From: an uncultured Fibrobacteraceae bacterium
Lineage (GTDB): Bacteria; Krumholzibacteriota; Krumholzibacteriia; LZORAL124-64-63
DNA length: 64,000 nt
Reading direction: 5' to 3'
NCBI GenBank assembly: GCA_964384825.1
Contig: CAYLMM010000003.1
Span: 48,463-112,462, forward strand
In this document: positions 1 to 64,000 of the stretch, piece by piece
Position numbering within the stretch: position 1 is the stretch's first letter
How the letters are laid out: each line of letters opens with the position of its first letter
The notes under the pieces: model-generated
Seen by the model: the letters and a program-made list of their open reading frames with translations, nothing else
What the model was told of the DNA's origin: nothing
Database searches by the model: none
Made by a program: the position numbers and the translations under genes

Positions 1-601
1 GGCGCAGGTCGAGCAGCAGCTCGTGCCGTCGCCCGTCGACGCCGAAGACCAGGCGCGCCTCGGTCGCGGGGTCGAGCAGCTCCTTCAGCCGTCCGACCCG
101 CCGGTTCACCTCGTCGTAGTCCAGGCGCAGCGCGGGCACCATCGAGGGCAGGAATCCCGGCATCGTCGCCGCGCGCAGGGGATGCGAGCGGGCGGCGACC
201 TTCATCGGCGCGGTGGCCGACAGCTCGGTCGGGGCGATCAGCAGGCTGTGTTCGGCGAACAGGCGCTCGAAGGGGACGGCTTCGCGCCCGGCCAGCTCGT
301 CGGCGTGGTGCAGGACCTCGCCGATTCCGGGATGGCAGTCGGCGGGCAGGTCGGCGTTGTTGCCGCCGGCGTTGCGGTACCAGGCCAGGGTCACCCGGGG
401 CAGGCCCAGCTCGTCGCGGGCCTCGGCCAGGCGCGCCGCCCATTCGGCCGCCAGCTCGCGCCGCCGCCGCCAGTCCGGGTTGTCCGCGAGGCGGTCGTCG
501 GGCAGGTCCACGATCACCGCGAGGCCGGTGTCGGCGGACGTGGGCTGGAAGACGCGGCGGACGAGGCGGACCAGTTCGGCGGCGGAAAGATTCTCGGACA
601 T
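1..601 (-). CDS. hypothetical protein (N-terminal part; the gene runs off the window edge)
   Basis: Reverse-complement translation from the ATG at ~599-601 gives MSENLSAAELVRLVRRVFQPTSADTGLAVIVDLPDD... with no stop before the window edge. A GGGAGG RBS lies 6 nt upstream. It is absent from the ORF track because it has no stop in the window. I recognise no family. Confidence 0.5.
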   Translation of the reverse strand, partial: MSENLSAAELVRLVRRVFQPTSADTGLAVIVDLPDDRLADNPDWRRRRELAAEWAARLAEARDELGLPRVTLAWYRNAGGNNADLPADCHPGIGEVLHHADELAGREAVPFERLFAEHSLLIAPTELSATAPMKVAARSHPLRAATMPGFLPSMVPALRLDYDEVNRRVGRLKELLDPATEARLVFGVDGRRHELLLDLR

Positions 602-756
602 CGATGTGCCTCCCTCGGAGTTTCATGGCCGCCCGCGGATCGGGCGACGGCCGTACTCGTAATTTCTGTGGCAATGATCGCATGGTAAAGGCTATTTTGC
701 ATTCCGAAGCGGCGTCCTCTCCGGCTGGCCGCGATATCCGTACACGAGGAGTTCCC

Positions 757-1998
757 ATGAGTCAGGACCGCGAAACCAATCTCGCGCTGTTCATCGATTT
801 CGACAACGTCGCTCTCGGCGCGCGCGACATGCGCCAGCGTTTCGATATCAACCACGTTCTCGGCCGGCTGCTCGAGAAGGGCCGCATCATCATGAAAAAG
901 GCCTACGCCGACTGGAGCTACTATCCGGAATACATGGGCGATCTCCATGCGGCGGCCATCGAATTGATCGAGGTGCCTTCGCCGCGGGTCAGCGGCAAGA
1001 ACAGCGCCGACATCCGCCTGGTCGTCGACGCCCTGGACCTCTGCTACAGCAACAACCACATCGACACCTTCGTGATCGTCTCGGGCGACTCGGACTTCTC
1101 GCCCCTGGTCTCGAAGCTGCGGGAGAACGCCAAGTCGGTCATCGGGATCGGCGTGCGCGGGTCCAGCTCGAAGCTGCTGATCTCCAACTGCGACGAGTTC
1201 ATCTTCTACGACGACCTGATGCAGAAGAAGGACGGCGGCCGCACGCCCCGGATGGACAACGTACCGGCCGAGAAGAAGAAGCTCTTCAGCCTGCTGGTCT
1301 CGACCATCCAGGGCCTGATGCTCGAGCACAAGGGGCCGCTCTACTCGTCGCTGGTCAAGGACACGATGAAGCGCAAGAAGCCCGACTTCAACGAATCGAA
1401 CTGGAACTACAGCTCCTTCGGCGACGTGCTCGAGGACGCCATGGCCCTCGGTCTGCTCACCGCCAGCCGCGACGAGCAGGCCGGCGGCACCTGGGTCGTG
1501 ACCGCGCTCGGCTTCGCCGGCGACGCGTCGTCGCCGCGGTCCAACGGCCGCAAATCGTCCCGCCGCCGTTCGCGCCGGCGCAGCAGCGGCGGCGCCGAGG
1601 CGCCCGCTCCCGCCGTCGAGACCGACGCCGCGGCCGCCGAAGCTTCCGCGCCCCCCGCGAAGGATGCGGTTCCGGCCGAGGTCCCGGCGCAGGATGCCGG
1701 GCGGTCCGGGGAACCGGACAAGGCCCCGGCCGAGAAGACAGCCCCGGAGGCGGAACGGGCGGCCGCCGAGTCCGCGGCGCCCGCGAAGAAGCCGTCCCGC
1801 AGGACGGCCGCCCGCAAGACCGCGAAGAAGGCGGCGTCGACGAAGAAGACGACCAAGAAGGCCGTGACCAAGAAGGCCGCGACCAAGAAGACGACCAAGA
1901 AGACCGCGACCAGGAAAACGGCGGCGAAGAAGACCACCGCCAAGAAGGCGACCAAGAAGGCGGCCCCGAAGACATCCGATTCCGGCAGTGGAGCCTAG
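757..1998 (+). CDS. NYN/LabA-like nuclease domain protein with an OST-HTH (LOTUS) domain and a histone-H1-like Lys/Ala-rich C-terminal tail
   Basis: ATG at 757 (M52 of the track ORF) with an AGGAG RBS. The N-terminus NLALFIDFDNVALGA...FVIVSGDSDFSPLV is the NYN/PIN-like fold. The central KKKLFSLLVSTIQGL...FGDVLEDAMALGLL is OST-HTH. The C-terminal ~150 aa is low-complexity A/P/E, then KKAxTKK repeats. Confidence 0.8.
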   Translation: MSQDRETNLALFIDFDNVALGARDMRQRFDINHVLGRLLEKGRIIMKKAYADWSYYPEYMGDLHAAAIELIEVPSPRVSGKNSADIRLVVDALDLCYSNNHIDTFVIVSGDSDFSPLVSKLRENAKSVIGIGVRGSSSKLLISNCDEFIFYDDLMQKKDGGRTPRMDNVPAEKKKLFSLLVSTIQGLMLEHKGPLYSSLVKDTMKRKKPDFNESNWNYSSFGDVLEDAMALGLLTASRDEQAGGTWVVTALGFAGDASSPRSNGRKSSRRRSRRRSSGGAEAPAPAVETDAAAAEASAPPAKDAVPAEVPAQDAGRSGEPDKAPAEKTAPEAERAAAESAAPAKKPSRRTAARKTAKKAASTKKTTKKAVTKKAATKKTTKKTATRKTAAKKTTAKKATKKAAPKTSDSGSGA

Positions 1999-2017
1999 GC
2001 CTCCGGGGAGATCGTCC

Positions 2018-4342
2018 ATGACCACTGATCGCGCCCGGGAATCCGAACCTCGGACCTGGCGGGAGGACCTGAACCACTTCCGCCAGGACAATCCGGTCCT
2101 CTACGAGAAGATCATCCGCTACCTGATGCTGACCCTCCACAAGGAGGGCATCGTGCGGATGGAGCAGCTCGAACTGAACGTCAGCCAGATCCTGGGCAAC
2201 CCCGACTTCCTGCACTGGACCGATCCCAACCGTCCCGAACCCGCCCTGACGATGAAGGAGCTGCAGGCCCTGCGCCAGCTCGTGATCCAGTACGCCTCGC
2301 ACCACTGGGACGACGACAGGATGAAGGGCCTGATCCAGCTCGGGGTGAAGAAGGACGTCGCGCTGCGGCTCGAGGACATCGCCGACGACCCCTTCAGCTC
2401 GTCGGCCGACATCCGCGACGAGGTGCTGCGGTTCTGCGACATGGCGCCGGGCGGCCCCACGCTCTCGATGGCCGACGTGCGCGGGACGCGCGTGGCCCTG
2501 ATCCGGCGCTTCCTCACCGACCAGCTGGAGCTGCTGCGGGTGGCGCGCGACGTGCTGACGATCCGCGACTTCGCCGACATCATCACCCGCGTCGTGGGGC
2601 CGGACCGCGGCCTGGGCAAGCTCGGCGGCAAGGCCACTGGCTTCATCCTGGCCCACGACGTGCTGGCCCGCGCCCGCGAGCAGGGCGCCCCGGTCGGCGA
2701 CTTCACCACGCCGCTGACCTACTACGTGCGCTCGGACGTGATGCTCGAGTTCGTGAAGCTCAACGGGCTCGAGGAAGTCATCAACATCAAGTACGGCGAC
2801 GTCGACGAGCTGCGCAGCCGCTACCGCCTGCTGCGGCGCTATTTCCTGAACGGCCGTTTCCCGCGGTACGTGCGCGAGGCCCTGACCGGCATCCTGCAGT
2901 CTCTGGGCGAGGTGCCGCTGGTGGTGCGCTCGAGCAGCCTGCTCGAGGACCGGCTCGGCGCCGCGTTCTCGGGCAAGTACCAGAGCCTATTTCTGGCCAA
3001 CCAGGGTTCGCCCGAGGAACGCCTGAACGAGTTGCTCGGGGCCATCAGCCAGGTCTACGCCAGCATCTTCTCGCCCGACGCCATCCAGTACCGCGAGGAA
3101 AGGGGCCTGCTCGATTTCCGCGAGGAGATGGCCTGCATCATCCAGCCGGTCGTCGGGCACCGCCTGGGGCGCTACTGGCTGCCCGCGTTCGCGGGGGTGG
3201 CGTTCAGCCGCAACGAGTTCCGCTGGTCGCCCCGGCTCAAGCGCGAGAACGGCATGGTGCGGCTGGTGGCCGGACTGGGCACCCGTGCGGTCGACCGCGT
3301 CGGCGACGATTATCCGCGCCTGTTCAGCCCCGGCCAGCCCAAGCTGCGCGCGACGGTCGAGCCGCGCGAGACCCTCCGCTACAGCCAGACCCGGATCGAC
3401 GTCATCGATCTCGAGAGCAACGAGTTCACGACCGTCCCGGTGGCCGACCTGCTGCAGGAGAAGGGCGGGCGTTTCCCCGCCATGGAACGGATCTTCTCGG
3501 TCTTCCGCGACGAGATGCTGATTCCCGCGTCGACGATGATGTTCAACACCGATCCGCGCGACATGGTGGTCACCTTCGACTCGCTGATCGACCGCGGCCC
3601 CTTCGCCGCGCAGATGAAGGCGATCCTCGACACCCTGGAGGCGGCCTGGCGCGTGCCGGTCGACGTCGAGTTCGCCCACGACGGCCAGCGCCTGTTCATC
3701 CTCCAGTGCCGGCCGCAGAGCCGGGGCGAGCGCCACGAGCGGGTGCGGGTGCCGAGCGGCGTGCCGACCGGCGAACGCGTCTTCTCGGCCGACCATTTCG
3801 TGCCGATGGGGGTGGCGCGCGACATCGAATACGTGGTCTACGTGCCGCCCGAGGCCTACGCCCGGGTGCAGTTCCGCGACCGCATGGTCGAGATCGGGCG
3901 CGCGGTCGGCGAGCTGAACCGGGCTCTGCCCCACCGCCGCTTCATCCTGATGGGGCCGGGGCGCTGGGGCAGCCGCGGCGACATCACCCTCGGCGTGAGC
4001 GTCGAGTACGCCGACATCAACCACGCCCGCCTGCTGGTCGAGGTGGCCCGCCGCAAGGAGGACTACGTGCCCGACGTCTCCTTCGGCACGCATTTCTTCC
4101 AGGACCTGGTCGAGGCCGACATCGCGTATCTGCCCCTCTATCCGGACAAGCCGGACATCGTGTTCAACGAGGATTTCCTGCTCGGGACGCCCAACGCCCT
4201 GGCCGAGGTGCTGCCCAAGCGGGCCGAACTGGACGACGTGCTGCGGGTGATCCACGTCCCGGCGGTGTCGGGCGGGCGCATGCTGCAGGTCTGCATGGAC
4301 GCCGAGGCCGACCGGGCGCTGGCGTTCCTCTGCCGGGAATAG
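2018..4342 (+). CDS. PEP/pyruvate-binding domain protein (PPDK/PEP-synthase N-terminal nucleotide-binding domain homolog; putative ATP-dependent phosphotransferase)
   Basis: Start at MTTDRARESE (ATG 2018, GGGGAG RBS). The central region LVVRSSSLLEDRLGAAFSGKYQSLF...DVEFAHDGQRLFILQCRP matches the PPDK_N / pyruvate-water-dikinase ATP-grasp-like domain. No PEP-utilising His domain is seen. Confidence 0.75.
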   Translation: MTTDRARESEPRTWREDLNHFRQDNPVLYEKIIRYLMLTLHKEGIVRMEQLELNVSQILGNPDFLHWTDPNRPEPALTMKELQALRQLVIQYASHHWDDDRMKGLIQLGVKKDVALRLEDIADDPFSSSADIRDEVLRFCDMAPGGPTLSMADVRGTRVALIRRFLTDQLELLRVARDVLTIRDFADIITRVVGPDRGLGKLGGKATGFILAHDVLARAREQGAPVGDFTTPLTYYVRSDVMLEFVKLNGLEEVINIKYGDVDELRSRYRLLRRYFLNGRFPRYVREALTGILQSLGEVPLVVRSSSLLEDRLGAAFSGKYQSLFLANQGSPEERLNELLGAISQVYASIFSPDAIQYREERGLLDFREEMACIIQPVVGHRLGRYWLPAFAGVAFSRNEFRWSPRLKRENGMVRLVAGLGTRAVDRVGDDYPRLFSPGQPKLRATVEPRETLRYSQTRIDVIDLESNEFTTVPVADLLQEKGGRFPAMERIFSVFRDEMLIPASTMMFNTDPRDMVVTFDSLIDRGPFAAQMKAILDTLEAAWRVPVDVEFAHDGQRLFILQCRPQSRGERHERVRVPSGVPTGERVFSADHFVPMGVARDIEYVVYVPPEAYARVQFRDRMVEIGRAVGELNRALPHRRFILMGPGRWGSRGDITLGVSVEYADINHARLLVEVARRKEDYVPDVSFGTHFFQDLVEADIAYLPLYPDKPDIVFNEDFLLGTPNALAEVLPKRAELDDVLRVIHVPAVSGGRMLQVCMDAEADRALAFLCRE

Positions 4343-4364
4343 GTCCACCGCGACGGCCAGGGAC

Positions 4365-4409
4365 GAAAAAGAACCGGCGGCCCCCGAAGGGACCGCCGGT
4401 CTTTCTTTT
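4365..4409. terminator. bidirectional rho-independent terminator between convergent genes
   Basis: aaaaagaACCGGCGGcccccgaagggaCCGCCGGTctttctttt: a GC stem flanked by an A-tract and a T-tract, between the + strand PPDK_N gene and the - strand gdhA. Confidence 0.55.
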
Positions 4410-4458
4410 CGCCGGAGCGGAGGCCGAGGCCGCGCGGAGGCGGCTCCGGTTCCGTTCG

Positions 4459-5745
<1,287 letters not shown>

Positions 5746-5894
5746 CCCCTTCCCTCCTGGGAAAAGAACCAATTCTGTTTCGAGCGGAGGCCGTGGTCCG
5801 GTCTGCGATCGTGGCGCGCGGCCGGTTCCGCTAGTGGTTGAAAAAAGGCTTGGCGCCTTTCGGAAACTTAGTCACAGGACCACCGGAGTCCAAG

Positions 5895-5922
5895 GAAAAG
5901 GGGCCCGATTCTTCGGGCCCCC
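5895..5922 (-). terminator. rho-independent terminator downstream of the TPR gene
   Basis: Minus-strand GGGGCCCGAAGAATCGGGCCCC followed by TTTTCC, immediately 3' of the stop at 5954. Confidence 0.5.
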
Positions 5923-5953
5923 CAACTCCTTGATGAGCGAGTGTTTACGTGGA

Positions 5954-7072
5954 TTATTCTCCGGCGTCCGGTTCGATATCCTGCTCGGCCGCGTGTTCGA
6001 TCGCGGGCTCGGGCAGAGGCTCGACCGCCATGGCCGCTTCCGCGACGTGGGGGGCGGAGCCGGGCGCCGTCGCGGCCAGGGTCGCGAGATCGGCCGGCTC
6101 GCCAGGGGCCGACGCGGCCAGCGGAGCCAGACGCTCGCTGCTCGCGATCGCCGGCGCGTGTCCGGCCTCGGCGGCCAGGGCGTAGGCGGCCGCCGCGTCG
6201 TCGATGTGGCCGGTGCGTTCGAGGGCCACGGCCAGGTTGTTGCGGATGCGCGGATCGACCGAGTCCAGCTGCGCGGCGCGGGCCAGGGCGGGCAGGGCCT
6301 CGGCGAAGCGCTCGGCCTCGATCAGCACCAGCCCGAGATTGTTCAGGGCCCAGACGTCGTCGCCGTCGCGTTCGAGGGCTTCGACGTAGGCGGTCACGGC
6401 CTCGTCGGTGCGGCCGAGCCCGTGGTATGCGCGGCCCAGCATCCGCCAGGCGACGGCCGAGGAGTCATCGAGTTCGATCGCCTGTTCGGCCGAAGCGAGG
6501 GCGTCCTCGGACCGCTCCAGGTCGAGCAGCGCGCGGGTCAGGTTGATCTCGGCCTTGACCATGTCCGGCTTCAGCGCCAGGGCCTCGCCGAAGGCCTCGA
6601 CAGCCGCTTCCGGCGCGCCGGCCTTGCGCAGGCTCAGGCCCATCATGTAACGGCCCCAGGCGTTCTCGGGCCGGCGTTCGATGTAGACGGCGAAGGCGTC
6701 GGCGGCCTGCTCGTAGCGCTTGCCGAAGTAGGCGGCCTCGCCGCTGCGGTAGATGTCGATCGCGGGCGTGTCGGCGGCGAAGGCGGGCCCGGAGTCGGCG
6801 GCTTCGGCCTCGGCCTCGGCTTCGGTCGCGGTTTCGGCCTCGGCGAAGGCGAGTGCCTGCTCGCCGGCCGTCTCGACGACCGCGATCGCTTCGCTCCGGT
6901 CGCCGGCCGTGGCGACCGAATCCTCGATCGCCGCCAGCGCCGGCGTGTCCTGGTTGTCCGAGGTCACCTTCAGGCCCACCGCCAGGATCGCGCCCAGAAT
7001 GAGCACGAACAGCACTCCGGCCTCGGCGAACTTGATCTTCCTCGGATCCTGGGCGGTCTTCTGGTTCTTCAT
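5954..7072 (-). CDS. TPR-repeat protein with an N-terminal transmembrane anchor and an Ala/Glu-rich linker
   Basis: Start at MKNQKTAQDP (M13). A TM helix VLFVLILGAILAVGL is followed by an (EA)n linker, then repeated TPR-like A..Y...G.....A motifs (AWGRYMMGLSLRKAG, AWRMLGRAYHGLG, VWALNNLGLVLIEAERF). Confidence 0.75.
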   Translation of the reverse strand: MKNQKTAQDPRKIKFAEAGVLFVLILGAILAVGLKVTSDNQDTPALAAIEDSVATAGDRSEAIAVVETAGEQALAFAEAETATEAEAEAEAADSGPAFAADTPAIDIYRSGEAAYFGKRYEQAADAFAVYIERRPENAWGRYMMGLSLRKAGAPEAAVEAFGEALALKPDMVKAEINLTRALLDLERSEDALASAEQAIELDDSSAVAWRMLGRAYHGLGRTDEAVTAYVEALERDGDDVWALNNLGLVLIEAERFAEALPALARAAQLDSVDPRIRNNLAVALERTGHIDDAAAAYALAAEAGHAPAIASSERLAPLAASAPGEPADLATLAATAPGSAPHVAEAAMAVEPLPEPAIEHAAEQDIEPDAGE

Positions 7073-7172
7073 CGCGATACCCTTTCGTCGGGGGATGGTT
7101 GGCGTCATGCCCCACCATCCGCAAGCGGGGGGCCGGAAATCGCGAAGGGTTCGTCGCTGGGTTAATCTATTT

Positions 7173-7192
7173 TACTGTAGATATTTACAGAA
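7173..7192. promoter_or_regulatory. CTGT-N8-ACAG palindrome (LexA/SOS-box-like) in an AT-rich intergenic island
   Basis: tactgtagatatttacagaa fits the CTGT-N8-ACAG architecture of proteobacterial LexA boxes. It sits in a ~42% GC stretch between divergent genes. Confidence 0.3.
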
Positions 7193-7231
7193 ACCCCAAA
7201 CGTTCGGAACACAAGAGGGGTGACCGTTATT

Positions 7232-7271
7232 GTGTCGCGGGGGACACGCTGGATCGTGTCGTTCGGGACAC
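7232..7271. promoter_or_regulatory. two tandem 16-bp palindromes GTGTC-N6-GACAC (candidate dimeric-regulator operators)
   Basis: GTGTCgcggggGACAC and GTGTCgttcggGACAC, 24 bp centre-to-centre, ~150 bp upstream of the secreted-protein gene. Confidence 0.3.
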
Positions 7272-7425
7272 GAAAAATGTGGCTCCATGACTCCGCGATG
7301 CCGGTTCAGCCGCCTTCAGAATCCCGAAAACTTGACATGGATGTACTAAATAGGTCAGAATCACGGAGAGTTTGAACATCGTATTTCACTTGCCTGCGCA
7401 GATGGCCCATCAGGAGGCGATACCG

Positions 7426-8040
7426 ATGCGGCATATCCTGATCACGGTTGCGTGCTTGATGATCCTGGCGGCTCCGGCCCTCGCCGACTCGGGAAAATGC
7501 TATGACGAGGTGGGCATCTTTTTCGATGATCTCGGCTATGTAAACAAATTTGACTGTCCGCACCCGTACACGAGGGTCTATGCCCATCTGATGATCCTCA
7601 GGCCGTCGTGCCCCGGGATTTCCCGTTGGCAGTGCCACGCGTTCACCGAAGGCTCGATCCTGGCGGAAACCTGGGAGTTGACGAGCGGCGGGGTCGATCT
7701 CGGCGGGGAATTCCAGACCGGACTGTTCGACGTGAGCTACGGGTATCTGGAGGACGCCCTGCGGCCTTTTGACGGCATCTGCCTGTTGGCCACCTGGAAT
7801 GCCTACGTCGTGGATCCGAATCGGACCGTGATGTTCTTCGTCCAGCCCTTGCCGGGCTCGACCATATTCCCCGACGCGCCGGGATACATCGACGGCAAGG
7901 ACCCCGATCTGGCTGTGGAGTTGTCCCCGGTCAGCGGACACTTCGACCTGCCGGTTGCGTACATCAATGGCGACTTTGGCTGCCCCGGCATCGACGACGC
8001 CAACCAATCCTGGGGCGCGCTCAAGAATCTCTTTCGCTAG
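7426..8040 (+). CDS. secreted Cys-rich hypothetical protein (signal peptide)
   Basis: Start at MRHILITVACLMILAAPALADSGKCYDE (ATG 7426, CAGGAGG RBS). It has a signal peptide and 8 Cys. Its GC is lower than the surrounding genes. Confidence 0.6.
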   Translation: MRHILITVACLMILAAPALADSGKCYDEVGIFFDDLGYVNKFDCPHPYTRVYAHLMILRPSCPGISRWQCHAFTEGSILAETWELTSGGVDLGGEFQTGLFDVSYGYLEDALRPFDGICLLATWNAYVVDPNRTVMFFVQPLPGSTIFPDAPGYIDGKDPDLAVELSPVSGHFDLPVAYINGDFGCPGIDDANQSWGALKNLFR

Positions 8041-8077
8041 ATACCGGCGACCGAGCGGAGTCCGAGCATCGCCCCGG

Positions 8078-9445
8078 TCACCCCCGCTCGATCCCCAGCC
8101 TCTTGAGCACCTTCGACAGGCTGGCGTGATCGGCCAGGCCCAGCGCCCGCGCGGTGTTGGTCAGATGGTTGTCGTGGCGGGCCAGGGCGGCGCGCACGAT
8201 CCGCCGTTCGGCCTCCTCGCGAAGTTCCTGCAGGGTGCCTTCGATGGGGAAGGGGCCGCCGCCGGGGCCGGCCGCGCTCGGTGCGCCGTCGCCTGCCGGC
8301 GCGAATTCCGCCCCGATCATGTCGCCGTCGCAGGCGATGATCATCCGCTCGATCACGTTGCGCAGCTCGCGCACGTTGTTCCGCTCCCACCCGCGGGCCT
8401 TCAGGGCCGCGACCGCTTCGGGCGCCAGGGTCTTGAAGCGGCGGCCCAGGCGTTCGCAGATCGCGCGCAGGAAGTGGTCGGCCAGCAGCGGCACGTCGTC
8501 GGGACGTTCGCGCAGCGGCGGCACGCGCAGGGTGTGGACGTTCAGGCGGTAGAGCAGATCCTCGCGGAAGCGGCCGGCGCGGACCTCGGCCTCGGGATCG
8601 CGGTTGGTCGCCGCCACGATCCGGCAGTCGACCTTCAGCTCTCGATCGCCGCCGACACGCGTCACCCGCCGCTCCTCGAGCACCCGCAACAGCTTGGCCT
8701 GAGCCGCCGCCGGCAGCTCGCCCATCTCGTCCAGGAACAGGGTGCCGCCGCGGGCCCGTTCGAAGGCGCCGCGGCGCAGGCGGTCGGCGCCGGTGAAGGC
8801 CCCGCGCTCGTGGCCGAAGAGCTCGCTCTCGACCAGGTTTTCGGGCAGCGCCGCGGAGTTCACGGCCAAAAAGGGTCCCTCGGGCCGCGCTCCCAACCGG
8901 TGCAGTTCGCGCGCGACGAGTTCCTTGCCGCTGCCGCTCTCGCCGAGGACCAGCACGGGGCTGGGGATCGGCGCGACCCGGGCGATCGCCTCGCGCAGCG
9001 CGGTCATCGCCCGGCTGCGTCCGATCAGCGGAGTGTCGCCGCCCAGACGCCGGCGCAGGTCGTCGACCTCGCGGGCCAGGCGGTCGTGGGCCAGGGCGTT
9101 CTCGATCTCGCGGGCCACGCGCTCGGTCGGCTCGTCCTTGTCGACGAAGCCCCAGGCGCCCAGCTTGACCGCCTCGACGCAGCGCCGGTAGTTGCCGGTG
9201 CCGGTGTAGACGATCACCGGCACGGCGATGTCGCGTTCCTTCAGCCGCCGCAGCACCCCGAAGCCGTCCAGCCGGGGCATCTCCAGATCCAGCACCACGC
9301 AGTCCACCGCTTCGACGGCCAGCACGTCCAGCGCGTCGCGACCGTCGGCTGCGGTCAGGATCTCGTGGCCGCCGAGGCGGTGCAGATCGTAGGCGTACTG
9401 TTCGCGCATCGCGGCGTTGTCGTCGACGATCAGGATGCGGCTCAT
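8078..9445 (-). CDS. sigma-54-dependent Fis-family response regulator (NtrC-type bacterial enhancer-binding protein)
   Basis: MSRILIVDDNAAMRE is the REC domain. GESGSGKE is the Walker A, ERGAFTGA is the GAFTGA sigma54-contact motif, and the C-terminus has an HTH. The start overlaps the upstream kinase stop (ATGA). The 920-aa track ORF is a read-through frame; the true protein is 455 aa. Confidence 0.9.
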   Translation of the reverse strand: MSRILIVDDNAAMREQYAYDLHRLGGHEILTAADGRDALDVLAVEAVDCVVLDLEMPRLDGFGVLRRLKERDIAVPVIVYTGTGNYRRCVEAVKLGAWGFVDKDEPTERVAREIENALAHDRLAREVDDLRRRLGGDTPLIGRSRAMTALREAIARVAPIPSPVLVLGESGSGKELVARELHRLGARPEGPFLAVNSAALPENLVESELFGHERGAFTGADRLRRGAFERARGGTLFLDEMGELPAAAQAKLLRVLEERRVTRVGGDRELKVDCRIVAATNRDPEAEVRAGRFREDLLYRLNVHTLRVPPLRERPDDVPLLADHFLRAICERLGRRFKTLAPEAVAALKARGWERNNVRELRNVIERMIIACDGDMIGAEFAPAGDGAPSAAGPGGGPFPIEGTLQELREEAERRIVRAALARHDNHLTNTARALGLADHASLSKVLKRLGIERG

Positions 9446-11226
9446 GTCCGATGCTCCTTGTCGGCCGCCGGCGCGGCGGGCAAAACCAGGGTGAAGGTCG
9501 AGCCGCGGCCGGGCTCGCTCCGGCAGGCGATCTCGCCGCCGCTGTCGGCCGCGACCCGCCGGACCACCGACAGGCCCAGGCCCGATCCGTCCGGGCGCGT
9601 GGTGTAGAAATCCTCGAAGACGCGCTCGATGGTCGCCGGGTCCATGCCGCGGCCGTCGTCGCGGACCGACAGCGCGATCGCCGGCTCGTCTTCCCCTTGC
9701 GCGGCGGCGATCTCGACCTCGATGCGGCCGCTTCCGTCCGGCAGGCTCTCGACGGCGTTGCGCACCAGGTTCTGCACCGCGCGGCGCAGCGAGGTCGCAT
9801 CTCCGATCACGATCATCGGCTCGTCCGGGGCCGCGACCGTCAGCGCGACTCCAGCCGGCGCCATCCCGGCGGCGGCCTCGCAAGCGATCGCCGCCAGATC
9901 GCAGCGCCGGTGCTCCCGCTGAGGCGTGAGCCGGGCGTAGCGGTCGGCAAGGTCCTCCAGATAGGCCAGGCCCGATTCCAGGGTGCCGCGGCGCTCGGCG
10001 AAGATCCGCGGCAGATCTTCGGGATTCTCGGTCGCCACCTCGGCCAGATGCCGCACGACGTTGCGGATGGGGGTGAATCCGTTGCGGATGTCGTGGTTCA
10101 CCTGCCGCGCCAGATCGCCGCGCACGGCCCGCTGCTCGGCTTCGCGCAGGCGCAGGGCCGAGGCCCGCAGACGCTCCACCATCCCGTTCAGGACGCCGGC
10201 CAGGACTTCGGCCTCGCCGCCGCCGCCGGCGGCGAAGACGGCGTCCGGAAGGTCCAGATCCACGGCCGCGGCGCCGGCGGCCAGTTGCTGCAGCGGGCGG
10301 CTGACCCGGCGCGAAAGCACCGCGGCGGTCAGCAGCGAGACCAGCGCGGCGGCGATCAGCGCGATCAGCAGCCACAGGTCGAGGCTGCGCAGCATCCCGC
10401 GCCAGGGCTCGCGCGAGTGGCTCAGGATCAGGGTGGCCGGCACCAGGGGACGGGGCAGGGGCGCGGCGGTGGCGGCCCGCGTCACGAAACGGTCCGCAGG
10501 CGGAGGGAAGGGCAGCGAGCGGGTCAGGTAATCCCCTTCGGGCAGCGTCGAGGCCGGGCGGTCCAGCCGGTCGCGGCCCGCATCGGCCAGGAAGTCCTCC
10601 AGCTCGGGCGCGGTGGACATGGCGCCCCCGTGGTAGACCAGCGAGACCTCGACGCCGCCGCCGCCGGCCAGGGTCGCCAGAAAGGGGATGTCGATGATGC
10701 GGCCGCCGACCAGCCGCACGGTCCGGTCCGAGACGCGCAGCGAATCGACCACCGCCAGCATCGGCGCGCCGGCGATCTCCGGCGGCAGCAGGCCGCCGCC
10801 CGACGGGATCGAGGCCAGGGCCGCCGCCGCCCCGCGCCATCCGGCCGCCTCCCGCTCCGATTGCGGATCGGGATGGAGGATCTCGCCGTCGGCCGTCACG
10901 ATCACCAGCAGGTCGAGTCCGGCCAGCCGTCGGGCGCGGGAGCCGAAATCCGCGAAAAACGCGCGCCGGCCTCTCACGCCGGCCAGCGCCAGGGCGAAGG
11001 CGTTGTCCGCGGCCGCTTCGTCGCGCAGGACCTCCAGGCGCCGGCCCAGATCCGACTGCCGGGCGGCCAGTTCCTGCTCGGCGGCGTCGATCACCGTCGC
11101 CAGGCGGGCCCGGTACTGGTCGGCGAGCCGCCCCGACATGCCGGTGCGCACCGTGACGCCCAGCAGCACCAGCGGCGCCAGCACCGCCAGGGCGGTCAGC
11201 AGCAGGATGCGTCTCTGCAGATTCAT
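9442..11226 (-). CDS. sensor histidine kinase (periplasmic sensor, TM/HAMP-like linker, HisKA, HATPase_c)
   Basis: MNLQRRILLLTALAVLAPLVLL is the N-terminal TM. It has a second TM around LWLLIALIAAALVSLL. The HisKA H-box is VNHDIRNGFTPI. The ATPase G-boxes are DDGRGMD and GSGLGLSVV. Confidence 0.85.
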   Translation of the reverse strand: MNLQRRILLLTALAVLAPLVLLGVTVRTGMSGRLADQYRARLATVIDAAEQELAARQSDLGRRLEVLRDEAAADNAFALALAGVRGRRAFFADFGSRARRLAGLDLLVIVTADGEILHPDPQSEREAAGWRGAAAALASIPSGGGLLPPEIAGAPMLAVVDSLRVSDRTVRLVGGRIIDIPFLATLAGGGGVEVSLVYHGGAMSTAPELEDFLADAGRDRLDRPASTLPEGDYLTRSLPFPPPADRFVTRAATAAPLPRPLVPATLILSHSREPWRGMLRSLDLWLLIALIAAALVSLLTAAVLSRRVSRPLQQLAAGAAAVDLDLPDAVFAAGGGGEAEVLAGVLNGMVERLRASALRLREAEQRAVRGDLARQVNHDIRNGFTPIRNVVRHLAEVATENPEDLPRIFAERRGTLESGLAYLEDLADRYARLTPQREHRRCDLAAIACEAAAGMAPAGVALTVAAPDEPMIVIGDATSLRRAVQNLVRNAVESLPDGSGRIEVEIAAAQGEDEPAIALSVRDDGRGMDPATIERVFEDFYTTRPDGSGLGLSVVRRVAADSGGEIACRSEPGRGSTFTLVLPAAPAADKEHRT

Positions 11227-11341
11227 GCGCGCGGTATCCTTCCGGTTCCGTCCAGCTTACGCCCCGCGGGCCCCTTGGTCAAAGCCGGGCTCGCCGCGTC
11301 GCCGGCAGAGTGTAAAATCGTCTAAAAACACAAAAAAACCA

Positions 11342-11371
11342 TTGCCAGCGCCAAGATGAAAACGATATGAT
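11342..11371 (+). promoter_or_regulatory. candidate sigma70 promoter for the CDGSH–YceI operon
   Basis: TTGCCA-N18-TATGAT within an A-rich stretch. It would give a ~240-nt leader ahead of the ATG at 11617. Confidence 0.3.
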
Positions 11372-11616
11372 GATTTCAGTGAGCGTTTCGACGCCAGCGC
11401 TGATTCCATGCGAAACTCGCCATTGCAACCGTCGCTGCGTCGATGTCGTTCCGGGCCGGTCGTCTTCCTGCTCCCCCCAATTGGCTCGAAGACGGCCGCG
11501 CCCTCCCGTACGATCCCCTTCCGTACGCCGACTATCTTCCCTCCCTCCGGTGGCAACGCCGTCGATTCGCGTCTATTCTGATCTGATCGGTCCGTTTTCA
11601 TGGAGGGGGAACCACG

Positions 11617-11871
11617 ATGCCGAAACCACACGTCCCGGCCCGCAAGCCGATCGTGCTCGATCTCGAGCCGGGAACATATTGGTACTGCACCTGCGGCCGC
11701 TCGGCCGACCAGCCTTTCTGCGACGGGGCCCACAAGGGCTCCGAATTCCGTCCCACCGAGTTCACCGTGACCGAGGCCCGCAAGTCGGCCCTCTGCCGGT
11801 GCAAGTACACGCGCGAGGCGCCCTATTGCGACGGGAGCCATCGCCAGGTCCTGGAGGGAGACGAAGGATGA
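11617..11871 (+). CDS. CDGSH iron-sulfur domain protein (mitoNEET-like, two CDGSH motifs)
   Basis: CDGAHKG and CDGSHRQ motifs. It is 84 aa with a GGAGGGGGA RBS. Its stop overlaps the YceI start (ATGA). Confidence 0.85.
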   Translation: MPKPHVPARKPIVLDLEPGTYWYCTCGRSADQPFCDGAHKGSEFRPTEFTVTEARKSALCRCKYTREAPYCDGSHRQVLEGDEG

Positions 11872-12458
11872 AGACCATCACGATCAGATCGATGCTGTTC
11901 GCCCTTGCCGTTTTGGCCGCCGCGAGCGCCGGCGCTGCGACCTACGACATCGACGCCTCCCACTCGAGTGTCGAGTTCAAGGTCCGCCACCTGGTGATCA
12001 GCAACGTCCGCGGCGCGTTCCAGGATTTCACCGTCGACGCGCTGGAGTTCGATCCGGCCGATCCGCAAAGCTGGCGGGTCGAGGCCGCGGTGATGACGGC
12101 CTCGGTCGACACCGACGACCAGAAGCGCGACGAGCATCTGCGCACCGACGACTTTCTCGACGTCGAGAAGTACCCGCGGATGACCTTCGTCTCGACAGGG
12201 GTCGAACCGAAGGGCGAGCATTACGCCCTGCACGGCGACCTGACGATCCGCGACGTCACCAAGCGGGTCGCCTTCGATCTGACGGTCAACGGGACGGTGA
12301 AGGATCCCTGGGGCGGCGAGCGGGCCGGATTCACCGCCACCGCCAGGATCGACCGGCGCGATTTCGGCCTGACCTGGAACAAGGCGATCGAGACCGGGGG
12401 GGTGGTCGTGGGCAACGAGGTGACGATCACGCTGGAGATCGAGGCCGTGAAGCGGTAG
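11868..12458 (+). CDS. YceI-family periplasmic polyisoprenoid-binding protein
   Basis: MKTITIRSMLFALAVLAAASAGAATYDIDASHSSVEFKVRHLVISNVRGAF is the signal peptide followed by the YceI-like lipocalin fold. It is translationally coupled to the CDGSH gene. Confidence 0.85.
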   Translation: MKTITIRSMLFALAVLAAASAGAATYDIDASHSSVEFKVRHLVISNVRGAFQDFTVDALEFDPADPQSWRVEAAVMTASVDTDDQKRDEHLRTDDFLDVEKYPRMTFVSTGVEPKGEHYALHGDLTIRDVTKRVAFDLTVNGTVKDPWGGERAGFTATARIDRRDFGLTWNKAIETGGVVVGNEVTITLEIEAVKR

Positions 12459-12607
12459 ACCCGGTGGGACGCGGCGGTTGCGCGGGGCCGTCTGCGGCTG
12501 CCGGGTTCCGCTGCGGGGGCGAAAAGGCGGCGCAAGGATGCGCCGCCTTTTCGCCCCCGCAAGGGGGTCCTATGCAACCGCCGGGGCGGGCACCGTACCG
12601 CCCGGGC

Positions 12608-13564
12608 CTACCGCCCGAGCCGGTCCACTTCGGCGCAGGTCTTCTGCACCGCCGCCACCGACTTCTTGAAGGCCTTGCGCTCGTCCGGGGTCAGCTTCAC
12701 GCGGATGATCTTCTCGACGCCGTCGGCGCCGACGACCGCGGGCACGCCCACGAAGTAGCCCTTCACGCCGTATTCGCTCTCGAGCAGCGTGCAGACCGGC
12801 ATGATCTTCTTCTTGTCGAAGATGATGGCCTCGAGCATCTCCAGCGCCGACCAGGCCGGGCTGACGAAGGCCGAGCCGGTGCCCAGCTTGCCGACGATCT
12901 CGCCGCCGGCCTTGCGCACGCGCTCCTCGATCTTCAGCAGCCGGCGCGCGGTGACGAACTGCTCGACCGGCAGTCCGGCCACGCGGCAGGCCGATCGGAT
13001 CGGCACCATCGTGTCGCCGTGGCCGCCGAGGACCATCGCCTCGACGTTCTCCACCGACACCTGCGCCGCCTTGGCCACGAAGTAGCGGTAGCGGGCCGAA
13101 TCCAGCACGCCCGCCATGCCGAGCAGCTTGTTCTTGGGGGTCTTGAGCTTCTTGTGCAGCCGGTAGACGATCGCGTCGAGCGGGTTGGCGATCGAGATGA
13201 TCGTCGCCCGCGGGCAGTACTTGCGGATGCCGGCCGCCACCGCGTCGGTGATCTTCAGGTTGATCGACAGCAGCTCCTCGCGCGAGGGGAAGGTGCCGTC
13301 GGGACGCACGGTGCGCGGCACGCCTGCGGTGTTGATGACGTACTCGGCCTTGTCCAGGGCCGCGAAGTCCTTGGTGGCCTTGAAGTCGAAGTCCGCGCCG
13401 ATGACCGGCGAGCCCTCGGCCACGTCCAGGCACTTGCCCTCGGCCATGGCGGGGGGCTTGATGTCGACCAGGCCCACGTTGCGGGCCAGCCTGCGCGAAA
13501 CGATCTCCGAGAGCAGCACGCCGCCGATCTGGCCGCCGCCGACGAGTCCGATCTTGTTGACCAT
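12608..13564 (-). CDS. mdh: malate dehydrogenase (LDH-like MDH family)
   Basis: MVNKIGLVGGGQIGG is the NAD Rossmann motif. IISIANPLDA and GGHGDTMVP are LDH/MDH signature regions. It is 318 aa. Confidence 0.9.
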   Translation of the reverse strand: MVNKIGLVGGGQIGGVLLSEIVSRRLARNVGLVDIKPPAMAEGKCLDVAEGSPVIGADFDFKATKDFAALDKAEYVINTAGVPRTVRPDGTFPSREELLSINLKITDAVAAGIRKYCPRATIISIANPLDAIVYRLHKKLKTPKNKLLGMAGVLDSARYRYFVAKAAQVSVENVEAMVLGGHGDTMVPIRSACRVAGLPVEQFVTARRLLKIEERVRKAGGEIVGKLGTGSAFVSPAWSALEMLEAIIFDKKKIMPVCTLLESEYGVKGYFVGVPAVVGADGVEKIIRVKLTPDERKAFKKSVAAVQKTCAEVDRLGR

Positions 13565-13706
13565 GACCGATCTCCTCCGTCCGGGATCCCCGGCCGCGTC
13601 CGGGCGAACTGCGGCCGAAATCTCATAATCCTTTGCGTCGTTGCGAATCTACTAAACCCAGAGGGGGCTTGTCACGCATTTTCGCGTTTCCGGGGGGATC
13701 CGGGGC

Positions 13707-14246
13707 TCAGGCGGTCGGGGAGGCCGTGAAGACGCCCTCGATCACGATCCGCGACCAATCCTCGAAAGTGCCTCCGTCGGGGGCGTTTGCGGGACCGGTC
13801 ATGTTCGGCAGATCGCCCGCGGGGATCCACAGGGCCCGATGGGGCTCGGCCTGGGCCATGACCAGGTCCATCACCTGCTGGTCGCCGCCGGCCTCGCCGT
13901 CCAGTTCGATGCGGTAGACCAGCCCGAAATGCACGCTCGAGACGTCCTCGCGGTCGGAATTGATGCAGCCGACCGGCGCGAGGGACGACGCGTCGACGCT
14001 CAGCCCCGTTTCCTCGTTCAGTTCGCGCAGGGCCGAGGCCTTCATCAGCCCGTGCTCGGCCACCTCGGGCGCGTCGCGGTCCAGGGGCTCGATGTGCCCG
14101 CCGAATCCCAGCGACCACAATCCGCCCAGCCGCTTCTCGGTATGCCCCGACCGCCGCTGGTAGGCCAGCACGCGGGCCTCGGTGCCCGCGCCGCGCTGCA
14201 GCACCAGGTAGGGGATCAGCTGCTTGTAATGCGAGCAGTTCTCCAT
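13707..14246 (-). CDS. NUDIX hydrolase
   Basis: The Nudix box is GHIEP...ALRELNEETGL (REx2EEx-G). I chose the ATG at 14246 (MENCSHYKQ). An in-frame TTG at 14375 with GGAGG 7 nt upstream is an alternative start that would add 43 aa. Confidence 0.65.
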   Translation of the reverse strand: MENCSHYKQLIPYLVLQRGAGTEARVLAYQRRSGHTEKRLGGLWSLGFGGHIEPLDRDAPEVAEHGLMKASALRELNEETGLSVDASSLAPVGCINSDREDVSSVHFGLVYRIELDGEAGGDQQVMDLVMAQAEPHRALWIPAGDLPNMTGPANAPDGGTFEDWSRIVIEGVFTASPTA

Positions 14247-14401
14247 GAAGTCGCGCTCGGCGAAGAACAGGTGCGGCTGGACCGCCTCGAGATCGATCGC
14301 GGCGGCGGGCAGGAACCCTTGGGGGCTCAGGCCGGGGAACAGGTGCTTGCGGTCGACGACCAGGATGGTGCGCAATCGGGGCCTCCGTTCGGGTGTCTCG
14401 G

Positions 14402-15253
14402 TCAGCGCAGCGATGCGGTGGCCTTCAGGAAATCGTCGCGGCCGAGCCGCCGGGGGTGGGCCGACAGATCGTAGAGGGCGATCTCGGCCCGGGCCGCGGC
14501 GATGCGGTCGTTGGTGTCGGGATGGGTGCTGAGCCAGCCCTGGAAGCCCCCGGGACCGGATCCGTGCATGGCGACCAGCTTCTCGAAGAAGGTGATCATC
14601 CCGTTCGGATCGTAGCCGGCGGCCACGGCGTACTTCACGCCGAACTGGTCGGCCTGGAACTCGTGGGCGCGGCTGTTCTTCATCATGAACAGCCCGGCCC
14701 CGGCGCCGGCCACCTGCCCCCAGGCCTCTTCGGCCTTCTCGCCCAGCAGCAGCTGCGCGATCACCTGGATGCCCAGCGCGTTCTGCATCGCGCGCACCGA
14801 GTGGCGGGCGGTGACGTGGCCCATCTCGTGACTCAGGACGCAGGCCAGCTCGGCCTCGTTCTCCATCGCCGCCAGCAGCCCGGTGGTGACGTAGATGTAG
14901 CCTCCCGGCGCTGCGAAGGCGTTCACGATGTCGCTCTGCAGCACTGTGAAGGAATACTCCACGTCGGTGCGGTCGGAATGCCCGGCGATCGCGCCGCCGA
15001 CGCCCCGGACGTAGGCCGCCAGCGCGGCGTCGCCGGTCGGCGGATATTCCTGCCGGATGCCGGCGTCGGTCTCCAGGCCCATCTTCACTTCGGTGGGCGT
15101 GTCGATCAGGATCAGGCTCTTCTCGCCGTGGGCGCCGGTGGTGGCGCAGCCGCTCAGGCCGGAGGCCAGGCAAATCGAAAGACAGGCGGCCAGGACCAGG
15201 GCGGTCAGCGGGCCCGCAGGCCCGCGGCGAGTCGTTCGTACGGCGTGCGGCAT
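14402..15253 (-). CDS. M48-family zinc metallopeptidase, lipoprotein
   Basis: Start at MPHAVRTT (M56, GGGAGGG RBS). The lipobox is LSGC. HEMGH is the HExxH motif, and a downstream E lies in ...HEFQADQFG. Confidence 0.8.
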   Translation of the reverse strand: MPHAVRTTRRGPAGPLTALVLAACLSICLASGLSGCATTGAHGEKSLILIDTPTEVKMGLETDAGIRQEYPPTGDAALAAYVRGVGGAIAGHSDRTDVEYSFTVLQSDIVNAFAAPGGYIYVTTGLLAAMENEAELACVLSHEMGHVTARHSVRAMQNALGIQVIAQLLLGEKAEEAWGQVAGAGAGLFMMKNSRAHEFQADQFGVKYAVAAGYDPNGMITFFEKLVAMHGSGPGGFQGWLSTHPDTNDRIAAARAEIALYDLSAHPRRLGRDDFLKATASLR

Positions 15254-15279
15254 GATTCCCTCCCGGTTCGCGCCCCCCC

Positions 15280-16566
15280 CTAGGGCAGGAACGCCTTCAC
15301 GTCGCCCAGCTTGCGGGGCAGGTACTCGTCCATCACGTAGTTCAGGCCGTGCTTGGCCAAAGCCTGCTGCTCGGCGCGGACCCCCATCTTGATCATCTGC
15401 AGCAAGGCCAGCTGCCATTGCTTGTGATGCAGGATGAACGGGTCGTTCTTCAGCGAGTCGCGGGCCCGCTTGACGTCCACTTCCTTCAGCGGATGGGTCG
15501 GCAGCTCGTAGTCGATGATGTCCTGCGGCGTGATGCCCAGGAAACGCGCCTGCGGCACGCAGAAGTACTGGTTCAGATGCGCCGCGTTGCCGCTGCCCAC
15601 CTTCAGGGTGCGGTAGATGTTCGAGAAGCCGTAGGGGTCGCCGTCGACGAAGACGTAGACCGGCAGCTTCTTCTCGTCCGCGAGCCGGCGCACGAAGCGG
15701 CGGCAGGCCCGGGTCGGCACGCCGCCGAGCGAGATCAGGATGCAGTCGGCCCGCTTCCAGTAGTTGTGCTTGACCAGCCGCTGGAACATGCCGGCGGTCT
15801 CGATGCAGAGGATGAACTTGGCGTCGGTCTCGAAACCCAGGTCCTCGACCGAGATCGGGATGGAATAGGCGCCGCTGCCGAACTTGGTGCAGTCGATGCG
15901 CAGCTGCTCGTTGGTGTCGCGGTCCTTGTCGATCACGACCAGGCGGCCGGCCACGTCGCCGCCCTTCTCCTCGGGCACGAAGCCCAGCTGCTCGCGGTTC
16001 ACGCGGTAGAAGGCCTCGACGTCCTCCATCACCGTGTCGGATTCGGGCTGCTCCTTGAAGCGCGCGTCCGCCCAGTTCTTGCTGACGTAGTAGGCTTCTC
16101 GCTTGGTGGCGATGTCGTCGGTCTCGACCAGTTCCTTCGACAGCGCCATCATCTTCAGCGTCTGGGCGAAGGTCTTGACCGTGCTGACGGTCAGGGTCCG
16201 CTCCTTGGTGCGGCCCTTCAGCTCGAAGTAGCCGACCTTCGGCCGGTAGTCGACGTTCTGCAGCGAGCGCAGCGGGAAGCGCATGGCCGGCTTGTCGCCC
16301 TTGAGGATCTTGTCGCGGATGGTGCCGGCCTCGCCGCGCATCTTCTTGAGCAGGGCGGGCGAACCGGCGACCGGGCCGGAGGCTCCCGGCGACGCCGGCG
16401 AGGCGATGATTTCGGCGGCGTCGGCGTCGACGGCCTTGCGCCGGGGATTCTTGCCGCCGCCTGCGGCCTTCGCGGCCGCGGCGCGGGCGGGCGCCGCCTT
16501 GCGCGCGGCGAAATCGAGTTCGGCTTGGGCGGCGGGACGCCGCTTGTCCTTGTCGGCACTGGGCAC
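15280..16566 (-). CDS. DNA topoisomerase VI subunit A (Spo11/TopoVI-A family)
   Basis: KREAYYV is the catalytic-Tyr (R-E/D-x-YY) motif. The Toprim residues are CIETAGMF (Glu) and VFVDGDPYG (DxD). I chose the GTG start 5 nt after the M32 stop with AGGAG upstream. The first ~90 aa are K/A/P-rich low complexity, so the true start could be a later ATG (MRGEAG). Confidence 0.8.
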   Translation of the reverse strand: MPSADKDKRRPAAQAELDFAARKAAPARAAAAKAAGGGKNPRRKAVDADAAEIIASPASPGASGPVAGSPALLKKMRGEAGTIRDKILKGDKPAMRFPLRSLQNVDYRPKVGYFELKGRTKERTLTVSTVKTFAQTLKMMALSKELVETDDIATKREAYYVSKNWADARFKEQPESDTVMEDVEAFYRVNREQLGFVPEEKGGDVAGRLVVIDKDRDTNEQLRIDCTKFGSGAYSIPISVEDLGFETDAKFILCIETAGMFQRLVKHNYWKRADCILISLGGVPTRACRRFVRRLADEKKLPVYVFVDGDPYGFSNIYRTLKVGSGNAAHLNQYFCVPQARFLGITPQDIIDYELPTHPLKEVDVKRARDSLKNDPFILHHKQWQLALLQMIKMGVRAEQQALAKHGLNYVMDEYLPRKLGDVKAFLP

Positions 16567-16571
16567 GTCGT

Positions 16572-18107
16572 TCACTCCTGTCTCCGGTCCGGAAGGCTCA
16601 GATCGTAAAGCTCGCCGTACTTGCCCTGCAGATGATTCGCGAACGGGTCGATGGACAGCTCCTCGCCGGTCGCCTCGCGGCAGAGCTCGCCCGCGGTCAG
16701 CAGCCGGCCGCGGACGTGGATCCGCTTGCGCAGCCAGTCCAGCAGCGGCGCGAAATCGCCGGCCGCGACGCGCTCGGGCAGATCGCCGATGTCCAGCGCC
16801 GCGCGGGCGTGGAACTGGGCCGCATAGAGATTGCCCAGGCTGTAGGTCGGGAAGTAGCCGAACATTCCGCAGGACCAGTGGATGTCCTGCAGCACGCCCT
16901 CGGCGTCGTCGCGCGGGACGATTCCCAGGTAGCCGGTCATCTTCTCGTTCCACAGGCCGGGCAGGTCGTCGACGGCGATCTCGCCGCGGAACAGCGACCG
17001 CTCCAGCTCGGTGCGCAGGATGATGTGCAGGTTGTAGGTCACCTCGTCGGCGTCGATCCGCACCGCGCCGGGCCGAACCACGTTGACCGCCCGGAAGAGC
17101 CGCCGCGCGTCCACGCCGGCGAAGCGGTCGGGGAAGGCCCCGGTCAGCAGCGGCAGCAGATGGTTCATGAAACCGACGCTGCGGCCCACCATGTTCTCCC
17201 ACAGCCGCGACTGCGATTCGTGGATGCCCAGGCTGACGGCCTCGGCCATCGGCGTGCCGGTGTGGGCGGGATCGAATCCCTGTTCGTAGAGCCCGTGGCC
17301 GCCCTCGTGCAGCGTCGAGTAGAGGACCTTGCCCAGATCCCGCGGATCGTAATGCGAGGTCAGCCGCACGTCGTCCGGATCGATCCCGGTGGTGAAGGGA
17401 TGGGCCGAGACGTCCAGCCGTCCGCGGTCGAGATCGAAGCCGATGCCGGTCAGCAGGCGCCTGGCGAGCCGTTCCTGGGCCGCGACGTCGAAGTCGCCCC
17501 GCAGCAGGTCGTCGTCGTCGCGGGGCGGATTGGCGCGGATGGCGGTCACCAGCGGCACCAGCACCCGGCGCAGCGAGGCGAAGAGCGGCTCGATGTCGGC
17601 CGTGCGCATGCCCGGTTCGAATTCGTCCAGCAGGGCGTCGTAGGGCTCGTCGGGGTAGCCGATGGCCTCGGCCTCCCGCCGGCGCAGGGTCACGAGTTCC
17701 GACAGCGCCGGCGCGAACCCGCTCCAGTCGGCCTTCTCGCGCGCCCGGACCCAGGCCTGCTGGCCGAGGCTGACCGCCTCGGCCAGGGCGGTCACCAGGT
17801 CGGTGGGCACCTTCACGGCCCGGTCGCGGTCGCGGGCGGCGGCGCGCACGTTGGCGGCCCCGGCCGGATCCAGATCGGCCTCGCCGAGTTCCGCGAGCAG
17901 ATCCCCGAACTCCGGATCGATGATCCTCTGATGCGACACGCCGGCCAAAGCGGCCCGCTGGCGGGAACGGCCGGCGATCGCGGCCGGCGGCATGCAGGTC
18001 TCCTGGTCCCACGAGAGCAGGGCCTGGCACGAGGAGAGCGCGTGGTGCTCGCGCAGCATCGAGACCAGCCGGCGATATTTCCGCGCGACGTTTTCGGGGT
18101 CGTTCAT
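16572..18107 (-). CDS. M32 carboxypeptidase Taq-like metallopeptidase
   Basis: HEGGHGLYE (HExxH), HESQSRLWE, DIHWS and GYFPTYSLG are M32 signature motifs. It is full-length (511 aa) and lies between the two Topo VI subunit genes. Confidence 0.85.
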   Translation of the reverse strand: MNDPENVARKYRRLVSMLREHHALSSCQALLSWDQETCMPPAAIAGRSRQRAALAGVSHQRIIDPEFGDLLAELGEADLDPAGAANVRAAARDRDRAVKVPTDLVTALAEAVSLGQQAWVRAREKADWSGFAPALSELVTLRRREAEAIGYPDEPYDALLDEFEPGMRTADIEPLFASLRRVLVPLVTAIRANPPRDDDDLLRGDFDVAAQERLARRLLTGIGFDLDRGRLDVSAHPFTTGIDPDDVRLTSHYDPRDLGKVLYSTLHEGGHGLYEQGFDPAHTGTPMAEAVSLGIHESQSRLWENMVGRSVGFMNHLLPLLTGAFPDRFAGVDARRLFRAVNVVRPGAVRIDADEVTYNLHIILRTELERSLFRGEIAVDDLPGLWNEKMTGYLGIVPRDDAEGVLQDIHWSCGMFGYFPTYSLGNLYAAQFHARAALDIGDLPERVAAGDFAPLLDWLRKRIHVRGRLLTAGELCREATGEELSIDPFANHLQGKYGELYDLSLPDRRQE

Positions 18108-18165
18108 GGCGATTCCTTCATGCCCGGGGCGGGGTGGACGTCGGTTCCGGCCGCAGGCGGGAGGC

Positions 18166-19866
18166 TCACATCTTGCGGCTGCGCTCCAGGGTGTCGGTCA
18201 GGGTGGCGATGATCTCCTCGCGCTCGTCCTCCTGCAGCCCCAGGATGTCCTTCAGGGCGTCCCCGATGTGGGGGATGTACTTCTGGATGTAGCTCTGCTT
18301 CTTCAGCGCGTCGCGTTCGCGCACCCGGCGCCGGATGTGGCGGTGCAGCTGCCGGCCGGCCTCCTGCAGGGCCAGCTTGATCTCCTTGACGATCTCCGGA
18401 TAGTGGGCGACCGCCTCCTTGCTCTCGGAGGTGAAGGGCACCCAGACCGAGGCCATGTGCACCAGGATCAGCAGCGGGCCCGAGGGCAGGGCCCCGCGCG
18501 ACTGCTGCAGCCCGTAGCTGCGCCAGTTGTTGCCCAACACCGCGCGGTGGATGGCGCAGGCAGAGGCCTGGTAAAGCAGCGGCACGCGGTTGGCGAAGCG
18601 CAGCACCTCGGCCAGGTCGTCGCCCGAGAGGCCGCCCCCGTAGGCCAGCCCGACCTCGATCTGGAAGGGATTGCCCCGGTAGACGGCGGGCGGCCGGGTG
18701 ACCGCGGTGTAGAAGTCGGCGTCGATCCGCGTCTGCAGCCCGGCCATCACCAGATCCGGTCCGATCGGCGAGAGGCAATCGGTCGGCGGCGAGGCGATGC
18801 GCGTTTCCGAGATGGCGTCGAGCAGGCCCTCGACATCCTGCCGGCTCATGTGGCGGGGGCTCTTGCGCAGCGTCAGGCCGGCCTCTTCGAGGATGGTCTC
18901 GGCGGTCTTGGGGCCGACCCGGCAGAACTCCTGGCGCAGGAAGGCGCTCATGTTGCGGGCCTTGGTCTCCTTGAGCATCCGCAGCATCATGCCCATCTCC
19001 ACTCCGTAGGGATGGGGCTTGATCTCGCTCGCCTCGACCGGCAGGGATTCGGCGGCGCGCGGATAGACGGCCTCGTCGCCCCGCGGCGAGCGGTAGACCA
19101 GCCGCACGTGGGGGTTCGCCACGGCGGTCTGCTGCAGGTAGGTGTCGACCGAGTGGTGGCCGCGCTTGTACGAGCCGGTCAGCTCGATCTCGACCCGCGT
19201 GCCGTGCTCGTGGTCCCAGACGAACTCCTCGTCGGTCTGGACCACGGGCTCGTTGCGCTTCATGTCGAGGGTCAGGGTCAGGCGGCGGGCCATCTCCTGC
19301 CCGCGGGGCCGCGAGACGACCGTCACCGGCTTGCCGGTGGTCAGCTGTCCGTACATGCCGGCGGCCGAGATGCCGATGCCCTGCTGGCCCCGGCTCTGCT
19401 TTAGGCTGTGGAATTTCGATCCGTAGAGCAGCTTGCCGAAGATCCGCGGGATCTGGGCCCGCACGATGCCCGGCCCGTTGTCCTGGATGACCAGCCGGTA
19501 GCGCTCCTCGCGCGCCGGCGGCGCGGTGCGGCGTTTCCCGTTCCCGTTCCCGTTGCCGTTCCCGTTGGCCTTCTCGTCCTCGGCGGTCAGGGCCAGGGTC
19601 TTTTCCGCCTTCCCGTTGCCGTTGGGCACCAGCGCGATCTCCACCAGGATGTCGGGCAGGATCCCGGCCTCCTCGCAGGCGTCGAGCGAGTTGTCGACGG
19701 CCTCCTTGATGGTCGTCAGCAGGGCCTTGGCGGGGGAATCGAACCCCAGAAGGTGGCGGTTCTTGGTGAAGAACTCGCTGATCGAGATCTCGCGCTGCTT
19801 CTTCGCCATGCTCTCGGCGGTGGCGACGCGGCGTTTACGGGTTGTCTTGGCGGTGGTTGCGGGCAT
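18166..19866 (-). CDS. DNA topoisomerase VI subunit B (GHKL/Bergerat ATPase + transducer)
   Basis: The N-box is EAVDNSLDA, the G1 box is DNGPGI and the G2 box is GQQGIGIS, with a transducer-like C-terminal half. It carries a (GN)4 insertion. Confidence 0.85.
19533..19570. repeat. hexanucleotide tandem repeat (gttccc/gttgcc)n inside the TopoVI-B coding sequence
   Basis: gtttcccgttcccgttcccgttgccgttcccgttggcc encodes NGNGNGNGNG on the minus strand. Confidence 0.6.
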
Positions 19867-19968
19867 CTTGAGACTCCATTCCTTCCGGCCCGGCAGGATG
19901 CTCGGCTGGGAGGCAAACAGTACGGGAGGAAAGCGGGATTTGCAAGAAGGCCCTGGACGGTCCGGGGG

Positions 19969-20823
19969 TCAGCGCCGGGCGACGATCAGCAGGCCCAGCC
20001 CGAACAATCGCGATGCCCGGCGGCGGGCCCGGCCCCGGGGCAGGGCGGCGGCCATCGTTTCGGGGACCAGGTAGGCCGCCATCGGCAGGAAGGTGGGTTT
20101 TTCCAGCCAGGGCAACCGCTCGTACATCCGGTGCCGGAACAGGGGAGAACGGACCTTCCGGAAGCCGGCGGCCTTCAACAGGGGGCGCAGGGAGCGGAAA
20201 TCGTATTCCTTCAGATGGAAGCAGGTGCTCTCGCGGTCGAAATGGCGCGAGATGTCGTGGGGGCCGGTCAGGCGCGAAGGGGTTTCGAAGATGAACCTGC
20301 CGCCCGGACGCAGCACCCGGCGGACAGCGGCCAGATGCGGCGGCACGTCGTCGGGGTGGAAATGCTCCATCAACTGGCTGCTGATCACGACGTCGAAACT
20401 GCAGTCGTCGAAACCGGCGAGATCGACCGCGTCGGCGACGCGGGTCTCCGTGTTGGGCGGCATTTCCCCGGCGCCCAGGGTCTCCTCGGATATGTCGATG
20501 CCGACGTAGCTGCGATGTCGCGGCGCCAGATGCCTCAGCAGCCGGCCCGTGCCGCAGCCGATCTCCAGCACGTCGCGATTTCGGCCCGAGAGGCGGAAGA
20601 AGGGGGCGAAGACGGCCTCGACCCGTTCGGCGGTCCGTTCCCCGGGCGGTTCGTTGTTTGCGGGATGCCAGGGGATCTTCCTGAATAGTTCGTCGTAGGC
20701 CTCGAGGGTGACGCGGCTGCGTTCGCTCGCCGGGGCGTTGCGGATCCGGTCGGAGAGCTTGCGCTCCAACTCGTAGTGGATGCGGATCTGGTCGGGAGTG
20801 GGGCCGGTAATCGGATTCGGCAT
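19969..20823 (-). CDS. class I SAM-dependent methyltransferase
   Basis: The SAM motif I is VLEIGCGTGRL. DISEE is the post-I acidic motif, and VLRPGGRFIF follows. The start is ATG at 20823 or GTG at 20835. Confidence 0.75.
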   Translation of the reverse strand: MPNPITGPTPDQIRIHYELERKLSDRIRNAPASERSRVTLEAYDELFRKIPWHPANNEPPGERTAERVEAVFAPFFRLSGRNRDVLEIGCGTGRLLRHLAPRHRSYVGIDISEETLGAGEMPPNTETRVADAVDLAGFDDCSFDVVISSQLMEHFHPDDVPPHLAAVRRVLRPGGRFIFETPSRLTGPHDISRHFDRESTCFHLKEYDFRSLRPLLKAAGFRKVRSPLFRHRMYERLPWLEKPTFLPMAAYLVPETMAAALPRGRARRRASRLFGLGLLIVARR

Positions 20824-21099
20824 CGCCAATCTCACAGTGTGAAGCTTCCGGGGCGAGCCGCTTGATTATATCAATTCACGTTGTCGAAATCCAGATCATA
20901 GCCAAATAGGGGGCTTTCGGGACGTCCGCAATAGGATCTTCGTTGACCGCGGGCGCGAAAGGCTCAATCCTGTTCGTCCGCGACCGAAAGAAGACACGGG
21001 GGGATGGAGGATCCGCGCCGCGAGCCGGCGGTGCTTCGTCGCGCCGCGTTCCCGACCGGCCGGCGCTGCGCCGTATCGAAACCCCGCTGGGGAGGAAAC

Positions 21100-22236
21100 A
21101 TGCCGTCCAAGGTCCTGATGGCCGAATCCTCGGACATCTATCACGACTACCGGGTCCAGAAGGAAGCGGCCTCCCTGGCGGCCGCGGGCTACGACGTCAC
21201 CGTCTGCGGCTTCCGCAGCACCGGGCGCCGGCCCGCCGGCAGGGAATTCCCCTTCCGAGTGCTCACGCTGCCGGTGGTTCCGCGCCGTTTCCGCCTGCTG
21301 CGCAACCTGTCGATCATGGCCGTGGTGGCGGTCTACAACCTGTTCGCGATCTGCCGGAGCTACGATTTCTATCACGCCCACAACACGATGTTCCTGGTCG
21401 GATTCCACATCGCGGCCCGGCTGCGCGGGAAGCGCTTCATCTACGACGCCCACGAGGTGCAGTGGGAGCACGGGAACGTCCAGACCCGTCTCGAACGGAT
21501 GTACATCCACAAGGCTGACGGCCTGATCAATGTTTCCCCGGGTCGGATCCGGGTCTGCTCCGAGCGCTTCGGCATCCCGCGGGAGCGGTTCACGCTGATC
21601 TCGAACTATCCCCTGGTCGACGAGCACGGCGCCGCCGATTCCGGGGCCGGAGAATCCGGTCCGGACGTGAGGATGGTCTTCAGCGGGGGCTTCGATCTGC
21701 GTTCCAACCGGCTCGACGTCCTGCTGCGGGCGATGGCCCGGGTGCCCGGCACGACTCTCGACCTGATGGCCTTCGGATACCGCGACGGCGAGCAGGTGAT
21801 GATGCGGCTGATCGACGAATTCGGGCTCGGCGGCCGGGTCCGGTTCATCCCGCTGGTCGCCCCGGACGAGGTGATGAAGGTCGTCTCCGGCTACGACGTG
21901 GCTGTGAACCTGCTGACCAACCCGCAGAACCACGTCTCGATCCGCTACTGCAGCACCAACAAGATGTACGAGTACATCGCGGCCGGGCTGCCGGTCCTCT
22001 GCAGCGATCTCGAGGCCTTCGTCGAGGAGTTCGTCGAGCCGGGCGCGGCCTTCGCGGTCGACGCCGACGACGTCGACGCGGTGGCCGCGGGCCTGCGCGA
22101 TCTGACGGCCGCCCGCGATCGCTTGCCGGCGATGCGCGAAACGGCCCTGGCCCTCTCGCGCGAGCGGTACAACTGGTCGACCCAGGCGGAGCGGTTGGTC
22201 GCGCTCTACGCGGATCTGGGGCGGACCCGACGCTGA
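21100..22236 (+). CDS. GT4-family glycosyltransferase
   Basis: Start at MPSKVLMAE (GGAGG RBS). The C-terminal region ...NKMYEYIAAGLPVLCSDL is a GT-B EX7E-like region. Confidence 0.8.
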   Translation: MPSKVLMAESSDIYHDYRVQKEAASLAAAGYDVTVCGFRSTGRRPAGREFPFRVLTLPVVPRRFRLLRNLSIMAVVAVYNLFAICRSYDFYHAHNTMFLVGFHIAARLRGKRFIYDAHEVQWEHGNVQTRLERMYIHKADGLINVSPGRIRVCSERFGIPRERFTLISNYPLVDEHGAADSGAGESGPDVRMVFSGGFDLRSNRLDVLLRAMARVPGTTLDLMAFGYRDGEQVMMRLIDEFGLGGRVRFIPLVAPDEVMKVVSGYDVAVNLLTNPQNHVSIRYCSTNKMYEYIAAGLPVLCSDLEAFVEEFVEPGAAFAVDADDVDAVAAGLRDLTAARDRLPAMRETALALSRERYNWSTQAERLVALYADLGRTRR

Positions 22237-22264
22237 CCCGGCCCGGAAGCGCGCCGGTGCGGTC

Positions 22265-23413
22265 CTAGAGGTAGCGCCGGTAGATCTCGTCCTGCCGCGC
22301 GACGTGGGCGGCCAGGGAATAGCCGTCCACCAGGATCCGCCGGCCGATCCGGCCCAGTTCGCGGATCCGCCGGGGATCGGCCAGCAGTCCGGCGACACGG
22401 CCGGACCAGGATTCCACCAGGGCCTCCGGCGCCGCCTCGGCGGGATGGGCTTCATAGAGGCAGGCCGTCTTCAGCTTCTCGTCCAGCAGGCAGGATATCT
22501 GCGGGATGTCCGGGGCCGTGAACGCCGCCCCGGCCGCCATCGCCTCCATCACGTTCAGCGGCATGCCCTCGTTGCGCGACGTCGAGACGAACAGGTCGCA
22601 GGCGCCCAGCAGCCGGGGGATGTCGTCGCGCACCCCGAGCAGTTCCACGCCGCCGGGCCCTTCGGCGATCATCGCGGCCAGATCGTCGGCCATCGGGCCG
22701 CGGCCGCAGACGAAGCCCCGTACCGCGTGATCGTTCTCGCGCAGGCGCCAGACGAGCTTCAGGAAGGTGTCGGGCGCCTTCTGCGGGTCGAGCCGGCCCA
22801 CGAAGAGCAGCATCCTTTCCGACGGGGCCAGATCCAGGCCGGAGCGGATCTCGCGGCGGGCCGCGTCGTCCAGCGGCGCGAAACGCTCTGTGTCGATGCC
22901 GTTGACCACGGTCTCGACCTTCGGCGCCGGCAGCCCCTCGTTCTCGATGCAGGAGCGGCGGACCGCGTCGGAGACCGCCTGCACCAGATGGACGCGCCCG
23001 GCCAGGCGTCGGTAGCGGCGCAGCTGGCGCTCGTTCATATCGGTGAAGACCAGATGCCGGGTCCAGAACAGATGCGGCACGCCGGCCCAGCCCGCGGTCC
23101 GCATCGACCAGGCGTCGGCGAAGCGGCTGTGGGCGTGGACGATGTCGAAGCGCCCGCAGCGGAAGAAGTTCACCATCTTCAACAGCGACAAGGGATTGCG
23201 CCAGGATTTCAGCCCCAGGGCGACGGTCTCGACGCCGGCTTCCCGGAAGCGTTTCCGCATGGGGGAATCGCCGGTCCGGGGCTCGAGGGGGGCCAGCACG
23301 ACGACATCGTAGCGGTCGGGGTCGAGGGCGCGGGCGACGTCCATGGCCACGGTCTCGCCGCCGCCGACGACGAAGCGGTTGATCACCAGGCAGACGCGGA
23401 TCCTGCGGGACAT
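22265..23413 (-). CDS. GT4-family glycosyltransferase
   Basis: Start at MSRRIRVCLVINRFVVGGGETV (M35). The C-terminus has SRNEGMPLNVMEAMAAG, a GT4 EX7E motif. Confidence 0.8.
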   Translation of the reverse strand: MSRRIRVCLVINRFVVGGGETVAMDVARALDPDRYDVVVLAPLEPRTGDSPMRKRFREAGVETVALGLKSWRNPLSLLKMVNFFRCGRFDIVHAHSRFADAWSMRTAGWAGVPHLFWTRHLVFTDMNERQLRRYRRLAGRVHLVQAVSDAVRRSCIENEGLPAPKVETVVNGIDTERFAPLDDAARREIRSGLDLAPSERMLLFVGRLDPQKAPDTFLKLVWRLRENDHAVRGFVCGRGPMADDLAAMIAEGPGGVELLGVRDDIPRLLGACDLFVSTSRNEGMPLNVMEAMAAGAAFTAPDIPQISCLLDEKLKTACLYEAHPAEAAPEALVESWSGRVAGLLADPRRIRELGRIGRRILVDGYSLAAHVARQDEIYRRYL

Positions 23414-23549
23414 CTGGACTCCTGCCCGAAGGGGCGGGGTTGAAGTTTGGCTGCATATGGCGCAGACTTGTACGTCGGCGAGACGGTTGCGACCGGCTCG
23501 CCGTTGCGCGACCACTCGCCCGCGCGGAGCGGATCACCGGGAGCAGGAA

Positions 23550-24770
23550 TTGAAGATTCTCTACCTGACGACCAGCTTCGAAAGCCTGACTCTGACATTT
23601 GTCGCCAGGGAAATCAACGCGTTAAGGGCGCTCGGGGCCGACATCGCGCTGCTCGGCCTGCGGTCGAACGCGAATTTCGCGGCCGCGGAACCGGAATGCG
23701 ACGTCGCGGGCTGCCTCCATCTCTATCCGCTGGGCGCGGGCGCGTTGCTGGCCGGCGTGCTGAAGGCCGCCTGCGGACGGCCGCGGCGTTTCGCGCGGGC
23801 CGTGCGGGCCGCCCTCGCCTCGCCGGGCGACGGTCCGCGGGTCAAGCTGAAGCTCCTGTACCAGCTGGCCGCCGCGACCACCAAGATCGAAGCGGTCGAG
23901 GCCGCCGGGATCACCCACATCCACGCCCATCTGGCCAGCCCGCCGGGCAACGTGGCGATGTTCCTGGGGCTGCTGACCGGGATCCCCTACAGCTTCACCG
24001 GCCACGCCGCCGATCTCTACCGCGAGCCCGAGTCGCTCGACACCAAATTGCGGCTGGCCGCGGGCGCGGTAGCCATTTCCGAGTATAATCTGAAGCACTA
24101 CCGCAGGATGCATCCGGGCCTCGAACGGGTCGAGATCATCCATTGCGGGGTCGATCCCGAGGCCTTCCCCTTCCGCGCCCGCACCTCGGCAGGCAGTCCG
24201 CTGCGGGTGCTGGCGGTGGGCCGCGCCGCCGAGAAGAAGGGCTTCGTCCATCTGCTCGACGCCCTGGCCGAACTCGATCGGCGGGGCGTGCCCTGGGTCG
24301 GGCACATCGTCGGCGACGGGCCGCTGCTGCCGGATCTCCGGCGCCGGGCCGCCGAGCTGAAACTCCAGCGCCTCGAGCTGGCCGGCGCCCAGCAGCAGCC
24401 GCGGATCCGCGAACTGCTCGACCGTGCCGACGCCTTCGTGCTGCCCTGCGTCGAGGCCGCCGACGGGGATATCGACGGCATCCCGGTCGCCCTGATGGAG
24501 GCCATGGCCAGCGGCTGCCCCGTGGTCTCGACCCGGATCTCGGGCATCCCCGAGTTGGTGGTCGACCGCGAGACCGGGCTGCTGGCCGATCCCGGCGATC
24601 CGCGGGGCCTGGCCGACGCGCTCGAGCTCCTGACCGCCGACGCCGGCCTCTACGCCCGTCTCTCGATCGCCGGCCGCGAGCACGTGGCCGCATCGTTCAA
24701 TCAGCGAACCGAGGCGCAGCGTCTCCTCGAATTCTTCCACGCCATGGACCAGGACCAGGAAAAGGAGTGA
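23550..24770 (+). CDS. GT4-family glycosyltransferase
   Basis: LKILYLTTSFES... and EAADGDIDGIPVALMEAMASGCPVVST (EX7E). I chose the TTG at 23550 with a GGGAGCAGGA RBS. An ATG at 23457 would add an Arg-rich, non-native-looking extension. Confidence 0.7.
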   Translation: MKILYLTTSFESLTLTFVAREINALRALGADIALLGLRSNANFAAAEPECDVAGCLHLYPLGAGALLAGVLKAACGRPRRFARAVRAALASPGDGPRVKLKLLYQLAAATTKIEAVEAAGITHIHAHLASPPGNVAMFLGLLTGIPYSFTGHAADLYREPESLDTKLRLAAGAVAISEYNLKHYRRMHPGLERVEIIHCGVDPEAFPFRARTSAGSPLRVLAVGRAAEKKGFVHLLDALAELDRRGVPWVGHIVGDGPLLPDLRRRAAELKLQRLELAGAQQQPRIRELLDRADAFVLPCVEAADGDIDGIPVALMEAMASGCPVVSTRISGIPELVVDRETGLLADPGDPRGLADALELLTADAGLYARLSIAGREHVAASFNQRTEAQRLLEFFHAMDQDQEKE

Positions 24771-24775
24771 TCCAC

Positions 24776-25885
24776 TTGCCCACCAGAATCTTCCTGATCG
24801 CCGCCGCCCGTCCGAACTTCATGAAGGTCGCGCCGATCTGGCGGGCCCTCGACGCCCGTTCCGATGTCCTGGACGTCGAGCTGATCCACACCGGACAGCA
24901 CTACGACAAGAACATGTCCGACGTCTTCTTCGCCGATCTGGGCCTTCCGCGGCCCCACGTGAATCTGGGCGTCGGCGGCGGCACCCACGCCGAGCAGACC
25001 GCAGGCGTGATGCTGAAGTTCGAGCAGCTCTGCCGCGAGCGGCGACCCGACCTGGTGCTGGTGGTCGGCGACGTGAACGCGACGATGGCCACAACCATCA
25101 CCGCCCGCAAGCTGGGCGTGTCGGTGGCCCATGTCGAGGCCGGCCTGCGCAGCCGCGACTGGTCCATGCCCGAGGAGATCAACCGCATCCTCACCGACTC
25201 GATCGCCGACATCCTGTACACCCCGTCCGAGGACGCCGACGCGAACCTGGCGGCCGAGGGCGTGCCGGCGGCGAAGATCGTGCGGGTGGGCAACGTGATG
25301 ATCGACAGCCTGGTGCACGCCGCGGCCCGGGTGCGCGGCAACGCCAAGTACGCCGACTTCGGCATGAAGGAGAAGGAGTACGGCCTGGTCACCCTGCACC
25401 GGCCTTCGAACGTCGATGATCCGGGCAACCTCGAACGCCTCTTCGCCGGCCTCGAGCGGCAGGGCGTGCCGATGATCTTCCCCGTCCACCCGCGCACGCG
25501 CAAGGTGATGGCCGCCGCCGGCCTGGACGGTCGCTATCCGGGCCCCGACAGCCGCCTGGTGCTGACCGACCCGATGGGCTACGACGATTTCCTGAACCTC
25601 ACCATGCACGCCCGCTTCGTGCTGACCGATTCGGGCGGCATCCAGGAAGAGACGACCTACCTCGACGTCCCGTGCCTGACCATGCGTCCGAACACCGAAC
25701 GGCCGATCACCATCACCATCGGCACCAACGAGCTGGTGACCCTCGAGAGTCTCGACGAGATGGTGGCGAAGGTGCTGTCGGGAAGCTGGAAGCAGGGACG
25801 GGTGCCCGAGATGTGGGACGGCGGCACCGGCGAGCGGATCGCCGAGCACATCGTGGCCTGGGCCGCGGGCAGGGGCGGCGACTGA
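24776..25885 (+). CDS. wecB: UDP-N-acetylglucosamine 2-epimerase (non-hydrolysing)
   Basis: RIFLIAAARPNFMKVAPI, HTGQHYD and TDSGGIQEE are conserved epimerase blocks. The start is TTG with an AAGGAG RBS 7 nt upstream. Confidence 0.85.
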   Translation: MPTRIFLIAAARPNFMKVAPIWRALDARSDVLDVELIHTGQHYDKNMSDVFFADLGLPRPHVNLGVGGGTHAEQTAGVMLKFEQLCRERRPDLVLVVGDVNATMATTITARKLGVSVAHVEAGLRSRDWSMPEEINRILTDSIADILYTPSEDADANLAAEGVPAAKIVRVGNVMIDSLVHAAARVRGNAKYADFGMKEKEYGLVTLHRPSNVDDPGNLERLFAGLERQGVPMIFPVHPRTRKVMAAAGLDGRYPGPDSRLVLTDPMGYDDFLNLTMHARFVLTDSGGIQEETTYLDVPCLTMRPNTERPITITIGTNELVTLESLDEMVAKVLSGSWKQGRVPEMWDGGTGERIAEHIVAWAAGRGGD

Positions 25886-25910
25886 ACCGCCCCCGCGCAT
25901 CGATCCGGAA

Positions 25911-28091
25911 TCAGTCTGCGAACAGGCCCGCGGCGTCGATCGTCGCGGGCTTTCCCGTGCGCAGGCTCTCGACGCCCTTGATGGTGGCCAGGGTCACGGC
26001 GAACTGCGAGACGAGCGGGATCGCCGGCTCTCCGGTGCGCACCGCCTCGAGGAAGGCGGCCACCTCCTCGGCCTGGCCCTTGCCCGGGCAGCGCTTGCCG
26101 CGCTTCTTTCCGCCGCCGTAGAGCTCCACCGACGAGAAGTTGTCGATCACCGCGGTGCGGTCCGCGCCGGAGATCTCCAGCCGCTCCTTGGGCAGGTTGC
26201 CGGCGCCGTGGGCGAAGTAGCCCACCGTGCCGATCGATCCGTCGGCGAAGCGCAGGTTCAGCAGCAGGTCGTCCTCGGGGATGCGATCGGTTTCGGCGCC
26301 GACGCAGATCGCCCGCACCTCGATCGGATCGGCGCCGCAGAGGAACTGCATCAGGTCGATGAAGTGGCAGACCTCGCCGATCAGCCGGCCGCCCCCCTGC
26401 TCGGGATCCTGGATCCAGTGCTTGCGGGGGATCGACCCGGCGTTGACCCGGTACATCATCGTCAGCGGCCCGGGTTCGGCGCCGAAATGCCGCCGGGCCT
26501 CGCGCGCGGCGGGCGAGAAGCGGCGGTTGAATCCGACCTGCAGGACGGGCGCGCCGCCGCCGGCAGCGGCCTCGCGCATCGCCGCGGCGATCGCACGGAG
26601 CTGTTCCTCGTCCAGGCACAGCGGCTTCTCGACGAAGACGTGCCGGCCGGCCTTCAGGGCGGCCAGGGTCTCGGGCCCGTGGCTGTCGTGGCGCGAGGCG
26701 ATCACCACCGCGGCGGTGTCGGGATCCTCGTGCACCGCGGCGGTCGAATCGACCGCGCGGGCGAAGCCGTAACGCCGTCCCGCATCGGCCGCGGTCAAGC
26801 CCGACTTGGTGTGGATTGCGGTCAGCCGGGCGTCCGCGGCGTTCTTGAAATGCGGCAGCAGGAAGGCCTGGGCGTAGGATCCCGCGCCGATGCAGCCGAC
26901 CCCGATCGCTCCGGAAGGCGCGGCCGCGGTCGTCAGTTCGACGGGCGCCGGCGCGGCCTCGGGACGGTCCGGATATTCCAGCAGCACGCCGGTGAAGGGT
27001 TCGGCCTTGTCGGCGATCAGCTTGTAGGCCGCCGGCGCCTCGGCGAAGGGGAAGCGGTGGGTGACCATGCCCAGCGGGTCGATGCGTCCGGCCGCGCAGA
27101 GGTCGAGGAAGGCCTCCATGTTGCGGCCCTCGGTCCAGCGCACGAAGCCGTAGGGATAGTCCAGCCCGCCCTCCTCGTAGGAGGGATCGTAGCGGCCCGG
27201 GCCGTAGGAGCACGAGACCGAGAAGCGGATCTCCTTCTCGTAGTAGTCGGGACGGGGCAGGTCCATGCCCACCGCGCCGACCACGATCACCCGGCCGCGC
27301 TGGCGGACGATGCGGCCCGCGGTGGTGACCGGTTCGCTGCTCGGGGTCGCCGCGCAGATCAGCACCAGATCGGCCCCGCGGCCGCCGGTGAAGCGTTCGA
27401 TGCCGGGTTCGACCGCGTCGTCGCCCGTGAGGAAGGCCTCGTCGACCGCGCCGCGGCGCCGGGCCTGCTCGACCGCCTCGGGGGAGACGTCGATCCCGGC
27501 CACCCGGCAGCCGTTGGCCCGCAGCATCTGACCCGCGAGTTGGCCGATGATGCCCAGCCCGACGACCACGGCCGTCTCGCCGAGCGTGGGCTCGGCCAGG
27601 CGCAGCCCCTGCATGGCGATCGCGCCGATGGTGGCGAAGGCCGCCGCGTCGGGCGCCACGCCTTCGGGAACCGGGACGACCAGGTTCGCCGGCACGACCA
27701 CTTCGTCGGCGTGGTTGGCGTAGCCGCCGCCGCCGCAGGCCACCAGATCCCCGGGCTGCAGCCCCGAGACGCCTTCACCGGTCTCGATGACCTCGCCGGC
27801 CAGGCTGTAGCCCAGCGGCTGGGCGCCCTCGAGCTTCGAGCGCACCTTCCGGATCGTGCCCTTGATGCCGACCGAGCGGGCCATGTCCAGCACCATCTTC
27901 ACCTGGTCGGGCCGGGCCTTGGCCTTGCCCAGCAGCGATTTGCGCCCGGTGACGATCTTGTTGCCCTCGGTGCCCGGGCTGACCGCGGAAAAGAGGGTGC
28001 GGACCCGGACGCAGCCGGGGGCCAGGGCGGGGGCGGGGGTCTCCATCATGGTGACCGCGCCGTCGTTGAGTGTCAGGGCCAGGATCTTCAA
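25911..28091 (-). CDS. bi-domain oxidoreductase: MDR/Zn-alcohol-dehydrogenase-like N-terminal half fused to a Gfo/Idh/MocA NAD(P)-dependent oxidoreductase C-terminal half
   Basis: The N-terminal half has GDLVACGG and GLGIIGQLAGQ (MDR Rossmann). The C-terminal half has IGVGCIGAGSYAQ, EKPLCL and GFNRRF (Gfo/Idh/MocA). Confidence 0.8.
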   Translation of the reverse strand: MKILALTLNDGAVTMMETPAPALAPGCVRVRTLFSAVSPGTEGNKIVTGRKSLLGKAKARPDQVKMVLDMARSVGIKGTIRKVRSKLEGAQPLGYSLAGEVIETGEGVSGLQPGDLVACGGGGYANHADEVVVPANLVVPVPEGVAPDAAAFATIGAIAMQGLRLAEPTLGETAVVVGLGIIGQLAGQMLRANGCRVAGIDVSPEAVEQARRRGAVDEAFLTGDDAVEPGIERFTGGRGADLVLICAATPSSEPVTTAGRIVRQRGRVIVVGAVGMDLPRPDYYEKEIRFSVSCSYGPGRYDPSYEEGGLDYPYGFVRWTEGRNMEAFLDLCAAGRIDPLGMVTHRFPFAEAPAAYKLIADKAEPFTGVLLEYPDRPEAAPAPVELTTAAAPSGAIGVGCIGAGSYAQAFLLPHFKNAADARLTAIHTKSGLTAADAGRRYGFARAVDSTAAVHEDPDTAAVVIASRHDSHGPETLAALKAGRHVFVEKPLCLDEEQLRAIAAAMREAAAGGGAPVLQVGFNRRFSPAAREARRHFGAEPGPLTMMYRVNAGSIPRKHWIQDPEQGGGRLIGEVCHFIDLMQFLCGADPIEVRAICVGAETDRIPEDDLLLNLRFADGSIGTVGYFAHGAGNLPKERLEISGADRTAVIDNFSSVELYGGGKKRGKRCPGKGQAEEVAAFLEAVRTGEPAIPLVSQFAVTLATIKGVESLRTGKPATIDAAGLFAD

Positions 28092-28181
28092 TTCGGCCTC
28101 CCCAGGGCGGATGAACCTCGTCCGGCGGCGGGTTGCGATTCCCGCCGCCCGGGTTTTGCGATCTTGAGTCTCGCGGCCGGG

Positions 28182-30053
28182 CTACCGGCCGTCGAGCCAG
28201 CGGCGGGCGAAGAGCTCCACGCCCACCGCGGCGCCGATTTCCGTGGCGGCGTTCACGCGCCCCGCGCTGTGGTCGGCATGCAGGGCCGCCAGCTGAGCGC
28301 CGTTCCAATAGGGACGCGAAAGAGTCGATTCGTCGTTGCAGATCTCGCCGAGGAACCGGTCCACGGCCGGATGGCGCGACCAGTCCTGCGGATTGCCGCC
28401 GGTCGAGAGGATCGTCCGCCGCCCGCGCAGCCCGCGCAGGATCTTGGCCGCCAGCACCTTCCGGTGCGGCGTGTCGGCGGGCAGGCCCGTGTTGGCGTAT
28501 TCCAGCTTCGCCAGATCGGGCAGCAGCCGCTTCAGCAGCTCGATGTAGGCGTGCAGCCCCCGGCGGTGCCGCAACGGGATGGAATAGGCCAGGTCGCGCA
28601 CCTCGTAATCGTAGAAGACGCTCGCGTCGCCGTGGAAGGGCCGGTCGTTCATGATCCCCAGCAGGCCCGCGTGGCGGCCGCCGCCGTATTCCTCGGTGAA
28701 CTGCTCCATCCGGTATTCCGCGGGCACCGCGGCCAGATCCGACCGCAGGATCTTCATGACCTCGGTCTCGAGATCGGGCGGGGGCTCGGTGGCGAAGCGC
28801 GCCGCATGCGCGCTCGGCAGCGGGCAGAGATCGCGATAGAACAGGGCCAGTTCCTCGTCGGTCTTCAGCTTCTCCAGCCAGGGATGCGAGACCCGGGGCC
28901 CGGCGCCGATCCGGTAGCGGGCGTACGCCGCCATCTGCATGAACCCCAGATCGGCCAGGATGTCGCCCATGATCAGGCCGCCGCGGTAGCCGTTCAGGTT
29001 GACCCGCGTCTTCTCGTGCATCACCAGGCAGCGCTCGATGCCGAAGGCGGCCATGATGTGGAAGGCGCCGTTCATCGTCGTGATGTAGTCCGAGGCGTGG
29101 TCCACGATCTTCCCGGCCTCGATGGGGAAGTGGATGTGCTCGATGCCCAGGCGGCCGCTGATGTCGCGGGCGATGCGCAGATCGTTCGCGTCCTCGGCGC
29201 CGAAGGTCCAGGCCTTCAGGTCGGGGAGCAGCGGAGCGGCCAGGCCGGTCATCAGGCGCGAGTCGAGGCCGCCGGAAAGGCTGGTCGAGAACGGGCCGGG
29301 GCGGCGTACGACACGGCGGGCCGCGGCGCGCAGCGCATCGCAGAGATCATCGATCTGCCTGTCCAGGGGCGCGTCCTCGCGCTTGCCGCCCATGCGGCCG
29401 TAATCCCAGTAGCGGCGGGATTCCGGCGCGCCGCCGGCGGTCGGAACGCGGGTGATCGTCGCCGGGTCGTAGTATTCCACGCCCCGGATCATGGTCTGCT
29501 TGAAGAAGAGGTGCTTGTAGGAGAAGACCGTGGCCAGCGCTTCGGGATCGTACTGCGGACGGAAGAGCCCGCAGCCGGCCAGGGGACCCAGCAGCGACGA
29601 ACAGGCGTGCGTGTCGCCCTCGCTCCACACGAACAGGGGATCCATGCCGTCGCGGTCGCTGCCGATCAGCAGCTCGCCGGCCTTCGCGTCGTGGATGATG
29701 CAGGTGAACTGCCCCTCCAGTTTCGCGGCGAAGTCGCGGCCGAATTTCGCATGGGCCAGCAGCGCCGCCCGGGCGTATTCGGCCTCGGCCAGCAGATGAT
29801 CGACTCCGCAATCCTCGAGGCTGCGGACGATGTGCCCGTCGACGGCCACGGTCACGCCGCCGCGTGCAGCGAGATGACGGGCGACATCGGCGTCGCCGGT
29901 TCCGTTGACCACCGCGCCCAGCCGGACCCGCCCCGGTTCGACGCAGATCGAGGCGGCCCGCTGCCAGGGGTACATCACCCCCGAGGCGACGAGCCGGTCG
30001 AAGACGGCTCCGGCGTCATCGCGGCCGGAAATCAGGCTGAAAACTGCGGGCAT
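28182..30053 (-). CDS. asparagine synthetase (glutamine-hydrolysing) family amidotransferase
   Basis: The C-terminal synthetase domain has SLSGGLDSRL, the PP-loop. The N-terminal Ntn-glutaminase-like half is divergent. Confidence 0.75.
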   Translation of the reverse strand: MPAVFSLISGRDDAGAVFDRLVASGVMYPWQRAASICVEPGRVRLGAVVNGTGDADVARHLAARGGVTVAVDGHIVRSLEDCGVDHLLAEAEYARAALLAHAKFGRDFAAKLEGQFTCIIHDAKAGELLIGSDRDGMDPLFVWSEGDTHACSSLLGPLAGCGLFRPQYDPEALATVFSYKHLFFKQTMIRGVEYYDPATITRVPTAGGAPESRRYWDYGRMGGKREDAPLDRQIDDLCDALRAAARRVVRRPGPFSTSLSGGLDSRLMTGLAAPLLPDLKAWTFGAEDANDLRIARDISGRLGIEHIHFPIEAGKIVDHASDYITTMNGAFHIMAAFGIERCLVMHEKTRVNLNGYRGGLIMGDILADLGFMQMAAYARYRIGAGPRVSHPWLEKLKTDEELALFYRDLCPLPSAHAARFATEPPPDLETEVMKILRSDLAAVPAEYRMEQFTEEYGGGRHAGLLGIMNDRPFHGDASVFYDYEVRDLAYSIPLRHRRGLHAYIELLKRLLPDLAKLEYANTGLPADTPHRKVLAAKILRGLRGRRTILSTGGNPQDWSRHPAVDRFLGEICNDESTLSRPYWNGAQLAALHADHSAGRVNAATEIGAAVGVELFARRWLDGR

Positions 30054-30101
30054 GGTCTGCTTCTACCTCTTGATTGCGCGTGATGCGGCGCCGGCCGGGG
30101 A

Positions 30102-31193
30102 TCAGGATCTCGCCATCAACGATTCGGTGATCTCCGCCGCGCGGGCGCGTTGCTTCTCGATCAGCGGCAGCATTCCCGCGGCCAGTTTCGCGACGTGGTC
30201 GGCGCGGCGGGAAGCGACGTCGCGGGTCATCAGCCACAGATCCCCGCCGTCGAGGGCGTCGGTGCGCACGTTCAGGTCCTGCTGTCCGATCGAAGCCATG
30301 TAGTCGCGGCATTTGGGGCGGTACTCGAGCATGATCGAGGGCACCCAGGCGCAGGTCGCGAGCACCGTGGCGTGGAGCTTCATCCCGACGAACACCGTCG
30401 AGCCGCGCACCTCGTCGAGATAGGCGGCATAATCCTCGTAGACGGTCACGATATCGCCGTTGGCGCCGCTCTTCTCGTCGGCCGCCCTGGTGATTTCCAG
30501 GTCGTGGGGCCAGACGACGAACCAGCGGACCTTCCAGCCCTCGCGCGCGGCGAGCCGGGCCAGGACTGCCATCCGTTCGACCAGATCCTCCTCGGCGCCC
30601 CAGAGCTTGCCGCCGGCCCGGCCGATGTTCAACCCCAGGACCGGCATTCCGGACGGAGCCTCGTCCAGACGGTCCGGTTCGGCGCAGGCGAGCACGGGAT
30701 CGCCGATGACCTCGGCTCCGGAAAATCCGGCGTCCTGCAGCAATTCCAGCGAGCGTGGGCCGCGCACGCCCACGTAGGAGCAGCGTTCGAGGGCGGGCAG
30801 CCAGCTCGACCGGAAATCCACCCAGTCCCCTTTTCCGTTCCAGAATTCCGGATCCTGGACGCCGGAACCGAAGATGAAGCTGGTCTTTGACCATTTCTGG
30901 CAATCGAGGAAGGTGTCCAGCCAGCCCCGCATCCCGTTGATCAGCGTTCCGCCGGCGAGCACGCAGTTCCGGGGGGAGCGCAGCGCGGCCCGCAGGGGGC
31001 CGAGGGTGCGGTGATCCGGATAGCGCACCAGGCCGCAGCGCGGGAACAGAAGCCGCTGCGCCGCGAAAAGGGCCTCGTCGCCGAGGTTCAGGTAGCCGAG
31101 CCAGCCGCTGGAATAGGCCACCTTCGGACCCCGGGCCGATGCGAGATCGGCGAGGAATCCGGCCATGTAGCTCAGGTCCTTCTTCAGCCCCAT
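30102..31193 (-). CDS. polysaccharide pyruvyl transferase (CsaB/WcaK family)
   Basis: GYLNLGDEALF... and GMKLHATVLA are pyruvyl-transferase family blocks. GGAGG lies 6 nt upstream of the ATG. Confidence 0.75.
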   Translation of the reverse strand: MGLKKDLSYMAGFLADLASARGPKVAYSSGWLGYLNLGDEALFAAQRLLFPRCGLVRYPDHRTLGPLRAALRSPRNCVLAGGTLINGMRGWLDTFLDCQKWSKTSFIFGSGVQDPEFWNGKGDWVDFRSSWLPALERCSYVGVRGPRSLELLQDAGFSGAEVIGDPVLACAEPDRLDEAPSGMPVLGLNIGRAGGKLWGAEEDLVERMAVLARLAAREGWKVRWFVVWPHDLEITRAADEKSGANGDIVTVYEDYAAYLDEVRGSTVFVGMKLHATVLATCAWVPSIMLEYRPKCRDYMASIGQQDLNVRTDALDGGDLWLMTRDVASRRADHVAKLAAGMLPLIEKQRARAAEITESLMARS

Positions 31194-31233
31194 TTTCCGC
31201 CTCCGTTCCGATGCGATCGCGGTTGCAGGAATA

Positions 31234-32760
31234 TCAATCGCCGCGGCGCCAACGGCCGCGGGGCAACGCGGGCAGGGGAACCCGCATCAGCAGCGTCGCG
31301 GGTCCGACGATCAACAGGAATACCACGGCCGTTCCGGCGGCGACAAGGCCGGAGACCCAGAGCGAAGTCGTGCTCCACATCGACATCAGGCCGGCGGCCC
31401 GGCCCGCCGCGGCCGTCAGGGCGAAGGCCAGCAGCGAAGGCGCGAGCGGCAGCATGAACCGGCCGTAGCCGATGCCGAGGATCCGGGCGGTGTAGATCGG
31501 CTGGATGATCAGCTTGATCAGCAGCATCGGGATGGCCGTTCCCAGGGCCACGCCCACGATGCCGTACCTGCCCACAAGCAGCAGGCTGAGCACCAGGTTC
31601 GCGGCGCCTTCGGCCAGGTTCTGCCAGGCGTAGTAGCGGTGCTTGTTCGTGGCGTAGAGCAGGCCCAGCGCCGGGTTCTGGGCCAGCGCGAAGGCGTACC
31701 CCCCCGCCAGGACCCAAAGCACGGGCATCGAACCGAGGAAGTCCCGGCCCACCCAGATGTTGATGAACTGGCCGCCGAGAACCAGCGCCAGGGTGCAGAG
31801 CCCGAACGAGAGCGGGGCGGTCACCGAAAGGGCCTTCATGAACAGGCGCTGCATCTCGCTCCGGTCGCCGCGGGCGTCGATCGAAGCGAAGCGGGGGGTG
31901 AGCACGCCCGAGGCGGTGCCGATCAGGCTGACCACGTGGTGCATGATGTTGCCGGCGATGGCGTAGACGGCGATGGCCTCGGCGCCGACCTTCTTGGCGA
32001 TCACGAAGCTGTCGAGCGAGAACCGCAGCCGGTCGCCGACCACGATCAGCGTCGCGATGCCGCCGAAGGTCAGCAGCGTGCCCGCGACGCCGCGCCGGAC
32101 CAGCCCCGGGCGGATGCGTATCTCCGGCAGCCGCCGCCGCCAGAGCATCAGGCAGAGGATGAAGCGCGCCAGGCTCGTGCCCAGGTTGGCGAACGCCACC
32201 CCGAGCAGCCCCATGCCGGCCTCCAGCAGCACCACCGTCAGCGCGGCCTGCAGCACATGGGTTCCGATCATCGCCATGTTCAGCGGCACGAAGAGTTCCC
32301 GCGCCCGCAGCAGGGCCGCCAGCACGCTGGTCAGCAGGGTGAAGAGGGTGCCCACGGCCAGCACGATGATCACCCGCGCGAAGATGCCGGAGAATTCGGG
32401 GTCGACCTCGAAGAAGCCGGCCAGCGGACCGGCCAGCAGCAGGGTCGCGACGATGAGCGCCGCCCCGACGGCCGTGAAGATGGCCGTCGACGTGCTGGCG
32501 GTCACGCTTGCGGCATGGAAATCATCGAGAGCCGATTGGCGGGCGACGTAGCGCATCACGGCGGAATCCACGCCCATCCGCAGGATGCCGTAGTAGCCGA
32601 CGATCGCCAGGATCAGCGACCAGATCCCGTAGCCGGCCTTGCCGATGTGGGAGATGATGAAGGGCGTCAGCAGCAGGGCCATCAGGACGTGCGTCAGCAG
32701 CGCGGCCCAGTTGCTGGCCGCGTTCGCGTAGATCGAGGGCCTGCGCCGGGCGGCGGTCAT
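31234..32760 (-). CDS. MOP-superfamily oligosaccharide flippase (Wzx-like)
   Basis: Start at MTAARRRPSIYANAASNW. About 12 predicted TM helices. The start overlaps the upstream GT stop (ATGA). The 817-aa track ORF is an upstream read-through. Confidence 0.75.
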   Translation of the reverse strand: MTAARRRPSIYANAASNWAALLTHVLMALLLTPFIISHIGKAGYGIWSLILAIVGYYGILRMGVDSAVMRYVARQSALDDFHAASVTASTSTAIFTAVGAALIVATLLLAGPLAGFFEVDPEFSGIFARVIIVLAVGTLFTLLTSVLAALLRARELFVPLNMAMIGTHVLQAALTVVLLEAGMGLLGVAFANLGTSLARFILCLMLWRRRLPEIRIRPGLVRRGVAGTLLTFGGIATLIVVGDRLRFSLDSFVIAKKVGAEAIAVYAIAGNIMHHVVSLIGTASGVLTPRFASIDARGDRSEMQRLFMKALSVTAPLSFGLCTLALVLGGQFINIWVGRDFLGSMPVLWVLAGGYAFALAQNPALGLLYATNKHRYYAWQNLAEGAANLVLSLLLVGRYGIVGVALGTAIPMLLIKLIIQPIYTARILGIGYGRFMLPLAPSLLAFALTAAAGRAAGLMSMWSTTSLWVSGLVAAGTAVVFLLIVGPATLLMRVPLPALPRGRWRRGD

Positions 32761-33911
32761 GACTCGGCCCGGCAGGAAACGCGGGCGGTGATCTCGTCGC
32801 GCATCTTGTCCCCCACGGCGTTCCAGGTGTAGCGGGATTCCGCGATCCGGCGCCCGTGGCGGCCCATGTCCCAGCATAGCTGGGGATCGGACAGCAGGGT
32901 GTCCAGATGCTCGGCCAGGGCCTGCACGTTCCCGGGCGGCACGCGGAATCCGTTGTGGCCGTTGACCACGAAATCGGGCGGGGCGCCGATGTCCAGGGTC
33001 ACCACCGGCAGCCCGTTCATCTGCGCCTCCAGGTAGACGATGCCGAAGGCGTCGCCCTTCGAAGGCATGCAGAAGACCGACGCCTTCTCGTACTGCGCGC
33101 TCACCTCGTCCAGGGGGATCCGGCCGAGGACCTCCACGCCCGGCTCGTCGATCCCGGGGTTGCAGCCGACGATCGTCAGGGTGGCGTCGGGATGGTCGCG
33201 GCGCAGGATGCGGAAGGCGGCCAGCAGTTCCGGCCCGCCCTTCAGCTTCCACAGCACGCCCACGAAGAGGATCCGCTTGCGGGCGTAGTCGTCCGGCGTC
33301 CGGCCCGAGATGTCCGGCAGCACGCCGTCGCGGTAGGCGTTGCAGCCCACGCCCACGCAGGCGATCCGGTTCTCGGGATGGTCGTAGTCGCGCATCAGCG
33401 AGCGCGAGACGTTGCTGCTCATGGTGAAGACAGCGTCGGCGTTCCGGTAGATCTCGGGTTCGAGCTTCCGCCACCGGTGCGAGAAGATGTCGATCCGTCG
33501 GGACTCCGTCTGCCCGTAGTCCAGGTTCGCCAGCAGCGTGTGGTCGGTGTACACGAAATGCGGCAGGCCGGGCACCTGGGCGTCGAAGAGGCTCTGGGTC
33601 TGGAAGGTGAAGTCGTAATCCCGGTGCGGGGCCAGCGCCGCCGCGACCTCCTTCTTGATCGCGCGGAACATGAACGAGGTCACCCACTTGCTCCAGGCGT
33701 AGCTGCGTTTCCGGGTGAAGAAGATGTTCGGGTACTCGAGCGCGACGTGCGGCAGGTTGCGGAACTGCAGCGGGGCGAACCGTGGGATCAGCTCGGAGAT
33801 GTCGATGTCCACGACCTCGTGCTCGGGAAAGACGCGCACGAGCTGTCGCCGCACGCTCTCGTTCGTGCCCGAGAACTCCCGGAACCGGATGTAGGCGATC
33901 TTCCTGGTCAT
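32757..33911 (-). CDS. glycosyltransferase (GT4-like, GT-B fold)
   Basis: Start at MTRKIAYIRF. The C-terminus has MPSKGDAFGIVYLEAQMNGLPVV (EX7E). Confidence 0.7.
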   Translation of the reverse strand: MTRKIAYIRFREFSGTNESVRRQLVRVFPEHEVVDIDISELIPRFAPLQFRNLPHVALEYPNIFFTRKRSYAWSKWVTSFMFRAIKKEVAAALAPHRDYDFTFQTQSLFDAQVPGLPHFVYTDHTLLANLDYGQTESRRIDIFSHRWRKLEPEIYRNADAVFTMSSNVSRSLMRDYDHPENRIACVGVGCNAYRDGVLPDISGRTPDDYARKRILFVGVLWKLKGGPELLAAFRILRRDHPDATLTIVGCNPGIDEPGVEVLGRIPLDEVSAQYEKASVFCMPSKGDAFGIVYLEAQMNGLPVVTLDIGAPPDFVVNGHNGFRVPPGNVQALAEHLDTLLSDPQLCWDMGRHGRRIAESRYTWNAVGDKMRDEITARVSCRAES

Positions 33912-33927
33912 GCTCTTGTCTCCCGGG

Positions 33928-34887
33928 TCACCGCGCCGCCTCCAGTGGAGCCCCGAGCACATGGACACGGCTCCGTTCGTTTCCCCAGACGCTTTGGATC
34001 ACGGTTCGTTTCGCCGATCGGTTCAGATGGTACGGATCGGAGAAATTCCCCCGGTCCGAGGTCAGATCGTTGACGAAGTCGAAATCGTAGACCGGCGCCA
34101 GGGCGGCCAGGTCCCGCTTGAACCGCTCGTATTCCTTTTCCAGCCCGTAGCGGCCGACCTGGGCCTGCAGATCCGCGTGGCCGGGGAAGATCACCAGCCT
34201 CAGATCGATGCCCCGCTCGCGGCAGTACGACGCCACCTCTGCCAGACGCCGCCGGTAATCCTCGGGATAGCGGTAGTTGTCGTAATAGATCCGCGTCGTG
34301 GACTCGATCTGGTGGCGCCAGAAATCGTCGGCCGACATCGGCGGCCGGCCCACCTCGATCTTCTTTCCCAGCAGCCGGCGCTGCAGCAGCTTGCCGGTCG
34401 CGTCCAGCACGTTGATGTCGCTGAAGTAGAGCAGCGGGTTGGCGAGGATCGCTTCGACCTCGGAGATGCGGTCCTTGGCGTTGGTCGCGCTGTAGAGGTT
34501 GAAGTTCACGCCGATGCAGACCCGCCGCAGTTCGGCGCGCTCGGCGGCGAACCGGAAGCTGCGCAGGATCTCCTCGAGCGAGGCGCCGCCGTAGGCCAGG
34601 TTGGCCCAGGGTTCGCCGGTCGCCGCGGCGACCGAATCGGGTGCGATCCCCATCATCCGCGAATCCCCGAGCAGGATGTTCGGCAGCGGGTCGTTCCGGT
34701 AATGCAGCAGCTTCCACAGCGGGTAGTGCAGCCGGAAGGAGATCTCCTGCTTGTCGGCGTCGGGGACCAGGCGCGACACGCCGAAGAAATCGTAGGGGTC
34801 GACAGCCACGATCACCAGGCCGTAGAGCAGCAGCGGCACCGCGAACAGGGCCGTCTTGCGCAGCAGCTTTTTGACGTCGTTCGGCAT
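33928..34887 (-). CDS. SGNH/GDSL-like protein with an N-terminal TM anchor (DltD/AlgJ-like partner of the MBOAT acyltransferase)
   Basis: A TM helix ALFAVPLLLYGLVIVAV. LLGDSRM is the GDS block I. FSDPYHLN is the DxxH block V. It lies immediately downstream of the MBOAT gene. Confidence 0.55.
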   Translation of the reverse strand: MPNDVKKLLRKTALFAVPLLLYGLVIVAVDPYDFFGVSRLVPDADKQEISFRLHYPLWKLLHYRNDPLPNILLGDSRMMGIAPDSVAAATGEPWANLAYGGASLEEILRSFRFAAERAELRRVCIGVNFNLYSATNAKDRISEVEAILANPLLYFSDINVLDATGKLLQRRLLGKKIEVGRPPMSADDFWRHQIESTTRIYYDNYRYPEDYRRRLAEVASYCRERGIDLRLVIFPGHADLQAQVGRYGLEKEYERFKRDLAALAPVYDFDFVNDLTSDRGNFSDPYHLNRSAKRTVIQSVWGNERSRVHVLGAPLEAAR

Positions 34888-34896
34888 TCGGTCGCC

Positions 34897-36384
34897 CTAG
34901 AACTGGAAGTAGATGAATTGCTGCGACTGGTTGAAGGCCCCCAGCAGCACGATTCCCGCGAACAGCGCGTAGTAGACCGCCCATCTCAGCCAGACCGGAC
35001 GGGTCGAGAGCATCGAGCGCATGCTGTGCTTCCGCTGCAGGAAATGGACGCTCTCCATGAACGCGATCGCCAGCACGGCGATCGTCATCTCCCGCTGCGA
35101 CAGGCCGAGCCCGCGGAACTCGACGTTCAGGGCCGACAGGTCCAGCGTCGCGATCGCATGCAGGAATCCGCCCAGTCCGTCGGTGACGTGCCCGGCCACG
35201 TAGAAGGCGTCGGACACGGAGTTGGCGCGGAAGAAGATCCAGGCGAAACAGGTCAGCCCGAAGGTGAAGGCCACCGCGGGGATCTTGTAGCCCCAGGAGG
35301 TCGGCCGCAGGCGCAGCAGCCTCATCACCGCCCGGCGCGGCCGGTCGAACAGGATCTCCAGGATCAGGTAGACGCCGTTCAGCCCGCCCCAGATCAGGAA
35401 GGTCCAGTTGGCGCCGTGCCACAGGCCGCTGATCAGGAAGGTCATGAACAGGTTGAAGTACCAGCGCAGCTTGCCGACCCGGTTGCCGCCGAGCGAGATG
35501 TACAGGTAGTCGCGGAACCAGGTCGAGAGGCTGATATGCCAGCGCTTCCAGAACTCCGAGATCGATTTCGCGTAGTAGGGCCGGTCGAAGTTCTTCATCA
35601 GCCGGAAGCCCATCACCTGGGCCGAGCCGATGGCGATGTCGGAATATCCCGAGAAGTCGCAGTAGATCTGGAAGGCGAAGAACACCGTGCCGATCAGCAG
35701 CTGCGGCCCCGTGTGGTCGTGCGGGGAGTTGTAGACGGAGTTGACCACCGCCGCCACGCGGTCGGCGATGACCACCTTCTTGAACAGCCCCCACAGGATC
35801 AGCTTCAGCCCGTCGGTGACCCGGCGGTACTCGAACTCGTGGTTCAGGTAGAACTGCGGCAGCAGGTTGTGGGACCGCTCGATAGGCCCGGCCACCAGCT
35901 GCGGGAAGAACGAGACGTAGAGCGCGAAGATGCCCAGATGCCGCTCGGGCGGATGGACGCCCCGGTAGACCGAGATCGAGTAGCTCAGCGTCTGGAAGGT
36001 GTAGAACGAGATGCCCACCGGCAGCAGCACGTCGAAGTGGGGGATCCCGTAGAATATGTTGAACTGCTCGAAGACCTGCCGCAGCGAGTCGCTGGCGAAG
36101 TTGAAATACTTGAAGGCGAAGAGCAGTCCCAGGTTCGTGAAGATGCTCATCAGCAGGAACTTGCGGCGGCGCGGCTTCTCGGTTTCGGCGCCCATGCGCA
36201 GGCCGGCCCAGTAGTCGACCAGGGTGGATGCCACGATCAGCAGGACGTACTCCACCTTCCAGCACATGTAGAAGTAGTAGCTGGCGGCCAGCAGCAGCAT
36301 CCAGCGCCGGCGTTGCGGCGTCAGGAAATAGAGCGTGACGACGACCGGGAAGAAGACCAGGTACTGGAGGGAGTTGAAGAGCAT
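34897..36384 (-). CDS. MBOAT-family membrane O-acyltransferase (AlgI/DltB-like)
   Basis: The MLFNSLQYLVFF start is typical. WHISLSTWFRDYLY contains the conserved His. GLWHGANWTF is a family block. I chose the ATG at 36384; upstream in-frame ATGs exist. Confidence 0.8.
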   Translation of the reverse strand: MLFNSLQYLVFFPVVVTLYFLTPQRRRWMLLLAASYYFYMCWKVEYVLLIVASTLVDYWAGLRMGAETEKPRRRKFLLMSIFTNLGLLFAFKYFNFASDSLRQVFEQFNIFYGIPHFDVLLPVGISFYTFQTLSYSISVYRGVHPPERHLGIFALYVSFFPQLVAGPIERSHNLLPQFYLNHEFEYRRVTDGLKLILWGLFKKVVIADRVAAVVNSVYNSPHDHTGPQLLIGTVFFAFQIYCDFSGYSDIAIGSAQVMGFRLMKNFDRPYYAKSISEFWKRWHISLSTWFRDYLYISLGGNRVGKLRWYFNLFMTFLISGLWHGANWTFLIWGGLNGVYLILEILFDRPRRAVMRLLRLRPTSWGYKIPAVAFTFGLTCFAWIFFRANSVSDAFYVAGHVTDGLGGFLHAIATLDLSALNVEFRGLGLSQREMTIAVLAIAFMESVHFLQRKHSMRSMLSTRPVWLRWAVYYALFAGIVLLGAFNQSQQFIYFQF

Positions 36385-36519
36385 CGGCCGCGCAAGCCTC
36401 CATGCGGCGGATAGGGGGGGATCCGGGGACGGATCCTCCATATTCGCCATCGGATCCGGCATTGGGCCGGATCCCGGGGGAAAGGTCGATCGCCGCGACG
36501 TGAACCGGGCGAGGTTGTC

Positions 36520-36548
36520 TTGACGTGGACATCGGACTGGAATATAAT
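36520..36548 (+). promoter_or_regulatory. near-consensus sigma70 promoter (TTGACG-N17-TATAAT) in the divergent EPS-locus intergenic region
   Basis: tTGACGtggacatcggactggaaTATAATtcc reads toward the + strand operon starting at 36778. Confidence 0.45.
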
Positions 36549-36626
36549 TCCTGAAGCCATTTTAGCCGCATGGCTGCGATTTTTCCACTCCCCATCCGCC
36601 CAAGGAGTCCGACGAGTTGACTTTTT

Positions 36627-36641
36627 GTTAAAGCGTTTAAC
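36627..36641. promoter_or_regulatory. 15-bp palindrome GTTAAAgcgTTTAAC in the 5' leader of the + strand EPS operon
   Basis: A perfect 6-bp inverted repeat with a 3-bp spacer in an AT-rich leader. Confidence 0.25.
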
Positions 36642-36777
36642 GCCAACGACGAATATGTCAACGTAGCAATGCTGCGGACTTTCCGGGGTGCGGCTTTTCC
36701 TGAACTCCCCGGTCGTACATTATTCAAGCGCTATCCGGCATCGCCCCTCGCCCGAGAGAGTGCAGGCGGAGGGAAGC

Positions 36778-37512
36778 ATGGCGGATAAGCGGGAGCGGCA
36801 GATGAGCAAGATCCTCGAAGCGATGCGCAAGACCGGCGGAGCCGCCGACTTCGGATTCCGGCTCGAGACCCTCGGCGTCGAAAGGCTCTTTCCGGCTCCG
36901 GTCGGACGGCAGGTCGCGGAATTCGAGAGGCTTGCCAACGAGCTGCTGAGTCTCCACACCGGGGAACGCGGCCTGGTCCTGACCTTCGCCTCGAACGCCC
37001 GGGGCGAAGGCGCGAGCTACGTCTCGTTCAACGTCGCGCGGCATCTCTCGGTCCTGCTGGACCGCAAGATCGCCTGGATCGACGCCAACTTCCTCTCCCC
37101 GCAGCGCAGCATCGAGGCCGAGGGCTGCAATTTTCGCATGCTTCTGGAAAACCCCGGCCGGCTCGACGAGCTCGATACGGCGGGCAATCTGGCCGTCATC
37201 CCGAACGTGGATTCGAAGTTCAAGGCGACCCATCTGATCGCCGGCCCCGGCTATCCCGAACTGCTGCGAGCCTGCCGCGAGAAATTCTTCTTCACAATTC
37301 TGGACGCGCCCCCGATTCTGGAATCTGTCGATCTGGTGCATATCGCGCGACCGACCGACGGCCTGGTCGTGGTGATCGAGGCTCGCAACCTCAAGCACGA
37401 GATCATCAATCACGGCATCGAGACCGTCGGCGCCCAAGGGGTCAGGGTGCTGGGATCCGTCATCAACCGGCGGACCTTCGACATCCCCGGCTTCCTGTAC
37501 AGCAAGCTTTGA
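36778..37512 (+). CDS. BY-kinase/CpsD-like P-loop domain protein with a degenerate Walker A (Lys->Ala)
   Basis: The Walker A-like motif is SNARGEGASYVSFNVA, versus the consensus GEGKS. The Walker A' is IAWIDANF and the Walker B is FFFTILDAPP. There is no C-terminal Tyr cluster. Start at MADKRERQ (GGAGGG RBS). Confidence 0.65.
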   Translation: MADKRERQMSKILEAMRKTGGAADFGFRLETLGVERLFPAPVGRQVAEFERLANELLSLHTGERGLVLTFASNARGEGASYVSFNVARHLSVLLDRKIAWIDANFLSPQRSIEAEGCNFRMLLENPGRLDELDTAGNLAVIPNVDSKFKATHLIAGPGYPELLRACREKFFFTILDAPPILESVDLVHIARPTDGLVVVIEARNLKHEIINHGIETVGAQGVRVLGSVINRRTFDIPGFLYSKL

Positions 37513-37541
37513 GCAAGGATCCCAGTCAAGGAGGAGCCCCG

Positions 37542-38330
37542 TTGAATGCGGGCACGTCTCACCACATTCCGATCCGAGGAATCGCGCTCGTGCTCGGCTT
37601 CGCCCTCGCGGCCGTCCTGGCCGGATGCGCGGGCAACGGCCACGGCTCCCTGCGAACCGAGGTGCATCCCTATTCCGCCGAGGAAAAGGCCATGCTCGAG
37701 CAGGCCCGCCGCGCCGAGTACCGCCTGCACCCCGGGGACCAGGTCGATATCGTCTTCGACTACGCGGAAGGCCTCGACCAGTCCGGTCTGGTCGTGCTTC
37801 CCGACGGGCAGATCACTCTCGGGGGCATCGGCTCCGCCCGCGCCGCGGGCCTGACCGTCGCGGAATTCGACAGCGTCCTGACGGCATCCTTCGCGGAAAA
37901 CTACCGCGATCCCTCGCTTTCGGTCGTGGTCCGCAGCCTCGCCGAGAAGCAGGTCTACGTGCTGGGCGAGGTCGGCCGGCCGGGCCTGACCACCCTGCCG
38001 CAGCACGGAGCGAGCGTGCTGCAGGCGATCGCCGCCGCCGGCGGCTTCACGTCGCACGCCGATCCGGCCGAGGCCGTCGTGATCAGGGTTACGCCGGATG
38101 GGTACGTCTATCGCCACTGCGATCTGTCCCATCTCGAAAAGGGCGGCCTGGGCATGGCCGGCATGGTGGTGCTGAGCCCCTTCGACGTGATCTACGTGCC
38201 TCGTTCGCCGATCGGGGATCTGGCGTTCTTCACCAAGAACGTGCTGGGGACCGTGCTCGATCTCACCGACCTGTATTGGGATATCTACGCCATGAGCAAT
38301 CTGGACAAGGTCGACCGGTTGACGCGCTAG
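37542..38330 (+). CDS. polysaccharide export outer-membrane lipoprotein (Wza-like)
   Basis: The TTG start at 37542 is preceded by a CAAGGAGGAG RBS. The lipobox is LAGC. The Poly_export block is PGDQVDIVFDY, followed by an SLBB-like region. Confidence 0.75.
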   Translation: MNAGTSHHIPIRGIALVLGFALAAVLAGCAGNGHGSLRTEVHPYSAEEKAMLEQARRAEYRLHPGDQVDIVFDYAEGLDQSGLVVLPDGQITLGGIGSARAAGLTVAEFDSVLTASFAENYRDPSLSVVVRSLAEKQVYVLGEVGRPGLTTLPQHGASVLQAIAAAGGFTSHADPAEAVVIRVTPDGYVYRHCDLSHLEKGGLGMAGMVVLSPFDVIYVPRSPIGDLAFFTKNVLGTVLDLTDLYWDIYAMSNLDKVDRLTR

Positions 38331-38345
38331 GGGGAGAGGACCAAC

Positions 38346-39746
38346 ATGCAGCAGAACAATTCCGGCAATCCCGCCCCCTTGGCGTCTCGTTCCCGGAACT
38401 ATGATTTCAAGGAATTGCTGTCGATCATCATCCGCCGGCGCTGGATCATCCTGGCGATCACCCTGCCGATCATCCTGGCCGCCCTCGTCGGAACCCTGCG
38501 CACCACCAACTCGGTCACCGCGAGCACCCTGGTGATGGTCGAGCCCCGCCAGCCGGAGAACCCGACTCTCGGCGGCGTCTTCATCAACGACGATGTCGTG
38601 ATGAGCACCGCCGCCCAGTTGGCCATGAGCATTCCGGTCGCGCAGCGGGCGGCGGCGGCCGTGATCGATTCCGTCCGCTCCCTGGCCGAATCCGACCTCG
38701 CGCTGAGCAACCTCCATGACGAATCCGATCTGATGAGCGCGATGCTCGAGGGCGTCGATTGCCGTCAGCGCGCGGAGTCGAACATCCTGCAGATCACCTA
38801 CTCGCACCCCAACGCCCGGTTCTGCCTGTTGGTCGTGGGCGCCCTGACCGGAGCCTTCATCGACTACAACATCGAGCGGCGTCAGAATCCCCGCGCCATC
38901 GGCTACTATTCCGACCAGATCCGGTCCGTCCAGTCGGAGGTCGACAGCCTGATGACCATCCGCGCGCGGGTGCTCGATTCGGCCGGAATCTCCTCCTTCA
39001 CGGACAATCCCACCTCCAGCGTCAATCAGATCCGCTTCCTCGAGCAGGAATATTTCAGGGCCCGCTCACGGCGGATCGGGACCGAGGGGAAGTTGATTCG
39101 GCTGCGAAGGCTGCTGCGGGAGGATCCGGACTTCGTGCCGAAGGACGACAACCTGCGCGGTCTGAAGGCCACCTATGAAGCGCGTCTGGCCAGGATGGCC
39201 GAACTGAGGACGCGGTACAACGAGGGCACTCCCCAGATCCAGCATCAGCAGGAACTGATCGATTCCGCCCGCCGGGATCTGGACCGCGGCCGCCGCGACC
39301 ACGCCTCCTGGCTGGAACTCCAGCTCGAGGAGGCCCGCGGCATCGAGAATTCCCTTCGCGAGTCTGTCGAGCGGCAGTCCGACAGCCTGGAGGATTTCCC
39401 GGAAACCGCCCGGGTCGTCGATTCGCTGAACCTGCAGATCAAGGCGCGGCAGGACCTGCTCGAGAGCCTGCAGTTCAAGCGGGGGGAGGTGCGGCTGAAG
39501 TCCGACAGCGATATGCGCATCAGCAACATCGTTCCGATCAACGAGCCCTCGATCGAGAGCGTCGTCGCCGGCAGCAAGAAATTCCTCTACATGGGATTGG
39601 CCGTCTTCTTCGGCCTGGCCCTGGGCCTGATCTGCGCCCTGTTGATCGACAGCCAGGACCACCGTATATACGGGCCGCGCCAGGTCGAGCAGAATCTGGA
39701 CGTTCCGGTCCTGGGGGCCGTCTCCTCGGGCAGGAAGGGCGACTGA
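38346..39746 (+). CDS. polysaccharide co-polymerase / chain-length determinant (PCP, Wzz/GumC-like), no kinase domain
   Basis: An N-terminal TM helix WIILAITLPIILAALVG, a long coiled-coil periplasmic region and a C-terminal TM helix FLYMGLAVFFGLALGLICALLI. Confidence 0.75.
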   Translation: MQQNNSGNPAPLASRSRNYDFKELLSIIIRRRWIILAITLPIILAALVGTLRTTNSVTASTLVMVEPRQPENPTLGGVFINDDVVMSTAAQLAMSIPVAQRAAAAVIDSVRSLAESDLALSNLHDESDLMSAMLEGVDCRQRAESNILQITYSHPNARFCLLVVGALTGAFIDYNIERRQNPRAIGYYSDQIRSVQSEVDSLMTIRARVLDSAGISSFTDNPTSSVNQIRFLEQEYFRARSRRIGTEGKLIRLRRLLREDPDFVPKDDNLRGLKATYEARLARMAELRTRYNEGTPQIQHQQELIDSARRDLDRGRRDHASWLELQLEEARGIENSLRESVERQSDSLEDFPETARVVDSLNLQIKARQDLLESLQFKRGEVRLKSDSDMRISNIVPINEPSIESVVAGSKKFLYMGLAVFFGLALGLICALLIDSQDHRIYGPRQVEQNLDVPVLGAVSSGRKGD

Positions 39747-39750
39747 CGCC

Positions 39751-41259
39751 ATGCTGGAGCGGCCAGAGGTCCGGCCCCGGCTCGTCGATCGGTGGATGCG
39801 GATCGACACGATTTCCCTGTTCACGCCGCTGATCTTCCTGGCCGTGCTCGTGTTCTCCTTTTTCGTGGTTTCGCGTTTCGGCCTCCAGGCGCTGGTGTTC
39901 GCCCTGATCGGGATGATCGCCTTCGCGTTGATGACGCTGGTTTCGCTGCGCAACCTCAGCTTCGCGCTGATGTGCTGGTTCTTCTCGATGGCGGGCTTCC
40001 GCTGGATGGGCATGGTCAGGATGCCCGGCCTGCCCGACTTCTCCTTCGACCGCCTGTTCCTGGTCTGGATCATCGGCATCTTCCTGCTGCGGCTGATCCT
40101 GGACCGCCGGCGGCTGAAGGGGCCCTACGCGGCCGACGTCCTGGTCCTGCTGCAGGCCTTTTACGTGCTGATCCAGTTGAACGCGACGGGCTCCATCCAT
40201 ATCCATGCCTGGGTGATCAGCAGCCTTTCGCCGATGTTCGGTTTCTTCTACGGGAAATACGTGGTCGAAAGGGAGAACCAGATCCGGGACATCATGCTGT
40301 TCCTGCTGGGGTTGGCCATCTACTTCTCGTTCACCGCGATCGCCGAACATTTCCACTGGAACTCGCTGATCTGGCCCAAGCAGATCCTCGATTCCGACGT
40401 GGGGCATCTCTGGCAGCCGGGGCGGTCCCGCGGGCCGGTGATGCATCCGCCCTATTTCGGCCAGTTGCTGGCCATGCTGCTCCTGGTCCACTTCTACCTG
40501 TTCACCCGCCCGTGGGGGGGCGTGCGCCGGGCGCTGCTGTTCATCTCCCTGTTCATGTGCACCCTGGGGCTGTTCTTCGCCTACACCCGCGGTCCCTGGC
40601 TCGCCGCGGCCGTCGGAATCCTGACCCTGGCCGTTTTCCGTCCCAACTACCGCAAGGTGGTGGCCGTGGTCGTGATCGTGTGCGTCCTGGCCGGCGCCTT
40701 CGGCCTGTTGCAGGTGGCGGATACGGAGTTCCTGCAGAAGCGCATGGAGAACACCAACACCATCCAGAACCGGATGATCTTCCTGGCCAGCGCCTGGGGC
40801 ATGTTCAGGGACCACCCCGTGTTCGGGATCGGATATCTCAAATACACGAAATTCCGGGAGCAGTACTCCTTCGGCACCGAGGTGCCGTTCTACGGCTACG
40901 TCAGGCGATCTTTCAGCGAAGGCATGTCGATCCACGACATCTACATCGGGCGTCTGGCCGAGGAGGGCCTGGTGAGCGTGCTCCTGCTCGCGGCCTTCAC
41001 CTTCGTGATCCTGAGGACGTTGATAGCCAGGTGGAGGTCGGGCGTGTGCGGCCCCTGGTACGACCGCGATATGCTCGTGTTCATCCTGGCGGCGATGGTC
41101 TGCTATCATGTCGGGGGCATGGTCATCGATTACCGGAACTTCGATCTGCTGAACGTCTTCTACTACTTCTTCGCCGGAATCATCTACGGCTACAAGGGCC
41201 GGACGCCGGCCGCCGCACCCGCAGCCGCTCCGAGGGAAAAACGCGTCGGAGTCCGCTGA
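39751..41259 (+). CDS. O-antigen ligase / Wzy-like polysaccharide polymerase family membrane protein
   Basis: A ~12-TM protein with a large loop containing YTRGPWLAAAVG. Its position between the PCP and a flippase fits a polymerase/ligase role. Confidence 0.55.
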   Translation: MLERPEVRPRLVDRWMRIDTISLFTPLIFLAVLVFSFFVVSRFGLQALVFALIGMIAFALMTLVSLRNLSFALMCWFFSMAGFRWMGMVRMPGLPDFSFDRLFLVWIIGIFLLRLILDRRRLKGPYAADVLVLLQAFYVLIQLNATGSIHIHAWVISSLSPMFGFFYGKYVVERENQIRDIMLFLLGLAIYFSFTAIAEHFHWNSLIWPKQILDSDVGHLWQPGRSRGPVMHPPYFGQLLAMLLLVHFYLFTRPWGGVRRALLFISLFMCTLGLFFAYTRGPWLAAAVGILTLAVFRPNYRKVVAVVVIVCVLAGAFGLLQVADTEFLQKRMENTNTIQNRMIFLASAWGMFRDHPVFGIGYLKYTKFREQYSFGTEVPFYGYVRRSFSEGMSIHDIYIGRLAEEGLVSVLLLAAFTFVILRTLIARWRSGVCGPWYDRDMLVFILAAMVCYHVGGMVIDYRNFDLLNVFYYFFAGIIYGYKGRTPAAAPAAAPREKRVGVR

Positions 41260-42797
41260 TGACCGGATATCTGAAGAAGCATCTCTTCGAAGGCGAAATC
41301 CTGCGCCTGATGGCGATCATCCTGCTGATCAAGCCCCTGGGACTGCTGGCCCAGATGGTCCTGGCCGCGAGCTTCGGAGCGGGCGCCGATTACGATGCCT
41401 ACACGCTGGCCCTGTTCCTGGTCGGATACGTGTCTTCGGTGGGGGGGCAGGTGTTCTCGGCGATCGTGCTGCCCTACGTGATCCGTCTGCGGGCAAGCAT
41501 GTCCGAGCAGGGGGTTTTCGGCTTCCTCAACGCCGCGGTCCTCGGATTCCTGGCGCCCGCCGCCTTGGTCGCCCTGCTGCTGGCCCTCGGGGCGGAGCCT
41601 GCCGTTCGTCTAGCCGGACCCGGCCTTCCCGAAGAGACGCATCGTCTCGCCGTGCGCCTGGTGCGGCTGCTTGCGGTTCCCGGCGCGTTGGTCGTCGGCG
41701 TCGCGATGGCGCAATCGGTGCTTCATGCCCACGGCCGTTTCCGGCTCGCGACCGCCCTGCCGGCGGCCAACAGCGTGATCATGCTGTCCTGCGTCCTGCT
41801 GCTGCGCGAACGCCTGGGAATCCTGGCCGCGGCGCTGGGCTTCGGCGTCTCGGTCGCGGCGCGGCTGCTGCTGGCCGGCGGCGCGGCCTTCGCCCGCCGC
41901 TGCATGGGCGGCGCCCGGCCGTCCCTGCCGCCCGGCGCCGCCTCCCGGCTTTGGGCGTTGGGCTGGATGACGCTGGCGATCCAGGCCATCCTGGTTCTCT
42001 ACTCCTTCATCGACAAGGCTTTCGCCGCATCGCTGCCGCCCGGCGCCATCTCTTCGCTGAGTTACGCCATGACCTTCGTCGGCTTCGGCACCCAGCTCTT
42101 CTCGCTGACGCTGGTGACGGTCATGTTCACTCGGATGTCGCAGATGATCGCCGCCGGCGAGACGGAGCTCTGCGACCGCTACCTGGCGGAGAACGTGCGG
42201 CGCGTCTCGCAGCTGGTCGTTCCCGCCTCGATCATCGTCATGGCCGCTTCCGGCGAGATCGTGGGCGTCCTCTTCCAGCGGGGCGCGTTCACCTCTGCCG
42301 ACACGCTCCGCACCTCGGGGGTCCTGGCGATGTACGCCCTGGGCCTGCCTTGCTTCGTGGTCAACGGAGTGATAACGCGGGTCTTCTATTCGCTGCAGAG
42401 GATGCGTGAGAAGGTGTGGCTGGCGGCCATGTACCTCGGCACCAACGTGCTGGGCAACGCGCTGCTGATCGGGCCGCTGGGCGTCCGGGGACTGGCCCTG
42501 TCCTCGGCGATCTCGATCAATCTGCACGTTGCGACCTCGCTCTGGATCCTTCACCGGTACCGGATCGGCATCGACGGCCGGAAGCTGGGGTTCGTAATGG
42601 CCAGGGACTACGCGGTGGGTCTGGCGAGCTGGCTCGTCTATCGCTTCGCCGGGCCGGCGGCGATGCTGGATCGATGGAGCCCCGGGGGCGAGCCGGCCGC
42701 CTCCATCCTGACGGCCGCCGCACGCGCCGCCGTCATCGCGGCCCTGTTCGTGATTTGCCGTTCGCTCCTCGCCGCGTTCGGGCGCCATCGACGCTAG
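41259..42797 (+). CDS. MOP-superfamily flippase (MurJ/Wzx-like polysaccharide biosynthesis protein)
   Basis: Start at MTGYLKKHLFEGEILRLMAIILLIKPLG, 1 nt past the previous stop (TGATG). About 14 TM helices. Confidence 0.7.
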   Translation: MTGYLKKHLFEGEILRLMAIILLIKPLGLLAQMVLAASFGAGADYDAYTLALFLVGYVSSVGGQVFSAIVLPYVIRLRASMSEQGVFGFLNAAVLGFLAPAALVALLLALGAEPAVRLAGPGLPEETHRLAVRLVRLLAVPGALVVGVAMAQSVLHAHGRFRLATALPAANSVIMLSCVLLLRERLGILAAALGFGVSVAARLLLAGGAAFARRCMGGARPSLPPGAASRLWALGWMTLAIQAILVLYSFIDKAFAASLPPGAISSLSYAMTFVGFGTQLFSLTLVTVMFTRMSQMIAAGETELCDRYLAENVRRVSQLVVPASIIVMAASGEIVGVLFQRGAFTSADTLRTSGVLAMYALGLPCFVVNGVITRVFYSLQRMREKVWLAAMYLGTNVLGNALLIGPLGVRGLALSSAISINLHVATSLWILHRYRIGIDGRKLGFVMARDYAVGLASWLVYRFAGPAAMLDRWSPGGEPAASILTAAARAAVIAALFVICRSLLAAFGRHRR

Positions 42798-42935
42798 CGA
42801 CACCGGCGGACGGCTCCTCGCGAACGGGAACCGGGTGATTTCGTCTGGCCCGCGCGTGGACCGTCGGGTATCTTGAAGGCCGATTCGGCCGTTCGCCGCG
42901 CCGCCCTTACGGGCAGCCACTTACCTGGAAGAGGC

Positions 42936-44576
42936 ATGATGTATCTCGAACATTTCGGTCTGGTCTCCGACCCCTTCTCCCTGCGGCCGCACCTGCGGTT
43001 CCTCTACGACTCCACGCCTTTCGAGGAGACCATGTCCCACCTGGTCTACGGCCTCGAGAACGGCGAGGACATCATCGGGATCACCGGCGAGATCGGCACG
43101 GGCAAGACCATGGCCCTGCACAGCCTGCTCGAACACGTGCCCGCCACCCATGCGATGGTCCTGGTGAACGTGACCCAGCTCACCTTCGACGAGATGCTGA
43201 AGCTGATCCTCGAGGATCTCGACGTCCCGGTCTCGGGGCCGGTCGACCGGGGCGATCTGGTGGCCGCCCTGAAGCGCAAGACCGTCGAGCTGCAGCGGGC
43301 GGGCCGCCGGGTCCTGCTGGTCGTCGACGAGGCCCAGAACCTGGACGTCGAAGCTCTCGAGGGGCTGCGCCTGCTGACCAACATCGGCCAGCCGCGCGGA
43401 CAGGCCCTGCAGATCATCCTCTCCGGCCAGCCGGGGCTGAGCGAGAAACTCGATCGACCCGAACTGGCCCAGCTGAAGCAGCGGATCCGGGTGCATTACC
43501 ATCTGGACACCCTGGACATGAAGGAGACCCGCGAGTACGTCGACCATCGCCTGAGCGTCGCCGGCAGCACGCGCGAGATCTTCAGCGCCAAGGCCTTCGC
43601 CCGGGTCCACGAGCTTTCCGGGGGCGTTCCCCGGCTGGTGAACATCGTCGCCGACCGGGCTCTGCTCGCCGCCTTCGTCGACGGTTCCCGGACCGTGGAG
43701 GAGAAGCACGTCGAGCGGCAGGATCTGGTGCGCGCGCCCGGCGGAGCCTCGGCCGGCGCCTCCGCCGAACCGGCTCCGGATCCCGCCGCCTCCCGCGCGG
43801 CCGTTCCCGGTGACCAACCCGATGCGGGGCCGGATGCGGGGCCGGATGCGGAATCCGACGCCGAACCCGCGGCCGGCGCCGACTCCCGGCTGTCGGGAGG
43901 CTCCCTGGCTGTCCGGCGTCCCCGCCGGCGTACACCGATCGGGGCCGTGGCGGCGATCCTGACGGTCGTGGCCGTCCTGGTCTGGATCTTCGCCTTCGGC
44001 GGATTCGAGACCCTGCAGGACGCGGGCGTCGTCTCGTTCGGCGGCCAGGACGCCGGACGGGTCGCCCAGCCGGCGGCCGGAACGGCGTCATCCCCGGCGG
44101 ATCCGCGGCAGGATGCCGACCTGCCGGTCGAAGCGGCTTTCCCGCCGGACATGGCGGACGCCGAACCGCAGGACTCCGATGCGGCAGAGGCGGCGGCCGA
44201 TTCCGCGTCCCTGTCCGTCACCGCGGCGGCCGCTGCGGCGGAGATTGATTCCGCCGCCTCGGTTGCGGCTTCCCCCGCCGGCGCCCGGCCCGCGGAAGAC
44301 CCGTCCGGGCACGGCGAAAACGTGATCTCCGGAAGGCCCGACTCGGGTTATTACGTGCATGTGGGCTCGTTCCTCGACATCGCGCGCGCCGAGCGCCTGC
44401 GCGGGAGCCTGGCCGGCGATCTGCAGGCGATCATCTGGATCAAGGAGATCGGCGACAAGACCTGGAACCGCGTCTTCGTCGGTCCCTATCCGGACCAGGA
44501 CGCCGTCGGCGAAGCCGAGATTTTCCTGCGCGGCAACCCCGGGGTCGATTCCACGCTGATCCACAGGATCCGCTGA
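42936..44576 (+). CDS. ExeA/GspA-like AAA+ ATPase with a TM segment, an acidic repeat linker and a C-terminal SPOR (peptidoglycan-binding) domain
   Basis: The Walker A is GEIGTGKT and the Walker B is LLVVDEAQN. A TM helix AVAAILTVVAVLVWIFAF. The SPOR-like C-terminus is YYVHVGSF...IWIKEIGDKTWNRVFVGPY. Confidence 0.75.
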   Translation: MMYLEHFGLVSDPFSLRPHLRFLYDSTPFEETMSHLVYGLENGEDIIGITGEIGTGKTMALHSLLEHVPATHAMVLVNVTQLTFDEMLKLILEDLDVPVSGPVDRGDLVAALKRKTVELQRAGRRVLLVVDEAQNLDVEALEGLRLLTNIGQPRGQALQIILSGQPGLSEKLDRPELAQLKQRIRVHYHLDTLDMKETREYVDHRLSVAGSTREIFSAKAFARVHELSGGVPRLVNIVADRALLAAFVDGSRTVEEKHVERQDLVRAPGGASAGASAEPAPDPAASRAAVPGDQPDAGPDAGPDAESDAEPAAGADSRLSGGSLAVRRPRRRTPIGAVAAILTVVAVLVWIFAFGGFETLQDAGVVSFGGQDAGRVAQPAAGTASSPADPRQDADLPVEAAFPPDMADAEPQDSDAAEAAADSASLSVTAAAAAAEIDSAASVAASPAGARPAEDPSGHGENVISGRPDSGYYVHVGSFLDIARAERLRGSLAGDLQAIIWIKEIGDKTWNRVFVGPYPDQDAVGEAEIFLRGNPGVDSTLIHRIR

Positions 44577-44579
44577 GCC

Positions 44580-45809
44580 GTGAACGTCGAAGCGAAACGC
44601 CGTCCGCTGCGCGTCGCCCAGTTCATCGAGACCCTCGAGACCGGCGGCGCGGAGCATCTCGCCATCCAGATCGCCAACGGCCGGGCGGCCGCCGGCGACG
44701 CCTCGCACCTCTATGTCATGCGCGGCCCCGGAGCCCTGTCCCCGCGGATCGCCCCGGACGTCCGCGTGCGGTACCTGCGTTTCGAACGGGCCTCGATCGG
44801 CGCGCCGCCGCGATTCGCCGCCTCGCTGCTGCGCGGTTCACGGATGCTCCGCTCCCGGATGGACGAAGACCGGATCGACGTCCTGCAGACCCACCTGCCC
44901 GGATCCAATTATTGGGGGTTGCTGCTGCGCCTGCTGGGCGTGCGCGGGATCGTGCCGACCATCCACAACAACCAGGAATTCGGCTACGGAGAATCGGTCT
45001 CGGGATTCCGGATGCGATTGCGGCGCGCGGCCTACGGACTGATGCTGCGCCGCTGCCCGGCAACGGTCTGCGTTTCGGAGATGGTCAAGAGGTCGATGAT
45101 CGACGAGCTGGGGCTCGACCCGGGGACCGCCGCCCGAATGGCGGTGGTGCCCAACGGCGTGCCGGTGCCCGCGCGCCGCGATGCGGCCGTTCTGGCCGCG
45201 ACCCGGGAACGGTACGGCGTTCCCGCGGATTCCCCCTTCCTGCTGGCGGCCGGTCGGCACACCGAACAGAAGGATTTCCGGACCCTGATCGACGCCGTCG
45301 GACGGCTGCGCGCATCGGGCCGGCGGCCGCGGCTGGTGCTGGCGGGCGACGGTCCGCTGCGCGAGAGCCTGCGCGCGCAGGCCGAGGCCGGGGGACTCGC
45401 CGGGACCGTCATCCTGCCGGGCAACGTCGAAGATCTGGGCGACCTCTTCCAGGCGGCCGACATGTTCGTGATGAGTTCGCTCTGGGAAGGACTGCCCCTG
45501 GTCCTGCTCGAGGCGCTGGCTTCGGGCTGCGCCGTGGTGGGGACGCGCATTTCCGGCATCGACGAGATTCTCGGCGGCGGCGAGGGGGCGTCCGGCGCCG
45601 GGCTGCTGGTCCCGCCCGCCGATCCCGATGCGCTGGCCGAAGCGGTGGCCTCGCTGATCGACGATCCGCAGCGTCGCGCCGTTCTCGGCGCCGCCGGCCG
45701 CGCCCTGGTCGAGGATCGTTTCAGCTTCGCGCGGGTCGACCGCGATCTCGGCGAACTCTACGCCCGGGTGGCCGCCGGCCGCGCTCCGGAGCCGGAGGCC
45801 CGCGCATGA
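44580..45809 (+). CDS. GT4-family glycosyltransferase
   Basis: LRVAQFIETLETGGAEHL and SSLWEGLPLVLLEALASGCAVVGT (EX7E). The start is GTG. Confidence 0.75.
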   Translation: MNVEAKRRPLRVAQFIETLETGGAEHLAIQIANGRAAAGDASHLYVMRGPGALSPRIAPDVRVRYLRFERASIGAPPRFAASLLRGSRMLRSRMDEDRIDVLQTHLPGSNYWGLLLRLLGVRGIVPTIHNNQEFGYGESVSGFRMRLRRAAYGLMLRRCPATVCVSEMVKRSMIDELGLDPGTAARMAVVPNGVPVPARRDAAVLAATRERYGVPADSPFLLAAGRHTEQKDFRTLIDAVGRLRASGRRPRLVLAGDGPLRESLRAQAEAGGLAGTVILPGNVEDLGDLFQAADMFVMSSLWEGLPLVLLEALASGCAVVGTRISGIDEILGGGEGASGAGLLVPPADPDALAEAVASLIDDPQRRAVLGAAGRALVEDRFSFARVDRDLGELYARVAAGRAPEPEARA

Positions 45810-46660
45810 CCTTCCGCATCGCGCCGATCTCGTTCCTGAACACGTGGCCCCTGGTCGAGCCCCTGCGCGACCTCCCGCCCGGCGAGGTCGAGCTGACCTT
45901 CGACCTGCCGAGCCGGCTGCCGGATCTGCTGGCTTCGGGAGCCGCGGACGCGGCCCTGATCCCGGCGGTGGAGTATCTGCGCGGCGCGGGCGCGGCGATC
46001 GTGCCCGGGGTGGCCATCGGATCGGTGGGGCCGGTCGACAGCGTGAAGCTGTTCTACCGGGGCCCGCTGGCCTCGCTGCGCCGGATCGCCGTCGATCGCG
46101 GCAGCCGGACCTCGGTGGCCCTGATGCGGGTCCTGCTGGGCGAGATGTGCGGCATCGATCCCGAGCGGACGGCCCTGGAGCCCGATCCCGCCGATCCGCT
46201 GGCCGGGCAGGACGCCGCCCTGATCATCGGCGACCGCTGCTTCGAGGCCGAACGGACCCTGCGCGAATCCGGCCGCGACGACGTGCGCCGTCTGGACCTG
46301 GCCGCGGCCTGGCGCGATCTGACCGGGAAGCCCTTCGTCTTCGCCGTCTGGACGGTGAGCGAGGCTTTCCTGGCTTCGGCCTCGTCCGCCGAGAGGGACG
46401 CACTGACCGCCCTGCTGCGAGACGCGGCCCGCGGCGGGATGGACGCAATGCCGCGGCTCGCGTCCCGGGCCGTCGCCGAGGGCCTGCTGGGCGTCGGCGG
46501 CGTCTCGACGGTCGACGCCGTCAGCCGCTACTTCCGGGAATCGCTCGATTACGATCTCGGGGAGGAGCAACTGGCGGGGCTGCGCCTGTTCCGCGACATG
46601 GCCGCCGCCCGGGGTCTCTGCCCGCTCGGCCGCCGGCTCGTCCTGCTGCCCGGGGCCTGA
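45806..46660 (+). CDS. mqnA: MqnA/MqnD-family protein (futalosine-pathway menaquinone biosynthesis; chorismate dehydratase-like)
   Basis: The MTFRIAPISFLNTWPL N-terminus is typical of MqnA. About 284 aa. Its start overlaps the GT4 stop (ATGA). Confidence 0.65.
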   Translation: MTFRIAPISFLNTWPLVEPLRDLPPGEVELTFDLPSRLPDLLASGAADAALIPAVEYLRGAGAAIVPGVAIGSVGPVDSVKLFYRGPLASLRRIAVDRGSRTSVALMRVLLGEMCGIDPERTALEPDPADPLAGQDAALIIGDRCFEAERTLRESGRDDVRRLDLAAAWRDLTGKPFVFAVWTVSEAFLASASSAERDALTALLRDAARGGMDAMPRLASRAVAEGLLGVGGVSTVDAVSRYFRESLDYDLGEEQLAGLRLFRDMAAARGLCPLGRRLVLLPGA

Positions 46661-46784
46661 GCCTCGATGCCGCCGCGACGATCGCGGCGGCGGTGGCGAT
46701 CGTCTTGCCCGTTGGCTAGATTCTGCCTGTCGACGCGGCCCGCGGGGGCCGCATTCCATCACCGCATCCGTTCCTGGGAGCGTC

Positions 46785-47954
46785 ATGTCCGATAACGATC
46801 CGCTCAGCAGCCTGCCTGTCGACGAGGTTCACGCCTTGCCTCACGAATCCTCCGGCCTGGCCCGCGAACTGCTCGCCGAGGCCCTGGAGCGCCGCCTGTC
46901 CGGCGGCGAGATCCTGGCGCTCTTCGAGGAGGCGGCCCTGCACGACCTGGCGGGCGCGGCCCATGCGCTGCGGCTGAAGCGCTGCGATCCCGGGATCGCG
47001 ACCTACGTCGTGGACCGCAACGTGACCTACACCAACATCTGCTACGTCGACTGCGAGTTCTGCGCCTTCAACCGCCACAAGGGCGACGACGACGCCTACC
47101 TGCTCGACGACGGCGAGATCCACGCCAAGGTCGAGTCGGTCATCGCGGCGGGCGGCAACCAGATCCTGCTGCAGGGCGGCCACCATCCGAACCTGAAGCT
47201 CGAGCACTACGAGCGGATGCTCTCGGGTCTGAAGGCGGATTTCCCCGATCTCTGGGTCCACGGATTCTCGCCGAACGAGGTGCAGCACTTCGCCAAGGTC
47301 AGCCGGATCACCACGCTGGACGTCCTGAGGCGGCTCCGCGACGCGGGCCTGGATTCGATGCCCGGCGGCGGCGCGGAGATCCTCACCGACCGCGTCCGCG
47401 GCGTCCTGGCCCCGCGCAAGACCACCGCCGACCAGTGGATCGCCATCATGGAGGAGGCCCATTTCCTGGGCCTGCCCACCACCGCCACGATGATGTTCGC
47501 CCACATCGAGACCTTCGCCGAGCGGGTCGAGCATCTGCTGCGCCTGCGCGAGAGCCAGGAGAAGACCGGCGGCTACACGGCCTTCATCCCCTGGACCTTC
47601 CAGCCCGGCAACACGCCCCTGAGCCGCCGGCCCGAGCTGATGGCGCCCGTCGAGGCGCGCGGCTATCTCGGCGCGCTGGACTACCTGCGCACCCTGGCGA
47701 TCTCGCGGATCGCCCTGGACAACTTCGCCAACATCCAGGCCAGCTGGGTCACCCAGGGCAAGGCGGTCGGACAGCTCACGCTGCTGTACGGCGCGAACGA
47801 TCTGGGCAGCACGATGATGGAGGAGAGCGTCGTCTCGGCGGCGGGCACGACCCATCCGCTGACCCGGGCCGACCTGGACGAGATGATCCGCGGCGCCGGC
47901 TTCAAGCCCGCCAGGCGCGACAACGGCTACAACGTGCTGAAGGTGGTCGAATAG
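46785..47954 (+). CDS. radical SAM enzyme of the MqnC/MqnE family (futalosine pathway)
   Basis: CYVDCEFCAF is the CxxxCxxC radical SAM cluster motif. It is ~389 aa and adjacent to mqnA. Confidence 0.8.
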   Translation: MSDNDPLSSLPVDEVHALPHESSGLARELLAEALERRLSGGEILALFEEAALHDLAGAAHALRLKRCDPGIATYVVDRNVTYTNICYVDCEFCAFNRHKGDDDAYLLDDGEIHAKVESVIAAGGNQILLQGGHHPNLKLEHYERMLSGLKADFPDLWVHGFSPNEVQHFAKVSRITTLDVLRRLRDAGLDSMPGGGAEILTDRVRGVLAPRKTTADQWIAIMEEAHFLGLPTTATMMFAHIETFAERVEHLLRLRESQEKTGGYTAFIPWTFQPGNTPLSRRPELMAPVEARGYLGALDYLRTLAISRIALDNFANIQASWVTQGKAVGQLTLLYGANDLGSTMMEESVVSAAGTTHPLTRADLDEMIRGAGFKPARRDNGYNVLKVVE

Positions 47955-47959
47955 GCGGA

Positions 47960-49237
47960 TCAGTCCAGCCGGATCCAGTCGTCGCCGTAGATCGCCCGCG
48001 GGAAGAGCCGCGGCACCAGCCCGTAGAGGAACTGGCGCAGCTTCAGCGCCATGTGGCTGGCGGTGTGCGATCCGTGCACCGTGCGCAGGAACCCCTCGAG
48101 CGTGTAGATCTGGATCTCGACCTTGAAGCTGTAGGGCGGCCGCCCCGGCTCGGGGTTGGGGTGCAGGATGTCCAGGTCCCCCTTGAAGACCTTGTATCCC
48201 TTGCCCGATTGCGGATTCAGCCGCGAACCGCCCGGCTGCTCGCTCGAGGTGTCGGTGACGTTCCGCCAGCGGAGCAGGCTGCCGAACATGTAGCCGAAGA
48301 CGCCCAGCAGCTCGCTCAGCTGATCGTCGTTCGGCACGATGAACATCGCGCCGAGCAGGTCGGAGATGTCGTCGGGATCGGCGATGTTGCGGCGGATCAT
48401 CTTCGAGAGGATCGAACCGTTGCGGCTGCTGCTCATCGACTCCCAACGGCGGCGCTCCAGCACGCGGTGGCGGCCGCCGACGATCTCGTAGCTGACCGGG
48501 GTCACCGACCGCTTGAAGCGGCAGCTGTAGTAGAGGATGTCCAGCGGAGTCTTGCGGTCGCGCACCAGGGGCTCGACGTACTTCGAGTTGAAGGTCCAGA
48601 CCTGCTGACCGGGCCGCTGCCCGATGTTGTAGAGGATCGATTCGCCGTCCTGATCGATCTCGAAACCGACCTGGATGTCGTGGGTCTCGCTGCAATGCCG
48701 CCAGAGCCCGTCGGTGATCAGGTTCTCGAAGAAGGTCTTGTGCCGAGGTCCGTCCTGGATGTCGCGGGAGTGGTCGATGTCGATCAGCAGCTGGGCGAGG
48801 TAGAGCTTCCGCTGCGCCTCGTAGCGGGTGCGGCGGTCCTCGCGGCTGAAGAGCAGGCCGAGCAGGGTCCGCAGGTCGTTGCAGGCGGTGATCCTGGGCA
48901 GCGGCTCGACGCGGGCTCCGGCCTCGTCGGGCAGCAGTTCGGCCAGCTCGGCCAGGTAGGCGTTCACCTCGTTCAGATAGTCGACCATCCGCGGCTGGTC
49001 GTCGCGCTGCGGGGGTGTTCCGATCGGATGCAGCAGCTTGGCGATGTTGGCGCGGTAGGTGTCCTCGTCGATGCGGGAGCGCTTGAAGATCTGCCAGAAT
49101 ATCCGGCCCTGGCGGGTCGGCCGGTCGATGTAGCGGGGATCGAGATAGGGATGGGCGTCGAAGGAGACATCCCAGGGGTCGCCGTTCTGGCCGGCGGGGC
49201 GGCGGAGTTGGAAGGAATCGACCCAGCGCTGATTCAT
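47960..49237 (-). CDS. hypothetical protein with a C-terminal RelA/SpoT-like (alarmone-synthetase-fold) nucleotidyltransferase domain
   Basis: The C-terminal ~190 aa align by eye to the synthetase motifs. SILSKMIRRN...DLLGAMFIV corresponds to RxKS..S...K / D..GxR. NPQSGKGYKVFKG corresponds to NGYQSxH. FKVEIQIYT corresponds to VEIQIRT. The N-terminal ~230 aa has no recognisable family. Confidence 0.55.
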   Translation of the reverse strand: MNQRWVDSFQLRRPAGQNGDPWDVSFDAHPYLDPRYIDRPTRQGRIFWQIFKRSRIDEDTYRANIAKLLHPIGTPPQRDDQPRMVDYLNEVNAYLAELAELLPDEAGARVEPLPRITACNDLRTLLGLLFSREDRRTRYEAQRKLYLAQLLIDIDHSRDIQDGPRHKTFFENLITDGLWRHCSETHDIQVGFEIDQDGESILYNIGQRPGQQVWTFNSKYVEPLVRDRKTPLDILYYSCRFKRSVTPVSYEIVGGRHRVLERRRWESMSSSRNGSILSKMIRRNIADPDDISDLLGAMFIVPNDDQLSELLGVFGYMFGSLLRWRNVTDTSSEQPGGSRLNPQSGKGYKVFKGDLDILHPNPEPGRPPYSFKVEIQIYTLEGFLRTVHGSHTASHMALKLRQFLYGLVPRLFPRAIYGDDWIRLD

Positions 49238-49292
49238 GATCTCCTCAGGCGGGCCGGGCGCCGGGGCCCGCGGGCCCCGGCGCCGACTCCGC

Positions 49293-50480
49293 TCAGATCT
49301 GCGCCAATGCCGCGTCGAGATCGGCGATGAGGTCTTCGACGTCCTCGCAGCCGACCGCGATGCGCACCAGCTCGTCCAGGATGTCGGCCTGCATCCGCTC
49401 CTCGCGGGGGATGCCGGCGTGGGTCATCGAGGCCGGGTGCTCGATCAGCGACTCGATGCCGCCGAGGCTGACCGCCAGGGTCGGGATCTTCACCGAGTTG
49501 ATCAGCTTCTTGCCCGCCTCGAGCCCGCCCTTGACGCCGAAGGACATCACGGCGCTCGGACCGGCCATCTGCTTCTTGCCCAGCTCGTACTGGGGATGGC
49601 TCTTCAGACCCGGGTAGCGGATCCACTCGATCTTCGGGTGGTTCTCGAGGTATTCGGCGATCTTCATGGCGTTGGCTTCGGCCTTGTCCATTCTCAGAGC
49701 CAAGGTACGCACGCCGCGCAGGACGAGCCACGCCTGGTGGGGATCCATCGTCCCGCCGATGTTCAGGTGCACCTTGCGCAGCCTGGCCAGGACCTCGGGA
49801 TCCTTGGCGACGACCATTCCGGCCACCACGTCGCTGTGGCCGTTGATGAACTTCGTCATGCTGTGAACCACGATGTCGGCGCCGAGTTTCAACGGATTCT
49901 GCCGCACGGGCGAACAGAAGGTGTTGTCGACCGCCAGCAGGGCCCCGCCCGCGTGCGCTATCTCGGCGATGGCGGCGATGTCGCACATCTTCATCGTCGG
50001 GTTGGCCGGCGACTCGATGTAGACCAGCGAGGTCTCGGGGCGCATGGCGGCCTTGACCTTTTCGGGATCGGAGGCGTCGACGAAGGTCGACTCGACGCCG
50101 AAGCGGGGGTACTCGCCCTCCAGGATCATCCGCGAGGGGCCGTACAGCGATTCCATGGCCACGGCGTGCTTGCCGGCGCCCAGGAAGGTCAGGTAGACCA
50201 TGTTGACCGCGGCCATGCCGGTGGCGGCCGCCAGGGCGCCGCAGCCGCCCTCGAGCGTCGCGATGCTCTCCTGCAGGGCGGCGGTGGTCGGGTTGCCCAG
50301 CCGCGTGTAGATGTATCCGTCCTCGGTGCCCGCGAAACGGTGGGCTCCCTGGTCGGCGTCGACGAAGCTGAAGGTCGAGGACTGGTAGATGGGCACCGAA
50401 ACCGCGCCGCTGGCGGGGTCTCCATGCTGGCCGGCGTGGACGACCTTGGTGTGCATGCGCATCTTGCTGACGTCGTTCAT
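49293..50480 (-). CDS. Cys/Met-metabolism PLP-dependent enzyme (methionine gamma-lyase / cystathionine gamma-synthase family)
   Basis: SMTKFINGHSD contains the PLP-Lys, within a conserved trans-sulfuration fold. It is 395 aa. Confidence 0.85.
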   Translation of the reverse strand: MNDVSKMRMHTKVVHAGQHGDPASGAVSVPIYQSSTFSFVDADQGAHRFAGTEDGYIYTRLGNPTTAALQESIATLEGGCGALAAATGMAAVNMVYLTFLGAGKHAVAMESLYGPSRMILEGEYPRFGVESTFVDASDPEKVKAAMRPETSLVYIESPANPTMKMCDIAAIAEIAHAGGALLAVDNTFCSPVRQNPLKLGADIVVHSMTKFINGHSDVVAGMVVAKDPEVLARLRKVHLNIGGTMDPHQAWLVLRGVRTLALRMDKAEANAMKIAEYLENHPKIEWIRYPGLKSHPQYELGKKQMAGPSAVMSFGVKGGLEAGKKLINSVKIPTLAVSLGGIESLIEHPASMTHAGIPREERMQADILDELVRIAVGCEDVEDLIADLDAALAQI

Positions 50481-50581
50481 GGCGGTGAATCCTTTCTGAT
50501 CACTGCAAGAACCAGTTGTGACTCACCCCGAGGCCGCACGCACGGGCGGTAACGTGACGGGATGGGGGTCGGAATCTGATT

Positions 50582-50609
50582 TTGCCCGGTCGGGCGGCCA
50601 CACTATAAT
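50582..50609 (+). promoter_or_regulatory. candidate sigma70 promoter for the S8 peptidase gene
   Basis: TTGCCC-N16-TATAAT, ~60 nt upstream of the ATG at 50672. Confidence 0.35.
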
Positions 50610-50671
50610 AGGATGCGGGTCCCGAGTTTCAAAATCCCAAGGCTTTCTTCCCACATCTGGTGGAGGTGGAC

Positions 50672-53600
50672 ATGAATTCGGCAAGGCATGCCGCGTTCCG
50701 GGCCGCGCTGGCTCTGACGCTCCTGCTCATCACGCTGACCGGTTCCGCGCTGGCGGACGATCCCGCCCCGGACCTGAGCCAGTACCTGCCGGCCGGCGAC
50801 ATCGGAGCCGACGACTTCATCGCCGCGCATCCCGGTTGGGACGGCCGCGGGGCCGTGATCGCGGTCCTGGACACGGGCGTCGACGAGTTCGCTCCGGGCC
50901 TGTCCGAAACCTCGACGGGCCAGCACAAGATCCTCGATGTCCGCGACCTTACGCCCGAGGGCGAGTGGAGCCTGGAGAAGGCCGAGCTCGAGGACGACGC
51001 CCTGGTCCATCCCGACGGCATGCGCCTGACCGGCTTCGCCGACCTCGACGTGCCGCCGGCCGCCGACGAGCCCGGGGCCGACCCGGTGTGGTTCGGGATC
51101 ATTCCCGAGCGGGCCTTCCGCAACTCGGGCGACGTGAGCGACTACAACGACGACGGCGACCGCGACGACAGCTTCGGCGTGCTGGTCTACACCGCCGAGC
51201 GCAAGTGGGTCGAGCACGCCCTGGGCGTCGGCCGCGGGCTGGAATTTTTGGCCGGCCTGAACGAGACCGCCGCCGCGACCGTGGCCGAGGAGCGCGCGAG
51301 CGACAAGTGCTGGGTCGTGGTCGTCGACACCGACGCCGACGGCGATCTGGCCGACGAGAAGGTCCTGCGCGACTACCACGTCGATTGGGACGTCTTCAAG
51401 CCCGTCAACCGCGACGCCGCGGAATCCCGCACCCTGATGGCCTGGTCGGTCAACGTGCGCGAGAACGAGGACTTCCTGGGCCGCCCCGAGGCCCCGACCC
51501 TCGAGACCCATTTCGATTCTGGATCCCACGGATCCCACTGCGCCGGCATCGCCGCGGGGCACGACGTCTCCGGCCAGCCCGGCATCGACGGCGTCGCTCC
51601 CGGCGCCTGGCTGATCTCCTGCAAGCTCGGCGACAACCGGCTCGCCGGCGGGGCCACCCGCACCGAGTCGATGAAGAAGGCCTACCGGTACGCCCAGTCC
51701 TTCGGCGAGAAGTACGGCCTGCCGGTCGTGGTGAACATGAGCTTCGGCATCAACTCGGTCGAGGAGGGCGAGGACGCGATGGGCTCCTGGCTCGACGACT
51801 TCATGGCCGAGCATCCCGAATTCGTGGTCTGCACCAGCGCCGGCAACGAGGGCCCGGGCCTTTCCTCGATCGGCATCCCGGCCACCTGCACCAGCATCAT
51901 CTCCAGCGGGGCCTACCTCTCGCGCGAGAGCGGCACGGCGCTCTACAGCGCGCGGATGACGCAGGACGCGATGTTCGGCTTCTCGTCGCGCGGCGGCGAG
52001 TCGCCCAAGCCCGACATCGTCTCGCCGGGCACGGCCCTGTCCACCGTCCCGGGCCACGTCGAGGGCTCGGCGCGGTACAACGGCACCTCGATGGCCTCGC
52101 CGCAGACCGCCGGCGCGGTCGCCCTGCTGCTCGGCGCGGCCGCCGACAAGGGCTACGACGTCCACTGGGGCATGATCAAGCGCGCCCTGATCGGCGGCGG
52201 CGTGCCGGTCGAGGGCCTGGGCCTTCTCGATCAGGGCGGCGGCCTGCTGAACGTCGAGAATTCCTGGCGCCTGCTCGACAAGCTGGCTCGCAGCGAGACC
52301 GCGAAGCAGGTTCTGGACTACGCGATCGAGGTCGCCTGCCCCTTCCAGACCGACGGCCTGGCCACCGCGGCCTACTGGCGCACCCCGGGCGGCGTTCCCG
52401 AGGCTCCCGAGCGCGTCCGCTTCACGGTGACGCCGATCTTCCATCCCGACATGACGCCCGACATGAAGGACACCTTCTTCCGGTCCTTCTCCTTCAAGAG
52501 CGAGGCGTCCTGGCTCAGGACCATCACCCGCAAGAGCTACATCCGCGGCGACATGGGCATGACCGTCGACGTGGAGTACGACGGCGGCGTCATGGACGAA
52601 CCGGGACTGCGCTCGGCGCGGGTCCTGGCGACCCAGGACGGCGGCGATCTCTCCGGCCTGGCCGGCCGTGAGTTCGCCCTGTGGAACACGATCGTCGTCG
52701 GCGACCGGGTCGGACCCGGCGACGGATACATGAAGACCTGGCAGGGCGAGGGCATCGCCCCGTCCAAGGTGCGGCGCCACTACATCGTCGTGCCGGCAGG
52801 CGCCACCGCCATGCGGGCCCGGCTGGAGGTCAGCGACCGGATCGGCGCGCGCAAGGGCGCGGCCGCCTACCTCGAGCTCTGCAATCCCGAGGGCGCCGTC
52901 CGCGGCGGCTGGATCGGCTACGCTTCGCCCGAGGCGCATCCGGTGCGCGAGGCCACCCTGCTGCCGCCGGATCTGACTCCGGGCATCTGGGAGCTGAACG
53001 TGGTCGCGGCCATCGGCAACCTGGCGCCGACCGACTACGAGTTGACCGTCGCCTTCGACGGCTACGCCTGCGAACCTGCCGTCGTGACCGAACTGCCGCG
53101 CGCGGGCACCGGCGAACCGGCCGCCGGCTCGGTGCGCGTGACGCGGGTCTTCCCCGGCGTCTTCCGCGGCGTCGTCGCGGCGGCCGTCGAGGGTTTCCGC
53201 GGCGAGTCCGAGATCTCGATCGAGGAGAAGGACTCCTGGAGCAAGAGCTTCACCCTCGACCGCGTCACGCCGCGTGTCTCCTTCCATCTCGAGATGGACG
53301 AGAAGACGGCCAACTACTTCACCGATTGCGCGGTGAACATCGCCGGCTCGGACGGGCGCGACATCACCGCCACCGGCTTCGACGGCCTGATCTGCGACAT
53401 CGGCGCTTCGCTGCCCGCGGGCGTCTCCGAGGTCACCTACACCCTGAAGGTCACCGGCGGCTTCGCCGAGAAGGCCGACATGGAGGAGTGGGGCTTCACC
53501 CTCGAGGAGAAGTACAAGCTGGCCGCCCCGGTGGCCGGCGAGGTCGAGAGGGCCGGCGGCGGCGCCCTGCGCCTGTACAGCGGCGTGCCGACCGATCTGG

Positions 53601-53749
53601 ACGTCTCGTTCGCCGGATCCTGGCCCGAGCCCCCCGAGGGGATGCGGCCCTACGGCGCGCTGACGTTCACCGACGCGCGCCCCGGCGACCGCAAGGTCGG
53701 CGACCGCGGCGGGCGGGTCTGCCTGGAGATTCCCATCCGTCTGGACTGA
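50672..53749 (+). CDS. secreted S8-family subtilisin-like serine peptidase (large, multidomain)
   Basis: Signal peptide. The catalytic triad is VLDTGVD (Asp), HGSHCAG (His) and GTSMASP (Ser). A ~600 aa C-terminal beta-rich extension. GGAGG RBS. Confidence 0.85.
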   Translation: MNSARHAAFRAALALTLLLITLTGSALADDPAPDLSQYLPAGDIGADDFIAAHPGWDGRGAVIAVLDTGVDEFAPGLSETSTGQHKILDVRDLTPEGEWSLEKAELEDDALVHPDGMRLTGFADLDVPPAADEPGADPVWFGIIPERAFRNSGDVSDYNDDGDRDDSFGVLVYTAERKWVEHALGVGRGLEFLAGLNETAAATVAEERASDKCWVVVVDTDADGDLADEKVLRDYHVDWDVFKPVNRDAAESRTLMAWSVNVRENEDFLGRPEAPTLETHFDSGSHGSHCAGIAAGHDVSGQPGIDGVAPGAWLISCKLGDNRLAGGATRTESMKKAYRYAQSFGEKYGLPVVVNMSFGINSVEEGEDAMGSWLDDFMAEHPEFVVCTSAGNEGPGLSSIGIPATCTSIISSGAYLSRESGTALYSARMTQDAMFGFSSRGGESPKPDIVSPGTALSTVPGHVEGSARYNGTSMASPQTAGAVALLLGAAADKGYDVHWGMIKRALIGGGVPVEGLGLLDQGGGLLNVENSWRLLDKLARSETAKQVLDYAIEVACPFQTDGLATAAYWRTPGGVPEAPERVRFTVTPIFHPDMTPDMKDTFFRSFSFKSEASWLRTITRKSYIRGDMGMTVDVEYDGGVMDEPGLRSARVLATQDGGDLSGLAGREFALWNTIVVGDRVGPGDGYMKTWQGEGIAPSKVRRHYIVVPAGATAMRARLEVSDRIGARKGAAAYLELCNPEGAVRGGWIGYASPEAHPVREATLLPPDLTPGIWELNVVAAIGNLAPTDYELTVAFDGYACEPAVVTELPRAGTGEPAAGSVRVTRVFPGVFRGVVAAAVEGFRGESEISIEEKDSWSKSFTLDRVTPRVSFHLEMDEKTANYFTDCAVNIAGSDGRDITATGFDGLICDIGASLPAGVSEVTYTLKVTGGFAEKADMEEWGFTLEEKYKLAAPVAGEVERAGGGALRLYSGVPTDLDVSFAGSWPEPPEGMRPYGALTFTDARPGDRKVGDRGGRVCLEIPIRLD

Positions 53750-53771
53750 TCCGATTCGCGGAAGCGACGCG

Positions 53772-53808
53772 AGCGCCCTTCCCCATGCGGGGGAGGGCGC
53801 TTTTTCGT
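53772..53808. terminator. bidirectional rho-independent terminator between the S8 peptidase (+) and GT4 (-) genes
   Basis: AGCGCCCTTCCCCatgcGGGGGAGGGCGCT followed by TTTTTCG. Confidence 0.6.
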
Positions 53809-53820
53809 CTTCGGAGGGAA

Positions 53821-55116
53821 TCAGGAGCCGGGGGCCCCCGGGGCGGCGGACGAATCTGCGGCCTCTTCCAGGACCGTGTGCAGTCGCGCCATGTGGGCGG
53901 CGCGTCCGTAGCGGGAGACGGCCTTGGCGCGGGCGGCGGCGCGGGCTTCCGGGCCGAACAGGGTCGCCCGGCGCATCGCTGCGGCCAGCGCCGCCGGGTC
54001 GCCGGGGGCGAACAGCAGGCCGTCGCGGCCGTCGTCGATGTGCTCGGGAATGCCGCCGATGTCCGATCCCACCACCGGAACGCCCGCGGCGAAGGATTCC
54101 AGCAGGGCCAGCGGCCCGTTCTCGTAGCATTCGGACGGCAAAACGGTGAACCGGGCTGCGGCCAGTTCCTCGCGCAGCCGGCCGGCGCCCAGGGGGCCGA
54201 GGAATTCCACGCGCCGCAGCCCGAGCTCGGCCGCTCGGGCCCGCAACCCGGCCTCGGCGGGGCCCGAGCCCGCGATCCGCAGCCGCAGGGCAGCGCCTTG
54301 CGGATCGGCCTCGATCCTGGCCGCGGCTTCGAGCAGGGTGGCGATTCCCTTCTCGGGCGACAGCCGGCCGAAGTAGAACCCCGTGGGTTCTCCGCCGGGA
54401 ACGGCGACCGAATCGTCGGCCGGGCGCCAGGCATCCACATCCACGAAATTCGGCAGATGGCTCAATTTTTCCGCCGGAAAGCCCCATTCGACGTACTTCC
54501 CGCGCAGGAATTCGCTGGGGCACAGGAAGCGCCCGACGACGTCGGTGTAGAGGCGCCCGGTCCGCTGGCCCCAGGTCTCGGCGGCGGCCAGCAGCGAGGC
54601 CGCGTACGATCCCTTCACGCACCGTCCGAGGACCGCGTGATGGAAACGCCCGCCGCGGCATCGCTCGCAGACCTCGCCGTCGCGCAGCATGTGGATCGCC
54701 GGGCAGAGCAGGCGCAGGTCGTGCAGCGTCTGCACCGTGGGGATCCGGCGCCGGGCCAGCACCTTGAGGATGGCCGGGCTCAGGTGGTGGTAGATGTTGT
54801 GGATGTGGGCCGCGTCGGGCCGCACCTCGTCGATCAGACGATCCAGGTTGCGGGCGGCCTCGCGGTTCCACAGCAGCGACAGGGCGTCCGCGGCCGCGCC
54901 CGCCGACCATCGGGCCCGGCTGTAGTCGCGGGGACGAACGAAGAACCGCGACCAGGGCGAGGGATGGGCGTCCTCGTCGGCGATGGCGAAGGGCACGACC
55001 GTCCAGCCCGCCGCTAGCAGATCCTGCTCCTCCTGCAGGATGTAGCGCCCGACCCCGCCGGCGGGTCCGATGTCGTGGTAGAACTTGTTGATCAGCAGGA
55101 TCGTCCGTCCGGGCAT
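53821..55116 (-). CDS. GT4-family glycosyltransferase
   Basis: MPGRTILLINKFY... and the C-terminal SECYENGPLALLESFAAGVPVVGSD (EX7E). Confidence 0.75.
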   Translation of the reverse strand: MPGRTILLINKFYHDIGPAGGVGRYILQEEQDLLAAGWTVVPFAIADEDAHPSPWSRFFVRPRDYSRARWSAGAAADALSLLWNREAARNLDRLIDEVRPDAAHIHNIYHHLSPAILKVLARRRIPTVQTLHDLRLLCPAIHMLRDGEVCERCRGGRFHHAVLGRCVKGSYAASLLAAAETWGQRTGRLYTDVVGRFLCPSEFLRGKYVEWGFPAEKLSHLPNFVDVDAWRPADDSVAVPGGEPTGFYFGRLSPEKGIATLLEAAARIEADPQGAALRLRIAGSGPAEAGLRARAAELGLRRVEFLGPLGAGRLREELAAARFTVLPSECYENGPLALLESFAAGVPVVGSDIGGIPEHIDDGRDGLLFAPGDPAALAAAMRRATLFGPEARAAARAKAVSRYGRAAHMARLHTVLEEAADSSAAPGAPGS

Positions 55117-55126
55117 GTCCCTTCCT

Positions 55127-55861
55127 TCACGGCAGCAGGCGGGGCAGCGTCTCTTCGGCGCCGCCGGGGATGAAGACGTCGACCCAGGGAGCGGCGCCCC
55201 CCGACTCCAGATTGAATTCGACCACCTTGGCCCCGGCTTGACCCGCCATCGACGCCAGGCCCGCGGCGGGATGGACCACGCCCGAAGTGCCCACCACCAG
55301 GAACAGGTCGCAGTTCGTGGACGCGGCCACCGCGCGCTCCATATCCCGCGGATCGATTCCCTCGCCGAACCAGACGACCCCCGGGCGCAGCAGGGCGCCG
55401 CAGCCCTCGCAACGCGGCGGGATCGGCAGGGGCGCGCGCCGGTCCTCGCGTTCGCGTCCGCAGCCGGTGCAGCGGACCTTCCAGATCGAGCCGTGGAATT
55501 CCACGATGTCGGTGCTGCCGGCCGCCGCGTGCAGCCCGTCCACGTTCTGGGTGATGACCGTGACGCCGGCGACCAGCTTTTCCAGGTCGGCCAGCGCCCG
55601 GGGGCCGGGGGTGGGCGCGCAGCCGGCGATCAGGCCCCGCCGCCAGGCGCACCAACGCCAGACCTTCTCGGGATCGGCCCGGAAGGCCTCCGGTGTGGCC
55701 AATTCCTCGGGCCGGGTATTCTCCCACAGGCTGTCCGGCCCGCCGCGGAAGGTCGGTACGCCGCTGGCCGCCGAAACGCCGGCTCCGGTCAGCGCGGCGA
55801 TGCGCGTGCCGGTGCCGATGGAGGCCCGCAGCTCGGCCAGGTTTCGTTCGGGGTCGGTCAT
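55127..55861 (-). CDS. cobB: NAD-dependent protein deacylase, Sir2 family
   Basis: GAGVSAASGVPTFRG is the sirtuin NAD-binding block. VITQNVDGLH is a conserved sirtuin block. CTGCGRE...CEGCG is the Zn ribbon. Confidence 0.85.
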   Translation of the reverse strand: MTDPERNLAELRASIGTGTRIAALTGAGVSAASGVPTFRGGPDSLWENTRPEELATPEAFRADPEKVWRWCAWRRGLIAGCAPTPGPRALADLEKLVAGVTVITQNVDGLHAAAGSTDIVEFHGSIWKVRCTGCGREREDRRAPLPIPPRCEGCGALLRPGVVWFGEGIDPRDMERAVAASTNCDLFLVVGTSGVVHPAAGLASMAGQAGAKVVEFNLESGGAAPWVDVFIPGGAEETLPRLLP

Positions 55862-55911
55862 CGATGCGGCTTCCGGTCGAGGAACTCGTTGCGGTCGCGG
55901 GGGATCGCCCC

Positions 55912-56883
55912 CATGATCCGCCCATGAAGCTCAAGGTGTCAATCCAGATCGGAACGGCGGCGGTCGTCTGGCTCGCCGTCGCCGCGTTCGCCGGCGCGGG
56001 AAACGATCCCCGCGTCCTCGACGACGTCTTTCCCCGCCTGCTGCTGGAAAGGGAGGCGGGGGTGGCCGAGTCGGTCGAGCGGGATTGCCTGGCTGCGCTG
56101 CGGGCCGCCGAGCCGGTCCTGCGCCGGACGGTATGGCCCTATGCGCTCGATCCGCCCCGGCTGCGGGTCAGTCTGCTGACCTCCGCGGGCTTCGAGCGCG
56201 CGCTGGCCGAGCTCGGCGGCGGCGTGCCGGATTGGGGCGTCGGGGTGGAGGTCGGCGACCTGATCCTGGTCGACTGCGAGCGGGCGGTCGGCATCGGCCG
56301 CGACGCTCCGCTGGTGATGCTGCACGAGACGGCGCACGCCCTGCTGCATTTCGGGGCCGGGCCGCGCACGGAGGTGCCGCGCTGGTTCCACGAGGGCGTC
56401 GCCCAGCGGGTCAGCGGCGAGTGGCGTTTCCGCGATACCCTGTCGCTGATCCTCGGGGGCCGGATCCCCTCGCTCGAATCCTTGTCCGGTTCGTTCCCCC
56501 GTCCCGCGGCCTGGGCCGATCAGGCCTACCGCGGCAGCCTGCTGGCGGTGACCTTCCTGGAGCGCTGGCACGGCGACGACGTCGTCGCCCGGGTGGTGCT
56601 GCAGTCCCGGCGCAAAGGCGATTTCACGCTCGGATTCATCGCCGCCACCGGATCCTCGCCCGCCGCCTTCGCCGAGAGATTCCGCATCGCGACCAACCGC
56701 CGCTTCGGCTGGATCGGGATCTTCACCCGCTGGCCGGGCCTCTTCGTTCTGGCGGCGCTGGTCTTCGCGGTCGGAGCCGCGATCAAGCTGGCCGCGCGCC
56801 GCCGCCGGATCGCGGCCATGCCCGATCACGGCGGCGCGCCTCCGCAGGAGGATCCCGGAGACCGGCCGGAAGGGACCTTCTGA
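55912..56883 (+). CDS. putative zinc-dependent metallopeptidase-like protein (HExxH) with a signal peptide and a C-terminal TM anchor
   Basis: HETAHALLH plus downstream HEGVAQ. An N-terminal signal peptide and a C-terminal TM helix LFVLAALVFAVGAAI. The start is ATG at 55912 or 55924. Confidence 0.5.
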   Translation, partial: HDPPMKLKVSIQIGTAAVVWLAVAAFAGAGNDPRVLDDVFPRLLLEREAGVAESVERDCLAALRAAEPVLRRTVWPYALDPPRLRVSLLTSAGFERALAELGGGVPDWGVGVEVGDLILVDCERAVGIGRDAPLVMLHETAHALLHFGAGPRTEVPRWFHEGVAQRVSGEWRFRDTLSLILGGRIPSLESLSGSFPRPAAWADQAYRGSLLAVTFLERWHGDDVVARVVLQSRRKGDFTLGFIAATGSSPAAFAERFRIATNRRFGWIGIFTRWPGLFVLAALVFAVGAAIKLAARRRRIAAMPDHGGAPPQEDPGDRPEGTF

Positions 56884-57201
56884 GCGTTCCCGGGCCCGGA
56901 TCGTCGAATCCTGATCCCGCGCGCCGGGATTGCATCCTGCATCCCCGTCTTTCCGGGCGCCGAACCGGGCGCGGCGGCGTCAGCGGTTTCCGGGGCCGTG
57001 GATCGTTCCTCGATTCCGCAGAGGAACGCGAAAGCCGTCTCGACCGCAATGGCTGATATTTCCCGGTAATTCGCCGAAATCCCGCCCGATTCTCCATTCT
57101 TACGATTCGATCATTGACAAGCCGCAGGAAATCCCCATTGTTAATTCAAACTTCAATTGTCTACCTTCGCTCCGCGACCGGCGACCACGCCGGGCAGGGA
57201 G

Positions 57202-57233
57202 GCCCACGGATCGTGGGAGTTCAAGGATTGAAC
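57202..57233. promoter_or_regulatory. two adjacent inverted repeats (CCCACGgatCGTGGG; AGTTCAAggaTTGAACT), candidate enhancer/UAS ~60-85 bp upstream of the sigma54 promoter
   Basis: Perfect palindromes directly read in a ~480-bp lower-GC intergenic region. Confidence 0.3.
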
Positions 57234-57288
57234 TGTAATTCCCCATCGAACAACAACTTGCGAGGGCTTTGCCCTTCGCTGGTGAACG

Positions 57289-57304
57289 TGGCACCCTTGT
57301 TGCT
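57289..57304 (+). promoter_or_regulatory. sigma54 (RpoN) promoter, -24/-12 type
   Basis: TGGCAC-ccttg-TTGCT is an exact match to TGGCAC-N5-TTGC(A/T). It sits ~64 nt upstream of the ATG at 57368. Confidence 0.5.
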
Positions 57305-57367
57305 GCCGAATGTGTCCGAATGCGGCCAGCACCAGCGGCGATCTCCAGGCGACACCGGAGGATGACG

Positions 57368-57997
57368 ATGACCAGACGGAGCACTTCCAGGATCCTGGCG
57401 GCGGGTTTTCTCCTGCTGCTTCTTGCCCCGTCCCTCGCCTCGGCCCAAGGCGTTCCCGTGAATCTCAGATGGACCGCTCCGACGGAGGGCGCCCCGGTCG
57501 ATCATTACGATGTCTACGCGGTTCTCGGTGACGGCGAGCCCATCTTCCTGGATTCGGAGTTCGAGACCTCCTTCACCCTGAACGCCGAGTTCGGCGTCCG
57601 GTACAAGATCGGCGTCCGCGGCGTCTCGCCCTACGGCCTGGTGGGCCCGATGAGCGAGCTTTCCGACGAGATCTACTTCGCCCTGCCCGGCCAGGGCGAC
57701 GAGGTTCCCACGATTCCGGCGCTGCGTCCGAACTTCCCCAACCCCTTCAACCCCGAGACCACCATCGCCTACGGCGTGCCCGAGTCCGACGAGGGATCCA
57801 TCCGCGCGGCCCTGTACATCTACAACATGCGCGGCGAACGTATCCGCTCGTTGCCGGTCGACACCTATCCCGGCTGGCATACGGTCAACTGGGACGGACG
57901 CGATACGGCGGGTATGATCCAGCCTTCCGGCGGCTACATCGTCCAGTTCATCTGCAACGGCAGGTCCGAGAGCTGGAAAATGACGATGCTGAAATAG
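57368..57997 (+). CDS. secreted FN3-like protein with a T9SS/FlgD-Ig-like C-terminal sorting domain
   Basis: The signal peptide is ILAAGFLLLLLAPSLASA. The C-terminus NFPNPFNPETTIAYGV...IYNMRGERIRSL...WDGRD...GGYIVQF is the Por/T9SS type-A sorting-domain signature. The start is the second ATG (GGAGG-N6-ATG). Confidence 0.75.
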   Translation: MTRRSTSRILAAGFLLLLLAPSLASAQGVPVNLRWTAPTEGAPVDHYDVYAVLGDGEPIFLDSEFETSFTLNAEFGVRYKIGVRGVSPYGLVGPMSELSDEIYFALPGQGDEVPTIPALRPNFPNPFNPETTIAYGVPESDEGSIRAALYIYNMRGERIRSLPVDTYPGWHTVNWDGRDTAGMIQPSGGYIVQFICNGRSESWKMTMLK

Positions 57998-58103
57998 GTC
58001 CCCGGCCTTTTTCCCACCCGCTTCAACTGCTATCTTGTCTTGCCTGGATACGGCGGCCGCCGATTCGGCGTCGCCGACCTTCGTCCGTATTTCGAGGTGG
58101 AGC

Positions 58104-60302
58104 ATGAATCTGATCAAGTTGAAGAAGCTGGCCAACGCGGGAAAATTCGAGGATGTGCAGACCTTGTGGCCCGACGCGGTCTCCGATCCCGAGAGGTCGG
58201 TCGAGGACCTGATCCGGGTCGTGAGCCAGGTGCACAATCTCGGGGCCGCCGGCGACGCCGAGGGCATGCTCTCGGTTCTGCTGGACGCCGTCGGGGCGCA
58301 GGGAGGGGACCAGGCCCGTCTGGATGTCGTTCGGGCCGTCGCCGACGGCATCGCCGAATCCGATTTCCTGGCCCGCGAACTGCGACGCCTCTACGCGGCG
58401 GTCCACTCCGACCGCGATGACCTGCCCCGGCTGCTGGAGACCGTCTTCGACGGCGCCAAGGATCTGGCCGCCGCCGTGGATCTGTCCGACCGCTACATCA
58501 AGCTGCCGGTCGGCGGCTTTCTCAGCCATCGCGAAATGCTGGATCCCGGCATGGTCGAGGCGGTGGACGCGGAAACCGCCCGGCTGACGGTGACCTTCTG
58601 CGGCCGCGGCATGATCCTCGACCGCGACGACGTCGCCCGGGCGATCCTGCTGCCCCCCGATCACTTCCCGTCGTTGAAGCTGTACCGGGCCGAGGAGATG
58701 AGCCGGCTCGCCGCCGAGGATCCCGAGGCCTTCCTGGCGATCGTGCTGGGGTCGAGCCGCAACCGCACCTGCGCCTACCGCGATCTCAAGAAATCGGTGA
58801 TCGAGCTGCTGGGCGAGAAGGCCTGGACCGGATGGTGGCGGCAGGCGCGCACGGCCTTGAAGCAGTCGAGCCGTATCGCCTTGTCCGGGGCCTCGCAGCC
58901 GACCTTCCGCCTGCTGGCCGAGGAGCGCTCCTACGACGACCGTCTGCGCGACCGGTTCCTGCATCTGAAGGATCCGCTCGCGAAGCTCGTGTTCATCCTC
59001 GATTACGTCGACGAGACCCGCAAGGAGCGCCCCGCCGATCCGCGGCTGCTGGCCGAGATGGGCAACGCGGCGGCCAAGATGGCGGGACCCCTGCTGAAGG
59101 AGGATCCCGAGCTCACCCTGGTCTGCCTCGCGGTCCACGCCGAGGTGGCCGCCCGCGGCGCCGACGTGGCCACCCTGAATCCCCGCGCCGCCGCGCAGGT
59201 CCTCGCCCGGATCGAGAATCCCGGCGCCCTGCCGCGCCGGTTCAACGACCGGCTGCTGCGGTCGCTGCTGGAGTTCGTGCGCTCGGTCCGGCCCGGGGAG
59301 TGGTCCGGATTCTGGAGCCGCGTGCTGCCCCGCGCCGGACGCCAGACCAGCGAGATGCTCGCCCGCGAGCTGGTCGCCGCCGGCAAGATCGACATCCTGA
59401 CCGACGCCCTGCGTGAAGTGATCCGCCATCCCACCGCCTCGCCCGACGTCCTGTTCTGGCTCTGGCGGGCGCGTCTGACCGACACGAAGATGGCCCGCTC
59501 CCTGGCCGGGATGGAGGGTGTCTCGGGCCTGGACTGCATCGCCGCGCTGCTCCATCTGATCGACGCTTCGGGCCGGATGGCGGCGATGTCCGACGACAAG
59601 AAGCTGCGCCTGCGGATCGATCAGGCGCACGAGGCTCTCGACCAGCAGGAGGGCCGGATAGTGAAGGAGATACTGTCCGGCACGACGACCGATCAGGCGC
59701 AGGATTTCAAGGCGATGATCGATGGCAGCGGCGGCTTGCGGCCGTCGGCGCGGGCGAGCCTCAGGACCTACCTGCGGCTGGTCCATCCCGAGCTCTTCAT
59801 CGAAGTGATCCGGGCCTGGGAAGAGGACGCCATCTACTCCACCAAGGACGCCCTGGAGCGACGCCAGCGGGAGCTCAACGGCATCGTCACCGAGGACATC
59901 CCGGCGGTCGCCCGGCAGATCGGCGAGGCCGCCTCCCACGGCGATCTGAGCGAGAACTCGGAATACACCGCCGCCCTGGAGAAGCGCGACCAGCTGACCA
60001 GCCGCGCCACCCGCATCGAGAAGGAGCTGCAGATCGCCAAGGTGATCGACGCCTCGCTCTCGGAGTCCGACTACGTGAACGTCGGCACCCGGGTGACCGT
60101 CCGCGATCTGGTGGCCGACATCGAGGAGATCTACACCTTCCTGGGCATCTGGGATTCCGATCCCGAGGCGGGGATCCTCTCGTACAAGGCCCCGCTCTCG
60201 CAGTCCTTCATGGGGCGCAAGGTGGGCGATACGGTGGAATACGAGCTCGACGGCGAGCATTACCGCAAGTGGAAGATCCTGAACATCGAGCCGGGAATCT
60301 GA
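58104..60302 (+). CDS. large GreA/GreB-domain fusion protein (~570-aa helical N-terminal region + complete GreA-like C-terminal module)
   Basis: The C-terminus GDLSENSEYTAALEKRDQL... is the GreA N-terminal coiled-coil acidic tip. ...VGTRVTVRDL...EYEL is the FKBP-like GreA C-terminal domain. Start at MNLIKLKKL (GAGGTGGAG RBS). Confidence 0.75.
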   Translation: MNLIKLKKLANAGKFEDVQTLWPDAVSDPERSVEDLIRVVSQVHNLGAAGDAEGMLSVLLDAVGAQGGDQARLDVVRAVADGIAESDFLARELRRLYAAVHSDRDDLPRLLETVFDGAKDLAAAVDLSDRYIKLPVGGFLSHREMLDPGMVEAVDAETARLTVTFCGRGMILDRDDVARAILLPPDHFPSLKLYRAEEMSRLAAEDPEAFLAIVLGSSRNRTCAYRDLKKSVIELLGEKAWTGWWRQARTALKQSSRIALSGASQPTFRLLAEERSYDDRLRDRFLHLKDPLAKLVFILDYVDETRKERPADPRLLAEMGNAAAKMAGPLLKEDPELTLVCLAVHAEVAARGADVATLNPRAAAQVLARIENPGALPRRFNDRLLRSLLEFVRSVRPGEWSGFWSRVLPRAGRQTSEMLARELVAAGKIDILTDALREVIRHPTASPDVLFWLWRARLTDTKMARSLAGMEGVSGLDCIAALLHLIDASGRMAAMSDDKKLRLRIDQAHEALDQQEGRIVKEILSGTTTDQAQDFKAMIDGSGGLRPSARASLRTYLRLVHPELFIEVIRAWEEDAIYSTKDALERRQRELNGIVTEDIPAVARQIGEAASHGDLSENSEYTAALEKRDQLTSRATRIEKELQIAKVIDASLSESDYVNVGTRVTVRDLVADIEEIYTFLGIWDSDPEAGILSYKAPLSQSFMGRKVGDTVEYELDGEHYRKWKILNIEPGI

Positions 60303-60337
60303 GTCGCGGATCCGATCCGCTTTTCCGGGGAGCCGTT

Positions 60338-61111
60338 ATGAGGAAGACCGCGGTATCGCTGATGGTCGCGGGTATGCTGGCCGCACTGGCCGCACTGGCC
60401 GGATGCGCCGGCGGCGTCAAGGACGTGATGTCGGATCCCGGGCTGGATCCCGGGGCTCTGCTTGCGGGCCGGATGGTGGTGGCCGGAGTCGCGGCGCGGG
60501 TCGATTCGGTGGATCCGGTCCTGCGCGACCGCTGCGGCGACGCCCTGTTCGGCTCCTTCCTGGCGGGCCGTCCGGATCTCGAAATCTGGCCGCAGTCGAG
60601 CCTGGCCGGCGCGATCGGGGATTCCGCCCACGCGGCCCTGCTGGACCGTGTCGGGTTCGCCCACGAGATCGCGCCCGCGCGGCTGGCCGGGATCGCCGAC
60701 GTCATGCCGGGCGTCCGGTTCCTGGCGGTCGGCCGGATCGACCGCGACCGGACCGAGCTTTCCAGTTCCAACACCGCGGCCGAGGCCCGGACCCTAGAGG
60801 ACGGGAGCTACGATTCGGCCCTGCACGTCGCGACCGACTACCGGCGCCGGATCGAGGTCACGCTCACGGTCTACGACCTGGCCGCCGGCGAAGCGGTCTG
60901 GACGGGAGTCGCCGACCGTTCGCGCAAGATCTCCCACAGCCAGTTCGAGGATTCCGGCAAGCGGGCGTCCGGAGGCCTGGCGGGACGGTTCGCCGGCTCG
61001 CCCGGGGCGCCGGAATCGCCGCCCGACCCGACCCCCGATCTCGCGGAGATGGTCGGCCGGGCCTTCGCCGACCTGATCGCGCGCCTGCCCGCCGTAGCGC
61101 GGGAGCGCTGA
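60338..61111 (+). CDS. hypothetical lipoprotein
   Basis: MRKTAVSLMVAGMLAALAALAGCAGG is the lipobox. GGGGAG RBS. Confidence 0.6.
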   Translation: MRKTAVSLMVAGMLAALAALAGCAGGVKDVMSDPGLDPGALLAGRMVVAGVAARVDSVDPVLRDRCGDALFGSFLAGRPDLEIWPQSSLAGAIGDSAHAALLDRVGFAHEIAPARLAGIADVMPGVRFLAVGRIDRDRTELSSSNTAAEARTLEDGSYDSALHVATDYRRRIEVTLTVYDLAAGEAVWTGVADRSRKISHSQFEDSGKRASGGLAGRFAGSPGAPESPPDPTPDLAEMVGRAFADLIARLPAVARER

Positions 61112-61147
61112 AGACTGACCGCGCATCGATTTTCGGAAACGGAATAC

Positions 61148-61173
61148 GGGGGATCGCCGACCGGCGATCCCCC
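61148..61173. terminator. bidirectional hairpin terminator between convergent genes
   Basis: GGGGGATCGCCG-ac-CGGCGATCCCCC is a perfect 12-bp stem. Confidence 0.5.
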
Positions 61174-61181
61174 CTTCGCGT

Positions 61182-61955
61182 CTAGCGGCCCCGCTTGTGG
61201 CTGACGTAGGCGCTCTGCTGGTCGGTGGGCATGATCAGGATCTCGCCGATGTTCACGTGCGCGGGGCGCGAGGCCGCCCAGAGCGCCGCCTCGGCGATGT
61301 CCCCGGCCTCCAGGGGCGGGAACGCCCGGTAGACCTGGCCGGCCCGCTCGGCGTCGCCGCGGAAGCGCACCTCGCTGAATTCGGTCTCGACCATGCCGGG
61401 ATCGATCGAGGTGACCCGCACCCGGGTTCCGGTGAGGTCGATCCGCATCCCCTCGTTCAGGGCCCGGACCGCGAACTTGGTCGCGCAGTAGACGTTGCCG
61501 CCGGGATAGACCTGGCGGCCGGCGATCGACCCGAGGTTGATCACGTGCCCCCGATCGCGCTCGACCATGCCGGGGATGACCGCGCGGCTGACCCAGAGCA
61601 GGCCCTTGACGTTGGTGTCGATCATCTCCTCCCAGTCGAGATGGTTCGAAGATTCGTGCAGCTTGTCGAGGCCGCGGCTCAGGCCCGCGTTGTTGACCAG
61701 GATGTCGATAACGCGCCATGTTTCGGGCAGACCGGCGATCGCCGCGTTCACGGCGTCGCGGTCGCGGACGTCCAGCTCCAGCAGGTGGCAGTCGGTTTCA
61801 TGGGCCGCCGCCAGTTCGGCGGCCAGCTCGTCCAGGCGCCCGGCGCGGCGCGCGCAGAGGATCAGGCGGCAGCCGGCCTGGGCGAAGGCTCGGGCGCAGG
61901 CGGCGCCGATGCCGGCGCTGGCCCCGGTGATCATCACGGTCCTGTTCTGAAGCAT
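61182..61955 (-). CDS. SDR-family short-chain dehydrogenase/reductase
   Basis: The TGASAGIG Rossmann motif, NNAG, and the catalytic motif YCATKFAVRAL (YxxxK). Confidence 0.85.
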   Translation of the reverse strand: MLQNRTVMITGASAGIGAACARAFAQAGCRLILCARRAGRLDELAAELAAAHETDCHLLELDVRDRDAVNAAIAGLPETWRVIDILVNNAGLSRGLDKLHESSNHLDWEEMIDTNVKGLLWVSRAVIPGMVERDRGHVINLGSIAGRQVYPGGNVYCATKFAVRALNEGMRIDLTGTRVRVTSIDPGMVETEFSEVRFRGDAERAGQVYRAFPPLEAGDIAEAALWAASRPAHVNIGEILIMPTDQQSAYVSHKRGR

Positions 61956-62086
61956 GGTGCAGTCCTCGCTTTCGGGTTGGCGGCGCGGCGGCCGCTTGCT
62001 AACCTGATGCCGCGGCCGCCGGATTCAAGAATATCGGCCGCGCGGCGGGAACGCCAGCCGCAACCCCTTGACTCCCGGAGGGCGTC

Positions 62087-62359
62087 GTGTTCCGCAATAT
62101 CCTGATCGCCTTGGCCATCCTGCTGGTCTTCTGGCTCGCCGCCCGCCGGCCGGGCGCCGGATCCCGCCTTTCCTACCGCACGATCTGCCGCCGCACGCTC
62201 CCGCCCGCGATCATCCTCGGCGCCGTCTTCATGTGGCGGGTGTTTTCGGTCGGCGAGACGGCCGGCGGCATGGGCGCCTTCTTTCCCCTGCTGGTGATGA
62301 CGGTGTCGGTGTGGCTGCTGGCCGCGGCGGTCATCTGGAGCCTCGGCCGCCGCCGCTGA
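62087..62359 (+). CDS. small hypothetical membrane protein (2 TM)
   Basis: A GTG start with GGAGG 5 nt upstream. It has two hydrophobic helices and lies in the gap between the SDR and the permease. Coding status is uncertain. Confidence 0.4.
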   Translation: MFRNILIALAILLVFWLAARRPGAGSRLSYRTICRRTLPPAIILGAVFMWRVFSVGETAGGMGAFFPLLVMTVSVWLLAAAVIWSLGRRR

Positions 62360-62398
62360 CCGGCCGCGCACCCGTGCGCCCGCGTTCCGGCGCGGCTC

Positions 62399-63712
62399 CT
62401 ACCCGTACGGATAGAACACGTAGAACAGAAACGACAGACCGCCGAGGACCCACAGGCCGGGCGGCACCTCGCGCCGTCTGCCGGCGAGCAGCTTGAACAG
62501 CGGCCAGGTCACGAAACCGGCGGTCAGGCCGACCGCCAGGTTCAGCGTGAACGACATCAGCGCGATGGTGATGAAGGCCGGCAGCAGCTCGGTCAGGTCG
62601 TCGGCCGCCAGGCGCCCGAAAGAGCCCATCATCAGCATGCCCACGATCACCAGGGCCGGACCGTAGGCGAAGCCGGGCACCGCGCCGAACAGGGGCGCCA
62701 GGAACAGGGCGGTCAGGAACAGCAGGCCCGTGGTCACCGCCGTCAGGCCGGTGCGCCCGCCGGCCTCGATTCCGGCGGCCGATTCGAGATAGGTTCCGGT
62801 TGTGGTGGTGCCGAGCAGCGCTCCGGCCACCGTGGCGCCCGCGTCGCAGAGCAGGGGTGTTTCCACCTCGGGCAGTTCGCCCCGTTCGTCGAGCAGGCCG
62901 GCCCGGTACGAGACGCCCAGCAGCGTACCCATGGTATCGACGAAATCCATCACGAAGACCGTCAGGACGATGGGGAAGAAATCCCAGGTCAGCGCGCCGC
63001 GCAGATCCAGGGCCAGCAGCACCGGCCGCGGGTCGGGCGGCGGTCCGAGGATCTTATCGGGCAGGGGCGCCTCGCCGCAGAGGAAGCCGGCCGCGGCGGT
63101 GGCCAGGATCCCGATCAGCACCGCGCCGGGAATCCGCTTGAGCAGCAGCACCCCGGTCAGCAGCAGGCAGCCGACCGCCAGCAGCACGCCGGGATCCCGG
63201 AAATCCCCCATCTGGACGGGGCTGCCAGGAACGCCCAGCTGCACCAGGCCCGCGCTGTTGAGTCCCACGAAGGCCAGGAAGAACCCGATGCCCACCACGA
63301 ACGCGATCTTCAGCCCCTCGGGCAGGGAACTGGCCAGCCACGCGCGGATCCCCAGGATGGTCAACAGCACGAACAGCACGCCCCCGATCAGCACCGCGCC
63401 GAGGGCCTGCTGCCAGGTGTGGCCCAGGGCTCCGACGACCGTGACGGCGATGAAGGCGTTGGCTCCCATGTAGGGGGCCACGGCGAAGGGGCGGCGGGCG
63501 TAGAATCCCATCGCCAGGGTGCCGATGAACGCGGCGGCGATGGTGGCCGCCATCACCGGGCCGAAGGGCATGCCCGCGCCCTCGAGGATCTTGGGATTGA
63601 CCACGATGATGTAGGCCATCGTCACGAATGTGGTGGCCCCGGCGGTGATCTCGCGGCGGATCGTGGTGCGGTGGCGGGTCAGTCCGAAGTAGGAATCCAG
63701 GAATCGGCGCAT
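62399..63712 (-). CDS. NCS2-family nucleobase permease (AzgA/PbuG-like guanine/hypoxanthine permease)
   Basis: Start at MRRFLDSYFGL (GGAGGA RBS). TTFVTMAYIIVVNP is a typical AzgA block. ~12 TM helices. Confidence 0.85.
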   Translation of the reverse strand: MRRFLDSYFGLTRHRTTIRREITAGATTFVTMAYIIVVNPKILEGAGMPFGPVMAATIAAAFIGTLAMGFYARRPFAVAPYMGANAFIAVTVVGALGHTWQQALGAVLIGGVLFVLLTILGIRAWLASSLPEGLKIAFVVGIGFFLAFVGLNSAGLVQLGVPGSPVQMGDFRDPGVLLAVGCLLLTGVLLLKRIPGAVLIGILATAAAGFLCGEAPLPDKILGPPPDPRPVLLALDLRGALTWDFFPIVLTVFVMDFVDTMGTLLGVSYRAGLLDERGELPEVETPLLCDAGATVAGALLGTTTTGTYLESAAGIEAGGRTGLTAVTTGLLFLTALFLAPLFGAVPGFAYGPALVIVGMLMMGSFGRLAADDLTELLPAFITIALMSFTLNLAVGLTAGFVTWPLFKLLAGRRREVPPGLWVLGGLSFLFYVFYPYG

Positions 63713-63797
63713 GGCGATCCTCCGGGAAGATTTCGCGGCACGACGCTTCCGGGCCAGCATAAGGGTTCTGAAGGGAAAAACCATCCCCGGAAAGCGA

Positions 63798-63824
63798 AGG
63801 CCCTCCCCGGATGGGGGAGGGCCT
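63798..63824 (-). terminator. rho-independent terminator downstream of the S9 peptidase gene
   Basis: AGGCCCTCCCC-ggat-GGGGAGGGCCT hairpin. On the minus strand it is followed by TTCGCTTTCC. Confidence 0.5.
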
Positions 63825-63854
63825 CGTCGCGCCGGGCGCGGAGTCGGGATCGGG

Positions 63855-64000
63855 TCAGCGGGTCCAGCGGGTCAGCCAGCCCATGACCTCGTCGTGCCAC
63901 AGGATCGAGTTGCTGGGCCGCAGGACCCAGTGGTTCTCGTCCGGGAAGTAGAGCAGCCGGGCCGGCACGCCCTGGCGGCGCAGGGCGGTGAAGGTGCTCA
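63855..64000 (-). CDS. S9-family serine peptidase (prolyl oligopeptidase/acylaminoacyl-peptidase type), C-terminal fragment; the gene continues past the window
   Basis: The reverse-complement translation ends ...STFTALRRQGVPARLLYFPDENHWVLRPSNSILWHDEVMGWLTRWTR*. LYFPDENH is the catalytic-His region of S9 peptidases. Confidence 0.6.
   Translation of the reverse strand, partial: STFTALRRQGVPARLLYFPDENHWVLRPSNSILWHDEVMGWLTRWTR

Follow-up and report, generated by a model that had tools for sequence, protein, structure and literature searches.

Organization of the Locus

The window analyzed here is a stretch of 64,000 nucleotides, and all positions below refer to it. Five co-directional genes lie on its minus strand in the order top6B, M32, top6A, M48, and NUDIX. 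The first, top6B (18166..19866), encodes a 566-residue topoisomerase VI (topo VI) subunit B that was recognized by Pfam, NCBIfam, and PDB matches together with its motifs. Subunit A, of 428 residues, is encoded by top6A (15280..16566; Pfam TP6A_N, Topo_VI_alpha, and Toprim), and between the two lies a gene for a 511-residue M32 (carboxypeptidase Taq family) metallopeptidase (16572..18107; Pfam Peptidase_M32). These genes are followed by one for a 283-residue zinc metallopeptidase of family M48 that bears a lipoprotein signal (14402..15253; BepA/LoiP-like, Pfam Peptidase_M48) and one, with a TTG start, for a 222-residue NUDIX-family phosphoesterase of the TM1382 type (13707..14375; Pfam NUDIX, PDB 3E57). 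This order on one strand is as a first-pass annotation of the DNA had described it, and every motif quoted there is present.

The spacer between top6B and M32 is 58 bp, and that between M32 and top6A is 5 bp when GTG at 16566 is taken as the start of top6A, in agreement with the 5–58 bp spacers reported earlier around M32. An alternative top6A start, GTG at 16575, would give a 4-base GTGA overlap with the M32 stop. Both the top6A-to-M48 and the M48-to-NUDIX spacers are 26 bp. None of the spacers that separate the five genes contains a terminator-like hairpin, and hairpins in the region are not above chance. The sole promoter-like site detected in 12400–21000 is a sigma-70-like match (13646..13675, minus strand), a match to the consensus only, which lies between the NUDIX gene and mdh (12608–13564). 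Its position suggests that mdh forms a transcription unit apart from the five genes. With short spacers, no hairpin of the terminator type between the genes, and the only promoter-like site ahead of mdh, co-transcription of all five is plausible.

The Two Topoisomerase Subunits

Top6B carries the N-box EAVDNSLDA (residues 55–63), the G1 box DNGPGI (129–134), and the G2 box GQQGIGIS (160–167) of a GHKL ATPase, as well as the transducer motif SESKEA (480–485), which aligns with SESKDA of the M. mazei protein. The subunit consists of GHKL ATPase, H2TH, and transducer domains, the last with its lysine-bearing loop, and is without a C-terminal Ig-like domain. It matches Pfam Topo-VIb_trans (2.2e-58) and HATPase_c (3e-7) and scores above the NCBIfam equivalog cut-offs of NF003218 (683 bits versus 274) and TIGR01052 (536 versus 381). 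The closest PDB structure is that of M. mazei (2Q2E_B, 1.7e-148), in an alignment that reaches chain residue 504 of 621. The profile matches and the N-box and GQQGIGIS motifs, on which the first-pass assignment of this subunit relied, agree.

The same agreement holds for Top6A, in which KREAYYV (155–161), CIETAG (254–259), and DGDPYG (308–313) accompany three Pfam domains, all above their cut-offs: TP6A_N (4e-15), Topo_VI_alpha (2e-17), and TOP6A-Spo11_Toprim (6.7e-60). Over 303 residues the protein shares 58% identity with M. jannaschii Top6A (1D3Y), and its Y160 aligns with the tyrosine numbered 103 in that structure, which we take to be the catalytic residue. Y160, E256, D308, and D310 are invariant across 49 homologues, and both the winged-helix (5Y-CAP) domain with its tyrosine and the Toprim domain with its glutamate and DxD are present. 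Top6A falls below the NCBIfam equivalog cut-off (best model NF003337, 489.9 bits versus 675). The models concerned are narrow sub-models, and we read the shortfall as divergence from their seed lineages, not as non-membership.

A Genuine Bacterial Locus

The identity of Top6A to a Methanococcales protein might be taken as a sign that the topo VI genes come from contaminating archaeal DNA, were joined to the contig by a chimeric assembly, or arrived very recently by horizontal transfer, and the first-pass annotation had named a chimeric M32 gene or an archaeal contaminant contig as ways in which its reading could fail. This explanation is already refuted. Separate assemblies of three metagenome samples gave the same succession of five genes, on contigs that reach 112 kb. 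The surroundings are bacterial, with genes for a lipoprotein peptidase, sigma-54 regulators, MurJ, Wzy, and SPOR; G+C is uniform at 0.66–0.72 across the locus; and dozens of species preserve the synteny with mdh and NUDIX. The suggestion that the Top6A-like protein is instead the Toprim nuclease of a Wadjet/MksBEFG-type defense system, or part of a plasmid-borne topo VIII, fares no better and is effectively refuted. It draws on a weak PADLOC match to JetD (E 2.7e-6, 24.7 bits, covering part of the Toprim domain), but such a match is at the level expected of distant Toprim homology, and the protein does not qualify as JetD. Near top6A there are no JetABC or Mks genes and no SMC-like neighbors, whereas a full Top6B, ATPase and transducer both, is encoded in a chromosomal housekeeping context. 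The two subunits are, moreover, separate genes, and Top6A has the archaeal-type identity given above.

Close relatives of this topo VI occur in at least 578 GTDB species. The nearest are mostly labeled Krumholzibacteriia, which makes the host most likely a member of Krumholzibacteriota, although the labels of metagenome-assembled genomes are inconsistent. The core of Top6A is 70–91% identical among the closest matches. Topo VI was already known from 17 bacterial families (Allen & Maxwell 2024, PMC11302465). With the enzyme so widespread in this lineage as well, its mere presence here is unsurprising, and the earlier statement that type IIB enzymes are only sporadic in bacteria should be softened accordingly. 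Judged by its sequence, the enzyme is a member of the known Methanococcales-like bacterial topo VI cluster (PMC11302465), which includes those of Anaeromyxobacter, Bdellovibrio, and Nitrospira. It shares with that cluster the separate A and B subunits, all catalytic motifs, a subunit B without the C-terminal Ig-like domain, Methanococcales as closest archaeal relatives, and a Gram-negative host lineage outside Pseudomonadota and Terrabacteria. It differs in that the host lineage, apparently Krumholzibacteriota, is absent from the 17 families; in a disordered basic subunit A tail of ~70–120 residues with a Q-x-E-L-x-F motif; in an NG-rich subunit B insertion; and in that many members have M32 between B and A and NUDIX downstream. 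The conservation across related genomes is that of a gene pair vertically inherited within a bacterial class, not of a recent transfer, and throughout this uncultured lineage topo VI seems to serve as a housekeeping enzyme, stable and strongly conserved.

With archaeal topo VI (M. jannaschii 1D3Y, M. mazei 2Q2E, and S. shibatae 2ZBK) the enzyme shares its order of domains and its active-site residues, and the closeness of both subunits is evident from the 58% identity and the E value of 1.7e-148 given above. The differences are the additions to both subunits described below, the missing Ig-like domain, and a bacterial host in which the sliding clamp is presumably DnaN rather than PCNA. Allen & Maxwell 2024 (PMC11302465) regard what topo VI does in bacteria as an open question. 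By analogy with characterized topo VI, the enzyme would be an ATP-dependent decatenase that also relaxes supercoils. Because published surveys report no topo IV in those bacteria with topo VI that belong neither to Pseudomonadota nor to Terrabacteria (PMC11302465), topo VI probably fills the role of topo IV in this bacterium.

An NG-Rich Insertion in Top6B

The GHKL domain of Top6B contains an insertion, residues 79–123 (19498..19632, minus strand), that does not align with Top6B of M. mazei or S. shibatae. It amounts to ~37 residues relative to M. mazei Top6B, falls at M. mazei residues 67–75, and separates the N-box helix from the G1 box. Besides being rich in NG, it has an acidic/leucine patch, and its end is basic. 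Within it, a hexanucleotide repeat (19535..19566, minus strand; TRF period 6, 5.3 copies, 92% matches) codes for (NG)5. The first-pass annotation had correctly noticed an insertion coded by a hexanucleotide repeat; what it described as (GN)4 is (NG)5 and forms part of the longer insertion. Every locus of the Krumholzibacteriia type has an insertion here: the stretch that runs from the N-box to the G1 box measures 64–115 residues, as opposed to 39–40 elsewhere, the exception being the L080 lineage, which has an insertion of its own at the same site. Across the clade the insertion ranges from 25 to 75 residues, and the length of the NG run differs among species. On these alignments, the insertion appears to be a new, clade-specific trait.

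A Disordered Top6A Tail with a Conserved Motif

The core of Top6A is preceded by ~55–57 more N-terminal residues than in archaeal Top6A. In the AF2 model, residues 1–68 (16363..16566, minus strand) are without secondary structure, with pLDDT of 35–52 over blocks 1–70, and the first helix spans residues 69–88. An earlier description of a ~90-residue, K/A/P-rich basic extension was accurate as to its basic character and N-terminal position, but the unstructured part is ~68 residues long. The tail is rich in Ala, Pro, Lys, and Arg and is itself only mildly basic (net charge +7); homologous tails, among those listed, carry ~+7 to +32. These tails cannot be aligned and have a median length of 84 residues. 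A basic tail is missing from solved archaeal Top6A and from bacterial loci that are not of the Krumholzibacteriia type.

Residues 14–19 of the tail, QAELDF (16510..16527, minus strand), form a short linear motif that resembles the beta sliding-clamp-binding motif. The pattern Q-x-[EDSQ]-[LIM]-x-[FLW] is found in 107 of 118 homologue tails, against a mean of 0.38 in shuffles, mostly within their first ~40 residues. All 39 motif matches in 179,000 residues of open reading frames from related loci are in the Top6A tail. Q, E, L, and F of the motif are near-invariant across the family, and Q14, E16, and F19 are each at least 90% conserved. From such comparisons the tail with its Q-x-E-L-x-F motif, like the Top6B insertion, appears to be a novelty confined to this clade.

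The M32 Gene and Its Downstream Neighbors

The gene between the subunits is a complete M32 gene, as had been claimed. Its product contains HEGGH (267–271), HESQSR (296–301), and GYFPTY (417–422), with DADE and HWS also present, and it matches Pfam Peptidase_M32 at 1.2e-172 over profile positions 4–489 of 489, which places it in the family; among NCBIfam models it has no match. The survey of homologous loci that the first-pass annotation had proposed found M32 immediately upstream of top6A in ~29 related species, at 51–69% identity, and the full B–M32–A order, with top6B on the same contig, in 26 of them. The species with M32 form a basal grade in a neighbor-joining tree of Top6A and Top6B, and M32 distances follow those of Top6B and Top6A (Mantel r 0.79; none of 2000 permutations as high). 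In related loci, the top6A start lies anywhere from an 8 nt overlap with the preceding gene to 60 nt past its stop, with a GGAG-type site ahead, and in the closest relatives the M32 stop overlaps the top6A start. A derived subclade is without M32 and has kept topo VI and NUDIX. The first-pass annotation held that B and A are normally adjacent. M32 does split them here, but adjacency is no rule: in other lineages the B–A junction is occupied by unrelated genes, among them methyltransferases, an aminotransferase with a cyclase, and low-GC open reading frames.

The two genes downstream of top6A are likewise as first annotated, with Pfam matches for both. The M48 protein contains HEMGH (142–146) and a lipobox, LSGC (33–36), and belongs to Peptidase_M48 (8.3e-37). 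Its scores fall below the NCBIfam equivalog cut-offs for BepA (117 versus 570) and LoiP (75 versus 365), and by these scores it is a member of M48 but not an assigned orthologue of either. Because it has a lipoprotein signal, the product is predicted to be an exported, periplasmic lipoprotein peptidase. The NUDIX protein gives a weak Pfam match (1.5e-6, 28.7 versus a cut-off of 21.1) and a match to 3E57 (TM1382) at 5e-14. The REUXEEXGU half of its Nudix box is intact (RELNEETGL, 117–125), and the spacing from G to RE is longer than canonical, as in TM1382. The JGI label of its relatives is "predicted NUDIX family phosphoesterase."

Interpretation

Taken as a whole, the best explanation of the locus, which we consider likely, is a complete, working A2B2 type IIB topoisomerase of an uncultured bacterium with high G+C, with one early insertion of M32, passenger genes, and clade-specific additions to both subunits. 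From the tree and distances, M32 looks like a single ancient insertion that descended together with the topo genes and was later lost in a subclade. M32 would have joined the operon a single time, at an early stage of the lineage, would then have become translationally coupled to top6A, and would have been lost again in the derived subclade. The insertion is not itself a new mechanism. It would, however, be a case of an unrelated gene long fixed inside an essential two-subunit operon and then lost, which bears on operon evolution and on the control of subunit stoichiometry.

Given the different B–A junction genes in other lineages, the predicted export of M48, and the lack of terminator-like hairpins between the five genes, M32, M48, and NUDIX are best read as co-transcribed operon passengers outside the topoisomerase machinery. 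The long retention of M32, with its start/stop overlap, could nonetheless reflect a functional tie rather than hitch-hiking. It is in this direction that an alternative, which we think unlikely, would take all three genes, as functional partners of topo VI that are kept by selection and not by inertia; M32 might degrade the peptide remnants of trapped Top6A–DNA cleavage complexes, for example, and a nucleotide acting on the ATPase might be under the control of NUDIX. Such partnership would account for a B–M32–A order that was kept while M32 diverged to 51% identity, for the overlap with top6A in the closest relatives, and for the place of NUDIX after top6A, which is kept in nearly all loci of the Krumholzibacteriia type whether M32 is there or not. 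But the derived subclade dropped M32 and kept topo VI, M48 is found 3′ of top6A in only ~15 related loci and carries a signal that would take it away from DNA, none of the three genes is present in topo VI operons of other phyla, and in other lineages unrelated genes are found at the junction. M32 enzymes are, besides, general oligopeptide carboxypeptidases. The passenger reading is less secure, and not proven, for NUDIX, the positional conservation of which equals that of the B–A pair within the class.

The tail motif raises a separate question of what it binds. QAELDF exactly fits the hexapeptide clamp-binding consensus Q-phi-x-[L/M]-x-[F/L] (bioRxiv 10.1101/2025.08.20.671105), and we propose, tentatively and at somewhat less than an even chance, that behind the replication fork it docks topo VI on DnaN, the sliding clamp, with the K/A/P-rich tail adding nonspecific affinity for DNA. 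The window itself contains no dnaN. Clamps that stay behind on freshly replicated DNA would then bring the decatenase to precatenanes. Among known clamp motifs are QL[SD]LF, QVELEF and QADMF of E. coli Pol III alpha, and the N-terminal QLSLPL of Hda; from the validated QVELEF, QAELDF differs at two non-anchor positions. The near-terminal location in a disordered segment of the AF2 model is usual for clamp motifs, and the pentapeptide variants QADLF and QAELF are found in homologues. Unlike in the clamp consensus, however, most homologues have G, P, or Q at position 2, with the consensus-type aliphatic residue (A) in only 23 of 106, and the [GS]-A-P that follows the motif is also conserved, beyond what the consensus contains. 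These two features leave room for a further reading, possible but short of probable, in which the motif docks another partner (such as SMC/ScpAB, ParB, or SSB) or contacts the Top6B insertion and so regulates the ATP gate. That the tail motif and the insertion are confined to exactly one shared clade fits such a contact, but their co-occurrence can be explained by shared ancestry alone.

If the docking on DnaN is real, no type II topoisomerase of a bacterium would have been known before to be tethered to the clamp; no bacterial topoisomerase is among the clamp partners given in a review (PMC9690074). It would also be an instance of a horizontally acquired enzyme wired into a host machine via a short linear motif, and we advance with caution the broader view that an archaeal-derived type IIB topoisomerase may have adapted to the bacterial replisome through this putative DnaN-binding motif. 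The motif offers in any case a concrete and cheap hypothesis for how topo VI is targeted in a bacterial cell. The NG-rich insertion and the basic tail are natural variants for probing how topo VI senses DNA crossings and controls its gates.

Lys/Ala/Pro-rich, histone-H1-like tails are known on bacterial DNA-binding proteins, such as mycobacterial HupB and the C-terminal tails of topo I. The Top6A tails resemble them in being of low complexity, K/A/P-rich, strongly basic in most homologues, fast-evolving, and unalignable; they differ in being N-terminal and on a type IIB topoisomerase, and the tail encoded here is Ala-rich with a net charge of +7. The range of topo VI revealed by the relatives of this locus goes well beyond the 17 families known from catalogues of cultured organisms.

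Identity and integrity of the topoisomerase VI genes

Five genes lie head to tail on the minus strand of the window: top6B (18166-19866, 566 aa), an M32 carboxypeptidase gene (16572-18107, 511 aa), top6A (15280-16566, 428 aa, GTG start), an M48 peptidase gene (14402-15253, 283 aa), and a NUDIX gene (13707-14375, 222 aa, TTG start). The spacers measure 58, 5, 26, and 26 bp, respectively; an alternative in-frame GTG at 16575 would replace the 5-bp spacer with a 4-nt GTGA overlap between top6A and the M32 stop. Terminator-like hairpins were not found within the intergenic spacers of the five genes, and their number in the region is not above chance. A methyltransferase gene lies 102 bp upstream of the string, and the malate dehydrogenase gene mdh lies 142 bp downstream, behind the region's sole sigma-70-like promoter match.

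Top6B matches the Pfam models Topo-VIb_trans (2e-58) and HATPase_c, scores above the cut-offs of two curated NCBIfam top6B equivalogs (683 vs 274 bits and 536 vs 381), and aligns with M. mazei Top6B (2Q2E_B) at an E value of 1.7e-148. The N-box, the G1 and G2 boxes, and the SESKEA loop of the transducer are all present. Top6A matches all three Pfam Top6A/Spo11 domains and is 58% identical to M. jannaschii Top6A (1D3Y) over 303 residues; the NCBIfam Top6A sub-models match strongly, yet under their narrow cut-offs. Y160 pairs in the alignment with residue 103 of M. jannaschii Top6A, a tyrosine that we take to be catalytic. All 49 homologues compared share Y160, as well as E256, D308, and D310 of the Toprim domain, without exception. 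Both subunit assignments of the first-pass annotation are thus upheld, by Pfam for Top6A and Top6B and by the NCBIfam equivalogs for Top6B, and these data show an intact pair encoded in a compact, co-directional gene string. A defence-system nuclease reading of Top6A was dropped, PADLOC giving only a faint JetD Toprim match. Topoisomerase VIII was set aside, since the two subunits are encoded separately and closely match archaeal topoisomerase VI.

Three samples (SAMN06140900 to SAMN06140902), each assembled on its own, yielded contigs with the exact proteins and gene order; the longest contig is about 112 kb. The neighbours are ordinary bacterial genes, encoding glycosyltransferases, Wzy, MurJ, a SPOR protein, a sigma-54 two-component pair, and futalosine-pathway enzymes. 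G+C content per 2-kb block is uniformly rich, at 0.63-0.73 across the window and 0.68-0.70 over the locus. An assembly chimera or an archaeal contaminant, the artefacts raised in the first-pass annotation, and a recent transfer are ruled out: the locus was assembled independently three times, its flanks are bacterial, its G+C profile is flat, and its synteny is conserved. The enzyme is shown to be vertically inherited and strongly conserved. The observation as a whole was real and correctly interpreted.

Distribution

At least 578 GTDB species carry a confirmed close relative of this Top6A in a scan of one genome per species, and the best 80 of these are 70-91% identical to it. A published survey lists 17 bacterial families with topoisomerase VI, the enzymes falling into two clusters of horizontal origin, one of them adjacent to Methanococcales, and it reports that topoisomerase VI bacteria outside Pseudomonadota and Terrabacteria have no topoisomerase IV (Allen & Maxwell 2024, PMC11302465). 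The distribution seen here accords with that report. The occurrence of this enzyme in a bacterium, which the first-pass annotation had put foremost, is accordingly real but already known. Our literature searches found no link between Krumholzibacteriota and topoisomerases.

Among full-length Top6A representatives from a library clustered at 50% identity, the best match shares 62% identity and those ranked next about 38%, a drop that indicates a tight clade. Among the matches listed, the closest are labelled Candidatus Krumholzibacteriia/-ota or bear inconsistent labels with the same synteny (uncultured Fibrobacteraceae, Gemmatimonas, Latescibacterota, Actinomycetota, Acidobacteriota); the more distant are labelled Myxococcota, Latescibacterota, Eisenbacteria, Acidobacteria, and Brocadiales. 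Metagenome-assembled genomes at loci L004-L054 of the species scan share exact synteny of the top6 genes, NUDIX, and mdh under mutually incompatible labels, which suggests that many public labels for this lineage are unreliable. Among the best 80 relatives, Top6A is more than 70% identical across genomes labelled as different phyla, unusually high for a topoisomerase subunit. Many library representatives between P0148 and P0225 are 800-1060 aa long, with a Top6A-like region at one end that is 32-40% identical to the query; these may be fusions of B and A, or forms from eukaryotes or mobile elements.

The M32 gene and the downstream peptidase and NUDIX genes

The M32 protein matches its Pfam model end to end (1e-172) and retains every signature motif. 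When the window proteins were searched by tblastn against the best 80 loci, about 29 species proved to have M32 (51-69% identity) immediately upstream of top6A, and 26 of them, with top6B on the same contig, show the full B-M32-A order. About 22 further species of the clade have B and A adjacent, followed by NUDIX and mdh, and other phyla among the 80 have B-A alone. This survey bears out the earlier claim that an M32 gene splits the pair.

A neighbour-joining tree of concatenated Top6A and Top6B recovers the NUDIX-bearing clade as monophyletic, with M32-bearing loci as its basal grade and M32-less loci as a derived subclade. Pairwise M32 distances follow those of both subunits (Mantel r 0.79; 0/2000 permutations as high), with M32 evolving about two to three times faster; mean p-distances in M32-bearing loci are 0.149 for Top6A, the most conserved, 0.235 for Top6B, and 0.437 for M32, the least. 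The Mantel correlation and the basal-grade distribution disfavour repeated independent insertion. The simplest reading of these comparisons would be a single early insertion, vertical co-descent, and later loss. The split is genuine, ancient, and tidy, and probably without mechanistic meaning.

The top6A start lies anywhere from 8 nt of overlap to 60 nt past the stop of whichever gene precedes it, with a GGAG-type site ahead, and in the closest relatives it overlaps the M32 stop. The B-A junction is permissive to different genes. M48 follows top6A in about 15 of the best 80 loci only, and given this and the permissive junction we treat M32 and M48 as likely operon passengers. By translation only, SAM-methyltransferase-like ORFs lie between top6B (or M32) and top6A at L016:6851-7747, L021:7001-7696, and L024:7232-7951; an aminotransferase-like and a cyclase-like ORF occupy the junction at L071:6200-8000 (Eisenbacteria), and two low-GC3 ORFs that at L077:6290-7772 (Brocadiales). 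Across L004-L054 and other loci, the top6A start codon nearest the upstream stop is TTG or GTG rather than ATG in most of those of the Krumholzibacteriia type, also behind a GGAG-type site; several other lineages use ATG. This start codon use may tune A:B stoichiometry.

The string does continue into M48 and NUDIX, as first described, both on the minus strand with 26-bp spacers and Pfam matches. M48 (Pfam 8e-37) contains HEMGH and the lipobox LSGC and is therefore a predicted exported lipoprotein; a DNA-repair role was rejected because of this signal. The NUDIX protein matches Pfam weakly and the uncharacterised Thermotoga protein TM1382 (3E57) at 5e-14, and its relatives are named 'predicted NUDIX family phosphoesterase' by JGI. 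Within the clade, its location is conserved to the same degree as that of the B-A pair. Close relatives occur in the same clade only, so they carry no power to test linkage to topoisomerase VI in independent lineages.

The Top6A tail and the Top6B insertion

Alignments to solved archaeal Top6A proteins begin at query residue 83-86, after only about 28-30 residues of their own. The basic, K/A/P-rich N-terminal extension of the first-pass annotation is present, but its disordered part spans residues 1-68 rather than ~90 aa: AF2 predicts no secondary structure there, at low confidence, in a moderate model (mean pLDDT 64, pTM 0.56) used for order versus disorder only. Tails in 120 close homologues have a median length of 84 aa, are K/A/P-rich and not alignable, and, among those listed, carry net charges of about +7 to +32. 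The sole alignable element is Q-x-E-L-x-F followed by [GS]-A-P, represented here by QAELDF (residues 14-19) within the peptide KRRPAAQAELDFAARK, which contains Q14 and F19. This motif was found in 107 of the 118 tails searched, where shuffled sequences would yield 0.38 on average; the remaining eleven include truncated tails and some with QADLF or QAELF in its place. Q14, E16, and F19 are at least 90% conserved. Tail and motif occur with or without M32 and are absent from Myxococcota-, Latescibacterota-, and Acidobacteria-type loci. Among the other Top6A lineages sampled in the representative library, some have basic N-termini, and the motif is absent outside the clade.

Top6B residues 79-123 do not align with M. 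mazei or S. shibatae Top6B; the M. mazei counterpart is about 8 residues long (chain residues 67-75). An insertion of about 25-75 aa occupies this site in the GHKL ATPase domain in every locus of the clade and is lacking outside it, L080 being the one exception with a separate insertion of its own. The clade's insertion combines NG runs that vary in length with a semi-conserved L-[ED]-L patch and a basic end. The repeat-encoded insertion noted earlier is confirmed, with its hexanucleotide repeat at 19535-19566, although it encodes (NG)5 and not (GN)4. The Top6B of L080 (6307-7965, a Deltaproteobacteria-labelled groundwater genome) carries its insertion at exactly the same site, also with NGNG and a basic stretch; its Top6A has no tail, and in the tree L080 clusters with a locus labelled Brocadiales. 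This position seems to be an insertion hotspot.

Proposed mode of action

By analogy with its family, the A2B2 enzyme would capture one duplex at the ATP gate, open a transient double-strand break with Y160 and the Toprim metal site, and pass the captured duplex through that break, acting mainly as a decatenase and relaxase. Judging from the literature, it probably replaces topoisomerase IV in this lineage. QAELDF agrees with the published consensus for beta-clamp binding, Q-phi-x-[L/M]-x-[F/L] (bioRxiv 10.1101/2025.08.20.671105). Set against QVELEF, a validated clamp motif at the C terminus of E. coli Pol III alpha, it has two substitutions, both outside the anchor positions. The tail motif might dock the A subunit on DnaN clamps that the replication fork leaves in its wake, with the basic tail adding DNA affinity, a tentative proposal to which we give somewhat short of an even chance. 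In the main alternative, which has rather less than an even chance, the target of the motif is a different partner or the B insertion, which would have co-evolved with it. Across confident ORFs of related loci, 179,000 residues in total, all 39 matches lie within the Top6A tail, so the search for this lineage's flavour of clamp motif found none in other proteins. A review table of clamp partners (PMC9690074) contains no bacterial topoisomerase, and our literature searches found nothing linking topoisomerase VI to clamp-binding motifs. We could not find either the clade-wide tail motif or the ATPase insertion described; these are the added value of this analysis and offer testable handles on bacterial use of an archaeal-type decatenase.

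Other genes in the window

A large polysaccharide-biosynthesis cluster at about 20900-45800 encodes several GT4 glycosyltransferases, a UDP-GlcNAc 2-epimerase, an asparagine-synthase-like protein, a pyruvyl transferase, a flippase-like protein of the MatE/Polysacc_synt_3 family, MBOAT, Poly_export, Wzz, Wzy, MurJ, and an AAA-SPOR protein. Futalosine-route menaquinone genes (VitK2_biosynth; radical SAM with CofH_C) follow immediately at 45806-47954. Beyond mdh as seen from the operon, 8078-12458 holds a YceI-like gene, a small zf-CDGSH iron-sulfur protein gene, and genes for a HAMP histidine kinase and a sigma-54-activating response regulator. A plus-strand ORF at 58035-60302 (755 aa) has a coding-type G+C pattern over its whole length; its first ~590 residues have no Pfam match at E <= 1e-5, and only the last ~155 match the GreA/GreB N and C domains, at about 4e-17 each. 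It appears to be either a GreA-like factor lengthened by a large N-terminal extension or an ORF called too long.

Follow-up and report, generated by a model that had tools for sequence, protein, structure and literature searches.

A probable stand-alone BY pseudokinase at the head of a predicted exopolysaccharide export operon in a Krumholzibacteriota bacterium

Pseudokinases of the bacterial tyrosine (BY) kinase type have already been published, namely EcpK and HfsB (PMC12004946), PslE (PMC13434223) and GumC (PMC9800525), and the protein analyzed here is a probable further example. EcpK (MXAN_7447) from Myxococcus xanthus and HfsB from the holdfast system of Caulobacter crescentus (pairs EcpK/EpsV and HfsB/HfsA) are scaffolds that bind the C-terminus of a PCP, and the function of EcpK in M. 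xanthus is independent of bona fide BY-kinases (PMC12004946). PslE from the Psl system of P. aeruginosa (PDB 9v75/9v6l), which lacks the P-loop Lys and possesses a single Tyr, is devoid of kinase activity, and its working form is a stable octamer (PMC13434223). HfsB and GumC (Xanthomonas), which come from Alpha- and Gammaproteobacteria, the latter as a fused protein, are BY-kinase-like but lack the catalytic residues and/or the Tyr cluster, and Wzy-dependent polysaccharide synthesis requires them or is modulated by them; our comparison with these two is by description only. Among canonical enzymes, K-to-M and K-to-A mutants of Wzc and VpsO are inactive, although Wzc K540M still binds ATP-Mg and oligomerizes (PMC9800525).

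The gene that we describe lies in a 64-kb stretch of DNA (hereafter the window) from a Krumholzibacteriota bacterium. It is found on the + strand (36778..37512) as an intact ORF for a protein of 244 aa; the ATG at 36802, which gives 236 aa, is an equally plausible start, since the resulting N-terminus, MSKIL, is that of most homologs. As stated in the preliminary description, it is a gene of its own, apart from the PCP, and the first one in a + strand operon. A divergent MBOAT gene precedes it. At the head of this operon there is a promoter-like site, TTGACG-17-TATAAT (36520..36548, + strand; 11/12 matches, 0.2 expected in shuffles), which is identical in two related loci (L001 and L005); the 5' leader of ~230 nt between this site and the operon showed no credible match in comparison with Rfam.

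The genes of the operon are tightly packed in the order pseudokinase, OPX, kinase-less PCP-2, Wzy, MurJ-like flippase, AAA+/SPOR ATPase and GT4. The OPX outer-membrane polysaccharide export protein (37509..38330, + strand) comprises the Pfam domains Poly_export and SLBB, resembles TIGR03027 (NCBIfam) and carries a lipoprotein signal (LAGC); its true start is probably the TTG at 37542, before which AAGGAGG is found. The PCP-2 co-polymerase (38346..39746, + strand; 466 aa) has a Wzz domain but no kinase domain, is EpsF-like (E 4e-27), and its hydropathy profile shows two hydrophobic segments (~27–50 and ~413–435). Next come a Wzy-type polymerase of the Wzy_C/O-antigen ligase family (39751..41259, + strand), a MurJ-family flippase-like protein (41271..42797, + strand), an AAA_22 ATPase with a C-terminal SPOR domain (42873..44576, + strand) and a GT4 glycosyltransferase (44580..45809, + strand), which closes the conserved module. 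The AAA_22/SPOR protein, which is similar to TIGR03015 (XrtA/PEP-CTERM-associated ATPase) and occurs in most related loci, carries the one canonical Walker A motif of the operon (GTGKT). We fetched 34 loci from related Krumholzibacteriota: OPX follows the pseudokinase in 34/34, and PCP and then Wzy come next in every locus whose contig is long enough, down to 39% identity.

The division into a PCP and a separate kinase-like protein with the same fold is shared with canonical stand-alone BY-kinases and their PCP-2b partners, namely CapB/CapA from S. aureus, EpsG/EpsF and the XrtA-associated TIGR03018/TIGR03007, but in the canonical split systems the kinase gene comes after the PCP, whereas here the pseudokinase gene is located upstream of both OPX and PCP. 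XrtA-type loci are similar in content, as they encode an export protein, a chain-length determinant, a kinase-like protein and a TIGR03015-like ATPase. The XrtA/PEP-CTERM models TIGR03027, TIGR03007, TIGR03018 and TIGR03015 all match in our locus, each below its cut-off, and no exosortase was detected among the scanned ORFs of the window.

According to the AF2 model (pLDDT 79.5, pTM 0.81), the protein keeps the P-loop fold of BY-kinases. Foldseek identified the kinase domains of Wzc, CapB, VpsO and Etk as the top matches (probability 1.0), and the profile search against the PDB returned VpsO (E-value 4e-27), CapB (2e-24), Wzc (7e-20) and PslE (7e-11). Family models for this group are matched only below their cut-offs (TIGR03018, 45 vs 230.65 bits; TIGR03029, 43 vs 313.8; TIGR01007, 39.2 vs 108.05), and a comparison of the protein with Pfam gave no match. 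Relatives have been named "Mrp family chromosome partitioning ATPase" by JGI, and there are weak profile matches to Mrp/MinD (1e-9 to 1e-7), which would agree with an ATPase of the ParA/MinD/Mrp type unrelated to PCP function. We reject this identity as very improbable: the BY-kinase matches are better by 15 to 18 orders of magnitude, the region of the N-terminal helix of BY-kinases aligns, the deviant Walker A motif KGGxGK[ST] is absent, and the gene is strictly syntenic with OPX, PCP and Wzy.

Relative to the canonical Walker A pattern GX5GK[ST], the P-loop is degenerate (G76-E77-G78-A79-S80; 37003..37017, + strand; codons GGC GAA GGC GCG AGC). In the profile alignments, A79 lines up exactly with the Walker A Lys of VpsO, CapB1, CapB2 and BceF (in GEGKT, GAGKS and GIGKS), and residues 60–97, which comprise the strand 1/P-loop/helix 1 element, contain no Lys at all. 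A mis-registered P-loop is thereby rejected, and the preliminary description, which had read the motif as GEGAS with Ala in place of the invariant Lys, was right about both the register and the substitution; the same alignments to canonical kinases bear out the fold. The P-loop is recognizable in 94/96 homologs, and none of these 94 has Lys at position 79, which is occupied by A (45), T (19), N (11), C (10), S (7) or V (2). Apart from the missing Lys, nothing speaks for a sequencing error or a decaying pseudogene, and the chance of either is negligible: the same residue is missing from all 94 homologs, which span 37–95% identity, have intact ORFs and share many invariant columns, and the change from AAG or AAA to GCG takes at least two substitutions. 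We therefore regard this explanation as refuted by the family-wide conservation.

In canonical enzymes the Walker A' motif consists of four hydrophobic residues followed by DxDxR. The corresponding segment here (W-I-D102-A-N104-F-L-S-P; 37075..37101, + strand) aligns to IDCDLRKP of VpsO and IDGDMRKP of CapB and reads AWID-A-N-F-L, with Asn for the second Asp and Leu for the Arg; across the homologs it takes the form D[AG]N[FHY]. The earlier statement that Walker A' is intact was therefore mistaken, and the second Asp has been proposed to drive the chemistry (PMC9800525). Walker B (FFFTILDAPP; 37285..37314, + strand) is indeed retained, as had been claimed, and fits the pattern of four hydrophobic residues and DxxP with D176. 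Judging from the alignments, the residues that perform phosphotransfer are gone, both Lys from Walker A and the second Asp and Arg from Walker A'. Those of the Mg2+/phosphate site are kept, namely Ser80 and the glycines of the P-loop, Asp102, and Asp176 of Walker B; G76, G78, S80, D102 and D176 are invariant among the homologs. ExxRxxR, the oligomerization (O) motif of the N-terminal helix, is absent as well: E-K-F-R-G-I-R of CapB aligns to A47-E-F-E50-R-L-A53, and the family consensus at this position is ExxExxA, so that a Wzc-like ring is not assured.

The C-terminal tail (N230-RRTFDIPGFLYSKL; 37465..37509, + strand) matches the clade motif N[KR]Rx[FY]x[IL]Pxx[IL]Y[RK][RK][LI]-COOH, in which P237 and Y241 (37498–37500) are invariant. 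The tail NRRTFDIPGFLYSKL contains one Tyr, Y241, the only one among the last 30 residues, which agrees with the absence of a Tyr cluster noted previously; the homologs mostly have one Tyr, a minority two. In the model of the monomer the tail is unstructured (pLDDT <50). Features of CapB/EpsG kinases that are missing from the protein are thus Lys in Walker A, an intact DxDxR, ExxRxxR and the Tyr cluster.

Of the published proteins, PslE has several features in common with ours: its P-loop also lacks Lys (SARHGEGVTF vs NARGEGASY), its Walker B is also kept (VLLDAPA vs TILDAPP), both proteins have NRRxF[DE][IV]P after the last strand and a single Tyr in the tail, and both belong to a Wzx/Wzy pathway with an OPX partner. 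PslE is, however, fused to its own PCP, and its tail runs on to SKVLQTIARYR without the terminal FLY(R/K)(R/K)L. Since the match to PslE is weaker than those to canonical kinases (7e-11 vs 4e-27), Lys may have been lost independently in the two proteins.

An unconventional yet active kinase or ATPase, in which Lys is replaced by a basic residue from another place in the protein or by one that the PCP tail inserts, and in which Tyr241 is autophosphorylated, would account for the invariance of G76, G78, S80, D102, D176 and Y241 and for the conserved basic residues of the PCP tail (DHR, RR). It would also fit the position of Y241, 11 residues past N230 and near the onset of the Tyr cluster in CapB, and the presence of LPxYLY followed by a Tyr cluster in the relatives P0215 and P0220, which retain the canonical Lys. 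We nevertheless consider it improbable: Lys is gone from Walker A together with the second Asp from Walker A', small residues of several kinds occur freely at position 79 (A/T/S/N/V/C), in the manner of a non-catalytic site, and no conserved Lys or Arg beside the P-loop could compensate (position 75 is variable). Moreover, PslE with its similarly Lys-less P-loop and single Tyr has no kinase activity, Lys mutants of ExoP are inactive, like those of Wzc and VpsO, and a search of the window for phosphatase motifs found none.

Tyr241, being invariant and placed in a flexible tail, could also be phosphorylated in trans, in which case a canonical BY-kinase with its gene elsewhere in the genome would have the protein as substrate or adaptor, and this phosphorylation would regulate the complex. 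The window covers 64 kb of the genome, and a canonical kinase or phosphatase may be encoded beyond it. ORF scans and a motif search of the window revealed no canonical protein with GxGK[ST] and DxDxR, nor, among the scanned ORFs and by motif, a Wzb/LMW-PTP or CpsB/PHP phosphatase. Likewise, within ~±8 kb of the module none of the 34 loci has a canonical kinase or phosphatase, judging by the gene content seen rather than by an exhaustive scan. Together with the independence of EcpK from bona fide BY-kinases in M. xanthus, this makes phosphorylation in trans an improbable explanation too.

The interpretation we favor, and hold to be quite likely on the strength of the motif losses and of the analogy to characterized systems, is a stand-alone BY pseudokinase that serves as a phosphorylation-independent scaffold for PCP-2 in the cytoplasm. 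The suggestion in the preliminary description that we are dealing with a variant of the Wzc/CapB module, either a pseudokinase or an ATP-binding scaffold, is thus supported by the fold, the motif losses and the synteny. The motifs of the homologs, the AF2 model, the profile matches and the Foldseek results all fit the class of BY pseudokinases represented by EcpK/EpsV and HfsB/HfsA (PMC12004946), and the partner of that class is present as well, in the form of a kinase-less PCP-2 with OPX, Wzy and flippase genes adjoining. Like our protein, EcpK is a stand-alone protein with the BY-kinase fold and without kinase determinants, its partner is a kinase-less PCP-2 in a Wzx/Wzy/OPX pathway, and the role proposed for it is that of a scaffold on the C-terminal tail of the PCP (PMC12004946). 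EcpK, however, lacks all three Walker motifs, several secondary structure elements and every C-terminal Tyr, and it ends in a basic helix; by comparison with this published description, the protein from Krumholzibacteriota has the complete fold and retains Ser and the glycines of the P-loop, the first Asp of Walker A', Walker B and an invariant C-terminal Tyr. In addition, ecpK and epsV are not neighbors, in contrast to the pseudokinase and PCP genes here, which belong to one operon.

The cytoplasmic C-terminal tail of the PCP (DSQDHRIYGPRQVEQNLDVPVLGAVSSGRKGD; 39648..39743, + strand) is conserved as DHRIY...LxVPVLGxVS in 30 loci, and its LxVPVLGxV resembles the activator tail of CapA (LGLPILGSI, from a CapA fragment sequence). 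It is probably the docking segment for the pseudokinase. A chimera of the PCP tail and the pseudokinase, built from the window sequences and folded without an alignment, gave a pLDDT of 32, too low to be informative about docking. By analogy with CapA/CapB, EcpK/EpsV, HfsB/HfsA and PslE, we propose that the pseudokinase docks on this tail of the PCP-2 encoded two genes downstream, that the two proteins form a bipartite, phosphorylation-independent PCP-2 complex, and that this complex could organize Wzy-dependent polymerization and OPX-mediated export of an exopolysaccharide in the Krumholzibacteriota bacterium. As the residues of the Mg2+ site are kept, the pseudokinase probably still adopts a closed conformation with bound Mg-nucleotide, without turnover. 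Its invariant IPxFLY(R/K)(R/K)L tail is probably engaged in a permanent contact in trans, which could be made with the membrane interface, with a neighboring protomer or with the PCP at the base of its transmembrane helices; such a contact would take the place of the tail contact in true kinases, which is reversible and controlled by phosphorylation.

A pure scaffold would seem to need less strict conservation of Tyr241, Asp102, Asp176, Ser80 and the glycines in the P-loop, so that some residual or unconventional nucleotide chemistry is possible. A bolder reading, to which we give a minor though not trivial chance, is that the Lys-less clade represents a frozen kinase rather than a dead scaffold and acts as a non-hydrolyzing conformational latch, with Mg-ATP or Mg-ADP bound and the tail permanently inserted. 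The nucleotide would be held through the GxGx[ST], Asp102 and Asp176 site, and the IPxFLY(R/K)(R/K)L tail would be what evolution has left of the first tyrosine in the Tyr cluster, acting either as a pseudo-substrate in the degenerate active site of the neighbor or as a clamp on the transmembrane base of the PCP. The ring would then be constitutive, and its assembly would respond to the nucleotide or Mg2+ state instead of phosphorylation.

With this locus, an example from the candidate phylum Krumholzibacteriota joins the recently defined phosphorylation-independent PCP-2 systems. By its sequence motifs, the protein is a member of a large, uncurated clade with stand-alone and PCP-fused forms (the latter 517–752 aa), in which the P-loop lacks Lys, the residues of the Mg2+ site are retained, and the C-terminus carries the sharply conserved motif IPxFLYRRL, its Tyr being invariant. 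Among the best 142 representatives (clusters at 50% identity), at least 135 lack Lys, and 107/142 have Asn at the second Walker A' Asp. In a tblastn search of plasmids only generic "tyrosine autokinase" annotations were retrieved (23–30% identity), and automatic names such as this one or "Mrp family ATPase" are misleading for such proteins. The analysis defines residues for testing (A79, N104, S80, D176 and Y241, together with the tail), and raises the question whether BY pseudokinases serve purely as scaffolds or as latches gated by nucleotide. If the latch model is true, the clade would represent a widespread and uncurated third mode of PCP-2 control, exerted by stand-alone as well as fused proteins.

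An intact ORF for a protein of 244 aa occupies 36778-37512 (+); its true start, 36778 or 36802, is ambiguous because a further in-frame ATG at 36802 (MSKIL...) coincides with the start of most homologues, and the argument is unaffected either way. A Pfam search with this protein gave no match, and the BY-kinase models of NCBIfam matched weakly, all below threshold: TIGR03018 (45 bits, cut-off 230.65), TIGR03029 (43 bits, cut-off 313.8) and TIGR01007 (39.2 bits, cut-off 108.05). At the level of profile comparison, a search of the PDB with the profile of 47 sequences of the family was decisive for a relationship to BY-kinases: VpsO E = 4e-27, CapB1 2e-24, BceF 6e-23, Etk 4e-21, Wzc 7e-20 and PslE 7e-11, with Mrp/MinD/ParA proteins at 1e-9 or weaker. 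The AlphaFold2 model (pLDDT 79.5, pTM 0.81) retrieved the kinase domains of Wzc, CapA-CapB, VpsO and Etk with probability 1.0.

The codons GGC GAA GGC GCG AGC at 37003-37017 encode G76-E77-G78-A79-S80. Profile alignments place GEGKT of VpsO, GAGKS of CapB and GIGKS of BceF exactly opposite GeGaS of the family, without any shift of register, so that A79 occupies the Walker A lysine position; no lysine occurs within residues 60-97 (strand 1, P-loop and helix 1). The preliminary description was thus right about the replaced lysine, as well as about the Walker B motif, which reads FFFTILDAPP. It erred in calling the Walker A' motif intact, because iDcDlRkP and iDgDmRkP of the kinases align with iDAnFlsP of the family: Asn104 stands at the position of the second Asp of the canonical DxDxR, and the Arg is lost. 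The segment A47-E-F-E50-R-L-A53 lies opposite E-K-F-R-G-I-R of CapB (ExxRxxR), hence the oligomerisation motif is lost too.

A word-indexed search covering 5.8 billion proteins yielded 96 homologues (30-95% identity). The P-loop is recognisable in 94 of them and none has lysine at the Walker A position, which is A in 45, T in 19, N in 11, C in 10, S in 7 and V in 2; the loss is therefore shared by the homologues, in 45 of them specifically as alanine, and a sequencing error at this codon is ruled out. Walker A' has the form D[AG]N[FHY] across the homologues, and G76, G78, S80, D102, D176, G226, N230, R232, P237 and Y241 are invariant in 47 aligned sequences. Members P0086-P0095 (~30% identity) form a sub-family with a cysteine-rich P-loop containing three Cys (G[CSA]GCSWVC), which retains DANF, LIDAPP and the FLYRRL tail and could represent a metal- or redox-binding pseudokinase variant. 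An exhaustive HMMER search over 1.84 billion cluster representatives gave 5705 matches with an E-value of 1e-3 or lower, and 262 with one of 1e-10 or lower. In the set of the 142 best representatives with an alignable P-loop, lysine is absent in 135, Asn replaces the second Walker A' Asp in 107, the Walker B Asp is kept in 129, and Ser or Thr follows the lysine position in 139; twelve are 517-752 aa long and therefore PCP-fused. None of the curated Pfam or NCBIfam models covers the lysine-less clade, whose members carry misleading source names such as "Mrp family chromosome partitioning ATPase" or "tyrosine autokinase".

As described previously, the C-terminal end (NRRTFDIPGFLYSKL) carries a single tyrosine, Y241. 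The ending P-x3-Y-x(2-6)-COOH is found in 119 of the 135 lysine-less representatives, typically as N[KR]Rx[FY]x[IL]Pxx[IL]Y[RK][RK][LI], and the few lysine-bearing matches among the best 142 mostly have Tyr-rich tails. In two lysine-bearing relatives, P0215 and P0220, the tail begins with LPxYL(Y/S) and continues into a long Tyr cluster, which suggests that Y241 is what is left of an ancestral Tyr cluster, namely its first tyrosine. These two proteins look like intermediates between the single-Tyr tail and the canonical cluster.

Gene order confirms that the pseudokinase is separate from the PCP and opens the plus-strand EPS operon, following an MBOAT gene of opposite orientation. Closely spaced behind it are genes for the OPX exporter (37509-38330, +), the PCP (38346-39746, +), a Wzy-type polymerase (39751-41259, +), a MurJ-family flippase-like protein (41271-42797, +), an AAA_22 ATPase (42873-44576, +) and a GT4 glycosyltransferase (44580-45809, +). 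For the OPX gene, the start is probably TTG 37542 and not TTG 37509 of the longest ORF; AAGGAGG precedes the former, and translation from it gives a product whose N-terminus is a lipoprotein-type signal with the lipobox LAGC at its end. The ATPase, kept in most related loci, has a C-terminal peptidoglycan-binding SPOR domain and scores 228 bits against TIGR03015 (XrtA/PEP-CTERM-associated ATPase; cut-off 324.5); apart from its GTGKT, no real gene within the 64-kb window has a canonical Walker A, and in the window neither a DxDxR motif nor an LMW-PTP or PHP phosphatase signature was found. Further EPS genes lie upstream on the minus strand (MBOAT, GT4, Wzx-like flippase, pyruvyl transferase, AsnB-like protein and an oxidoreductase fusion). 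The locus thus has a second flippase-like gene (Polysacc_synt_3/MOP, 31234-32760, -). The fusion protein (25911-28091, -; 726 aa) joins a zinc-type alcohol dehydrogenase domain to a GFO/IDH/MocA oxidoreductase, and many related loci encode it directly upstream of the pseudokinase module.

Ahead of the pseudokinase gene, at 36520-36548, there is a TTGACG-17-TATAAT site. Within 36463-36801, this promoter-like site and extended stretches of the ~230-nt 5' leader (e.g. TTTTGTTAAAGCGTTT and CGCCAACGACGAATATGTC) recur almost unchanged in two related loci, L001 and L005, where the encoded proteins share just 73-75% identity; no such conservation could be detected in loci further removed, and an Rfam search of the leader gave no credible match. 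Judged from this conservation, the leader may be regulatory, e.g. an antitermination element of the type known from other operons for polysaccharides.

Elsewhere in the window, the gene at 18166-19866 (-) encodes a protein similar to subunit B of topoisomerase VI (Topo-VIb transducer and HATPase_c), with no A-subunit gene among the neighbours scanned. A 755-aa protein (58035-60302, +), unusually long for a Gre factor, has GreA/GreB N- and C-terminal domains in its final ~155 residues and an N-terminal region of ~600 aa without a Pfam match. Two ORFs well supported by codon composition, 33928-34887 (-; 319 aa) and 47960-49237 (-; 425 aa), have no match in Pfam or NCBIfam; the former is flanked by the MBOAT and GT4 genes, and L001 carries a counterpart in the corresponding place.

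The order pseudokinase-OPX-PCP-Wzy is kept, down to 39% identity, in every one of the 34 related loci that reach far enough; these come from Krumholzibacteriota MAGs, several of them deposited as "uncultured Fibrobacteraceae". The PCP (466 aa) lacks a kinase domain and contains two hydrophobic segments. Its C-terminal end (DSQDHRIYGPRQVEQNLDVPVLGAVSSGRKGD), kept as DHRIY..LxVPVLGxVS in 30 related loci, resembles the C-terminal fragment of CapA that binds and activates CapB (LGLPILGSI); a single-sequence model of a chimera of this tail and the pseudokinase had a pLDDT of 32.

Mutation of the lysine abolishes catalysis in Wzc, VpsO and ExoP, the second Asp of Walker A' has been proposed to recognize the Tyr substrate and to drive the chemistry, and Wzc K540M still binds ATP-Mg and oligomerises (PMC9800525). 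PslE of P. aeruginosa has a Walker box without lysine and one tail tyrosine, lacks kinase activity and a Wzb phosphatase, and works as a stable octamer in which cross-links between subunits are tolerated (PMC13434223). Unlike PslE, whose tail is NRRRFEVPSKVLQTIARYR..., the window protein is stand-alone and ends differently; by profile E-values it is closer to canonical kinases, and it is therefore possible that the lysine was lost independently in the two lineages. EcpK and HfsB, both stand-alone BY pseudokinases, are required for polysaccharide synthesis and bind a PCP-2 without a kinase domain at its cytoplasmic C-terminus (PMC12004946). The window protein differs from EcpK, in which all motifs, several structural elements and all tail tyrosines are gone.

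The loss of the Walker A lysine, of the second Asp and the Arg of Walker A' and of ExxRxxR, with the BY-kinase fold kept, argues for the earlier proposal of a pseudokinase or ATP-binding scaffold variant. A less confident reading is that a Mg-nucleotide or closed-state site is preserved, as suggested by the P-loop glycines, Ser80, Asp102 and Asp176, which are retained, and, with similar reserve, the invariant, unstructured IPxFLY(R/K)(R/K)L tail would probably make a constitutive contact in trans. BY pseudokinases are an already known kind, from each published example of which the window protein differs; by analogy with these, we consider it likely that this protein is one of them, docking on the tail of its PCP and acting independently of phosphorylation.

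What the first reader, a model, noticed from the sequence alone, without database searches (positions are those of the whole stretch)
47960..49237. Orphan 425-aa protein with a C-terminal RelA/SpoT-like nucleotidyltransferase domain and an unknown N-terminal half
- The C-terminal ~190 aa reproduce the order and spacing of alarmone-synthetase motifs: SILSKMIRRN then DLLGAMFIV, then NPQSGKGYKVFKG, then VEIQIYT.
- There are atypical substitutions: Arg->Met in the D..GxR motif, and SxH->KVFKG.
- The N-terminal ~230 aa match nothing I recognise.
- The gene is alone on its strand between menaquinone and methionine-metabolism genes, with no antitoxin-like neighbour.
- Divergent RelA/SpoT-fold enzymes include toxSAS toxins and fused toxin–antitoxin defence proteins (CapRel). 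This could be a new single-gene variant or a novel nucleotide-modifying enzyme.
Basis: partly seen in the sequence, partly recalled or inferred. Interest (0 to 1): 0.7.

Follow-up and report, generated by a model that had tools for sequence, protein, structure and literature searches.

The report
Divergent RelA/SpoT-like enzyme, lineage-wide
This gene encodes a strongly diverged relative of the bacterial "alarmone" (ppGpp) synthetases that is conserved across two uncultured phyla and belongs to an undescribed branch of that enzyme superfamily; it is probably a housekeeping nucleotide pyrophosphokinase, not a toxin or phage-defence gene.

Summary
The 425-aa ORF (47960-49237, minus strand) and all four quoted motifs are real. 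No Pfam, NCBIfam, PADLOC or PHROGs model hits it. It is not an orphan: there are at least 450 full-length homologues, and 130 species genomes (Krumholzibacteriota, Eisenbacteria) carry one. It is not alone on its strand either. A Cys/Met-metabolism PLP enzyme gene lies 55 nt upstream on the same strand, an arrangement kept in 57 of 58 Krumholzibacteriota loci but 1 of 12 Eisenbacteria loci.

The N-terminal half has no known fold, but its helical "FEARRK" module recurs in distant relatives (CPR, DPANN), some fused to NUDIX.

Vertical inheritance, synteny and the lack of an antitoxin argue against a toxSAS/CapRel role. Most likely it is an active pyrophosphokinase making an alarmone-like nucleotide; the product is unknown.

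The parts
47960..49237 (-). Complete ORF, 425 aa (49.4 kDa, pI 7.8): the divergent RSH-like protein
   Evidence: an identical protein is on record as P0001
48707..49114 (-). N-terminal all-helical module (aa 42-177). It contains the superfamily signature helix YEAQRK (aa 139-144, nt 48806-48823), with E140, R143 and K144 invariant
   Evidence: Secondary structure. Invariance in 74 orthologues. Recurs ~100 aa upstream of the RSH-like core in most distant relatives. No fold match in the PDB.
48575..48694 (-). Three-stranded beta-meander (aa 182-221) linking the helical module to the core
47963..48544 (-). RelA/SpoT-homologue synthetase-like core (aa 232-425), pI 9.4
48512..48520 (-). R240-F-K242: the beta1 'R-x-K' ATP motif (adenine stacking and phosphate binding in SaRelP R78/K80 and FaRel2 R64/K66)
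   Evidence: On the strand at aa 236-241. Invariant. Spacing series across the superfamily. Residue roles from PMC5794853 and PMC11782079.
48425..48511 (-). Family-specific 29-residue insert (aa 243-271) between R-x-K and the phosphate-binding helix. Low model confidence. E251, G255, E261 and R264 are invariant in Krumholzibacteriota; W265 is kept in both phyla
48392..48415 (-). SILSKMIR helix: S275, K279, R282 (SaRelP S84, K88, R91, triphosphate binding)
48335..48361 (-). DLLGAMFIV: D293 (Mg2+ ligand; SaRelP D107), G296, and M298 in place of the second adenine-stacking Arg (SaRelP R112, FaRel2 R95)
48179..48217 (-). Remodelled acceptor 'G-loop' NPQSGKGYKVFKG. The aromatic Y/F348 is kept; canonical S-x-H is replaced by V350-x-K352 (both invariant)
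   Evidence: G-loop role
48101..48121 (-). VEIQIYT: E374 (Mg2+/catalytic; SaRelP E174, FaRel2 E145) and Q376 invariant. The Arg of canonical EIQIRT is Y/F/H
47984..48055 (-). H395-x3-K399-x-R401-Q402 (probable ribose-contacting His, as SaRelP H190) and the superfamily-specific tail 'FP..IYG' (P413, Y417)
49293..50480 (-). Upstream co-oriented gene: Cys/Met-metabolism PLP-dependent enzyme. Methionine gamma-lyase models score best but fall below their equivalog cut-offs. Probable operon partner
   Evidence: Pfam 5e-153; NCBIfam; linkage in 57/58 Krumholzibacteriota loci, with 4-nt overlaps in some
49257..49284 (.). Perfect 28-nt GC palindrome in the 55-nt spacer. As RNA it is a -47.5 kcal/mol hairpin with no U-tract; its outer stem reaches the ribosome-binding region
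   Evidence: unique in the window
50605..50632 (-). Sigma70-like promoter candidate (TTGAAA-16-TATTAT) ~125 nt upstream of the PLP gene. No promoter or terminator candidate lies between the two genes
   Evidence: consensus match only

Best explanation
The gene encodes a catalytically competent, chromosomally fixed member of an undescribed branch of the RelA/SpoT-homologue (RSH) synthetase superfamily.

Inferred mechanism:
- Donor site. Mg2+-ATP binds in a site built from R240 and K242 on strand beta1, S275, K279 and R282 on the following helix, D293 and E374 as metal ligands, Q376, and H395. M298 replaces the second adenine-stacking arginine.
- Transfer. The beta,gamma-pyrophosphate goes to the 3'-OH of an acceptor whose base stacks on Y/F348 in a remodelled G-loop (V350, K352). 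The acceptor is most probably a purine nucleotide, which would give an alarmone-type product ((p)ppGpp- or (p)ppApp-like).
- N-terminal half. The helical module (E140, R143, K144) and beta-meander pack on the core as one compact unit. They are part of the enzyme, contributing to substrate binding or gating, and are not a detachable sensor or antitoxin.
- Expression. In Krumholzibacteriota the gene is expressed as the second cistron of an operon with a methionine-gamma-lyase-family PLP enzyme. This ties its level to sulfur-amino-acid metabolism.

Shown: fold, homology, conservation of site residues, distribution, synteny.
Inferred: activity, donor, acceptor, product, co-transcription.
For: Fold:
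- The AF2 model has pLDDT 85.5 and pTM 0.86.

Sequence:
- 32 of 57 relatives hit PF04607, best 26.4 bits against a threshold of 27.
- The broadened C-terminal profile hits B. subtilis SAS2 (2.2e-4), RelQ/RelP and Rel.
- hhalign against genuine E. coli RelA aa 230-400 gives 85.6% probability, E 5.6e-6, with the motifs in register.

Active site:
- D293 and E374 are the only invariant acidic residues down to 18% identity.
- R240, K242, K279, R282, D293, G296, E374, Q376, H395 and K399 are 100% conserved in 74 orthologues from two phyla.
- They map onto residues with documented roles in SaRelP and FaRel2.
- The R-x-K spacing series (3, then 10-13, then 30-33 residues) shows the motif was retained around an insert.

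Housekeeping role:
- 130 species genomes carry a relative.
- The gene sits in a syntenic block with unremarkable GC.
- No PADLOC, PHROGs or significant viral match.
- The NUDIX-fused relative lies among housekeeping genes.

Small-nucleotide product: four distant relatives fuse the same two modules to a NUDIX hydrolase.

Operon:
- The PLP gene is directly upstream in 57/58 loci. The median spacer is ~31 nt, and 10 loci have spacers of 10 nt or less, including -4.
- A promoter-like site occurs only upstream of the PLP gene.

Compact two-module unit: pTM is 0.86 for the full length but 0.59 for the N-terminal half alone.
Against: - No activity data exist for any member.
- The window protein itself scores below every curated RSH model.
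- One of the two adenine-stacking arginines is Met, the EIQIRT Arg is Tyr, and the S-x-H of the acceptor loop is V-x-K. Donor and acceptor may therefore both differ from ATP and GDP/GTP.
- The PLP linkage is absent in Eisenbacteria (1/12). It lies inside a larger syntenic block (S8 peptidase, SIR2, GT4), so it could partly be inherited gene order.
- The residue mapping rests on sequence-profile alignments and secondary structure, not on a residue-level superposition, which the tools did not provide.
- Whether these genomes also carry a canonical long RSH was not determined (one search is uninformative).
Confidence: 0.5

Rival explanations
1. It is a fused toxin-antitoxin or anti-phage defence protein of the CapRel/toxSAS type. 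The RSH domain would be a toxic pyrophosphokinase (tRNA CCA end or ATP), held inactive by the N-terminal half until a trigger releases it.
For: - It is a two-module single polypeptide.
- The low-confidence 29-residue insert next to the ATP site carries a conserved Trp (W265). It could in principle act as a cis-inhibitory lid, by analogy with the aromatic residues that antitoxin pZFD domains insert into the donor site.
- In three Eisenbacteria loci a ~230-aa unknown ORF overlaps the gene's stop codon.
Against: - The housekeeping SAS and long-RSH enzymes match better than the toxins do.
- Inheritance is vertical and near-universal, at a fixed syntenic position across two phyla. Defence genes are usually patchy and sit in mobile islands.
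- No PADLOC, PHROGs or significant viral-structure hit.
- The N-terminal half shows no similarity to the deposited antitoxin or immunity chains.
- Domain order is the reverse of CapRel.
- The N-terminal module also occurs in NUDIX-fused relatives in housekeeping contexts.
- The overlapping ORF is present in only 3 loci.
Confidence: 0.07
2. It is a housekeeping pyrophosphokinase whose acceptor is a macromolecular 3' end (tRNA, rRNA or another RNA) rather than a free nucleotide. The large N-terminal half would provide the RNA-binding surface.
For: - RSH-fold enzymes are known to pyrophosphorylate the tRNA CCA end, with an N-terminal extension used for tRNA recognition.
- The G-loop departs from that of the (p)ppGpp synthetases.
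- The core domain is basic (pI 9.4).
Against: - The N-terminal half is acidic (pI 5.9), which is unusual for an RNA-binding module.
- NUDIX fusions in relatives fit small-molecule nucleotides better.
- Basic residues flank the stacking aromatic (R325, K349, K352), as expected for binding the phosphates of a free nucleotide.
Confidence: 0.15
3. It is a repurposed RSH-fold enzyme acting in sulfur-amino-acid metabolism with its PLP partner. It might pyrophosphorylate or nucleotidylate a metabolite, or use a non-ATP donor. It would be a metabolic enzyme, not a signalling one.
For: - The operon-like linkage to the Cys_Met_Meta_PP gene is very tight in Krumholzibacteriota, with overlapping or 10-nt-or-shorter spacers in 10 loci.
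- In Eisenbacteria the conserved neighbour is a rhodanese-methyltransferase, also sulfur-related.
- Substitutions occur at both the donor position (M298) and the acceptor positions (V350, K352).
Against: - The linkage is lost in Eisenbacteria although every site residue is kept.
- The retained stacking aromatic and the full triphosphate/Mg2+ set argue for a nucleotide-to-nucleotide reaction.
- To my knowledge no RSH-fold enzyme acting on a non-nucleotide acceptor has been described.
- Relatives in CPR and DPANN lack this context.
Confidence: 0.15
4. It is a catalytically dead pseudo-enzyme, retained as a nucleotide-binding regulator or structural partner.
For: - The protein falls below Pfam and NCBIfam thresholds.
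- Canonical Arg residues are lost in DxxGxR and EIQIRT.
Against: Both metal-binding acidic residues and the whole phosphate-binding set are invariant across two phyla, and D293/E374 across the wider superfamily. This pattern is typical of active enzymes.
Confidence: 0.05

Closest known systems
Small alarmone synthetases RelQ/SAS1 and RelP/SAS2 (B. subtilis YjbM/YwaC, S. aureus RelP)
   Same: - The order of motifs is the same: R-x-K, S-x3-K-x2-R, D-x2-G, aromatic G-loop, E-x-Q, H-x3-K.
- The Mg2+ ligands are conserved.
   Different: - The protein is twice the size, with a ~230-aa N-terminal helical and beta module of unknown fold.
- A 29-residue insert lies between R-x-K and the phosphate helix.
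- R112 is replaced by Met, S-x-H by V-x-K, and EIQIRT by EIQIYT.
- There is an extra conserved C-terminal tail (FP..IYG).
- Sequence identity is only 15-17%, and the protein is not recognised by PF04607 at threshold.
Synthetase domain of long RSH enzymes (Rel, RelA, SpoT)
   Same: - hhalign to E. coli RelA aa 230-400 gives 85.6% probability with the motifs aligned.
- Like them, it is a vertically inherited chromosomal gene.
   Different: - There is no HD hydrolase domain. The N-terminal half has no HD motif and no structural similarity to HD domains.
- There are no TGS, ACT or ribosome-binding C-terminal domains.
toxSAS toxins and fused CapRel (FaRel2, CapRel-SJ46, PhRel); Tas1
   Same: - RSH synthetase fold with the same donor-site architecture.
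- Non-canonical acceptor loops.
- CapRel is also a two-module single protein.
   Different: - Structural scores are lower than for housekeeping enzymes (7.9, 6.1, 4.5).
- There is no antitoxin neighbour, pZFD-like or Tis1-like module.
- Domain order is the opposite of CapRel.
- The context is non-mobile, syntenic and phylum-wide.
- No match in defence or phage libraries.
Uncharacterised 'hypothetical proteins' of CPR bacteria (Uhrbacteria), DPANN archaea (Nanoarchaeota) and unnamed metagenomic lineages (P0171-P0273)
   Same: - They share the RSH-like core, with the same invariant D and E and the same C-terminal tail.
- In most, the N-terminal 'FEARRK' helical module is also present.
   Different: - Identity is 18-30%.
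- R-x-K spacing is canonical or has only 10-13 extra residues.
- The position equivalent to M298 is R, K, E, T or M.
- Some carry extra domains (C-terminal NUDIX, long N-terminal extensions).
- None has been characterised.

Membership tests
RelA/SpoT homologue (RSH) synthetase superfamily | Match to the curated synthetase-domain model (Pfam PF04607 RelA_SpoT) at its gathering score | tested here: not met
   The window protein gives no hit even at E<=1. The best relative reaches 26.4 bits against the 27-bit cut-off. 32 of 57 relatives hit at E<=1.
RelA/SpoT homologue (RSH) synthetase superfamily | RSH synthetase fold | tested here: met
   [not shown]
RelA/SpoT homologue (RSH) synthetase superfamily | Statistically supported sequence homology to bona fide members | tested here: met
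   Profile A2 against the PDB: SAS2 2.2e-4, and 9 of the 13 hits listed at E<=10 are RSH enzymes. hhalign against E. coli RelA: 85.6%, E 5.6e-6.
RelA/SpoT homologue (RSH) synthetase superfamily | Catalytic and ATP-site residues: R-x-K, S/K/R helix, Asp and Glu Mg2+ ligands, Gln, His | tested here: met
   R240, K242, S275, K279, R282, D293, E374, Q376 and H395 are conserved in 74 orthologues. One exception: the second stacking Arg is M298.
RelA/SpoT homologue (RSH) synthetase superfamily | Pyrophosphate transfer from ATP to a ribose 3'-OH | not testable with these tools
   This needs a biochemical assay.
(p)ppGpp-specific synthetases (RelQ/RelP/Rel) | Canonical G-loop (G-Y-x-S-x-H) and EIQIRT | tested here: not met
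   The G-loop is G-Y/F-x-V-x-K and the strand is EIQI(Y/F/H)T. V350 and K352 are invariant.
toxSAS toxin-antitoxin modules | Conserved adjacent antitoxin gene in a bicistronic or tricistronic arrangement (PMC7229694) | tested here: not met
   The conserved neighbour is a 395-aa Cys_Met_Meta_PP enzyme upstream. The downstream genes vary. An overlapping unknown ORF occurs in only 3 Eisenbacteria loci.
CapRel-type fused toxin-antitoxin defence | N-terminal toxSYNTH domain plus C-terminal pseudo-Zn-finger antitoxin domain; listed in defence-system models | tested here: not met
   The RSH-like core is C-terminal. The N-terminal half has no match to the CapRel, FaRel2 or Tas1 partner chains in the PDB. 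No PADLOC hit at E<=10.
Defence or mobile genes in general | Patchy distribution, variable genomic location, phage or island context | tested here: not met
   130 species genomes carry it at a fixed syntenic position, with GC like its surroundings and no phage matches.
Long RSH (Rel/SpoT) | N-terminal HD hydrolase domain | tested here: not met
   [not shown]

The most novel reading that the evidence does not exclude
The protein is the best-conserved representative of an unrecognised branch of the RSH superfamily. The branch is defined by a 'FEARRK' helical module, a synthetase-like core with Met/variable in place of the second stacking Arg, and an 'RQF...FP..IYG' tail. It is spread over Krumholzibacteriota, Eisenbacteria, CPR bacteria and DPANN archaea. 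It would make a nucleotide messenger other than (p)ppGpp, or it would be the only alarmone synthetase of these lineages. In Krumholzibacteriota the messenger would be wired to methionine/cysteine catabolism.
Probability: 0.2. Interest if true: 0.75.

Novelty: new variant of a known kind. Interest (0 to 1): 0.5.

Why it matters
RSH enzymes set growth rate, stress tolerance and antibiotic or phage survival in nearly all bacteria. Their known diversity (30 SAS subfamilies in PMC7229694) was mapped mostly on cultured lineages.

This family slips under the curated models, yet it keeps the full catalytic machinery. It adds an undescribed N-terminal module and an insert next to the ATP site. It is fixed in two uncultured phyla and has remote relatives in CPR bacteria and DPANN archaea.

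If it is active, it extends the catalogue of pyrophosphokinase architectures and possibly of nucleotide messengers. It also gives a concrete candidate for how these uncultured organisms run a stringent-like response. If its acceptor is not GDP/GTP, it would be a further example of RSH chemistry being redirected, as happened with (pp)pApp and tRNA.

Tried and rejected
- Direct library scans of the window protein (Pfam, NCBIfam, PADLOC, PHROGs) found nothing.
- PDB sequence searches with the single protein and with the full-length family profile gave only chance hits such as Dps, NFAT and PsaF. Homology emerged only after I restricted the profile to the C-terminal domain and added distant relatives.
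- hhalign of the full-length family against full-length RelA failed (1% probability). It worked on the domain alone.
- The HMM alignment put the canonical R-x-K on S269/S271 in a disordered loop. I rejected this in favour of R240/K242, for three reasons: both are invariant, they lie on a predicted strand, and the superfamily shows a graded insert length after R-x-K.
- I considered the N-terminal half as a degenerate HD hydrolase domain, as in long RSHs, and rejected it. There is no HD motif and no structural match.
- The KwaB-like Pfam hit (E 0.0014) occurs in 1 of 57 members, so I treated it as chance.
- No riboswitch or leader RNA lies upstream of the PLP gene; there is no Rfam match.
- The spacer palindrome is not a repeated REP-like element; it is unique in the window.
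- A search for a canonical long RSH in the ~1 Mb of related DNA held found none. This is uninformative because each genome is sampled only locally.
- The afdb50 structure library was unavailable.
- Literature searches for Krumholzibacteria with ppGpp or stringent response, and for RSH in CPR/DPANN, found no description of the family.
Full report
**1. The observation**

An ORF of 425 aa runs from 49237 to 47960 on the minus strand. Its ATG is the first start after an in-frame stop. A GAGGAG ribosome-binding site lies 3 nt upstream. The N-terminus MNQRWVD aligns with the N-termini of homologues.

I verified their nucleotide coordinates by translation.

Two statements in the finding are wrong.
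- The gene is not alone on its strand. The Cys/Met-metabolism PLP enzyme gene (49293-50480, Pfam PF01053, E 5e-153) is on the same strand, 55 nt upstream. Only the menaquinone gene mqnC (46785-47954) is convergent.
- The protein is not an orphan (section 2).

**2. Distribution**

A search of 5.8 billion clustered proteins returned 450 homologues at E<=1e-3. The best 120 are nearly all 417-443 aa and 46-75% identical. Where they carry a name it is 'hypothetical protein', often from Krumholzibacteriota.

A scan of one genome per species (185,579 species) found 130 genomes with a confirmed relative. Copies labelled Krumholzibacteriota/-ia are 43-75% identical. Copies labelled Eisenbacteria are 39-42% identical. 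Many MAGs carry only generic or placeholder labels.

An exhaustive profile search of 1.84 billion representatives found only 246 clusters at E<=1e-3 and 40 at E<=1e-30. So this is a small, well-separated family. Canonical RSH enzymes are not reached at that threshold.

GC content is like the surroundings.

**3. Is the C-terminal half RelA/SpoT-like?**

The window protein matches no model in Pfam, NCBIfam, PADLOC or PHROGs, even at lax thresholds. Four independent lines nevertheless agree.

(a) Weak Pfam signal. 32 of 57 family members give a weak PF04607 hit. The best is 26.4 bits against a cut-off of 27, covering profile positions 2-93.

- Rel (10.2), SpoT (9.7 and 9.5) and S. aureus RelP (9.4);
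- then CapRel (7.9), another Rel (7.8), SaSAS (7.3) and Tas1 (6.1).
Other Pol-beta-type nucleotidyltransferases score 6.5 or less.

(c) Profile against the PDB. A profile of the C-terminal domain, broadened with distant relatives, hits SAS2 (E 2.2e-4), two RelQ-type proteins, Rel and RelP.

(d) hhalign. The same profile against the genuine E. coli RelA synthetase region (fetched) gives 85.6% probability, E 5.6e-6, with all motifs in register.

**4. The active site**

Published structures assign the residue roles.
- S. aureus RelP (PMC5794853): R78 and R112 stack on the adenine. K80, S84, K88 and R91 hold the phosphates. D107 and E174 hold the Mg2+. H190 contacts the ribose.
- FaRel2 (PMC11782079): R64, K66, S70, K74, R77, D90, R95, E145 and Q147 play the equivalent roles. 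The G-loop Tyr stacks the acceptor base.

The alignments give this mapping onto the window protein:

| Canonical residue or motif | Window protein |
|---|---|
| S84 / K88 / R91 | S275 / K279 / R282 |
| D107 | D293 |
| R112 | M298 |
| E174 | E374 (followed by Q376) |
| H190 | most probably H395 |
| G-loop NGY(R/Q)S(L/I)H | KGYKVFK |

The alignments placed R78/K80 in a disordered loop, which I do not accept. The model has a strand at 236-241 carrying R240-F-K242, and both residues are invariant.

Across the wider superfamily the gap between R-x-K and the 'S-I-x-x-K' helix varies:
- 2-3 residues in many distant relatives, the canonical spacing of RelA and RelP;
- 10-13 residues in a Nanoarchaeota-type group;
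- 30-33 residues in this family and its nearer relatives.

So the ATP motif is intact and a 29-residue insert (aa 243-271) has been added. The insert is modelled with low confidence. Even so, E251, G255, E261 and R264 are invariant in Krumholzibacteriota, and W265 is kept in both phyla.

In 74 orthologues recovered from reference genomes, R240, K242, K279, R282, D293, G296, E374, Q376, H395, K399, V350 and K352 are 100% conserved. M298 is present in 71 of 74, and position 348 is always Tyr or Phe.

In the broader alignment, down to 18% identity, the only invariant residues are D293, E374 and P413.

The pattern is that of an active enzyme with a modified donor base pocket and a modified acceptor loop.

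**5. The N-terminal half**

It is not a free-standing add-on.
- pTM falls from 0.86 for the full length to 0.59 for the N-terminal half alone.
- Its central helix, with invariant E140, R143 and K144 ('YEAQRK'), recurs as 'FEA(R/K)RK(L/I)' about 100 residues upstream of the RSH-like core. This holds in most distant relatives, which range from 340 to 918 aa.

The helical module, the core and a conserved tail ('RQF...FP..IYG', P413 and Y417) therefore define an undescribed branch of the superfamily. Named members come from Candidatus Uhrbacteria (CPR) and a Nanoarchaeota archaeon. All are annotated 'hypothetical'.

**6. Context**

In 57 of 58 Krumholzibacteriota-type loci with enough flank, the PLP gene lies directly upstream on the same strand. 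The median spacer is about 31 nt. Ten loci have spacers of 10 nt or less, and some overlap by 4 nt. L069 fell just under my identity cut-off and I reassigned it by hand.

In the window, a sigma70-like promoter candidate lies about 125 nt upstream of the PLP gene. No promoter or terminator candidate separates the two genes. There is no Rfam element in the leader.

The two genes are bounded by a divergent S8 peptidase gene and, in the window, by the convergent mqnC.

The arrangement sits inside a wider syntenic block (SIR2, GT4, S8 peptidase, AAA_22-SPOR). It is lost in Eisenbacteria (1 of 12 loci). There the conserved neighbour is a divergent rhodanese-methyltransferase gene, found in 7 loci.

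I therefore read the PLP linkage as probable co-transcription in one phylum, not as an obligatory functional coupling.

The PLP enzyme itself scores best with methionine gamma-lyase models but below their equivalog cut-offs. Its exact reaction is open.

**7. Defence or toxin reading**

Several results argue against it.
- Nothing matches in PADLOC, PHROGs or BFVD at a significant level.
- The gene is fixed and syntenic across two phyla.
- Housekeeping synthetases match the model better than toxSAS enzymes do.
- There is no antitoxin-like partner.
- The domain order is the reverse of CapRel.
- A NUDIX-fused distant relative lies among carotenoid, photolyase and pyruvate kinase genes on an 811-kb scaffold.

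Four distant relatives of about 735 aa carry a C-terminal NUDIX domain above Pfam's threshold, and one has a weak PRTase-like segment. Pairing a synthetase-like module with a nucleotide pyrophosphohydrolase suggests a small-molecule nucleotide product. This inference applies to the superfamily and only indirectly to this protein.

**8. Verdict**

The C-terminal half is a genuine but strongly diverged RSH synthetase domain with a complete Mg2+/triphosphate site. The N-terminal half belongs to a new architecture shared with remote relatives. The gene is a lineage-wide housekeeping gene.

The most likely mechanism is pyrophosphate transfer from ATP to a (purine) nucleotide acceptor, giving an alarmone-like product. 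In Krumholzibacteriota its expression is tied to a sulfur-amino-acid PLP enzyme.

My rough confidence in each step:

| Step | Confidence |
|---|---|
| RSH-fold homology | 0.9 |
| Catalytic competence | 0.7 |
| Nucleotide acceptor | 0.45 |
| Operon with the PLP gene | 0.6 |

The product, the role of the insert and of M298, and whether these organisms also have a canonical Rel remain undetermined.

I rate it a new variant of a known kind, of moderate interest.

Noticed in passing
window 49257-49284: A perfect 28-nt GC palindrome (14-nt arms, no spacer) lies in the 55-nt gap between the PLP gene and the target. As RNA the spacer folds at -47.5 kcal/mol (z -3.9). It has no U-tract, and the outer stem reaches the bases just before the start codon. 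It is unique in the window. Spacer lengths in other genomes vary from -4 to ~120 nt, so it is not a conserved feature.
   Followed up: partly
L075:7302-8021, L084:7314-7967, L085:7260-7994 (+): In three Eisenbacteria loci a 217-244-aa ORF with no Pfam match overlaps the stop codon of the orthologue. The three copies are 48-69% identical to each other. The ORF is absent from all other loci. Its function is unknown, and it is the only TA-like arrangement seen.
   Followed up: partly
L075:4948-5826 (-), L085:4880-5743 (-) and five more Eisenbacteria loci: A rhodanese + SAM-methyltransferase (TehB-like) gene lies upstream of the Eisenbacteria orthologues in 7 loci, divergently transcribed in the two loci examined. 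Like the PLP enzyme in Krumholzibacteriota, it is a sulfur-related neighbour.
   Followed up: partly
L004:7331-8044 (-), L006:7297-7983 (-) and about 8 further loci: A 228-237-aa protein without any Pfam match lies convergently just downstream of the target in a subset of Krumholzibacteriota genomes. It is absent from the window, where mqnC takes that position.
   Followed up: partly
window 47954-47960: The stop codons of the convergent genes mqnC (ends 47954) and the target (ends 47960) are only 5 nt apart. This leaves no room for an intergenic terminator for either gene.
   Followed up: no
window 50582-50632: Two overlapping sigma70-like promoter candidates sit on opposite strands in the ~180-nt divergent region between the PLP gene and the 1029-aa S8 peptidase gene (2 found against 0.3 expected).
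   Followed up: no
P0214, P0226, P0249, P0259 (distant relatives); L091:6001-8220: These ~735-aa proteins combine the FEARRK helical module, the RSH-like core and a C-terminal NUDIX hydrolase. P0249 also has a weak phosphoribosyltransferase-like segment. This is an undescribed architecture, found in a housekeeping context.
   Followed up: partly
L039 and L067 (both from MAG JBDLKA01): One Krumholzibacteriota MAG carries two different copies of the family (50% and 49% identical to the query) on separate contigs. This could be a paralogue, strain mixture or bin contamination.
   Followed up: no
L058: This is the single Krumholzibacteriota-type locus (50% identity) in which the PLP gene is not upstream despite 6 kb of flank. 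I did not examine what replaced it.
   Followed up: no
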